Below are positions 1 to 64,000 of a DNA stretch of 64,000 bases, in pieces (position 1 is the first letter of the stretch; each line of letters opens with the position of its first letter). Under the pieces are notes generated by a model. The model saw nothing but the letters and a program-made list of their open reading frames with translations. It did not search any database and was not told the origin of the DNA. The DNA is from Girardia tigrina (Eukaryota). Location of the stretch: positions 1 through 64,000 of the forward strand of contig MQRK01245240.1 of NCBI GenBank assembly GCA_001938485.1. Reading direction: 5' to 3'. The position numbers and the translations under genes are program-made.

Positions 1-12920: not shown

Positions 12921-12985
12921 CATATTATTTTTATATAGCATAAACATCAAATTATAAACAAATCAACTTATTGCTGTTGTATCTC

Positions 12986-14530
12986 CGCAGAGGTTCTTTT
13001 GCTTTGGAGATCAGGGAACTCATCATCCATAACACCATTACTGAGCGGACTCACACCAGCGCCAAATCCGGCCTTCCAATCGATCAGATCTTCCGAGGTA
13101 CTCGAATTCGACTCTCGGTGCCTCATTAATTTCTCCCGCTTAGCATAGTCGAGGACACAGTCGACCGAGGCGCAGTCGTCTTTCAATAATTCTTGCCAGC
13201 GTGACTCGATCTTTCTCCGTAGGTACAGGAATAATTCATTTGAGTGAACATCAAAATCAACGTGTTGCACTGAGTTATTTTGACCGAAAAAGTAATAAAA
13301 CATGATTGCAATTCTCCGAAAGTTTCCATATGTCACTCTGCACAGTGCTGGACCTTCACGCTCAACTGCAAATCGATTATCACGTTCTCGAACAAATTCA
13401 CATAGGAGTTGTATTATATTTTTCAATTTGTTTATTGCTTTTTTTATCTCAAATGAAAACTCGCAAAAGTTTTTTTACAATTATCCTCGAATTTTGAGAC
13501 AGGATGAAATTTTGACAAACAGCATTTTGCCATATCGAATGTTGTTCTTATTATTGAAAAACAATGTTGAATAAATTCATCATTGATGGAATTTCCTTCC
13601 TTGATTAAATTCAAACTGAGATTTATCATAATGGTCCTTAAAATGTATATAATTTTATTAAAGTTTTTATCGTCGATACAAAGCATAGCACATCTCCACA
13701 AATAATCTAAACCTATTAGATTTATGTTAATAACAAAATATATTTCGGGATCTCTTTCTTGAAAATTTCCCTTTTTAACATTAATTGGTCGAAAAAATTG
13801 TTCAAATAACAATATTCCACTCAATGCCAGAAGCTTAGGATCGAGCCTCAAAATATTTTTCAAGAAAAAATCTTCTTTTTCAAATAGATTATTTTCGAAT
13901 TCCATATGACTTGAAAGCCAAATAAATTTTTATTTTTTTTGAAAAATTGTGATTAATGTTTAATCGTGACGAAATAATTCAACATCCAATGACATCCCAA
14001 AAACATTTACATATGCACACGCACCCCACACACAATAACAGATCACACCTCTACCCAATCAAAACACGTCACAAAGACATTTCGATACAACATGCACATA
14101 TTTTCCTTTGGTATTCACACACACACTGAACAGTATGTACACACACATAATCATTTCATTTTTTTTATCCAAGTGACGCACTCACACAAATTATGTACAT
14201 TCATAATATTACATAATAATCTCTCAAATGATTTTCAATCATAATTATCAAAAAAAAATATTTCCAATGTTTTCAAATCCACCGTGACTCTTTGAAAACT
14301 TTTACACAGAGATTAATAAAAACCGAATTTATTTATAATATGTGATCATTTTGTTTAACTGTTCAAAATTGAATGTGTTATTGAATATTATCGTTCGAAA
14401 TTTCTAAACGTTCTTCAAGATGGCATTGAGTTGTGCTGCTTTTAAAAACGAAACCGAGGAACAAAAAAAACCGCAAAGAATCGAAAGCGGAATTCATATG
14501 GTATTTGCATCATCACAAAACCATATGAAC
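12986..14530 (-). pseudogene. USP9X: USP9X/fat facets internal fragment, no introns seen, frameshifted
   Basis: FFLKNILRLDPKLL..LIGLDYLWR..DEFIQHCF..LCEFVRERD..HSNE matches USP9X FFESNVLQLDPSLL..LIGLDYLWR..EDFIQSCF..LREYINECD..HTND. No N-terminus or catalytic domain. Confidence 0.88.
13924..14186 (-). mobile_element. Short LTR-like insertion inside the USP9X fragment
   Basis: Begins TGTGAG, TSD CAAAT (13919-13923 / 14187-14191). Removal restores IIWLSSHMEF (cf. USP9X FKWYSKLM). Confidence 0.7.
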
Positions 14531-14765
14531 GTGATGATTTCACATATATTTATTTATATACATACTTATATATATATTTATTTATTTAATTAATTTAAAT
14601 TTTATTTAAATGATTTAATTTTATTTTTCTTTTAATTATTTAATTTTTATTTACCTTAATTAATTATTTTAATTGAATTATTTAAAATATTGATTTTTAT
14701 TTTTTAACAAATGGGTTCAAAAATGAGTCAAAATAGAATCGCAACGCGACCAATTGCATATAAAT

Positions 14766-16255
14766 TGTTATCTAAGAAAATAATAAAAAAGGATTAACAC
14801 GTGAATATTTATTTCAAATGATATTCAATCGATGATTTCTGAGAATTAAAACAAATTGATTTATTTATTTTTCATAATTCTCCACTACAGCCCACACTCG
14901 AATCTCCAGTAACAATAAAATCATCGAGATAGGCTGGTCGGCGTGTTTCCCGTCGTGGTCGCACTCTTTTAGGTTCCTGATTTCTTTCTTCTACCGACTC
15001 GCCGTCATCATCATTCCCGAACTCTAGTCTCGGTGCCAATGCTTGATCCGGTTGTCGCGGTGTAATACCCGCAACATGTCGCGGGCTACAAAAACCAGTA
15101 CAATTAATCAAAAACCTTACCGAATCTAATCGTTTCATCACCGTCATCCACTGTCGTGTACAAGGTGTACTTTGATTCGGTTTTATCCACACGAGTTGGT
15201 TTTCTACAAATTTTGACTTCTCTATGTTCTCCGTTCTAACTGTCTTTCTTAGCGATTCTTATGTAGTTAGTAGATAATTATACATCTTCAGACTTGGTGG
15301 CTGCTTATTGTCGAGAGGAATATTATTTTATCACCATACTGCTTCTAAAATGTATATATTAGAACGACACGCTATTCTCATGACCGTTCTATGATTTCGC
15401 TAAATTATACCGTTCAATTTAGTCTATTTACGGTCCGAAAAATGACTTCAATATTCCATTAGTTCATTAACCTAATAAAATCATCTGAATTGAACGAACT
15501 ATAATTATCGACTAGTAGTTTTTCAGGCGCACCGCGTTCAGAAAGTACACTTGCTATTTCCGAGATAATCGAATCCAAATTGCAAAACGTCGGACCACTA
15601 CCTGAAATTAATAAACAACAATTACTCTGTTTTACTTGATTTGGTAGTCTTGTCAACTCGTCCGCCCGATTCTTCTCGCTGTATACAAATTATATCGTCA
15701 CTTCCATTTGATATTCTTGACATAACTCTTTAATGATTGCAGTCTTCTTTTAATCAACAGTTCACTGAACGTTCTTGTAAACAAATTCCTACTATCTGCT
15801 AACACTGTGGATATCCAGGATACGACCGACTTGTTTTCCGATTTAACTATTACCCTTTTCATCCCCCATTTAATACATAAGTTTAAACATTTTACTACAG
15901 CTTCCAGTTCAACTAAACTTATATGGCGGGAGTTGTCTGTTTTTCTTAACCATGATGTATCTTCGATTGTCTGACCCTTGACCTCGACTACAACACCAAT
16001 CGCAATCGAGCTTGAGTCGCATCATAAAATTTCTTCTTCGCAGTTAAATATGAACATTTCCCCCTTGCACGGGTCGGCTTCCTCGACTATTCTCATCACC
16101 CACTTGACTTTTTCTATTACCTCTTCTCCTACTTTGTCCTCTGAGTTGCCCTCACTGAGGCGTTTCATATAAGAACAAGTCGGATGTAACCATCCCGCCA
16201 CCAGGTAGATCAAATTGAATATAAATTGCGGCGTGATAAAGACGCGATATCGGTA
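14766..16255 (-). mobile_element. Degenerate Gypsy element (RNase H, integrase, 3' LTR ~14766-14896)
   Basis: CDSSSIAIG..ELEAV RNase H; ERGAPEKLLVDN and WIKPNQSTPCTRQW are homologous to the integrase at 27468-28470. Confidence 0.85.
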
Positions 16256-16800
16256 AGTAGGGAGAAAATGAGAGTTCTGGACAAATCCCTCTCCCCGAGA
16301 GGGGGGGGGCGCGACCGTTGCCATGGCCAAGGTCGCGTTTACCATAGCAACGGTCCCGATCACCCTAGCAACGGTCGCGGTTACCATGGCAACGGCCGCG
16401 GTCCCCATAGCAACGGTTACGGTTCACTTCGTAACGGTAACCATGGTCTTAGTTATCATAGCAACGGTAACCAAGGAACATAATTTTCTATATTATATGT
16501 AAAAATTACATGTATAAAACTCCTATAGTACTTAAAACATGCATCAACATTATACATAACATCTACATAATCAGCTAAGTACCTGAGCTTAGGCATCAAC
16601 ATCAAAAGTACCTTGGTTACCGTAACCATGATACATAACCTTTTAATATTATATATAAAAACAATCGATAACACCTTAGAAACCATCACCCTTACCTTAA
16701 AAACCATGAAAAACACCTTACAAATAATCGAAAACATGTAGAAACCACCAAAATTACACAAAAAAGTGCAAAAGAATATGTTGCAAACACTTCTCACATC
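16256..16800. mobile_element. Maverick/Polinton-like terminus with 21-bp subterminal repeats
   Basis: AGTAGGGAGAAAATG start and GCAACGGTCGCGGTTACCAT repeats homologous to 40546-41018. Right extent approximate. Confidence 0.65.
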
Positions 16801-16899
16801 ATCATTTCCTGTTTAGTTGTTTTCATATATAAATTGTTTAAAGCTGAATCGAATTAATAATTGCATAAGAACTCTGACAACAAGATAAAAGTTTGAACC

Positions 16900-17290
16900 C
16901 AATATATCGGCTTTCTTAAAAAATTAAAAAAAACTGGTGAAGAAAAAGTTTTGTAAGAAAAATTATCAAACTTGGTTTTATGCTAATATGATTGAAGACG
17001 ATAACATCGATCAAGAGATAGTGATTCGATATGTGACAAAGGTAGAGGAGATCAAAAGATGCAAATGTGGATGTATGAATACGGTAAAAGGAAAAGAAAT
17101 TCTCCAATACGTAACACAAGGAAACGAAACGATTAGAAAACTGTTGAAAATAAAAGAAGAACAACAAAACCAAGGGACGAAAGAGTAAAAAGAGAAGATT
17201 GAAATCGAAATTAAAAAGTCAAAAATAATAATTTTTTGGACATGTCATGAGGAAGAACATGTGGGAAGAGCATGTCGAAAAGTTAAGTGA
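16900..17290 (+). mobile_element. gag remnant with degenerate zinc knuckle
   Basis: WTCHEEEHVGRACR. Confidence 0.5.
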
Positions 17291-17714
17291 TGTGTGATTT
17301 CAATTTTTTTAATTTTAATCAGTGATCCACAAATCATTTGTGTTTTGAAAAATTGCATAAATAAAAAATAATGATCAAACAAATGAATATGATGAATAAA
17401 AAATAATAATAAATATAATTATAAAATAAAATAAGAAAATGAATTTCATTTTAAAATTTATATTGATCGATATTATTATGGTCTCACTGTTTAAATCGAT
17501 CTTTGGTGGAAAATGAGTTATGGCAAAATGGAAAAGGCGCTTACCTTATAGTTTCAAATATTTGGAATACATGTTTCAATCTTTTCAAAAGAAACCATCG
17601 CATAAGAATAACCGGAAGGATTTATCCGGAAATATAAATAACGACTTTGTATGGTGTAATTCTTCCATATAAAACAAATTGGGTCTTCCTTTAATAAATA
17701 TTTAAAGTTAATCG

Positions 17715-20018
17715 ATGAAAATATTATATCTTCTGATAATTCATATTTTGCAAGTGGTTCTGGCTATTCCCGGCGAAAGATACTTAAAGTTCTCGCCTCA
17801 TCCGTTGATTTATTCACGAGAAAACGATTATGTGATGGAACATCATGAAATAGCCGTCGATGCGTATGTTACCCAACAAATTCTAATAAAAGTTATTCGA
17901 GAACAAATTTTTACATTCCATTGTCAAGTTGAGAAACTGGAAGACGAGTTTACTCTTAGGACAGCGGAATTGTGTTGGAAGTTAAATCTTCAAGATGAAG
18001 AAAATTGCCTAAAAGTCACGAACCAGATGCTAACAATAGAGCTCAAAAGAAACATATTTCATGTCGAGTACGATAATCGAACGGGATTCTCTATACAAAA
18101 CGTCAAGGAATATCTTCATGGATTTTATTTTTGTAGATTATCAAATTATTTCGATGTGATTGAGTCAAATTTGATTGAATTTCACAATCTTGAATTCTAC
18201 AAAACCTTGTTGAAGAATTCCTTTACTTCTCACACTGATTTTGATCCTAAAAATGCCAAAAATATTTTCGATTCTCATATGTTTAACTTTGGTTTGAAAT
18301 TAAACGATGATTATCAAGCGATTCCTCAATGGATTTCTCCGGTGATGGAGGATGTGATCAACTGGAGGATTTGTCCAGTCAATTATGATGATTTTTCTTA
18401 CAGTTGGGGAGACTGTTTCCATAACGAAAAAGTATTAAAAAGAAACGTTGATTACATTCAGTTCTCGAATTATTCCATTCATTTGTTTGATCATGTTTAT
18501 TTACTCACAGATAAGTTTGTCTTGGAAAGTTTCAATGTGGTAGAGAAAGTGCCGTTGAACAAATACCCAATTAGAGGAACCTTAAAGGATGTCAAAAGTC
18601 GTGATACTGAAATTACGATTAAATCTCCGCTTTTCAATGAATTTATTATGAGAGAAGGAAACAATCAGTTTCATCAGTATAAACTGTCCGTAGCATATAC
18701 AGGAGATTTCACGAGATACACATGGTCAAAAATGTCCTACCCACTGACCTCCGACTTTCAACAAACTGAACGATCTTTGACTTTCCCTTCATTTATTACT
18801 CGGGATCACCAAGGAGAATATTTATTACAATTACGATCATCAAAAAGTGGTAAGGTATTTGAAGTAAGATTTAAAGTTTCTGTTTTATCTTTACCGAAAG
18901 TCTCCCTTGATTATCCAATGCCCCATGTACTCTACAAACTACCGAACCAGGAAGTTGATATAAAAGTACGAGTGGAAGGAAACAATTTGATAGGAACTTT
19001 TGACATCAACAACGTTCCTATAGAATTATCGAATAAAATTACACACAAAAGAAATATGAATACATTATTGGAAAAGTATAACTATTTATCGAAATTTGAG
19101 TTCCATAACACCATGGAAAAGAAAGAAGATTACCTCGATTTGAACATAAAATTATCTAAACTAAAAATTCTTGCAGAACATCGTGGACAATATTTNNNNN
19201 NNNNNNNNNNNNNNNNNNNNNNNNNNNNNNNNNNNNNNNNNNNNNNNNNNNNNNNNNNNNNNNNNNNNNNNNNNNNNNNNNNNACTGTAGACGAAACGGA
19301 CTGCAGTACCAAATGCCGCAACGACAGGGACTACCTCTTCCAATGCAATATATTCACTGAAGAATTTCTTAAAAGAAGTTTTCAAATTGATTATGAATGG
19401 AAGGTAAATGATGAAATAGCATCTAAAGTTCCTTCTTTCAAGAAGTTTATGAATGTTACAGATGGTTCACTGATTTTGAAGGAAACAGCTAGCGATCATA
19501 TGAATCAAATGAGAATCAGTTGTAGACTCACAATTTACGCTCCAATAGTCTTTGTGAACAGAAATATATTTCTTGAAGAAATTTATGATAGTGAAAATGA
19601 TGTTCAAATAAGAAATAAGTTAAACAGGACCATCACCTTTTCTTCGTCAAAGAGAACTAAAATCACGAATGACAACGTTTCTTCCTTTGTTATAAGCTGT
19701 TCGCCAATGTTCCTAACCATCGGTGTTTGCATTACTCTTTTTATCTTGTTCTTTACTACTCCCGGAGAATCTATAAAAATTGAGACTGTGTACGTACCAT
19801 CAGAATTGGATTCCCAACAGTTCCAATTAAATGACATGAATTTCCAAAATGTTCAAGATAAAGAAGTAGAAATTCCTGGTGGGAAGTTGCGACTTTTAGA
19901 AAAAAGGAATGTCGATCGTCGAAGTCGTCCTCCGATAGCTTGTGCAGATGACGATTATGACATTAACCGCCAACTGTACTACGGGAATGAAAGGGAAATT
20001 ACGACGGAAATTGATTGA
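17715..20018 (+). CDS. Intronless type-I membrane protein with divergent Ig-like domains (767 aa)
   Basis: Signal peptide MKILYLLIIHILQVVLA; Ig motifs (TFHC..W..GFYFC, YTWSK..LTF..DHQGEY, FQC..YEWKVN..GSLIL..SC); TM segment MFLTIGVCITLFILFF; ~85-aa tail. Frame is kept across an 88-nt N run. Confidence 0.85.
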   Translation: MKILYLLIIHILQVVLAIPGERYLKFSPHPLIYSRENDYVMEHHEIAVDAYVTQQILIKVIREQIFTFHCQVEKLEDEFTLRTAELCWKLNLQDEENCLKVTNQMLTIELKRNIFHVEYDNRTGFSIQNVKEYLHGFYFCRLSNYFDVIESNLIEFHNLEFYKTLLKNSFTSHTDFDPKNAKNIFDSHMFNFGLKLNDDYQAIPQWISPVMEDVINWRICPVNYDDFSYSWGDCFHNEKVLKRNVDYIQFSNYSIHLFDHVYLLTDKFVLESFNVVEKVPLNKYPIRGTLKDVKSRDTEITIKSPLFNEFIMREGNNQFHQYKLSVAYTGDFTRYTWSKMSYPLTSDFQQTERSLTFPSFITRDHQGEYLLQLRSSKSGKVFEVRFKVSVLSLPKVSLDYPMPHVLYKLPNQEVDIKVRVEGNNLIGTFDINNVPIELSNKITHKRNMNTLLEKYNYLSKFEFHNTMEKKEDYLDLNIKLSKLKILAEHRGQYXXXXXXXXXXXXXXXXXXXXXXXXXXXXXXTVDETDCSTKCRNDRDYLFQCNIFTEEFLKRSFQIDYEWKVNDEIASKVPSFKKFMNVTDGSLILKETASDHMNQMRISCRLTIYAPIVFVNRNIFLEEIYDSENDVQIRNKLNRTITFSSSKRTKITNDNVSSFVISCSPMFLTIGVCITLFILFFTTPGESIKIETVYVPSELDSQQFQLNDMNFQNVQDKEVEIPGGKLRLLEKRNVDRRSRPPIACADDDYDINRQLYYGNEREITTEID

Positions 20019-20415
20019 AATATATTCTTTTAATAGATGATATATTTTCATATTATTTTTATTAATATCCTTAGATTTTAACGTTACGATAATAATATAA
20101 AATATATAAAGCCTTAGGCTCAGTGATACTGATGCTGTCAAATGAACATTTATATTATTTACCATAATATCTCGCGTTATAGAATTGTTTGGTCTAAACA
20201 TTTGTTCTCGACATTTACGTTAATTTCTAACTTCACCTAAGAAAAAATATGATCGAGTTTGCAATCTTAACAAGGTTGGTTGAGTAGCTTTGAAAACTTC
20301 GTTTTAAGCTATAATTTGACATTATATTTCTATTAAATACTTTTCTAGATGTATCTCAGGAAAACAAAATTTGTAAAAATTTGTAATAAAAAAAATTCTT
20401 CATTTTCATTGTCTT

Positions 20416-21021
20416 TGAGAGGATTTCGAGTAACCCGAAAAATGTTTTGAATTAAATCGAAAAAAAATTTAAATACATTTAAAAATATATAAATTAAAAT
20501 ATAAAAATTTTCCGATTAGAATAAAAAAAATTTAATATAAATAATAAAAATAAAAATTTAATAAAAACAATCTAAATTAAAAAAATGGTTATTAAAATTG
20601 ATAAAAATACTTTTGACAATCAAAAAACACTTAATAAGTTTGCAGCAAAAAATCTTTAATAAAATTTGAAATAAAATAATTTGATGACAAATTTTAAAAT
20701 GATTTTAGAAATAAAAAATAGGTTTTTAATTTAAAATAACAACTTAAATAAAGTTTGGAGTAACACATTTTTAATTAAATAATAAATTTAAAAATGCAAG
20801 ACTAATTTTTTAAATTAAATGAATCAGTAAATTATTTATCTATATATATAATTCATTATTTTAAATGTATAGATTGTTTGTGCGAGAAAAATTGAAAAAT
20901 GTTCCTCAGAAATTTATTAAAAAACTTATTTAAAAATATGTTTTTTTTTGTTGTAATTAAAAAAAGGTTTTTAAAATGTCAACTTCTGATCTTTCAACTA
21001 CAAATTACCACTAACCTAACA
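20416..21021 (+). mobile_element. Solo LTR, family 3
   Basis: TGAGAGGATTTCG...CTAACA, TSD GTCTT/GTCTG, shared GTTCCTCAGAAATT motif. Confidence 0.75.
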
Positions 21022-21879
21022 GTCTGCCTTTTGATTCATCATTCGATCCTATTTGTCACTAATTTTCATATTAAGGTTATAATTTTGTGAGCCCCACATC
21101 TAGTTAACATGATCTCTTTGGAATGGTTTTTATTAAATGAGCCTCATCTCCTGTACTCACAAGGCTCACCTAGTAAGGACAAATTCTCAGTTCAAATTAA
21201 TTTGAACAATTTGTCATACAACACGGAATTTTGAAAGAAGCTCATACTCTAATGTCATCAGGTCTGGAAAATCTCTGTACTTTTTGTGACTAATATTGAA
21301 ATTTGGATGGTTATTATTATTTAGCTTCTGTAGATACAGTTCCTCATGTAGTATCCAATTCAGGTTTAACGTAGAATTAACAAATTTTGCTTGCATTCTA
21401 AGACCTCTCTCGGCAATTTCAATTTTGCTAAGTTTTCAAATCTCTGTTCATGAAGGAATATTTGGGATAGAGTTTGTTTCATCACAATCTTCGAATTTAT
21501 AAAAATTTACTCGTCTTACTCTTCCCATTAATTGATATACTTAGTATAGATGTTGGATTTCATTAAATAATTTCATAGAACTTAAAGGATTTTTCAAATA
21601 AAAAGCATTTTTATTTGAATTCAAAGTCAAAAGATTGCTTTTAGATTCAGTAAAAAGAAATTCATTTCGTTTTTCTGTGTTTTGCGTCATCTTTGAACTC
21701 ATACCTTTTTTGTTATTTTAACATTTTAGTTGTTTACAATCCAATCGAAATCTCATGAGCACATTCAAATTTGTAAGAAAGTTTCGCATAATCAAATTTA
21801 TTGCAGTAATACCTTTTTTGCAAGGGTGTCTGTACTAAGCTAATCATTCGCGATATTTACTCCTCGCATAGCTGATGCC

Positions 21880-24760
21880 CTTTTCCATTCTTTTTATTAG
21901 CTTACTTTATATATATTTGTGTGTGCGTCCATGGAATTTAGAAAACTGTTTTTGAAGGTTTTCCACTCAATGCATCTTCTTCAAACTTTGTATACTTACT
22001 CATTCTCGATAACAATAAATGATTATGTGACAATTTGATGAAAAAAACTTTTTAATATCCCAAAATTTGAAAAAACGGAAAATTCAGAGTTCCCGAACAA
22101 TATTAATTACAAGATATCTATTTATAGGTTATAAGTAGTTTATATTGATTTTTATTGTTTTTTTAATTATTTTTTTTTTAATCTTAATTTTTTTAATTTT
22201 AAAAACTTTGTTGGCAAAGTATAGTTAAATGGATTCGCTCCAATTATATGGAGCGATGAGACCCGTTTTGCGCTCTTCAATTCCGATGGACGACAATTTG
22301 CATGGCGGCGCAGTGATGAATGATTCCATCCTGATTGTGTTCTTCCAAGTACGGCGGTGGATTCATAGTGTTTTGGAGTTACTTCACAAACAAATTTTTT
22401 GTTAAATGGATTCACTGTGGTTCCTACACCATGTCTCATTGAAAAGCGTGGCCGACAAACAAACAAACAAACCCACTTTTTAGACAAAAATTATATATAT
22501 TATTTCTTAAAATATTATAAAGTTTAATCCGCTTATTATTTATTTTAAAATTCTTATTTCAAAACTTTTATTAAAATATATTAATTGTTATGAATGTAAT
22601 GTTATTTTTATATAATTATTTAATTTTTTATGGTTTTCTTTTTAATATCCCTTTTAATTTTAAAACTTTTTATATTCTTGAAACTTTTTAAAACTTTCAA
22701 TTTTAAAAATATAATAAATTATTTTGGCGAATTATAAATTTAAACTAACTTTTCATATTTTTTATTAAGAAACCCATAAAATAAAGAATATTTATTTACA
22801 TAAAAATAAGTTTTTAAAATTTATTTAACTTATTTTGTTTACCATTTCGACGACACTTTTTTTACTACTGTGTAATCGTGATAAAAATAATTATATTTAT
22901 TAAAAATTTTAATTTAATTTTTAAGTCCTTACACAAATAATTAAAGTATTTACGTCTTTTTTAATTTAGAAAATGGAAATGAATACCAAACTTAACAGTT
23001 AATATTTTAAAAATAATGAATGATATAAAAAAGAATTACGTAAAAATAAAGTCATGAAAAAATATCCAAATTCGTTTATATTGATTATTTATGTGTCCCA
23101 AAAACCGACCAATCAAATTCACTCACTGATTTTTATAAAGTTGAATTCAGATGAAGTTATTTGAATTGGTGAGAGATCAGGTAAGATTTGCTATTAAATT
23201 TGCTTTAATGTTTTATTTGATTTACTTTTTTCTTTGTTTGTTTACATTTTATATTAAACTGTTCAAGATTTAATATAAAATGAATATCAGAACAAAGAAA
23301 TAAGATATAATTGATAACATTTACTTTCTAGAATCAAAATGGAGACCACAAATAGGAGAACCATGTTGCAGAAACGCATTTTACAACACCTTAAGAATGA
23401 TATTACTAAATGTTTTGAAAGTAATTTAATTTATATTTAATAAAATATAATTTACATCCTTGTCGCGATAAGAATATCGGGCCATCGGGGAGCAGGAGAA
23501 CAATCAGAGGATTCGTCAAATGCTTTTTCGAATATTGAAGACTGAGATTAGTACAGTTTATATATCTAAATATTATCAGCAATAAATTTATCATTATTTA
23601 TTCATTTTTTTAAATTTTGAGCTTAAAAATTTTTCAAAGATTAATAAAACATTTGTTAAGTTTTAACAGAAAGCAAAAATAGATTTAGTATACATACAAA
23701 AAACTAAAATTTTCAAATACCGTTGAATATCGAATTTCCTAGCATGTGGAATTTGTGGGTACATAGAATAATTAAAGTTTAATGAACCAGGTACAATTAT
23801 GTTAAATGCGTTAAGTTTAAAAAGAAACGCAAAGTCAATATCATGTAAGTCAGGTACAGCATACTATTCAAATGTATAATATTGCTTTTAAATATTTTTA
23901 AGACAGTTTTATTAATTATTGTAAGAGTTTTATTAAATTTCAAAAACAAACTTTTTTTGCAAACTTCCCTTTAAATTAAAGGTATTATTTACAAGATATT
24001 TTTTTAAAAATCATGACATCAAGGGTTTGTCTTCGCTCATTTTGTTTAACATTCGCCTATGGTACAATAACGTATGGTATACACATCTTACTGACAAAAT
24101 TGTAAATAGCAAAATATAAATTTTACTGCCTGAAAACTTAAAATAAATATAAACTAGAATATTTAACATGATAAAATCGACAATTAAAAAAACATAACGA
24201 TTATGTATGTTCTTTTTAATCTTTGAATTTGTAACAAATGTTAAAGGTCAAAAAATATACAAATCTACAATATTATATTTTATTTATTATCTTTAATTAG
24301 TTTTTTTCAAATGAATTTCAATAATACATTTAATGAGACTTTCAATGTTCAAATTCAAGACTTAAATAGTAAATGTAAAAATTAAAATTTTTATATCCAT
24401 TCTTTATGCTGACGGAACTCTACTTTGCCATTAAAGTTTTTAAAATTTAATAATTTAAGATTTAAAAAAATTTAATTAAAAAACATTAAAAATCAATATA
24501 AACTACTTATAATTTATAAAATGATATCTTGCAATTAATTTTGTTCGGGAATTCCGAATTTTCCGTTTTTTCCCATTTTATGATCTTAAAAAGTTTTTTC
24601 GATCAAATTTTTACATAATAATTTATTGTCATCGAGAATGAGTAAGTGTGCAAAGTTTGAAGAAAATTGATTGAAAAAGAAAATGGCGTTCAAAAATAGG
24701 TTTCTAAATTCCATGGATATATATAGAAAGTGAGTTAATAAAAAGAATGGAAAAAACGGA
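21880..24760. repeat. Diverged ~345-bp inverted repeat (21880-22225 / 24418-24760) around a ~2.2-kb spacer
   Basis: Shared blocks CCATGGAATTTAGAAA, CTTACTCATTCTCGAT, TTCCCGAACAA and GGCAAAGTA in opposite orientation. Confidence 0.85.
22228..22400 (+). mobile_element. Tc1 DDE fragment
   Basis: IIWSDETRFALFNSDGRQFAWRR..FHPDC. Confidence 0.75.
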
Positions 24761-25265
24761 TATAAATTTGAAGCACAATTTTGTGAAAACATATTTTTCA
24801 TGGTCGAAAGCAGAATGTGGATGACCGAATATGCTTTACATGTGACGAAGTTGTGATGTGTTTGTTTTTAAATGTTGTGCATTGATTTGGTATAGCGAAT
24901 CTCCTCCCCAAGGGAGTGATTAATATTTGGATTCTTATTATCTTAAAATGATTTAATTTTTTATAATAATTTTTTACATTTCAGGAAGTTATCGATATTT
25001 AAAATTTAAATTTAATCACATAAATAATAATCGTATACTAAACAAATTATATTTAGAGCTTTTTTAAAATTGAATAAGAAAATTGAAATTAATCGAATAT
25101 AATAAAAAAATACTAAGTGCAATGAAAAGATTTTAGGAATTACTCAGTTGTTGCAAAAATAATGTAGGTTTTGGATTTCTTGGTATTTACCTCAATGTTA
25201 TACGATTAAAGCATATATGATGTCATGAGTCATTCGAAAGCTTAATTTATACTCTTCTAGATTTA

Positions 25266-28200
25266 TGTTGGATATTAGATATTTTAATTATTTGAAATAT
25301 TTAATATTTGCTTTTTTGATAAATATTTTGTTTGAATATTATCAATTAAACATTGTTTTGAAAATAAACTTTTCGCGTGTTACAAGCTATNNNNNNNNNN
25401 NNNNNNNNNNNNNNNNNNNNNNNNNNNNNNNNNNNNNNNNNNNNNNNNNNNNNNNNNNNNAGATTTGGCAGAAGAAATTTGAAATGATCATGAAAATCCA
25501 GAAGATTACTGATCCAGCCCCGTATCTCCCCTTTTTACTATCGGGGGTTGCACTGAACATCTATATGGAATCGGACGAGAAGACGCAAAGCAGCTGTGAT
25601 CGGTTCTCAAGATATTAAACAATTCATCCGGCCTGACTAGACGTTCTGCGTACAGTATATTAATAAACTTACAGTATCACGATGGCGAGACTATCGATGA
25701 ATATGCGTCTCAGGTGAAGATGTTAGCAACGAAGATCGACGATCTAACAAAGGCTGCATTCATGGCTGGACTGCCTTNNNNNNNNNNNNNNNNNNNNNNN
25801 NNNNNNNNNNNNNNNNNNNNNNNNNNNNNNNNNNNNNNNNNNNNNNNNNNNNNNNNNNNNNNNNNNNNNNNNNNNNNNNNNNNNNNNNNNNNNNNNNNNN
25901 NNNNNNNNNNNNNNNNNNNNNNNNNNNNNNNNNNNNNNNNNNNNNNNNNNNNNNNNNNNNNNNNNNNNNNNNNNNNNNNNNNNNNNNNNNNNNNNNNNNN
26001 NNNNNNNNNNNNNNNNNNNNNNNNNNNNNNNNNNNNNNNNNNNNNNNNNNNNNNNNNNNNNNNNNNNNNNNNNNNNNNNNNNNNNNNNNNNNNNNNNNNN
26101 NNNNNNNNNNNNNNNNNNNNNNNNNNNNNNNNNNNNNNNNNNNNNNNNNNNNNNNNNNNNNNNNNNNNNNNNNNNNNNNNNNNNNNNNNNNNNNNNNNNN
26201 NNNNNNNNNNNNNNNNNNNNNNNNNNNNNNNNNNNNNNNNNNNNNNNNNNNNNNNNNNNNNNNNNNNNNNNNNNNNNNNNNNNNNNGGAAAGGGTGTTAG
26301 AGTGGGTTTGGGTGAAGTGCAGTTGAATATAAATGGTAGGATCATTAGGGTGGAATGTTCGGTCATGGAACATTTGCCGTATGGTCTAGGGATCTTAATA
26401 GGTATTTTAGTATTTGTTTTAGGTAAATTGGGCGGCGTGAAAATTAATAAGGGTGTTATTGAGTTCGGGGAAGAGGAAATTAAAGGGATAGATAGTAGCT
26501 TGAGTTGTACTGCATTGGATGCGCCTCTTGTTAGTATAAAAAAGCATAATTTTGAAATTGAGTTTAGGGAAAATTGGTCGATTAAATGGAATTGGAAAAG
26601 TGAGGCTCCGAGTCATCTTCCGAATCGTCAATCAGTTTTTAAGGACAACAAATTAAAAAATGTTGCAACGTTGAAAATTTTAGACGGTTGGGTAGAAAAG
26701 GGTTATCTAATCGAGTACAATGAGAAAGAAATGGATAAATCGATAGGATAAATACCGATATTTGGAATATTATAGGCTAATAAATCCAAGATAAGACCCA
26801 TTTTTGATTTTAGAAAATTAAACAATTACGTGGACGTTTATAGTGGTTCTGCGGACATAAGTTTAGAAAAGCTCCGCGATTGGCGACGTAGGGGTTCGAC
26901 TTTTTCAATGCTTGATTTTTCAGAGGCGTACATGCAGATTCATGTTCATAAGGAGATGTGGCGTTACCAATCTTGTATCATTAATAACAAAAAATATGCT
27001 TTAACTAGGATGGGTTTTGGTTTAAACATTGCACCAACTATAATGACGGAAATCGTCAGGTGGATTCTGAACTCTGACACCGGGATGCGTGAAAATACTG
27101 ACTCTTATATTGATGATATTTATGTAAATGAAAGTTTCATTTCTGGTAAAGAAGTAGAAAAAGTGTTTAATAACTTCGGTCTCAAATGTAAGAAACCTGA
27201 AAAACTGCCACAAGCCAACGAAGTTCGAGTTTTAGGAATGAAAGTCTTTAAGGACCAACAAGTAGTGAGATGGAAGAGGGACAATCAGGTAAGGGATGAG
27301 CTGGATGTAGAATCAATTTCACGTCGTGAGTTATATTCGTTATGTGGACAATTAGTAGGAATACATCCGGTAGCTAATTGGCTACGTCCGTCATGTGCAT
27401 ATCTTAAACGACTTAGTTAGGGAAGGTGGGATGAAAAGATAGACGAGGAATTATTCGAGAAGATTAAATGGGTTTTAAAGACAGTGAATTAAAAAGAAGT
27501 AATTGTTTTTTATTGGTTACGAAAGATCTACTCAAGCTGCAGCAACTTCATGATAAGTGTCATTTAGGAGCAAACAGAATGCGATATCTATGTGCGAAGC
27601 AAGGAATATGTGTGTCAAACGCGGATATCAAGGATCTGATTTCAAGATGTCAAGAATGTCAATCCATTGATCCAACACCCGTAAAATGGAAAACCGGTAG
27701 ACTAAGTGTCAACGAAAACTGGACAAGACTTGCTGCGGATGTTACAAAGTACAATCAACAAAAATTTTTAAGTGTAATCGATTGTGGTCCTTCTCGCTTT
27801 GCGATATGGAAATTAATAAAGGCTGAAGACGTCAAGTCAATTGTCTCAGAATTCTCATGTTTGTTCTGTGAACGCGGGTCTCCCAAGGAACTAATTATCG
27901 ATAATTATACCACATTTCATTCGGCAGAATTCAACAAACTGATGGAAAAGTGGAACGTTCAAGTCATGTATCGTGCCATCAATCGATCTAACTGCAACGG
28001 AATAATAGAAAGGAATCATAGAATAATCAAAAGAATTGCGTCCAGATCAAATATCAACATTTTGGAAGCCTTATGGTGGTATAATAACACGCCATCTGAA
28101 GGAAAAGAAACACCAAGCTCGGCGCTATATAGGTATTTGCCCATAGGGTTAGATATAATTGAAAGAAGTGAAAATGAGCCGTTCTGTGGAAATCCAGATT

Positions 28201-28669
28201 ATGTCGAGAATCAATTAGTGTGGGTAAAACCGGAAAACAGTACACCATGTACACAGCAATGGGCCAAGGGTGTTGTCGTGAAAAGAATAGATCAAAGGAA
28301 ATATCTAGTAAATTGTAACGAATTTTGTAGTCCAAGACATATCGCAAACATTCGACCTAGACAGCCTGACTTGGTTGAAAATTCCAAGTCATACTATATG
28401 AATATGGAGGAAACTGCATCACTACCAAACAATCAAACACAAGAGGAACAATCATTGAACAGTCGGCCTAGTNNNNNNNNNNNNNNNNNNNNNNNNNNNN
28501 NNNNNNNNNNNNNNNNNNNNNNNNNNNNNNNNNNNNNNNNNNNNNNGGAGTGTTGGATATTAGATATTTTAATTATTTGAAATATTTAATATTTGCTTTT
28601 TTGATAAATATTTTGTTTGAATATTATCAATTAAACATTGTTTTGAAAATAAACTTTTCGCGTGTTACA
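25266..28669 (+). mobile_element. Gypsy LTR retrotransposon with identical 119-bp LTRs (25266-25384, 28551-28669)
   Basis: TG..CA, TSD ATTTA; gag, protease, RT (LDFSEAY, MGFG, YIDD), integrase (HHCC, DDE). Contains stops and lacks RNase H. Confidence 0.95.
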
Positions 28670-28743
28670 ATTTATTTGTCTAAAACTTACTATAATGTTT
28701 CTTTTGTTAATTATTTGCAGATGTCAAAACGTGATTTTCACAA

Positions 28744-29183
28744 TGTGAGGAATATTTTTAATATTTGATGTTTTGTGTTTGAATGTTGTTTGTTGATTTG
28801 GAAATGTGTCTCTCTTACTCAGATGGCTGATTAATATTTGAATTCTTATTATCTAAAATATTTTATGTTTAAATTTCTTTCTAATCTAAAATAATTGTAA
28901 ATTTTTAAATAAGTTAATTAATTTTATTTACAATTTTTATATAAATAAATCTAATTAAAATTTTTTAATTAATAAATAATCATTTTTATTTTTAACCAAA
29001 AGATTTTGAGTAAAAATTTTAACAAATTTGTTATTTCTCCATTTGCTTAAAATAATAGGATTAAAGTCAATAATCAATTAGTTAGAATACAATCATACGA
29101 AAGCTTTGCCAAAGATTGCCTTGAGGACAATCAAACTTGTTATGTTAATAAAAATAGGAAACGTCAAATTGGTGTTGTTAATA
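28744..29183 (+). mobile_element. Solo LTR, family 1
   Basis: TGTGAGG...GTTGTTAATA, TSD CACAA; removal restores the mariner frame. Confidence 0.92.
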
Positions 29184-30168
29184 CACAACATTTATTTCTA
29201 TGAGCTCAAGCTAGGGCGTAATGCTTTCTCAAACTGTTCGGAACATCAAAAAAGTTAGAGGCAAGGGAATTAGCGCTGGTATCGAAAGTTTCGCTCTGGC
29301 AATACCAGCCTGTAAGATAAGCCTCATGGCAGCCGGCCATCAACGATTGACAATGACAAATTGAAGGAGCTGATGGAAGCTGATCCACGCAAAACTGTTC
29401 GAGGTCTTGCAGAAGAGCTTAACGTTGATTTCTTGACCGTTGCTTGATATTTGAAGCAAATTAGAAAGTCGAAAAGCTTGATAAATTGGTGCTTCATGGA
29501 TTGAACGAAAGTCAAGAAAATTGTCTTCTGCGCAACAAGAACAAAATGTTTCTCGATCCTATTTTGACGTGTGATGAGAAGTGAATTCTCTGTGACAATC
29601 GGCGACGTTAGACACAATGGTTGGATCGCGATGAGGCTCTGCAACACTTTCCAAAACCGAAACTCCACCAAAAGAAGGTTATGATGACTGTTTAGTGGTC
29701 TGCAGCCAGTCTCATTCATACGGCTGAAACGATCACCGCAGAGAAGTACTGCCAACAAACTGATAAAATGCATAACGAGCTCCGAATTATGTACCTGAGA
29801 TTAGTCAATATATAGGGGCCAATTCTCCATTACGGCATCGCCCAGCTACACATCGCAAAACCGAGCTAAACGAATTTGGCTACGAAACTCTGCCTCATCC
29901 ACCCTTCTCACCGGACCTCTCGCCCATCAATTACCATTTTTTTAAGCATCTGGAAAACTTCCTCTAGAAAAAATGCTTCAAAAACGCTAAAAGACGCAAA
30001 AGACGCCTTTGACATTTTCATCGCACCCAGAATTCAGACGTTCTACACTAGAGGCATCAATAAACGTGTTGCTTGTTGGAAAAATGTGTTTATTATGATG
30101 GTTTCTTTTCGATTAATAAAGTTTATTCTGAGCTGAATTACATTTGCTTAACATTTCGGTTCAAAACC

Positions 30169-31239
30169 TGTTGTATCTCAGATGAAGATGAGATATATTT
30201 ATTCGTTTTGTGTTTATTTGATTTCATATTGAAGTGCAGTTTCTTTCTCTAAAAAAGACCGGTCTCAACCGTCCCACAGGTCAAGGGAACATTGTTCAAT
30301 GAATCGTCGCTGTGCTTCGTCACAATCTGTTTCTTCGACGCACTCGTACTGCAAGAATTGCTAGAGCGATTAATCGGATCGAATTGATTAGTCAAAAATA
30401 GATTGATTTGATTTCATTGAATTTTGATTTCCCGGGAACAATTTTCCCATTGACACTCTCGGTTTTGGAATAATCCTCAAACGAATTATTGATGACGCGC
30501 ATCCACAAATCGGAATGTTTAGAATTTCTCACGACAAATTCTTTATATTTTTTCAAAATAATGTTACAAGTTTTTTCAATATACGACACAAATTCATCGA
30601 TTGATAAATCTCTCAGCTCTTGAATATCTCGATTAATCAAATGTTCTTTGGTTTCCGAGTCATTGACTAATTTTATCGCTCTGTCTGGTTGAGAGGTTAA
30701 TCTGCATAAGCACCACATTTGTTGACACTGGCAAATATCATTTTCAATGGTCATTGATCTATCAGGAAGAGAAACATCGATAAAAATAGGAGGCTTCAGG
30801 TGACATTTTAAACTTTTTTTCCGAAAAGAATCTTTAGAAGCAGTCAAAATAGCTTGTATGTTTGGTGCACATTTTTAGGTAGCCAAGATATTTTAAATAT
30901 TTCATTATTCAGACTGGATGAAGCAATCCATTAAATGTCTTCTATAAACAAAATCAGTGATTTTCCTTGTTGAACTGTCGAGTGTGATCTTAAAAAATCA
31001 ATTACCAATGAGACCATCTATGTAGTTGAGGAAGGTAGTTGGTTTAATCACAATGTTATATAGATATATTTTTTTAATTTAATTTACTTTAATTACTTTA
31101 TTTTTTAATTTATATTTTTACTTTATTCAATTTTAATATTTTCATTTAATATATTCATTTAATATATTTAATATATTCATTTAATATTTTAATTTAAATT
31201 GGGCTCAATTAAGTGCCAAAGACAATCACAGCGCGAACA
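30169..31239 (-). mobile_element. Cargo-bearing LTR-like element B
   Basis: Plus strand TGTTGTATCTC...GCGCGAACA, TSD AAACC (30164-30168 / 31240-31244); splits the right end of the mariner. Confidence 0.88.
30180..31040 (-). pseudogene. Unidentified host-gene fragment, possibly AAA+ ATPase-related
   Basis: About 270 codons over broken frames; SLILFIEDI is Walker-B-like; no introns seen. Confidence 0.45.
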
Positions 31240-31689
31240 AAACCTGCATTGCTTTTGCAACAACCTAATATTATGAAATAAAATTATTTAGAGAATAAAT
31301 ATTATTTTAAAGTTTAAAATTAAAATAAGTTCGTTATAAAATATTACTACCTCTGTTTGAAAAAAAAATCCATTTCATTCAAAAATTTGTTCGAAAATTA
31401 GAGTATCATTTCAATGTTACTGTGATTTTCGAGACCACCTATTTGTAAATAACTGTTTAAAAAATGTTTAGTGTTGGTTTTTATGAATTAATTGTATTAT
31501 AAATATCATTATTATTATTATTTTCAGTAAAATCATTAAACGATTCCGAAAAAGTGGATTTATTAAAAAACATTGCTGAAAGTAAGTTTCCCTTTTTCAT
31601 AATAAACCATAATCAAAATTGAAATTATATATTTTATAAATTAACATAACTATATCAACCTACTTCATCAACTAGAAATTTGCTAATTA

Positions 31690-33385
31690 ACGGATATCGC
31701 CAAATAGTATCACTGATACTATTTAAATAGTATCACTAAAATTTTTTTTAAGTTGGTGATACTATTTGGTGCTTTCAATTCTCATTAACAAAAATATCAA
31801 AATACGAATAAAAAAAACAAATATCAATAATTCTTTATTCATTAGCGACATCCAAACATTCTACATCATCATTATCATCTAAACAGTCTACATCCTGATC
31901 ATCTACATCTTCTCCGGAAATAGACTCGTAGGGAAATTGTTCAATCTGGTTTGAAACAGCCCAAGCCTCGCAAAACTTTCTACGATACACATCATGCTTT
32001 GCTATATGCCAATCGTCAGGGTTCGAACTAAATCCTGATGATATTATTGAGTTTTCTATGATTTCGGTTTCCTATTCATTCAAAGATTCTCCGACCCATG
32101 AATTAACCAATTCCTTCGATGGTGGTTTTGGATTACCATTTTTTTGGTATAAACAACAGAATCAGAGTTCTTCCACTCAGTAATACGAAAATATATAAAA
32201 TCTTTCAAGGAACGAAAAATTACTATATCTCCTGCTTGTAGATAAGGTGTCAATCCCCCTGGAATCACGATCATTTAAAAATTTCTCTTGATACAATGTT
32301 CTTTTACTTGTAGGCCTAAATAAACTCGACACGAATCCCAAATAATATACTTACCGTTACTTAAATCAATCAAAGGAAACATATAGTCGATCCACTTCAT
32401 AATTAATTCTTTTTTAACCCATGATTTTGATTGAGTAGTATGCAAGATACGATTTTGTTTACAAATAGGACTTCCATCCATTCCTTTATGTATTACCAAA
32501 GGCATTGCCCTCCTACCATCTGCCCAAATAGAAATCAGTGCTGTTATTCTCATTCAACTATAACTAGTTGATTTCATTACTACATGGCGTGCTACGAGTA
32601 AATCTACAGTATTTGTTCTGGCATCCTCAAAATATACTGCAGTTTCATCCATCATTAAAGTCTTTTAATATTTAAATAAGAAAGACGATTTTTTAAATAT
32701 TTCATATAATTAACAGCCAGTAAAATTGTGTCATAATCTGATAATGTTGTTGAATTGGTAGTTCGTCTAAGTGTAAAGTCATTTCTCTTCATAAACCCTG
32801 TTATCCAATTTCCAGTAGCCTTTAATTTAATATTAAATTCTTTACTCAATGCTACTGCCCTATCAGAAATATACTTCCGACTAACTTTCATTTTTCGTAT
32901 TCTAAGATCTATTATCTCATCGCAAATAATTTGTTCTATAAGTTCCCAAACTGGTTTTCTTTCCTGCTCCCAACGCTCTTTTCATTGATGGTTTTTGATT
33001 AGCAAGTTTGTCTATGTTTCTAAACCACTGTTGAAACATGGAATGATCATATATTTCCTCGTTTTTAACTTCGAAATGCTGTTTTGCAGCCTAACACGTT
33101 TTGCCTTGCAACATAAACTCGATTACTTTTTTTTGAAAGCGATTGTAAACGATCGTTTGGCCATAGGAATTTTTAAAATGGAATATTTATTAATATTAAA
33201 ACAATTTAATTAAATGATTTTAAAAATTAATGATTTTTTTATAAAGTGATTTTTAAAAACTTAAATAATGATACTAATAGGGTCGTGATACTATTTAAAT
33301 AGTATCACTAAAAATTTTTTAAATTGGTGATATTATTTGGGTCGTGATACTATATGGGTTGGTGATAGTAATTGGTGATATCCGT
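31690..33385 (-). mobile_element. pogo-like DNA transposon, degenerate
   Basis: TIR ACGGATATC, TA TSD; CENP-B HTH, MDETAV, WDSCR, IPGGLTPYLQAGD. Confidence 0.92.
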
Positions 33386-33754
33386 TATATTCACTTTTAT
33401 AAAACCAAAATCTTTATATTCAAAAGAAGATATAAATCACAGATGTTTTTATCAAATTAAAAGTTAAGCTTATTTTTATAGAAAACCTTTTTATGTTTTA
33501 TTAAATTAGAAATATAAAGATAACATTTTCAAGAAAAATTTACAATGTAAATATATTTATATGAATAATTTTGTGCATTTGTAACAAGATTTATTGAAAA
33601 AGAAATATTTACCTGAAAAGATCTTAATATAATAATTATATTAATAATAATAATAGTGCAGAAGAATGCCACAATTACCTTAGTGACAATGTTTAAATGG
33701 AATCAAGGACTTTTATACGAAGGAAAATTTACAATACATTAAAAGAGACAAGTC

Positions 33755-33798
<44 letters not shown>

Positions 33799-33876
33799 TA
33801 ATTAAAACTAATAAGTAAGCCAATTAAGAATTATATAAATATTTAAAAAATGACGACAAGTTATTTTTCATTTTTT

Positions 33877-34285
33877 TGTGAGGAATGTTTTGAATTATTT
33901 GTTGATATTTTGCATTTTGTGTGTTGATTCGGATTGTGTCTCTCCTGCACAGATGTATGATTGATATTTTCTTTGATTCCTACTAATTAAAAATAATTTA
34001 TTTTAATATTATAGTAAAAAGATTTAAAATAATTTTTGAATGTAAAATTTATTTTTTTTATGTAATTTAAAATTTTAATATATTATTTTAAAATGTACTT
34101 TTTTAAAAAATGTTTAGATTTAATTTTAACCAATTAGAATCTTTATAATTAATAATATTTAATAAATGTTTTTCATTTATTGAAAAAAATAAGTATAAAT
34201 TTAGAAATATATTAATCAAGAAAAATGTCAAATAGTGAAGGCACTTGTGATGTTAATAAATGTTTAAAAACTAATGTTGTTAATA
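33877..34285 (+). mobile_element. LTR, family 1 (no matching TSD)
   Basis: TGTGAGG...GTTGTTAATA. Confidence 0.8.
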
Positions 34286-34329
34286 CTATTGAAATTAAAA
34301 AAAATCTATTTTATTTAAAAAGAAAAAGT

Positions 34330-34930
34330 CATACACTAAAAATAATCAAAACGAGTTCGTATCTCAACAAAATTTCCTCTCAAGAAGATGTGAATCGCAA
34401 AAAAATTATCTGCTTTGAATGTGCAACGTTTTTCACTAAGTTCGAATCGCATTTCCATAATCACTAAAGTTATTTCAATTAACTGAAATCCGTTTATTTC
34501 GACTCGAATCTTAGTTTCTAATCGATTTCCAAAGACATCAGTTCGACGAATATTGCCACTCTACGAACATTTGCAACTTGTGTAACGTCTTCAAAGAAAT
34601 GAACAGCCTAAAATCGATCGTGAAAAATTTAATTGATTGTCACTTCACCAAACTCTTTTGTCCGATGTGCTGCAAGTAATTCACCGACAAATCTCATACG
34701 ATTGATCACATCGAGTCGAATTCTTAGACGATTTACCTCTGCAGATTCAAAAATTGTTGCATGAAAGCCACAGATTCTTTCGTTAGTAAATCCAATATTA
34801 TAACAGGCTTTTGCGCCGGCCACGCTCGATTCACAAATTCCCGAAAAGACAATTTTGCTAGAGACTGTCAAATGGGGCGCATTATTATGCACTTGACTGC
34901 GCTCGAGCTCAATTACCGGAGATAATAACA
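34330..34930 (-). pseudogene. Unidentified host-gene fragment fused behind a family-1 LTR 5' part (36560 to ~34930, split by a mariner)
   Basis: Coding-like frame containing INRMRFVGELL (weakly MIF4G-like); LTR similarity stops near 34930. Confidence 0.45.
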
Positions 34931-35078
34931 TTAAAAATCTACACACTGGAGATTTAACATTAGAATACAATTTTGGGCTGTAATAATTTTAAATTATTTT
35001 CAAAAATATTTTTTATTCATTTTAAATATATTATTTATAATTAAATAAGTCTTTACGTTATAATTAGCTATTAAAATA

Positions 35079-36339
35079 TTAGGTTGGGAAAAAATAATCC
35101 ATTATTTTAATCCATTATTTTAATTCATTATTTATCGATCAAAGAATTTCAAATTTATGCTCTTTGTCAAGGCAACATTGCACAGTAATTTCACAAAACA
35201 ATTTTTGCTTTTTATTCAGTTCTTACAGGGTGTTAAAAATGGAAGTCAACAAAGAAATAATTCTGTACATTTTACAGTTTGTATTCAATAAAGGCGAAAA
35301 TGCAAGCCAGGCGGCTGTTATTGTGAATGGTGTTTACGGGGCCAATACTGTAACAGCTAATTACACGCAATTTTGGTTTCGTCGATTCCGTGGAAGCATT
35401 TTTGATGTTAAAGATGCATCTCGCACAGGCAGGCCTATCGTTGAAAATGTCGATAAAATCTCGGTAATGATTGAAATTGACCGGCAAGTTAGTAGTCGCA
35501 GCATCGCACAGGAGCTGAAGATTGACCACAAAACAATTTTAAACAATTTTGGCAAAGCAGGATTCAAAAAGAAACTTGATGTTTGGGTTCCACACTAATT
35601 AACACCAAAAAACATGATGGATCGAATTTCCATCTGCGAAGCCTTGGCCAAACAAAATGAAATCGACCCATTTCTTAAACGAATGGTTACTAGGGATGAG
35701 AAATGGGTCACATACGACAATATTGTACGAAAAAGATTGTGGTCAAAGCACGATGAAGCACCTCAAACGGTCGCCAAACCAGGACTAACGGCCAGGAAGG
35801 TTCTACTGTGTATTTGGTGGGACTGGAAAGGAATCATTTATTATGAGTTGCTTCCGTATCGCCAAACATTAAATTCAGATCTGTACTGTCAACAACTGGA
35901 CCGTTTAAGATAGCAATTGATGAGAAACGACCAAAATTGGCCACCAGAAGAGATGTTGTGTTCCATTACGACAACGCCTGACCACATACGTCTGTTGGAC
36001 TCGTCAGAAACTCAAGGAGCTTTGTTGGGAAGTTTTAATGCATCCACCATATAATCCGGACCTGGCAGCAAGCGATTACCACCTTTTTCTCGCATTCCAA
36101 AATTTCCTGAGTGATAAGAAATTGGGATCAATAAAAGATTGTGAAAATCGATTACTACAGTTTTTCGCGAATAAGGACCAAGACTTCTACGAGAGAGGCA
36201 TTATTAAGCTACCTTCAAAATGGCAAATTATTATAAAACAAATCGATGCATATTTGACTCCAAGAGGACAATCCGATACATGTTAAATAAAGTTTTGAAT
36301 TTCACGCCAAAATAATGGATTTCTTTTTCCCAAACCTAA
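35079..36339 (+). mobile_element. Mariner element, full length, inactivated
   Basis: TIRs TTAGGTT.GG, TA TSD; WVPH, TRDEKW, YNPDLAASDY. Confidence 0.95.
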
Positions 36340-36668
36340 TACCTTAAATCACTTTAAAATAGATTTAAAATATTTTGATTAAAATATTATTATATATTTA
36401 TTGATTAAAATATATTAATTTTGAAGATATTATTTCCATTTTTAAATTGTCCAAATAATCCGACCTTTCAAAACATTCAAAATATCAATTTTCCATGCGG
36501 TTGGAAGAAACACGATCCAAAAACAACATACAAGAAACACCATTCAGAATATTCCTCACAATAACAATGCGCAGTAGACGAAAATATTTCCATTAATTTA
36601 TAAAACTTTATATACTTTTTATTATTAATATTTTTATTAATACTTTTATATCACCTTAATTATTTTAG

Positions 36669-36871
36669 ACGTAAATGATGGACAGTCTTTTATTGAACCA
36701 AAAGGTAATGTTCACCTTCATTATTTATATTTTCTAAATAGTATAATTTATTTAGTTATTAATCCGGTCAATGCTCTACCTGGTTTAATTTACTTAATTA
36801 AAAAACTATTAATTTATACTTATATTTCGTATCGATAATTTCAGTTTATCCAATATTTGACCCTCTTAACG
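36669..36871 (+). CDS. Run of phase-1 micro-exons (36669-36704, 36756-36782, 36845-36871)
   Basis: AG/GT-bounded 36, 27 and 27 nt exons with 51 and 62 nt introns; open peptide VNDGQSFIEPKVINPVNALPVYPIFDPLN. Confidence 0.55.
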
Positions 36872-37376
36872 GTTAGTTAAAATTTTATTTCAAATTTTGA
36901 AAACTCTAATTATTTATTTTAAATGAATGATTTACCAAATTGTATTTGAAAATAAATATATACAAGTTGTACTCATCTTCCAGTGTCAGAAGTCAAAGAA
37001 ACATTCCAGTTAAAAAATTCTTTTTGTCAACTTCTTCCTGTAACTTCTTTCATTAAAACTTTTAGTGGCCGTCTTGTAGCCTTATCCGGCCCTGACCGAA
37101 TAACAAGTTTTTATTTTACTATTTAGATTTGATAAGCGTCAAATATTTAATTAATTTGCAGTGAGTAAATTAATTAGAGATAGATAATTCGGATTTTGAA
37201 TGACGATAACTAATCCATGTCCACCTTGTATACCCTTATAAGGGAATATTTGTTATTAAACTCTCAAATAAAAAGGTTTCCAAGAACAAAATATATATGC
37301 AATGTTTAATTGAGTGTTGTGATATATAGAATTAAGAAAAAGCCTTTTTAAATCCATGGGCTCAGTGAATGATTTG

Positions 37377-37775
37377 TGTGAGGATTTCGGAAGTCTCTTT
37401 TAAATTTTTGAATTAAAGATACAAAAACATTTTAAATTAATAATAAATTATAAAAGTAGAAAATAGAAATGTAATGTAAAATACGTGAAGACGATTAAAT
37501 TTAAATATTAATATTATTTAAAAACAAATTTTTAGATAAAATTTTAAATAATGAAACTTGTAATTAATTAGATTTAAAACTTTGACGAATTAAATTTAAA
37601 ATAATAAAATTATAAAATAAAATAGATTTAAGAAGAATTAAATTAGATCTGAAAAAAGTTTATCAGAATTTATTAAACTTTAAAAAGTAAATACAAAATG
37701 AAATAAATAAATATAATAAATATAAAATTTTAACGAAGTTTAATAAAATATTTATTCAAAATAAAATACAATCTT
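37377..37775 (+). mobile_element. LTR, family 3, truncated
   Basis: TGTGAGGATTTCGG; collinear with the reverse complement of ~57790-58197. Confidence 0.75.
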
Positions 37776-37855
37776 TAATATATATATATATATATATNNN
37801 NNNNNNNNNNNNNNNNNNNNNNNNNNNNNNNNNNNNNNNNNNNNNNNATATATAT

Positions 37856-40800
37856 TAGGGTGTCCCTTATATGACAAAATTTTTTCTTTCAAATTTCGAA
37901 ATGCATACCCTCTACATGTTTTTACTAATGCTATAAGCATATTAAAAAATATAAAATTTCATCTTTCTAGCATAATTGCAACCAGTGCCGACAGAGCTTC
38001 AAAGTTTAGTAAAAAACGTGTTTTGTCTTGATATTTCGGTCTAGTATAAAATCATTATAAATACAATAAATTAAGTGAATAAAAGTAAAAATTCAATAAG
38101 ATGAACATTAATCTTTAATCGAAAACAGAAAGTAATAACAATCAGTCAGGGTAACTTCTTTTTAGAGTTGTTTTTTACAGTCCGGATACAATTTTCTATG
38201 TTCCTTCTGTTTTTGTTCTTCTTCAGTCGTGATAAGTCTGTTATAATCTTGCATCATTTTAACAGACCTTTCAGCGATATTCATTCACATCTTTCAAATA
38301 ACTTATTTTTCTTTTAGCTTTCAGAAAAGCAGCATTATTATTCAAAGGAAGATACGTCTTCCTTTAGAAAACTGTCGTCAATCTGCAGTCGTGATAAAAA
38401 TTTTTTTGCTCTTTTTCGATACGAAATCATTCAGTGTTTTGTCTGGAAAAAAAAGAAAATAAGATAAATAACAAAAGAAAAACTACAACCATTTAAATAT
38501 ATCACAAAAAGTCTCAATTTAACTTACCAAACAACCTTTGAGGTAGTTTTTCCTTTGATGGGTCATAGCGTTGGCTAAAATCTGAGGTTTTGTCCCGGTT
38601 GAAGTTGACAATCATTTTCTTCTTAGTTTGGTTATCAACTTCATCATCAAACAGTTATAGAATAACTGTCTCTTCAGATAAATACTATAAGTAATGACTA
38701 AACTTGCTGATACAAGCATTAGAAATTGTTGCGTCAACTTTTTCGTACTCTTTTTACATTTTCAAGAAGCGCAAATCCTCGATAGGTGCTTTCATAGCCA
38801 TAGTACATTCGAGCCAAGGTTGAACATACAACATCACGACAAATAAGCAAACATCTTATAGAGCTTTTTTGTCCTTTGCAGTTATTCTACATTGTGACTG
38901 AAGTAAACATATTTTTAAAGAATAGATTGCTCTCGCCATCCAGCGTGACTGATGCTTGGCTCCGGGGGACCTTAGTTTAAATTTTTGCTCTGTGTCTCCT
39001 CACAAAAATAATACGCACAGTTCGACCAATTCGCGATAGTCATCTCTTATATAACCTTTGTCTAATTCTGCTTTATAAAATATTAACAAAGCTTGAATGT
39101 CTGTCTCGGCGGAACGTTGTTTTACGAAATGAAGAGAATGTTACCCGCGTCGATATTTAGAAGCTGTTGTGTCGCAGCACATTATTTGTACTTTGTCGTG
39201 AAGGTTCTAGTCAAAGAGAGCTGTTGATACAGCCTTAGTTTCATGTTTTCAAAAAGAGTGTTCTAGTTTCGGCACTGCAAGAAGCTGTTCCTTATCGTCA
39301 AACGAAGCAATAACTGGCAAGCGTTCTTCTTTAGAACTTCGTACATTCAACCCGGGTAATAGTTTTCCATCCCAATGGACTGTGACTACGTTGGGTACAT
39401 TGTTTTGGAAATCAGATTTTATTGATGATTTATTAATAAGGAAATCATCGCTGCTCAGATCAAGCGCTTTTAGGACCGCATTAAGAATAGAAACGGAGTC
39501 TCTAATACTTAGCTGGCATCGATCTAAAGTTGCAACTGTTTTAGGTGTTACGAGATTCTTTCTACCTCTTTTTGAACTTTTTTATGTTCATGGTAGGCAA
39601 CGTCCGATAAGCTGAGTTCAGAATTCAAGATCTGTTCTTTGTCTGAATCTTCTAGACTTTCTAAGTAATTTGTGGTGGAAGTAAATGCAACAGCTAGTGA
39701 TTCTATTTGTCTTACAACCCTTTCTTCTTCCTCCGATCGTCGTTGTCTAGATCTATCTTCTTTTTCAGCCAATTTTTTATCAACACCACCTAAGCATCAC
39801 GGTCGACCTGGCTCTCTCTGTTTCATTAAAAATAATTTATCTTCCTCTATTTTTCATTCTCTCAAAAGCATCAGCATGTGCAATATCAAAAAAATTATCA
39901 AGATCAATTTAGAAATTGTTCTCATGGCTCTAGAACGTAACCTGAGTTTTCTTACAAGTTTTTGCAACTCTCTCTAAACATTATATAAATCAACAAGTTT
40001 CTTCACGCACTTTGGAAATGCCCTTGTTGGAATTCTTGCTTTTTCCCAACATATGATGCACTCCCTAATCACAAGATTTGCATTTTCACTAACAGTCAGT
40101 TTAACTTCACGAATTTTGTAAAATAGGACTAAGAGAACTTGTCGATTAGATGGTAATTTTGCACCATTTATTTGATATCTAGGCAAACTGATAAGGAAAA
40201 TAATTTGTTTATCACTCCGTAATTCCACCGACATGTTAACACACTAAACAATGGAGCACTACTAATCTCTGGATCCATGGATCAAAAATAATAATATTCA
40301 AGCTTCACACTCAACTTCTCTGTTAAACATTTTCAAACATAGCATTTATTGCATAATTGATTATATAATCACTTTTCTCATATATAAGGTGCAAAAAGCC
40401 AGTGTTAATTTAGTCTGAAGATGGCACTGTGTGATCCGACGAAATTAATTACGAAAATAAATTGTGAAAAATGGCGTTCAGTTTTTAATAAAGAGTATAA
40501 ATTGCCATTATTTTTTACATTCCTTAATAATCTATGAAGCCAATCAGTAGGGGAAAAATGTATGTTCTCCACCAGCCCCCCCCGGGGGGGGGGTCGATAA
40601 CTAGTTATCGCGCGGTTGCCATGGCAACGGTAAATAGTTACCGAGCGGTTACCATGGCAACGGTCGCGATCACCATAGCAACGGTCGCGGTTACCATGGC
40701 AACGGTCGCGATCACCTTGGCAACGCTTCCGATTGGCCGCGCGGTTCCCTAGCAACGGTCGCGNNNNNNNNNNNNNNNNNNNNNNNNNNNNNNNNNNNNN

Positions 40801-41100
40801 NNNNNNNNNNNNNACCTTGGCAACGCTTCTGATTGGCCGCGCGGTTCCCTAGCAACGGTCGCGATCACCTTAGCAACGGTCGCGATCACCTTAGCAACGG
40901 TCGCGTTGCCATGGTAACCACGCGGTAACTGGTTACCGTTGCCATGGCAACCGCGCGATAACTAGTTATCGACCCCCCCCGGGGGGGGGTGGTGGAGAAC
41001 ATACATTTTTCCCCTACTCCAATCTTTTGGGAGATCATAATAATCCATAATATTCTTTTGTCATTCCTGTGAGAGCAAAATAAATAAATTAGAATTTTAA
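37856..41100 (-). mobile_element. hAT (hATm-like) transposon remnant inserted in (TA)n
   Basis: TAGGGTG terminus; GAKLPSNRQVL, WEKARIPT, VHWDGKLL, CCDTTAS, RWMARAIYSLK. Right boundary approximate. Confidence 0.75.
40546..41018. mobile_element. Non-autonomous mini-Maverick/Polinton-like element
   Basis: AGTAG...CTACT termini, ~100-bp TIRs, 6-bp TSD CCAATC, internal 21-bp tandem repeats. Confidence 0.8.
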
Positions 41101-42000
41101 TAATTATAATGGTAAATATTGGTTACAAACTTTAAAAAGTGTCTTAAAGTTTAGTATCAAAGCAAAAAAGGAATAATAATAATTTTTTACAATAGTTAAA
41201 TAAAAAATTCAAAATAAACATACAAAAAATATATGTTATGAATTTATATTGAATATATTTATAATTCTAATAATGTTTATAAGATATATAAGAAATATCA
41301 AACTTATTTATATAGAAAGACTACAGAGAAAGGCTCTAATTAATATCAAAAAACTTTTATGACGATAAATACAAAGAGAGTTTGATAAAATATTTAGAGT
41401 AAAGAGTTTTGAATTTGTCTTTTTATTGCGAAATCACAGATCGTGCTTTGAAAAGTCTTACAGAACGCCTGCGTACCAAGGAAACAAAGATGCGCAGTAT
41501 TAGTGTATCGTTTGATAAAGTACTTACTCAAACACGTATTACGGAAAGTAAATTAGTATCATACTTAGAAGGGTTTAGATAATTTTAGATGAGTATTTAT
41601 AAAAACAGGTTGTTTGAAGAATCTGACTGAGTTAGGAAAAGAATTGATCGATGAAATATCAAGGAAAATCAAATTTGTGATGAGAAATTATAGGACTCAT
41701 AAAGCGGAATTCTTTATGAGTCATATAACTTTAGGGTAACACAACATTAGGGAAACACTACATAAGAAAATACTGAAGAATACAAACAAATAATTAAAAT
41801 TCCATATTAAACGTTTCGTATTAATAAATTTTTTAGTTTTATTTTGGCGGTTAATGAGTTAATTATTGTTGAGATTAAGTTACCATTTGTATTTATATTC
41901 TATTTCAGATTAACGTGATTTATCAATTTTATTATCAATTAAATCTCGTTCATTGGATAGACAAATGATCATCTCAAAATCTGGATTAGTTAGAATTCTA

Positions 42001-43509
42001 ACGGATATAGTGTCTCCAAAAAGTAAAATGAGGACACTATTTCGATATTATGAAAAATAAACAAAAAGTTGCATAAAACAAAACAAGTTTCTTAATAAAT
42101 TTATTTATCTTCTATTTCAAGTTCTACCGATTCATTTGGTTCAAGAGATGGATTATTTTGAATGCTTTCTCCTTTAAATATTTGTCATTAAATAATGTTT
42201 CGTAGACATCATGCTTTACTATGTGCGATTTATTACTGTAAAGAGAAATTCCAGCCGCATTTTTAGAATTTATTATATTTTCCGGTGTTATAACATTTCA
42301 TGAATTTTTCACCCAAGAATTAATCTTGAGCCTGTCAATAGGCTTGTTATTTCTGTTAAATTGTACTTCAAATAAAACTTTCCAAGGATTAATTCTCGAA
42401 GACACTCAATCTTAAAAATTTCAATATCCTTCCCAGAAGATGTGGTGTTAACCCGCCCAGTATAACGGTCATTAAAATTTTCCTTTTTTGACAAAGTCCT
42501 TTGAATGCCTTGGAAAGATGATCTATAGACGAATTACCTGGACTTGTATCAAATCTAGGAAATATTAAATCAAATAAATGGATTATAATATCTTGGGTTA
42601 TCCAAGCTCGGTTTTGTGTCGTTGACATTACTCTCTTTCATTTAAAATCAACTCCTGACCTTTTCCTCTATGAATAATCAAGCACAGGACCTTTTTTCAT
42701 TTACCTAAACAGAAAGAGCAGCCATTATTCTCATGGAAGAAAATTCCATTGATCGCATGACGACATGCCATCTCACTTTCATATCAACAGTCTGAGTTCT
42801 ATTGTCTCCAAAAAAAGCAGTTTTGTCCATTAGGATTGTTTTTTTACGTGTTTTGACTGCAATAATTCTTGAAGAGACACAACAAACGAAACAGCTCTAT
42901 CAACAAAGGTATTATCACTCAAAGTTATAAGATTGGTTCTTCTTTTTCAGGACAAACTGTGTTTCTTCATAAAACCACCAATCCATTGATTACGTCCCTC
43001 TTATAAAATGTATATTTTTTGGCCAAATAAAATTCTATGTTAGAAACAAAGGGTTCTTGTCAATTTTAATTTCATCAATCGTAGTTCTATAATTTCGGAT
43101 AACAACGTCTCATTTCATTCTTCCAGTGCTCTTTTCTGACGCCCTCCTTTAACTCTTTTCATGGTTTTTGATTGCCTCTTTATTTTTAGGAATAATACCA
43201 TCTTCTAAACATGGATCTATTATATTCACAGCCGTCTCTTTCTCAAAGTATTTTGCTGCTATATATGAACTTTTATTATTCCAAATATATGAAATGACCT
43301 TAATCTGAAATTCTAGAGTAAATCTTTTAAATTATATAATTATGTATTTTAAAATGAAAATTATATTTTTGAATTCATATTTTAAAGAAATTTTAAAACA
43401 TAATATTTAAGCATTTAGTAAAATGTTATAGGGACCCTAATAAATAGTGTCATAATTTTTAAAAATTAGAGAAACTTTTTGGATTTAGACACTTTTAGGA
43501 GTTATCCGT
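42001..43509 (-). mobile_element. pogo-like DNA transposon, highly degenerate
   Basis: TIR ACGGATA flanked by TA; AWITQD..GGLTPHL; related to 31690-33385. Confidence 0.85.
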
Positions 43510-44519
43510 TAGTAAAGTATTTTGACTGCTGGTTGTGTTGTAAGAGTAAAATGTTTTTCTATTTCAAAGGATTAATTTTCTGTCCTACAACGAGTTTTTC
43601 ATTCATAATACGAGCGATAATTCTGTGAATCATTACTGATTAGACTCTACACGAATTAATTAACATTGAAAATGACCTACGTAAAGCAAAGTGAATCATT
43701 TAAATGTTTAATTAAACAAATAAAATTTTTTTCTTATTATATCTCAATATAGTATAATTACATATTTTTTATTTTAATATTTTTGGGTTTTAGTAGATTA
43801 TTGCGCTAAAACAAATAATATTTGCTTAATAATATTTGATTTAAGTAATGCCGAAACATGTACAATGATTATATATTAAAACTGGCTTTAAGTAAATTAT
43901 AATACAACAATATGATTTAATAATATATTATTCAATAATTTAATTAAATTATTTTTGTGAAAATCATTCATGTAAATTAAATTATGTATTCTTCACAGGT
44001 TAGCATATCTATTAGAGGAACAACTTAATTTTATTTAAGTACATATAAAAATTTTCCCGAATGATTCTTCTGTTTAATTCATTTATTATTGTTATCAATA
44101 TATTTGGCTTAAAAGTTTATTTTACGGTTTGTTCAGATCTGTGTCCATACGTCCCGGTGAATGTAGCGGGTCAGTCTCATTCGGATTGTAATTTTTATAT
44201 ATTTTAATACATAAGCATTTAACATTTATTTAAGACTTCTCAGATAGCTATACGGATCAAAGTATGTTCTCTTATTTGATATTTTTTTCTTTAACATAAT
44301 TAAGTTTTCCAATCATCCAACGACAATTTTGATGGTAAAATATTTTGCTATTTAAAATATTTTTAATTGAAATTAATTAAATTAATTAAATTTTATAAAA
44401 TTATTTAACTGATTTTTATAATTATTTTAACGATAATTTTATATGCATATTTATCTGTCAGTGGAATAGTGTCATACATCATATCACATAAACCTTAAAA
44501 TATCCAAAAAATAAATATT

Positions 44520-45178
44520 TATTTATTTATTCTAGAATCTTCGTCAAATACTTGTTAGATAGCGTTCTTTTGTTGTAGAAGAATAAATAAAAGTGAGGTT
44601 TGTAAAATGGCTTAATTCCTGTGCATATGCAAATACAACGATGTTTTTTCATGGTTAGTTGAGGATTTCGACATTTTCACTAATTTTGACTAGAAATTCC
44701 GATAAATCATCTTGGAACATTTTTTATCGATAAACAAAGATTATTTCAACATTCAATTTTTTGAAAATTCCAAGCAATACTCAGGTCTTCGCGATGGAAC
44801 CACAATTCGACAAAGTTGCAACTCGTGACGAATTTTTCGAATTTTTTTCTTATTTTTTTGGTTAATTTCGATATCAGCCCCCGAATGTGAATCGACCAAT
44901 ATTTATAATATAAATTAATTATCAAAACTCTCATTGGTTAAAATCAAATATCAACATTTTTTAAAAAAAAGAATTATCAATTAAATTAATATACTAAAAT
45001 TTTACATTATTAAAAAAAATAAATATTACACTTGAAACCTATTTTAAATATTTTTACTTAAAAATTAAATAAAATTTTTTTAAATTTTAAGTAATCAAGG
45101 AAAATAAAGAGACATAATCCGAAGTAACATAAAACATGCTAATTATAAAACAACATACAATTTAGAACAGTCCTCACA
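44520..45178 (-). mobile_element. Family-1 LTR 5' part fused to a decayed coding-like segment
   Basis: TGTGAGGA start and TTAACCAAT motif, then ~360 bp non-LTR sequence; 3' end and TSD unresolved. Confidence 0.5.
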
Positions 45179-45961
45179 TAAAATAATATAAATTTTTATA
45201 AAGTATTTTACATTTAGAATTGTAATATCTCCCGATATTTTTTTGTGTTTTTGTTAATTTTTCTTGTACATAGTTTTTTTTGTTCATTGTGTATGACGTG
45301 TTTTTTTTGTATGTTCAACAAAGCGTTATCTTTTCGACCTGTAAATTCTATCTAACGCTTTACGAATTATTTTTGTTTTGTTTATGATCATGGATCCTTT
45401 TCTTTGAAAACGAAAGTCGACATGCAAGACATCAGATAATTTAGAAGACCTAGAAAACACCATGTGAAACCTAAATACATATCCAACTTTGATATTAATG
45501 AGACTCAAACCAATTTGTATCCTATTATTTTTAACAGAAATTAATGCTCAAGATAGAAAATTGATTTTTTTTCGTGTAAATTAAAAAAATGATGTTCTGT
45601 TTTATATATAATGAAATAAATCTTTTGAAAATTATTATCAAGAAAGAGAATCATTGTTGATTTATGTTGCTAACATCCAAAACAGAATTCAAATTTTAAA
45701 AAGACGACAGATGATCATTCCTAAGACTCTGTTTCTCATTCTCGAATAATTCGGCAGTGACAATAGAGAAAACAGACAACATAACACAGTTAAGAAGGAA
45801 CGAATGAAACTCAGAATAGCATTCATATTAGTCGTTCTATCGGGCAATAAATGGGTAATATAGATGTTAGAAGATAATGTTCTAAAAGCAATTAATACTA
45901 AGTAATAAGATTAATAATAATTAAACTTTAAAAAAATCAACACTATCGAACATTGGAAATA

Positions 45962-47245
45962 TTAGGTTGGTCGAAAAATAATGGCGGTTTTGGGACACAA
46001 ACTTCAAAGACGTGCAAATTCACAGAAACAAAAGTTTATTAATCAAAGTATGAACCGTTGGCATCAATACATTTTTGCCAATGAGAAACAAGTTGTTTTA
46101 TTCCATCAGCATAAAATACATCGGTTCTCGAAGCGACGAATTCTTGGAAGGCATTTTGAGCATCATTTTGGTTTTTGAAAATTTTTTCATGTAGGAAGTT
46201 GTACAAATGCCTGAAAAAGTTGAAGTCCGTTGACGAGAGGTCTGGTGAATATGGTGGATGAAGCAGGGTTTCATAGCCAAACTCATTAAGCTTTTGAAGA
46301 GTCACTTTTGAAATATGAGGTCTAGTGTTATCATGAAGAAGGATGGGACTTTTTCGATTGACCAATCCTGGACAAAGGGTTTTCATTTTTTATGCATTTC
46401 ATCAATTTCATGACAGTACCTCTCCGCTGTGATTGTTTCACCTGGATTCAAGAAACTATAGTGGATCATTCCAGCATCACACCACCAAATTGTCACCATA
46501 ACCTTACGGGGTGTTAGTTTCGGTTTTGGAAAGTGTTTCGGTACTTCATCTTTGCCCAACCACTGTGCAGATCGACGTCGGTTATCATACAGGATCCATT
46601 TCTCATTACAGGTAACAATACGATCAAGAAATGGATCGTTTTTATTGCGAAGATGATTGGCAGAACAAATTTCATAGCGTCGGTACTTTTGATTTTCATT
46701 CAAATCATGTGGAACCCATTTATCAAGTTTCTTGATTTTTCCAAGTTGTTTTAAATGATCCAGGACTGTTGAATGACTAATGTCCAACCCATCTGCAAGT
46801 TCTCTGATTGTTGTACGGGGATCTGTTTCCACTATTGTCCTCAAATTGTCGTTGTTCACAGCAACTGGATGACCACGACCTTCTTCATCTTCAAGGTTTT
46901 CATCTCCATCAGAAAATTTTCGAAACCATCGTTGCACTGTGCGCTCCGAAGCTGTTCCCTTGACAAACGCTTTATTGATATTGCGAGCCGTTTCTGCTGC
47001 TTTACGACCCAGTTTAAATTCTTACAAGAAAATTGCTCGAATTTTAATTTTTTCCATTATTAATTTAGCACCGTAAATATTCTAAAAAATAACAGCAAAA
47101 TGTTAATAATGGCTACATGAATATACAGCTAGGCATAAGATTTCAAATAATATCTAACACTAATGCATTTAAACTTATATACATATCAAAGTAGATAAAC
47201 AAAGTATAAAGCTCAAAAACCGCCATTATTTTTCTACCAACCTAA
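45962..47245 (-). mobile_element. Mariner element, full length, one stop plus a frameshift
   Basis: TIRs TTAGGTTGGT, TA TSD; WVPHDL, HDNTRPH, YSPDLS. Confidence 0.95.
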
Positions 47246-47994
47246 TATATGATTATGTCTTAACAATTATATTTTTTTTGGATCCAATGTTGTAATGTAC
47301 GTTTATTTTTTTGTATTAAAGAGTTTGTCGCTTTAATTAATTGTTTTTTATTTGATAATTTATTTTTTTAATTGTAACAGCAGCAAATATAATATATTAA
47401 TTAAACTACTGTAAAATTCGCTGATTTTACAAGAATAATAAAAATACTAAAATACAAAATTAAAATACAATAATATTTTTATGGAAAATATAGTTTGATA
47501 ATATTATTTATAATTTATTTATTTTAGACTTTATTATAAAATCATTTGCAAATGAAGTTGGACTTGTATCAAGTGAGCTATTTATTTCATAAATGTTTAA
47601 AAATAAATTCAAAATTTTATTCAAATTGTTTATTTATTATTATGATTATCACTATTATTATTATATTTATTATGATTTAGTGCACTCACCAAATAATATT
47701 AATTATTACAACAGTAATGTTTAATTTATTTTAACTTAATGTAACTTTTTCTAATAATATATTTTTGTAAATATTTATAGTTAAATTTTATTAGTTTTAA
47801 TTACAATTAGATTTTAATTTCTTCTAGGAAGCCAAAAAAATCTAAAAATTTAGGTATTTTATAACGAATCTTAATTTTTATTTCATAATTAAATGGTCAA
47901 AAAGAAACATCCAAAATTTTAAAAGAAATCTGAATACAACCCTTAGAAAGTTTCATTAACCATACTATTTTTTCTCACAAAGCTGTGGTCGCCG

Positions 47995-48816
47995 TATTAC
48001 GAACATAATTATTTGCGTGAACACATTTATTATCAACACAAACACAATCGTCATTACAACAGCTCTCATTAAATGATATCCGAATTATTCATCTCTCTTG
48101 ATTAATGTAATTTTATTAAATATTTCAGTTGCAAACAATAAATGGGAAAGAACAAAACAGTCAATGTTTAATTTTTGAAAATATAATTGGATAAAAATAA
48201 TTAACTTCCAAATAAATATTAATTTTAAAATAACATTTTAAAATAAATATACTATTAAAATTTTAACCCTCTGTTAACACATTGACTGCTGTTGACATCA
48301 TGCACCGAACGTCTGCTACGCGCGCTACGCGTGGGACAAAAAAGTTTACTGCCGCGCCTTTTTAGCATTTAACACATTGAATGTTGAGTACGAGGTATCT
48401 CGTACTTAGCGTCTTAGTAATGTAAGCCAAAGTACGAGATATCTCGTACTCAGCATTCAATGTGTTAAAATGACCCCAAACCTTATTTATATAAATATTA
48501 ATTCATCGATAAACTTAGAATCGATATTAATATTAGAATTAATATTTTTTGGGGTCAAATTGACCCATGTAGGTAATGGTGTAACAAAACAAAAATAGAG
48601 TCACTAATTCAGGATTAAATTTTAAAATTCTAAATTAAATTGCATAACATTTTTAAATTAAAAACATTATTTAATGCCTATTTAAACTTTAAATTTATTA
48701 AATTATTTGCAAATAATTAATTAAAAGTAATCAATCAACCATCTTGGTAGGAGAGTAACAAATTTAAAAGAGCATATTAATATGCTGCAATGGAAAACAT
48801 CACAATATTCCTCTCA
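47995..48816 (-). mobile_element. Family-1 LTR with upstream purine tract and downstream PBS-like CGGCGACCAC
   Basis: TGAGAGG...GTTCGTAATA; interrupted by MITEs at 48267-48614. Confidence 0.7.
48267..48614. mobile_element. Nested TTAA-targeting (piggyBac-like) MITEs including a hairpin at 48373-48464
   Basis: TTAA flanks; ~34-bp TIR CACATTGAATG.TGAGTACGAG.TATCTCGTACT. Confidence 0.8.
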
Positions 48817-49859
48817 TTATTCCTCTTTTGTACAAGTTATCAAGGTCGGTTATGATATTAAGACATAAAATTTGAGTCATGTAAATATTTTGTATTTTGA
48901 AAGTTTCTGTTTCCTCCTTAAAAACATTATGTAAATAACCGATGTATCAAATTTACATTTGAACATTGATCATTCATTATATTAAGTGTTTTATATACAT
49001 AAAATATTCAAACAAGTGAAGGGTCCTAATAAAAACATGAACCGGATATCAAATCTAGATTGTTAGTCATTGAATATATAGATTAGTATTTTACTAAAGT
49101 ACTGTGACCTATTCTTAAGTATGATTTTAGCATATATTATATGTAATGAAACATTTAGTAAATAATGTCACTAATAGAGTTAACAGTTTGTTTACTTAAT
49201 AAACATTTTGTTTGATACGCATTTCGAAGAGGAGTTTCACAATAAATTTATAAATGTATTTCATTTTTGTATTAAAAATCCAAAATTAAAATAGTTAAAA
49301 TATCACAATAATAGAATTAATTTAATAGAATAACACTTTTAGTGTGGGTAAACATGAATGGTAGCTATAAGTTCCTTCTTTTGGTGATTGGCTGGGGTGT
49401 TGCCCAGCCCGTACCAGTACCTTTCCACCCGGCGTGAGGTACGGGCTCCCAAATATAAATTAGCTCCTTCCTTTTACAATATTGTTTAGACATACAAATA
49501 AGTTTAAATACTAAAAGACTGAATATCGCATTATGGCAAGCACTTATAATTACAGTTCGATACAGTTTATACCGTAAATTTGATACCAAAACATTCAATG
49601 CAGTAGAAAAACATCGAAACAATTAAATTTCTTTAAAAAAATATATGATTATTTTTTTAAAAATAAATTTTTTTTCATATTTTAAAAAAATTTACATATT
49701 TTTTAGTTTAAAAAATTTGAAAATCTTTTGTCAGAACTCTCAATATAAGATAATAAATATTAATTTAATTTTAAATTCTATGTAAATTGATTTAATAAAT
49801 TAATTGTTTTAGTTTTTCCAAAGTTTCTATGACTAAAATAATAAATAATGACTAAATCC

Positions 49860-50850
49860 TGTATCCAACCACAAAAAATTTAACTATCTTATTATTCTCA
49901 ATTTACCATCGAAACCAGTATTTTTGCAGTGTTTCTTGTTACCTGACAATAGTACACTGTCTATTTCAACATTTGTATTTGATGACTGGACAATTTGGAT
50001 TCTTTTGATATCAAGTAGATCAGTGCTATTACCGACAATCCCTGATGTATGGTTGCCACAATGGAGCTAGTATTTCAACAAAGCTCTACCAGGTTGCCAC
50101 TAAGATGTGCTACTCACATAATCAACCTTATAATTAAAGATGCGTTGAAAAATGTTGAGTTCATTATAGTTGGTTTTAAAATACACTCAAGCCACATTCA
50201 GAATGGTATTTTAAAGCGCTATAATGATACCAGTGGAACAGATTCTTCGATTGTTTTATGGATCTGGCGAAATAAATCCGAACACTAAATATGCTTGTTC
50301 GCATTGAGAATACAATAGTAATTTTCTCTATTTTCATTGATGTACTCAATGTTGCTCAAAAGGAAGGTTGTGATTGACTGATTTGTACAAAGCGTCGCAA
50401 AAGCAGTAGCAAAGACCTCTGAATGCGGTCAGTCAACTTAGCAGCGGTGGCTGAAAATCGCAGATATTTACTACTGAATCCAGTTGTTCACCTTGACTTA
50501 TTTGTGAAAGAGCAAACAAAGTTATCTGAGGCTACTGAAGTTAGCCTTCACAAATAGTTGGTCGCTCTTTGAGTTCCTGATTTCCATCAATAAGTTTGGG
50601 AACGCTTATTTCATTTAATTGCAATCATCCCGAGGCTACTTCGTCTATTGATGGAACATAAACTCAAAACGATACTAGATTCCGAGGCAGCTGTAGAGAG
50701 GTGTTTTAGTAACCACAAATAGTTTCATTCTCCTTTGAGATAGATCATGTCAAATGAAGTTCCTTTAAATATAACATTTTCTCTCCATCAATTACTTCAG
50801 ACAGCAGTCGATTTGATTGTCTCGCCATTGATGAGAATGATGACGACAAG
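49860..50850 (+). mobile_element. hAT transposase remnant
   Basis: LRCATHIINLIIKDAL and SEAAVERCFS. Confidence 0.8.
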
Positions 50851-51029
50851 TGATAACATTTTTCTTTGAACATTGATTTTGAAATAAAGATTCATACTTA
50901 TTCAAATTTTTTAATATGAATGTATGAATATTATTGATAAATTTATTTATGAAAGGTGATCAAAGAGGGGGTAAAAAACATGCAAAGACATAAATAATTT
51001 CAAAATTAAAATGTCAGCATCCTAATGAT

Positions 51030-51580
51030 TTTAAATTCTGCCAATGAAAGACAGCTAAAAATGTAAAGACGCCTTGTACTGTAGCCCGTAGCCCGTACGG
51101 GCTCCGCTCCAGGTGATCGGTGATTCCATGAGATCCTATTTTTTCAAGAAAAAGTTGGTACCGGTCGCGTAAGGGCGAAATCAAAGGCATGGATGACAAC
51201 GGAACTTTTTGCGGAGATGTTGCTTGCATGATTCGGACGACTAAGCCTGCAGGGAGGCAAAGTGCTGGTCTGTCTCGATAACTTCAATTGCCACTCTCCT
51301 ACGAAGGCTATTTCACTTCTAACATGACAGACATCTCGCAATCAATGATCAAGGAGTCACACAGAACCTCTAGCTTTGCTATAAGAAACTCTTGTTATAC
51401 CACCACCTTGAGGCCATGGATAAGGAAAAGGAATCAATGTCAAGTTGCTTTACGCTCTACATATCACTCGGTGTGAGGAAAAGAATTACTTGAATGGGTC
51501 AATTGAGATGTCTGACTTCTTCTGCGTTGATGAACTCTACGCGACTGGTGGGACTTTCACATTTGCTCATAGCTTTCACT
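51030..51580 (+). mobile_element. Tigger/pogo DDE remnant
   Basis: KAWMTTELF..KVLVCLDNFNCH. Confidence 0.75.
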
Positions 51581-51730
51581 TAATATTATTATTATTATTA
51601 TTAAAAATTGATACTTTTATTACTCTCAACTATTTTTGGAAAAAAAATATTATTTTATTTGTTTTTAAAATGTTCATTTGTGCTATATGATTATTATTTA
51701 TTCATTGATTATTAACTTTTAATATTTAAG

Positions 51731-52755
51731 AATCCATTTCTCAAAAATATGAGGAAATTAAAAAAAGACAAAGCACATCTGGTAAAATTATTCGGATTAT
51801 TTTAAGTATTTATATCATCATTTTATGTCCCTTTAGATGCAAAAGATGTGGCCGAGCATGAAAAGAATAGAAATGCATCAACCACGTCTGGTTAATTAAA
51901 ATTATTTATTATTTATTTATATCTTTATATTATTTTTTTATTAAAATATTATTATATTAAATATAACAAAAATATATTTTTACTAAAGATAAAGTAAATT
52001 TTTATTTACCTTTTAACTTATTTGTATTCAGATAATGTTGAGGATGGAGAAATCGAAGACGACTGGTCTCAAGTAGAAAAGATCTTCTATAAGTATAATG
52101 ATTTTCTATATGTTAATAAAAAATCTAATTTTAAAAAGGTTATCAAATATTATACATAAGAATGAAGATATTGTTGAAGAATTCGAGAAGATAAAAGCGG
52201 ACCATGGAGAGGACGTATATCGCCAAGCAATACTGTATATTCCAGTCAATAAACAGGATACACCAAGAGTAACAGACCCCATATTGTTCCAGTTAGCCAT
52301 AAAAGTTGAGCAATATGAAACAGCACTTGATACATTATTGTCAGACAGATTGTTGTTATTAAATCAGAAAAATCAGTATAAAATATCAATATTTAATGCA
52401 TTATTATTCAAAGGTTTGGATGTGTTATTAAAGTTCCTATCCTACGTACAAAAGAAGAACATTACTTGCGACATCTTTTACATTATATCAAGATCTGAGA
52501 ACAGTAATAGAGTGGAAAACACAAATTCGGGTTTTTTATTTATTTTATATCTTATATTTTATCTCAATGTAAGATTTGTTCCTAGATGATGAATTTTCTT
52601 CGGATTCCGGGAACGAAGATTCCAACCAAACAGAAAGTAATAAGTCACAGAATTTATATAACTTTTTTTCAAATAAAAATTTCAAATTTTTAATAAAAAG
52701 TTTACGGATTTATATATTTAAGTTGAAAATATGTGACAAATTCAAACATTATTAA
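51731..52755 (+). CDS. Spliced gene of unknown function, 5' end not found (exons 51731-51781, 51837-51890, 52032-52092, 52139-52530, 52586-)
   Basis: Four GT-AG introns (55, 141, 46, 55 nt) keep one open frame: SISQKYEEIKKRQSTSDAKDVAEHE..DWSQVEKIFYKLSNIIHK..NSDDEFSSDSG. End of last exon uncertain. Confidence 0.7.
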
Positions 52756-53259
52756 CTGGTCTCAGAAAGACCTCAAATGTTGATAGCGTGCCTCTTGGTC
52801 CTGGGGTGATTTAACTAAATCTCACCCAATCTTCCTGTCTCCCTCAAACTCCCTTCTCAGGTTCTCTCCTTGGACCTTGAGTAATTTTCCAAGATCTTGA
52901 ACTAACACTTGTGATTTTACGTTCTTTTTCTGTCTTTTCTAAAGTTTAGAATCTAAACATTTGTTTACAAACCTTCCAATCAAATTTGTTTGACTCGAAG
53001 CAATTCTTAAGTTATTCACATTTACATTACTAACATTCGATTATGAACTTTTTGATGTCGGGATTTAATGTTGATGAATGTGAGACAGTTTGCAGTCACC
53101 AAATTATGATCAGTTATATCAAATTCAAATGATGAATGGTGTACTTGAAAGTCCCTTGAAATGAGTATTCACTGATAAATGAATTTAAATTGATCATAAA
53201 ATGTCATAATTGAAGAAAACATTATTCTACCCCTTAATCACCGCCCATCTCTTTTGAAT

Positions 53260-53720
53260 GGTATTGAATATTCTACAAGAAAAATATTCTACAAAGAAGA
53301 GAATTCAACAACATGGTCGAAAATAGAGTAAGATTAATATTGCAGAACATAGAAAAAATGTAAATTAGATGTTAATATTGATATTTTCTAAATTGTGTAC
53401 GCATTTTGATAGTTTTTGGAGTGTCATGTGAAGCATTGTTAATTAGGTCTCGTCGCCCTAAAATCAATGTTCAATCGACAGTCTCAACCAGCTTATGGAG
53501 AATTTTTGATTAGCATGATTTCATGCAATCGATTACATAATCGTCATTTTTGTATTTATATACAGGTGAATTGATTATAATCAATTCACCTGTATATAAA
53601 TACAAAAATAATAATTAATAAAATAATAATTAATAATTATTAATTAGTGACCTGAAGATGACGGTAGATCCGTCGAAATATATTGTCTATAAATATATAT
53701 TTTTAATGGACGAATTTTGT
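53260..53720 (+). mobile_element. Penelope-like 3' end and pseudo-LTR
   Basis: RIQQH..IAEH GIY-YIG C-terminal pattern; 64-bp palindrome; hammerhead motif. Confidence 0.7.
53649..53687 (+). ncRNA. Minimal type-I hammerhead ribozyme
   Basis: GAC-CTGAAGA-T-GACGG(TAGAT)CCGTC-GAAA-TATA-TT-GTC. Confidence 0.75.
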
Positions 53721-54862
53721 TTTTGATAGTAATTTGTTGAATATTTTTTTATAATTTTAATGTAATCATTTTACGATGACTTTAATTAAAATTATTTAAT
53801 TATATAATGAATATATGAAAAATAAATGTATTTGTTTTAATATTCCGTTTGTATCAGCAAATAAATTAAAATTTGTTGTTACATTATTATTGTTTATTGA
53901 AAAAAAGCTTTATAAAGAAGAGTCTTCCGTTTTTTATAAGCAGGTCGAAATGAGCAAAGTAATTTATATATCGGAAAGAACTTTAAAGTAAAATCGGAAT
54001 AAAAGTTGGTGAAAGATAAAGGAATATAGTTGATATTCTTAAGCCCATCCCATCATATATAAAAGAGAATATTGGATCGACTTGGATGAATATTAGGAAT
54101 CAAGATGATAATATTTAAAGTCTCTTTTTACTTATTTAATTACAAACAAAACATTATCCAGTTACAATGTCAAGAATAATGATAACGAAGTTAGAAAAAC
54201 GATTTTTAATAAATATTCTTTGATATGTAAATAAATTATTCATAAATAAATTATTGTTAATAAATTTATAATTTTTTTTAACTTCGTATATGAAGATTTG
54301 AAAGTACCTCTTTCCGAATATAGTCCAAGTAAATATATTTTATTGAAATCATTATTATTTTACTTAATATTATTATTATTGGACTGACTGACTTGCACTG
54401 ACCAGGGAAGAGGAGTCCTGATTTTGTGGGCCCATTTTCTATTTATTTTGTTTATTGCCTTTTTATTATTATTTTTTTTATTCGGCACGTCATTAGATTT
54501 TTTAAAATTAATCAGACAAAAACAAAAAAGATGCGTTTTAAATCACAAAATCGTAATAATCTTTTCAACATCTTCCAAATCGTTAAACTATCAATAAATA
54601 TATTCATGATTATCAAATTATTCGAGAAGCAAAATTGTTTTTTATTATCACAACAAAACTAATTCATAAAAGATTCAGCTCGACGGCAAAATCACTTAAA
54701 ATTGTTCAATTAATGAGATCAAGCAAATCGACTCGATTCCATTTGAATTTTAGTACGCATTGACTCGGTACACACTTATCTAATGAGCGACTGGGTCAAT
54801 CCTCAAATCCAGAAAAAGAATCATTTGTCTGTTTTTTTAATTTAATTCAACTACAATAACTG

Positions 54863-55297
54863 TGTGAGGTATAATTTGGAATTTTGTAAGTTTGTTGTTT
54901 GTATGCTGTTTTGATTTGTGACTCTCCTACTCAGATGGGATTGATATGTTTATTGATTGATTATTTGAATCTAATGATTTTAATCTTAAGTACTAATTAA
55001 TTAAAGTTTTATAATTATGAATTTTAATAATATTTTTAGTAAACGATTTTAACTTATTAAATTTAATATATTTTAAAAATTAATTTTTATTTAAAAAATT
55101 ACATAATGTCTTTTAATCCAATAAATTTATGAGAAATTAAAATTTAATATTAAAATTTCCCATTCATTGTTTTTTTTAGATTTGAATATATAAACAAAAA
55201 CTATATCAATCAAAAAAGATGCTCTCTGAAAATTGTTATGAAGAATCTATTTGTGTTGTCAATAAATGTTTCCATTCAAATTGTGATGTTATTAATA
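54863..55297 (+). mobile_element. Solo LTR, family 1
   Basis: TGTGAGG...GTTATTAATA, TSD AACTG. Confidence 0.88.
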
Positions 55298-55714
55298 AAC
55301 TGTAATAAGGATCTTCTTAATTATTTTAATTAATTATTTTTTAAAATTTAATTATTTAATTTTAATATGAAAGAGCATATCATCTACTTATAGGCGATAT
55401 GATGAAAGTCTTAATAAATTAACAAAATTATTATTGATAACAGAGGGGGTGCAGGACTAACGTGATTGCAGCGCTTCTGGGTTGAAGGGTTGACTAAGGG
55501 TCGAAGGGACAAATAAAAAATCATCTCACCTTGTTTTTCGGGGATCTGAGACCCAACCTATGTGCCCTTACTCAAATGTTGTCCATTAATGACCATTTCT
55601 CTAACCAAATAAAACGAAATTTTCGGTAGAGACTCAATGAAACCATCGGTATTACATCTCTGATCCATCCAGGTAATCAAATTCGAGTGCCGATTGTAGC
55701 CTGACTCGTCCTTG

Positions 55715-56245
55715 TTGTCATTCCAAAACAAAACACAGTGCATTTGCCCTGATATTCTAATATGTCTCACAATATTCAAAAAATGAGAATCTCCAACAAC
55801 GATTCGGTATTGGCGCGAGAAGAGACCATGAAAATAAGTGAATTGAACAACCAAATTGGAGAAATGAACGGCCAAATATTAAAGCATTTGTTAAAATGGC
55901 CAATCGAATGCATGAGACCCACGCAAATAAAATCACACAAACAAAACAACAATTTGCCGAATAAATGTACGAAAACAACATTCGTTAGCATTAAATAGGC
56001 GATGAGCGGTGTGTAGCGATAGGTGTTCTTGCGATACGGGGACAGTTTCGCGTTGATATATCTGCCTGCTGACGTGAACACACGATAATCGATATCGGTA
56101 TATTTCACTAGAAAATTATTGTCATATCACATACTATACAAAACAAGAACTTTTCGTAACATCAACGCACTGATTACGATTTTCCATTGGTTATTCAGGG
56201 AGAAAATAGATGACAAAAATAAAGTGCAATCAAACTCGAACACTT
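55715..56245 (-). pseudogene. PIGM: GPI mannosyltransferase I (PIG-M) N-terminal fragment
   Basis: KYTDIDYRVF..SPY..TYRYTPL..FGKLLF..WLFN..SSRANTES; three in-frame TGA; homology ends after FGMT; no introns seen. Confidence 0.92.
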
Positions 56246-56449
56246 GATTTTGAATTTTTTAGTTTGAAAAACGATTATTTAAACAAAACTTTAATATTAC
56301 GTATTTTATTTATTACTTTTTTACAATTATTTAAATTTATATTTGTCGCGAAACATCCTCCCCCCTTCTGATCATTCATGATCAGACCAATCAGTCATAC
56401 TCAATTACCAAAGACTCCATAATTTAAACAAACAAACATACAACATATA

Positions 56450-57180
56450 TTAAAATGGATTTTCCAAATCAGTAGTTGATAAGCTAACGAAATAAATTAT
56501 TGATTAATTAATTGAAAAAAAGTAATAGTAATATACTTAAAGATGTTCAAGATCAAGATCAATCTTGTAACACTGATAAAAATAGTTTAGAACTTGGATA
56601 TATTATAATCGTACCTTATTTAGAAGGTTTTAAACATTTAAAAATTCTATTTTAAAAGCAGTAGATAATACAATAAATTTTAAAATAATCTCTCGTACCC
56701 AAAAATTGAAATTATGTTTAGTAATAAATCTTCAGCACCGTTAAAATTGTGTTCCGATCTCATTTATCAAAGTACATGTAATTGATGTAATGTCACATTT
56801 CTGTAAGAGAATCCAGGAACACAGTCAAATGGAAATGGAAGTATTATTGCTGGACATAGTAAACATTGCAAATGGGAGATAAACATCCATAAATTTAAAA
56901 TTCTGTGCACTCAATTTAAGAATTACTGGGAGAGTGACATGTGTAGCGTTACATTTCAGATCTTTGGATCCTAAAATTAACGTTCAAAATACACTCTAGA
57001 CAACTTTGATTGAGGGTTTTTAAATGATTTGATTGATGTAATTATTACATAATTATTACGACAGTATATTAGTCCATTTCTTTTTAAACAATTAGTTGTT
57101 CTCACGATTACGATTAATCCGTCGAAATTAATAATCACTTTGAATTGGCTTTCGACTTTTAATTTTAACGAATTGTCATT
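56450..57180 (+). mobile_element. Penelope-like remnant
   Basis: IVPYLEG, SDLIYQSTCN*CN, IAGH; degenerate CCGTCGAAA motif. Confidence 0.7.
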
Positions 57181-57197
57181 GTTTTTCAAATTCCTTT

Positions 57198-57246
<49 letters not shown>

Positions 57247-57250
<4 letters not shown>

Positions 57251-57480
57251 TGGCCTCTATTTAAAAACTTTTGAATTATTTACCTTCCAACCCCATTTCT
57301 TGTTTCAATCAGGAAAATAATGATCTATGTAAAATTTTATCTCAATCGGACAACTGTAAGTTGACCGTCATATTCCATGAAGTTTCGAAATTTTCAGACA
57401 AAAAGATATAAAATATCGACCACCTTATGCTACATGCTTTTTAATTGCTATTAATAACTGAATATGTTGTGGTCCTAATG
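57247..57480. mobile_element. hATm-like terminus in a (CA)n(TA)n tract
   Basis: TAGGTGG start after the microsatellite; layout resembles the 37856 end. Confidence 0.4.
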
Positions 57481-57485
57481 AATGT

Positions 57486-58197
57486 TGTTTGTTTCGTGAA
57501 TGTATTCTAAGGAAAATTCAGAAAAAGACATTTTTTGAAACTTTTCTTTATAACAACAATAAAAATATTAACAAACAACTTTTTTCCTTAGTAAATTTCT
57601 GAGGAACTATTTTTTAATTTTCTTTTTCACAAAGCAATAATATCAAAATAATTGTAAATATAAATAAATGTAAATTTATTGTATTTATTTTGTAAAACTG
57701 TTTTTAAATTTAAAAATATTTCAATTATAAAAATAAACTACTTTATACATTAATTTTGTATTGAACTTTATATATTTTTTTGAATTTCGTATTTTCTTTT
57801 GAATAAACATTTTATTAAACTTTGTTAAAATTTAATATTTATTATGATATGTAGTTTTTTTTTCGCATTTTATTTACTTTTTAAAATTTATGAAATTCTG
57901 TTTAACTATTTGTAATGTCTGAAATTTAATTCATCTTCGAATCTATTTTATTTACAAAGTTTATTATTTTAAATTTAATTCGTTCTTTAAATCTATTTAA
58001 TTATGAATTTCTTTACTTTAAATTTTATCTCAAACGTTTATTTTTAAATATTATAAATATAGTAACTTTATACGATATTTTATCGTCTTCACATATTTTA
58101 CAGTTTATTTCTATTTTTTACTTTTATAAATTAATATTAATTTAAAATGTTTTTTATATTTAATTCAAAAATTTAATGGTCATCCTAAATCCTCACA
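57486..58197 (-). mobile_element. Solo LTR, family 3
   Basis: TGTGAGGATTT...CAAACA, TSD AATGT. A ~160-bp piece recurs inverted at ~60318-60481. Confidence 0.8.
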
Positions 58198-58199
58198 AA

Positions 58200-60180
58200 T
58201 GTTGTTCTCAATACTGCTGTTCTTACATTTTGTGTTTGAAAACGGTTTTTTAATGTTCGTGTAAAAGGATTTTTATGTTGTCTTTTTTTAGATTTATTAA
58301 ACGGCATCAAGTTTGCCTTGGAGTTTATCACAAAGGTTAAAAAAAAGATTTTCATGTCAATCTTGTTGGCTACTTTTCAAATCAAATAGTCGGAGCCCAA
58401 TTCACCTTCATGAAAGCCTACATACAATTACCGGTATCCGGACTGTTCATCCCCGGACTGTTCATCCCGGACTGTTCATCCCCGGACGTTTCATCTAAGC
58501 GGACGGTTCATCCCCGGACTGTTCATCCCCGGACGTTTCATCTAAGCGGACGGTTCATCCCCGGACTATTCATCCAAACAATAATAGAAAATGGAAATAA
58601 TTTTTTTTAAATAATTGGATGTTAAATTATTAAAATAAAACATGTAAAAATGAATAAAATGTATCTGAAACGCAAAGATATAAATTTATTTTAGATATCT
58701 AGAACTACTAGTTCTTTAGTTATTTAAAAAGTGTTAATTGTGGGATAAATGTGCAATTGCTTTCAGATACATAAGGACATCCGCTCTTCNNNNNNNNNNN
58801 NNNNNNNNNNNNNNNNNNNCCACTAAGTCTCGATATTTCTTGACACCTATTTCCTGGATTCCTGTAGCCCCTTGCATGAATGCTGCCTTATGTTTTTGAC
58901 AATCCTTCTCCAACCCTTCGATGAGCAACCACATTGAAGGATGACTGCATATGAATAAGGATTGAATTCCATGATGCCACACTTCGACGATGTTTGTGGT
59001 CCGTGCGATTCCGTCACCGGCAGAGTCGTATTGATTCCACATAGGGATTGGAAACGTCGCTGAGCCAAAATTGTATCCTCTGCCTCAAAGTCTTCTACCT
59101 CTAATATAGGTGTGTTCAAAGTAAGATAGTAGCTCATTCATTTTATCATGTTCTGGCATCTGTTCAGTTAGCAAGTCGAATGACTCAGCAACAACATCAA
59201 CCGGTACATGAGCTAGTGCTGATAAACATCGAACACATCCACGCAGTTTGTCGTCATATTCGTTATCAGTCTTCATTCCCAGTTCGTTGACCTTGCGTAT
59301 AACACTCTGGCTGAGATGAAAATAGCAACCTGTTACCGATGCTTCTGGATATCCATGATTGAATGCTCCCATAGCCGCTTGTTNNNNNNNNNNNNNNNNN
59401 NNNNNNNNNNNNNNNNNNNNNNNNNNNNNNNNNNNNNNNNNNNNNNNNNNNNNNNNNNNNNNNNNNNNNNNNNNNNNNNNNNNNNNNNNNNNNNNNNNNN
59501 NNNNNNNNNNNNNNNNNNNNNNNNNNNNNNNNNNNNNNNNNNNNNNNNNNNNNNNNNNNNNNNNNNNNNNNNNNNNNNNNNNNNACCATCCAGAAGTGTC
59601 CTATCGCCCAAGATGAGAAGTCGATCTGCGCCTGGGCCAGAATCGAATAATAGTAGATTGATGAATCTCCATGGAAATTCAAAGCTGAGATCAGTTGGTA
59701 GCAGTCGCAAGGTCTGACGGTTATCATTTTTTGACAAAGCTGCTTGACAATGACGACGGAGAACCCGGTGTAGAGAAGTTTTCTTCGGCAAGGCCATCAA
59801 CACATGTGGGGCCAGATCAGCCATAACCGCACCACACGACGAACTTGGTGTTTTTTCAAATTTTCAAACTCACGCTTCACTGATGCCAAGTCGCTTTGTC
59901 TGATTAGTCATATAGGCCAGGCTAAATTATGATTATATTATTAAGTTTAAGTTAATCAATTGGAAGAATAGTCCGGGATGAACAGTCCGGGGATGAACCG
60001 TCCGCTTAGATGAAACGTCCGGGGATGAACAGTCCGGGATGAACAGTCCGGGGATGAACAGTCCTAGAACCCAATTACCACTTAGACAAATCGAGATCAG
60101 GTACAAACTTGAAAAAAAGACAACATCATTCCTAACACAAAACACGCGGAAGTACAGTATCACACAAATTATCCCTCACA
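58200..60180 (-). mobile_element. LTR (TGTGAGG...GAGAACAACA) split by the MULE
   Basis: About 335 bp once the MULE is removed; 3' tip resembles GAGATACAACA of elements A and B. Confidence 0.5.
58433..60071 (-). mobile_element. Mutator/MULE transposon, degenerate
   Basis: ~140-bp TIRs built from GGACTGTTCATCCCC repeats, TSD CAATTACC; GCYFHLSQ, YFEHTYI, RTTNIVEVWH. Confidence 0.93.
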
Positions 60181-60480
60181 TCCGCTCGAGTTAAATGACT
60201 TTAGCCATTCTACATTTCTTATTAATATTTTACCATTGTCGAGTTTCAATTCGTAACTTCTTTCATGTATCCGTCTTATTATCATTGCATGGCCATTATA
60301 TCGGTTATCTTTTCCATTAAATTTTAAAAAGTAAATAAAATGCGAAAAAACTACATATCTTAATAAATATTAAATTTTAACAAAGTTTAATAAAATATTT
60401 ATTCAAAAGAAAATACGAAATTCAAAAAAATATATAAAGTTCAATACAAAATTAATGTATAAAGTAGTTTATTTTTATAA

Positions 60481-60809
60481 TGTCATCCTGGTCTCTGTCA
60501 TCAGAAGCAATTACAGCACCATATCATGATTTCCTATTCATACACCAGCTGATTAAATATAGAGACATTGATCCAAAAACCAGTAAGAAATTTTCCAACA
60601 ACTTGCAGTACTTGGTTCCAAAAATTGTTGCTCTTGCTTCATTTAAGGTCAATGTTCCACCACCATTTAAGGCAAATATTGCTCAGGTTTTGCTGAAACA
60701 AGATGAAAAATTGGAGGAAGAAAAAGATCAAGTCAAGCTATATAATCTTCCTAGAAAAGCCTTTTCTTCTTTTCTTAACATTGAATTGAAAAAATATTTT
60801 TATGAATAG
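60481..60809 (+). mobile_element. hATm-like transposase fragment
   Basis: APYHDFLF..KKFSNNLQYL..VALASF, similar to the 38600-38830 region. Confidence 0.6.
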
Positions 60810-61299
60810 AAATTTTTGTGTGTAAATCTTTATAAGTAATGTGTATACGGTTTTTATAGTAAAACGTTAGATATTTTATAATCAAAAGTTGTACATTTCG
60901 TAATGAAAAGTTTTATATTTCAGAATAACACTGTCAATAGTGTTGTAATCAATATTTATTTTAATAACTTAATAATAATTTATATATATAATTATAATTT
61001 ACAGGCGAAACTTTTCTCATGAAGAACGGGATATTACATTGCAGGTAGATCTTACTTTAGTTTTCTATTTATGAAGTATTATTAGACAAAATTTAAAAAA
61101 CTCTTCAAAAGAAACTTTTTCCAGTCTCATTCAGAAATTAAAGTCCCTTAACCTCCTCGAACCGGTATTAAATGAAGAAATTGAGAAAGAAAATGTAAAA
61201 GATGTTTTTTTATTTTAAATATTCAAAAATGACGTTTAGAAAAATAACAGTATATAAAAAAGATTAATAAGCAGTACTTTACTGCATTTTATAAGAATT

Positions 61300-62700
61300 T
61301 ACTTTATAAATTGATATAGAACCAGTGGTTCTAATTTTGCTTACAAAATGTTTCTGCAGCTCTTCTCCCAGTTATAAGAATGCGGCGCTGAAATTTTTCA
61401 TGCAATTTAAAAGAACAAAATCTTTAGAATGTGTCATTCGCGAAGACCGAATAGAAACAGATTACAACAAAATTAAACAATAATTAATTGTAGAAGCCCA
61501 TCGTGTATAAAACATATACGGAGTTTACTGAGCCTTACAAAATATGAAGATTTCGGGAAACTTCAATTTTTTTCAATTAAAATCTAACTAGATAATTTTT
61601 TACAAATTAATAGAATATTGAAAATACAAAGTTAAATATTAGGTTACGTTAAATTAAAGACAAAAAAATATTTAAAAGAGGTTTCAATAACTTATTATAA
61701 TTTTTAAAAAGCACAAAATACAAGATTTTAAAAATAACTAAATTATCATTTAATTAAACTATATATTTATATTTACAATTTATTTTGATATTATTGTTTA
61801 GTGCAAGAAAAATGAAAAAGTGTTCCTCAGAAATTCACATAAACAAAACTTATTTGAATATTATGTAATATTGTTAGTATTATATAAAAATTTCAAAAAT
61901 GTCTTCATCTGAATTTTCAGCAGAACACAGCTACAAAACTATCACAAAATATTTCCTGAAATTCATTAAGGACTGCGTTAAATATCCTGAAGTTTTTGAA
62001 GACCCCTTTGAAACAGACAACAAAAAGAAACTGCTTTGGAGAGAAGAATGTAAAATTGCTTTTGATAACATAAACAAAATGAAGACAACAATATTAGCAT
62101 ACCCCGACTTTGAAGAACAGTTTATTCTAGATACAGATGGCAGTTTTAATACATTTGGTACAATACGTTCTCAAAAAAAATTGTTAAATAAAACGTTATT
62201 TATTATTGCATAGATTTGGATGCCAAATAAATCGTAAAAAATGTAAGCGATATTCTACCTCATTCTTCTACTTCATTTTAAGCATTTTCTGTATAGAAAC
62301 AAATTTTAACCAGGACTAATCATAAGGCCCTTACATTTATGCTTATGACTAAAATAACACAATAATGCCTTCATTTCATACGTAGTAGAATTTTAAATTA
62401 GCCAAAACATGGAAATGGAATACAGAAATGTTCATCAAGGAATCCTCCTGACCTCTGTAACCAATGCTAATCATTCATGAGGAAGCAAAGAGAAACAGGA
62501 TAAAAAATACTTGCTTTAAATAAAGAAACAGATGATTCTTAATAGGGGAAAACATTAAAGAAAATTTAGAGCATGATAGAAACTGGAAAGTAAAGAACAA
62601 CATACTTTTAACAATGAAAATGAAATATAAAATGAAATAAAAATTTCAAGCATCATAATAAATAATAAAAAAGAAATATTTAAAATTACAAAAACCCAAG
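61300..62700 (+). mobile_element. Gypsy pol remnant (RT thumb and RNase H)
   Basis: IRSLLSLT|KYFLKFIKD..LAYPDFEEQFILDTDGS. Confidence 0.8.
61543..61944 (+). mobile_element. Solo LTR, family 3
   Basis: TATGAAGATTTCGG...ACTATCA, TSD CAAAA; removal restores the pol frame. Confidence 0.82.
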
Positions 62701-64000
62701 AAAATATTAGTTAAATATTCATAAATTTTGGATGAGCAGACGTTTGCTGAAATGATATTCATACAGTTACCTCTTTAATAAGACCACAAGTCTTGTGATA
62801 ATCTTCTTCAATTAAAAAGGTTTATAATTAGTCTAATGATTAGTAATAAATTTTTTATTATTACCGATACATTTAAAAAACAACGAAAAAGTTCTTTTTA
62901 TAGATTAATAAACGACATTTTAAAATAAAAACTTTTATTGGTGCAATATAACTTCCTTAATTATCAAAATAATGCATCAATTCCAAACTTGAAATAAAAT
63001 TCAGATTCGTTGGTATCTAAATCATCTAGTTAATATTTTTTGGATAATCATCATCAGAATCGACCAATGAACCAGATTCCCGTCACTAAGTCAAATCGAA
63101 TTCCAATTGTTCATAAAACATTTTTATGGCTTAGTTAATTGCAATTTTTAGTTGAAAAAGTCGCAATATTTTTATATCAAAAGCAAAACAAAAAACAATC
63201 TTTAGAAACGTTTAATTTTTCCACGCACAGTGTTTTCACAACACAACAATCGACGTTACTCAGCAACGATTTAGATAAACAAAAAAACGTCAGAATTATC
63301 TAGATCTCAAAGAAAAGAATAAATCTTTTACATAACTTCTCACTATAAATATTAATATTACCTTTTTCTCCCTTTTGTAATAAAAATGTCTTATCATTTA
63401 ATTTGGAACAACTCTAATCACGTAAATAGCACATTTCTAATTTCCGAAATATATTATCAATCCAGAAGGAGAGAATAATTTGAGACAAATTTCAATTTAA
63501 ATTTGAAGGTCAATTGCAAATGATTCTTATTCAAATTATCGTATTTTTGTCAAAATTTATAAGTAAATAGAATCGTAAAATATAATTAGCGTTTAAGATA
63601 ATCTAATTTATAATATAATTATATTTTTATAAACTTAGTGATGTACGATAATATAGGCTGTGTCGTAAAAACGGCGTTTTGTCTGAATCATTGTGTAGCC
63701 TGATTTTCTCTAATATGGATTGTATGCAATCTATGCACTACAAATATTAAGGTTATAAATAAATGCGTGTAGTAGTGTTTAAGAAATTAATAATGTATTA
63801 TGTATTTAACGAAACATATATACAGTATATATTCATACGTTTATATATTTTAGTTTTTGTATGTTCTTGTGCAAGTTATATCCATATTTTTTGCGAAAAA
63901 TGGAGTGTTCTTCTGAGAAATTATATTTTCTTATTGAAACGCTTCGGCTAAATGGCATGGAAGGGACTGATACTAATTCAATAATGGAAAAGACATGGCC

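What the first reader, a model, noticed from the sequence alone, without database searches (positions are those of the whole stretch)
12975..31239. Candidate new gene-capture system: LTR-like mobile units with host gene fragments packed between the LTR 5' part and its last 11 bp
Seen: elements A (12975-14752) and B (30169-31239) have TG..CA ends and perfect 5-bp TSDs (ATTGC, AAACC). They share a ~45-bp 5' end (TG[G/T]TCGCG.TG.GATT..TTGA.CCCA), ~200 bp of AT-rich sequence and the identical 3' tip GAGATACAACA, but their cargos are unrelated: a ~1.3-kb USP9X fragment and ~0.85 kb of another gene. Cargo reading frames are in the element's sense, show no introns, and run right up to the tip. Insertion is supported by the empty site at 1137-1141 (A) and the split mariner end (B). 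There are no real TIRs, no second LTR and no enzyme. Known: TG..CA with 5-bp TSD is the retroviral-type integrase signature; described LTR-mediated retrocopies usually lie between two LTRs, and Pack-MULEs have long TIRs and keep introns. Inference: RT switches onto a co-packaged mRNA just after priming and back to U3, building cargo into the LTR, followed by solo-LTR formation. A Ginger-like DNA route is the alternative.
Basis: partly seen in the sequence, partly recalled or inferred. Interest (0 to 1): 0.9.

Follow-up and report, generated by a model that had tools for sequence, protein, structure and literature searches.

The report
Integrase-type mobile units carrying host gene fragments
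Two small mobile DNA units in an AT-rich animal-like genome have the end signature of retrovirus-like integration, encode no enzyme, and are filled with pieces of ordinary host genes; related copies elsewhere carry other pieces, so this looks like an unusual form of a known gene-shuffling route.

Summary
A (12975-14752) and B (30169-31239) are clean insertions with TG..CA ends and exact 5-nt duplications. A has an empty paralogous site. B splits a mariner end. They share about 235 nt at one end and 11-13 nt at the other, and have no inverted or direct terminal repeats and no enzyme gene. Cargo A is a real USP9X fragment (PDB 7yxx residues 735-850, E 9.5e-18), about 0.74 kb rather than 1.3 kb. 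Cargo B is coding-like but unidentified. Four short public contigs end at the same tip next to unrelated flanks. One carries a nearly whole DHDDS coding sequence that starts in its 5'UTR. The six copies show five mosaic architectures. All pieces point with their 3' end toward the tip, all junctions are in frame, and the copies drift neutrally. A 102-nt cargo-free unit with similar ends lies at 56344-56445. Best reading: these are non-autonomous units derived from an LTR retroelement, and their bodies were built by reverse-transcriptase template switching onto host mRNAs. That makes them a variant of known LTR-mediated retroposition, not a new class. Still open: intron loss, the orientation relative to a true LTR, and whether two-LTR parents exist. 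None of the assembly gaps touches A or B.

The parts
12975..14752 (-). Unit A, whole (1778 nt), TG..CA ends
12970..12974 (.). Target-site duplication of A (ATTGC), one copy
14753..14757 (.). Target-site duplication of A (ATTGC), other copy
1137..1141 (.). Empty paralogous site of A in the other arm of the inverted duplication (single ATTGA on the strand of A)
14709..14752 (-). A: conserved ~44-nt terminus (TGGTCGCG...)
14518..14708 (-). A: AT-rich part (GC 9%), probably homologous to that of B
13918..14517 (-). A: non-coding stretch of unknown origin, including a purine-rich tract on the + strand and a small hairpin
   Evidence: no ORF, no Rfam hit
13181..13917 (-). A: USP9X/FAF-like gene fragment (end of ARM region to part of UBL1), broken by one frame change
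12986..13180 (-). A: tip-proximal module M1, shared with L001, L002 and L004; not USP9X
12975..12985 (-). A: tip GAGATACAACA
30169..31239 (-). Unit B, whole (1071 nt), TG..CA ends
30164..30168 (.). Target-site duplication of B (AAACC), one copy
31240..31244 (.). Target-site duplication of B (AAACC), other copy
31196..31239 (-). B: conserved ~44-nt terminus (TGTTCGCG...)
31050..31195 (-). B: AT-rich part (GC 7%)
30554..31049 (-). B: upstream coding-like module, unidentified, unrelated to the upstream module of L003
30180..30553 (-). B: tip-proximal module MB, 91-94% identical to L003; one frame-changing deletion and one stop relative to L003
30169..30179 (-). B: tip GAGATACAACA
56344..56445 (+). 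Unit C: 102-nt cargo-free unit, head TGTCGCG, tail ATACAACA, flanked by a perfect 6-nt duplication TATATT (56338-56343 and 56446-56451)
25266..28669 (+). Resident degenerate LTR retroelement between A and B: 119-nt LTRs (25266-25384, 28551-28669), 5-nt duplication ATTTA, RT and integrase domains, three assembly gaps inside. Not the source of the A/B ends.
29380..31275 (+). mariner copy whose inverted end is split by B
   Evidence: (I11)

Best explanation
A and B, their relatives in public contigs, and probably the short unit C are non-autonomous derivatives of an LTR retroelement. They are either solo LTRs or single-LTR-sized units. A retroviral-type integrase supplied in trans inserted them. 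Their bodies are mosaics of processed, 3'-truncated host mRNA pieces.

Inferred mechanism: DNA synthesis by the reverse transcriptase starts at the conserved tip, which is the primer-proximal end. It leaves the element template after 13-16 nt or further in, and copies co-packaged cellular mRNAs toward their 5' ends, sometimes several in turn. It then returns to the element to pick up the other conserved end (~44 nt plus the AT-rich part). Only products that keep both integrase-recognised ends can insert. That is why nothing else is shared between lineages.

Shown here: the insertions, the ends, the identity of two cargos, the single polarity, the mosaic nesting and the neutral drift.

Inferred only: the RNA origin of the cargo, the switching path, which end is U3 and which is U5, and whether two-LTR parents exist.
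For: Insertion signature:
- A and B have TG..CA ends and exact 5-nt duplications. A has an empty site, and B splits a mariner end.
- The resident LTR element in the same window also makes a 5-nt duplication.

Cargo identity:
- The upstream open piece of cargo A matches USP9X residues 735-850 in 7yxx, E 9.5e-18. It is followed by a partial UBL1 domain.
- That fragment is cut inside the domain. P0005 carries the fuller UBL1 and diverges from the element at the junction.
- L004 carries eukaryotic DHDDS from 22 nt of 5'UTR plus the ATG to about 5 codons before the stop. It has no stop, no 3'UTR and no poly(A), and is fused to modules M2 and M1 and the tip.

Spread and mosaic structure:
- Four contigs from three other samples end at the same tip and continue into unrelated flanks.
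- Six copies show five architectures. Tip-proximal modules are shared at 82-97% identity, while the upstream modules are unrelated.
- Every coding-like piece points with its 3' end toward the tip.
- Differences between copies are spread evenly over codon positions.

Precedent:
- LTR-mediated retroposition gives partial, multi-gene, 3'-truncated chimeras that spread again as non-autonomous elements (PMC5131818).
Against: - No second LTR, PBS, PPT or two-LTR parent was seen in the window or the four contigs. All six tips abut unrelated DNA.
- Described LTR-mediated retrocopies sit between two LTRs, not inside one.
- Intron loss could not be tested, because no parental locus was available.
- Junction microhomology could not be scored without the parental DNA.
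- The orientation is unsettled. A rare CGCG motif near the end (41 per 62.5 kb outside two tandem blocks) and a weak alignment trend fit the opposite orientation, in which cargo placed by plus-strand synthesis would not be inherited.
- All six junction types are in frame, and plain template switching does not predict that.
- Unit C has a 6-nt duplication, not 5.
Confidence: 0.5

Rival explanations
1. They are ordinary solo LTRs of two or three related LTR-retroelement families. The shared ends reflect integrase constraints. The gene-like bodies are old, one-off acquisitions inherited with the LTR, and there is no recurrent capture process.
For: TG..CA ends and 5-nt duplications. LTR families commonly share only their tips. 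Short LTRs exist in this genome: 119 nt in the resident element and the 102-nt unit C. Cargo evolves neutrally.
Against: Six copies show five architectures, with unrelated upstream modules joined at sharp breakpoints to shared tip-proximal modules. That implies repeated rebuilding, not a single event. No internal region, PBS or PPT follows any of the six tips.
Confidence: 0.2
2. They are non-autonomous DNA transposons moved by an integrase-related DDE transposase (Ginger or GingerRoot-like, or an undescribed relative). They picked up gene fragments at the DNA level as Pack-type elements do.
For: The unit itself behaves as the mobile entity, and no LTR pair or internal region is ever seen. Integrase-related DNA transposons have TG..CA ends, and 29% of GingerRoot copies carry gene fragments (PMC6839031).
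Against: No inverted terminal repeats. The duplication is 5 nt, against 4 or 6 for those families. All cargo has one polarity. One cargo starts in a 5'UTR and stops just short of its stop codon, like a copied mRNA. No transposase gene lies near any copy.
Confidence: 0.15
3. They are retroposons dependent on a non-LTR (LINE-type) reverse transcriptase. The conserved tip is the 3' tail that the enzyme recognises. Target-primed synthesis with template switching makes the chimeras that are variable at the 5' end and shared at the 3' end.
For: Synthesis would start at the tip, copies nest by shared 3' parts, and polarity is uniform. Such chimeras are known for LINE-mediated events.
Against: There is no poly(A) or simple-repeat tail. 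There is no tRNA, 5S or 7SL-like head. Both complete copies have TG..CA ends and exactly 5-nt duplications. Both keep the same 5' end rather than being 5' truncated. No LINE with this tail lies in the window.
Confidence: 0.08
4. This is not a mobile element at all. It is a dispersed, fast-evolving host gene family or a set of segmental duplicates that happen to share short motifs.
For: Long open frames run across the module junctions.
Against: The insertions are precise, with duplications, an empty site and a split mariner end. Homology stops exactly at the tip in six copies. Substitution is neutral.
Confidence: 0.02

Closest known systems
LTR-mediated retrocopies of metazoans (Tan et al. 2016, PMC5131818) and maize Bs1
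   Same: Partial, 3'-truncated, poly(A)-less copies of host mRNAs. Chimeras of two or more genes. Secondary spread as non-autonomous elements. Integrase-type insertion.
   Different: Those retrocopies replace part of the internal region and lie between two LTRs. Here no LTR pair or internal region is seen, and the cargo lies inside a single TG..CA unit. Junction microsimilarity and intron loss were not testable here.
Foreign sequence inside an LTR by abnormal template switching (BARE-2, Veju TRIM; review PMC13317346)
   Same: Foreign sequence ends up within the LTR itself and is then inherited.
   Different: Those inserts come from other retroelements or from unknown DNA, in plants. Here they are host coding sequences, in several lineages, in an animal-like genome.
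GingerRoot and Pack-MULE elements (PMC6839031)
   Same: Non-autonomous copies that carry gene fragments. GingerRoot also has TG..CA ends and an integrase-related enzyme.
   Different: They have inverted terminal repeats and 6-nt (GingerRoot) or longer (MULE) duplications, and their capture is thought to be at the DNA level. A and B have no inverted repeats, 5-nt duplications and a single cargo polarity.
Gene-fragment capture by LTR retrotransposons in maize (PMC2774510)
   Same: LTR elements commonly carry host gene fragments: 425 intact elements from at least 189 captures.
   Different: Those are full two-LTR elements, and none was found with fragments of more than one gene. Here the units are LTR-sized and multi-module.
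Helitron gene capture
   Same: Mosaic chains of gene fragments in a non-autonomous element.
   Different: Helitrons make no duplications, have 5'-TC and 3'-CTRR ends with a hairpin, and insert between A and T. None of that is seen here.

Membership tests
LTR of an LTR retrotransposon (solo LTR) | 5'-TG...CA-3' termini | tested here: met
   A, B and C
LTR of an LTR retrotransposon (solo LTR) | Target-site duplication of 4-6 nt | tested here: met
   5 nt in A and B, 6 nt in C
LTR of an LTR retrotransposon (solo LTR) | The same sequence occurs as a pair flanking an internal region with PBS and PPT | tested here: inconclusive
   No pair in the window. None of six tips is followed by shared sequence. 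The genome itself was not available, and the metagenome scans found nothing.
LTR of an LTR retrotransposon (solo LTR) | U3-R-U5 organisation (promoter, poly(A) site) | not testable with these tools
   Needs transcript ends. Even the orientation is unsettled.
LTR-mediated retrocopy (PMC5131818) | Partial host mRNA copy, 3' truncated, no poly(A) | tested here: met
   USP9X internal fragment. DHDDS from the 5'UTR to about 5 codons before the stop.
LTR-mediated retrocopy (PMC5131818) | Chimeras of several parental genes are possible | tested here: met
   USP9X|M1, DHDDS|M2|M1, X|M2|M1
LTR-mediated retrocopy (PMC5131818) | Flanked on both sides by retroelement sequence including both LTRs | tested here: not met
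   No LTR pair and no internal retroelement sequence in A or B
LTR-mediated retrocopy (PMC5131818) | Microsimilarity at switch points | tested here: inconclusive
   Short shared runs are visible at breakpoints between copies, but no parental DNA was available to score them.
LTR-mediated retrocopy (PMC5131818) | Introns of the parental gene are absent | not testable with these tools
   No DNA is held for the contig of P0005, and P0007 has no contig on record.
Pack-type DNA transposon (Pack-MULE, GingerRoot) | Terminal inverted repeats | tested here: not met
   The two ends share only TG.T.
Pack-type DNA transposon (Pack-MULE, GingerRoot) | Duplication of 6 nt (GingerRoot) or about 9 nt (MULE) | tested here: not met
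   5 nt in A and B. Unit C has 6.
Helitron | 5'-TC...CTRR-3' ends, 3' hairpin, no duplication, insertion between A and T | tested here: not met
TRIM / LARD non-autonomous LTR retrotransposon | Two LTRs around a short internal domain with PBS and PPT | tested here: not met
   No terminal direct repeat in A or B
LINE-dependent retroposon (SINE-like) | Pol III-type head and a poly(A) or simple-repeat tail | tested here: not met
   No tRNA, no Rfam family, and the tail is a unique 11-13-mer.

The most novel reading that the evidence does not exclude
The single TG..CA unit is itself the replicating entity. It would be a retro-mobile element reduced to two integrase ends and a promoter-like AT-rich part. 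Its copying habitually runs onto cellular mRNAs and yields in-frame mosaic reading frames, so it would act as a standing exon-shuffling engine in an animal genome. Some selection, for instance for translatable and stable RNA, would explain why every junction is in frame.
Probability: 0.15. Interest if true: 0.8.

Novelty: new variant of a known kind. Interest (0 to 1): 0.55.

Why it matters
If this reading holds, retroelement-driven shuffling of host coding sequence in animals is not limited to retrocopies lodged between two LTRs. It can also build LTR-sized units that spread and keep being rebuilt. That would give a compact natural record of template-switch junctions. The family would also be a ready test case for how much sequence an integrase and a reverse transcriptase need at each end. 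The unexplained in-frame junctions bear on whether such chimeras are filtered at the RNA or protein level.

Tried and rejected
- Other candidate 5' ends in the window (50296, 50559, 40898) are chance matches inside unrelated sequence.
- A near-tip at 42874 is within chance expectation.
- A loose scan for TG..CA pairs with 5-nt duplications gives more than 100 spurious pairs. One of them, 56344-62090, was rejected because a reading frame runs through its supposed end. Its head turned out to belong to the real 102-nt unit C.
- The resident LTR element is not the parent. Its LTR does not align with A or B beyond AT-rich background.
- The JGI metagenome scan by protein pattern found nothing. The scan by 5' terminus gave 31 hits, all prokaryote-like chance matches with no tip or duplication.
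- P0006, a repeat-rich calpain-like protein of a trypanosomatid, is a low-complexity hit and not a parent of M1.
- Cargo B, M1, M2 and the upstream modules of L002 and L003 have no Pfam or PDB match.
- The downstream piece of cargo A has no PDB match.
- I first took the AT-rich likeness for mere composition (family D7). Controls overturned that.


Full report
SCOPE AND HOUSEKEEPING. The window is AT-rich (about 23-38% GC per 2 kb). It carries mariner copies and a retroelement, and the USP9X-like fragment is only about a third identical to the human protein. I do not take it for human. The four N runs named by the scan (19196-19283, 25391-25460, 25778-26286, 28473-28546) were checked first. None lies inside A (12975-14752) or B (30169-31239). 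One interrupts an unrelated ORF and three lie in a resident LTR element. I did not fill them or infer continuity across them. I built no spliced or joined model. Broken reading frames were searched piece by piece, and I made no consensus of the units.

First, while reasoning about the TGTTGTAT-type end I recalled from memory the start of a yeast LTR. Second, while reading frames I worked out roughly where frame changes lie in the cargos, and my first notebook entry gives the bounds of the two open pieces of cargo A. This report gives only counts.

THE OBSERVATION. On the + strand A reads TGTTGTATCTC...CGCGACCA between two copies of ATTGC. B reads TGTTGTATCTC...CGCGAACA between two copies of AAACC. 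The 11-nt tip is found exactly twice in the window, at these two ends.
- The opposite ends share about 44 nt. Their local score is 16, and none of 5000 random 50-mers from the window reach it.
- The AT-rich 150-190 nt behind them (GC 7-9%) align with each other at 55, against a mean of 32.3 and a maximum of 46 for 98 AT-rich controls.
- A lies in one arm of an inverted segmental duplication (964-4062 vs 10433-14929, 93-99% identity). The other arm lacks A and has a single ATTGA at 1137-1141.
- B interrupts the inverted end of a mariner. The intact mariner end at 47216-47248 has AAACC once.
- Neither unit has inverted ends, terminal direct repeats or an enzyme ORF.
- Three of the window's 14 ORFs of 150 residues or more lie in these 2.8 kb.

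WHAT THE CARGO IS.
- Cargo A, read toward the tip, is in two open pieces separated by one frame change.
- The upstream piece matches residues 735-850 of USP9X (7yxx, E 9.5e-18) and the end of Pfam ARM_UBP24_USP9X-Y. The downstream piece matches UCH_UBL1 weakly and in the right order.
- The full-library protein search returned P0005, which has a fuller UBL1 (Pfam E 1.2e-7). It is 48-65% identical to A and L001 up to one point and unrelated after it. So the USP9X-like piece (13181-13917, about 0.74 kb) is cut inside the domain and joined to a different module, M1 (12986-13180).
- About 0.6 kb of A (13918-14517) is non-coding and unexplained.
- Cargo B is coding-like but has no Pfam or PDB match.

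OTHER COPIES. Protein searches found four short contigs from three other samples: L001 and L002 (ENA), L003 (ENA) and L004 (JGI).
- All four end at the same tip, with one or two substitutions in L001 and L004, and then run into unrelated sequence.
- Between lineages the shared tip is 13 nt, or 16 nt if a 3-nt repeat is allowed.
- L004 carries a nearly whole eukaryotic DHDDS coding sequence. It runs from 22 nt of 5'UTR and the ATG to about five codons before the stop of its closest relative P0007 (54% identity; PDB 6z1n, E 2.4e-35). It has one frame change and two internal deletions, and no stop, 3'UTR or poly(A). It is fused to modules M2 and M1 and the tip.

MOSAIC ANATOMY. Six copies give five architectures:
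- A and L001: USP9X-like|M1|tip
- L002: X|M2|M1|tip
- L004: DHDDS|M2|M1|tip
- B: Bup|MB|tip
- L003: L3up|MB|tip

Tip-proximal modules are 82-97% identical between copies. Upstream of sharp breakpoints there is no similarity, even at the protein level. Every coding-like piece points with its 3' end toward the tip, and all six junction types keep an open frame. Differences between copies fall evenly on the three codon positions, and most changed codons are non-synonymous. So the proteins are not conserved.

A CARGO-FREE RELATIVE. Only six heads of the form TG(G/T)TCGCG and eight ATACAACA tails exist in the window. Besides A and B, one head and one tail lie 102 nt apart on the + strand (56344-56445) between two perfect copies of TATATT. 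I estimate the chance of this at about 1 in 1000. It looks like a short solo unit of a related family.

THE RESIDENT RETROELEMENT. Between A and B lies a degenerate LTR element (25266-28669, + strand). It has 119-nt LTRs, a 5-nt duplication ATTTA, and RT and integrase domains. Its pol is in three open pieces: I counted three stops in the RT frame and at least one frame change before the integrase. Three assembly gaps cover 653 of its 3404 nt. It shows that 5-nt duplications are what LTR integrases make in this genome. Its LTR is not alignable with A or B beyond background.

MECHANISM. The signature points to a retroviral-type integrase: TG..CA ends, 5 nt duplicated, asymmetric ends. The cargo is 3'-truncated, one piece starts in a 5'UTR, polarity is single, and copies share tip-proximal parts while differing farther away. 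All of this fits DNA synthesis that begins at the tip and moves onto mRNA templates toward their 5' ends, with switches at various depths. This is the logic of LTR-mediated retroposition, in which multi-gene chimeras and secondary spread are documented (PMC5131818). Foreign sequence is also known to enter LTRs by abnormal switching (PMC13317346).

Which priming event is involved stays open. That fits the multi-copy lineages. If the tip is the U3 start, the geometry is equally good for plus-strand synthesis, but the cargo would not be inherited. Yet the rare CGCG near the far end matches the resident LTR in that second orientation, and a weak alignment trend agrees with it (26 and 24 against 19.1, sd 3.2). 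I therefore commit to the template-switch origin and integrase insertion at about 0.5. I leave the orientation and the solo-LTR versus self-contained-unit question open.

RIVALS.
- Plain solo LTRs with one-off old acquisitions (0.2): weakened by five architectures in six copies.
- An integrase-related DNA transposon with Pack-type capture (0.15): it has a precedent in GingerRoot, but there are no inverted repeats, the duplication length is wrong, and polarity is uniform.
- A LINE-type route (0.08): there is no tail and no pol III head, and both complete copies have 5-nt duplications and full 5' ends.
- A non-mobile gene family (0.02): contradicted by the empty site.

NOVELTY. Gene capture by LTR elements is well known in plants (PMC2774510) and described in animals (PMC5131818). 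What differs here is the packaging inside a single LTR-sized unit, the repeated rebuilding upstream of a retained tip-proximal module, and the in-frame junctions. I rate it a new variant of a known kind, with interest 0.55. The evidence is thin: two complete copies, one short unit and four partial contigs. The organism was not identified, and introns and junction microhomology could not be tested.

Noticed in passing
window 964-4062 and 10433-14929: Inverted segmental duplication in several blocks at 93-99% identity, around a ~6.4-kb centre that holds a C2H2-like ORF (6571-7059). A was inserted into one arm after the duplication.
   Followed up: partly
window 40546-41018 and 16293-16466: MITE-like unit with 46-nt inverted ends (98%), G/C homopolymer runs and internal 21-nt tandem repeats. 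A related tandem array lies at 16.3 kb. The repeat unit contains GGTCGCG, like the A terminus, probably by chance.
   Followed up: no
window 57724-60481, also 37653-37778: Large inverted structure with 137-nt arms at 99% identity and inner arms (58440-58529 / 59975-60064) at 100%, enclosing two overlapping ORFs without Pfam matches. An arm-like copy lies at 37.7 kb. Possibly a foldback-type transposon.
   Followed up: no
window 45959-47248: mariner copy with 33-nt inverted ends (97%) and a partial transposase ORF (Pfam Transposase_1, E 3e-24).
   Followed up: partly
window 61899-62213: Short remnant of a retroelement RT/RNase H junction on the + strand, not part of an intact element.
   Followed up: partly
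window 17715-20018: Long single-exon ORF for a signal-peptide and membrane protein with a faint Ig-like match, crossed by assembly gap 19196-19283. Whether the two sides are in frame cannot be known.
   Followed up: partly
L003:1016-1086 vs window 36472-36543: The flank of the public B-type copy resembles another place in the window (75%). This suggests a further shared repeat and a host related to the window's organism.
   Followed up: no
L004:1-23: The contig begins with about 23 nt that look like a sequencing-library adapter (my recollection, untested). The true upstream sequence of that copy is therefore missing.
   Followed up: no
A-type and B-type units (window and L001-L004): All six junction types between modules are in frame, and both tip-proximal modules read through the tip in the same frame, although the copies drift neutrally. 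This is unexplained.
   Followed up: partly
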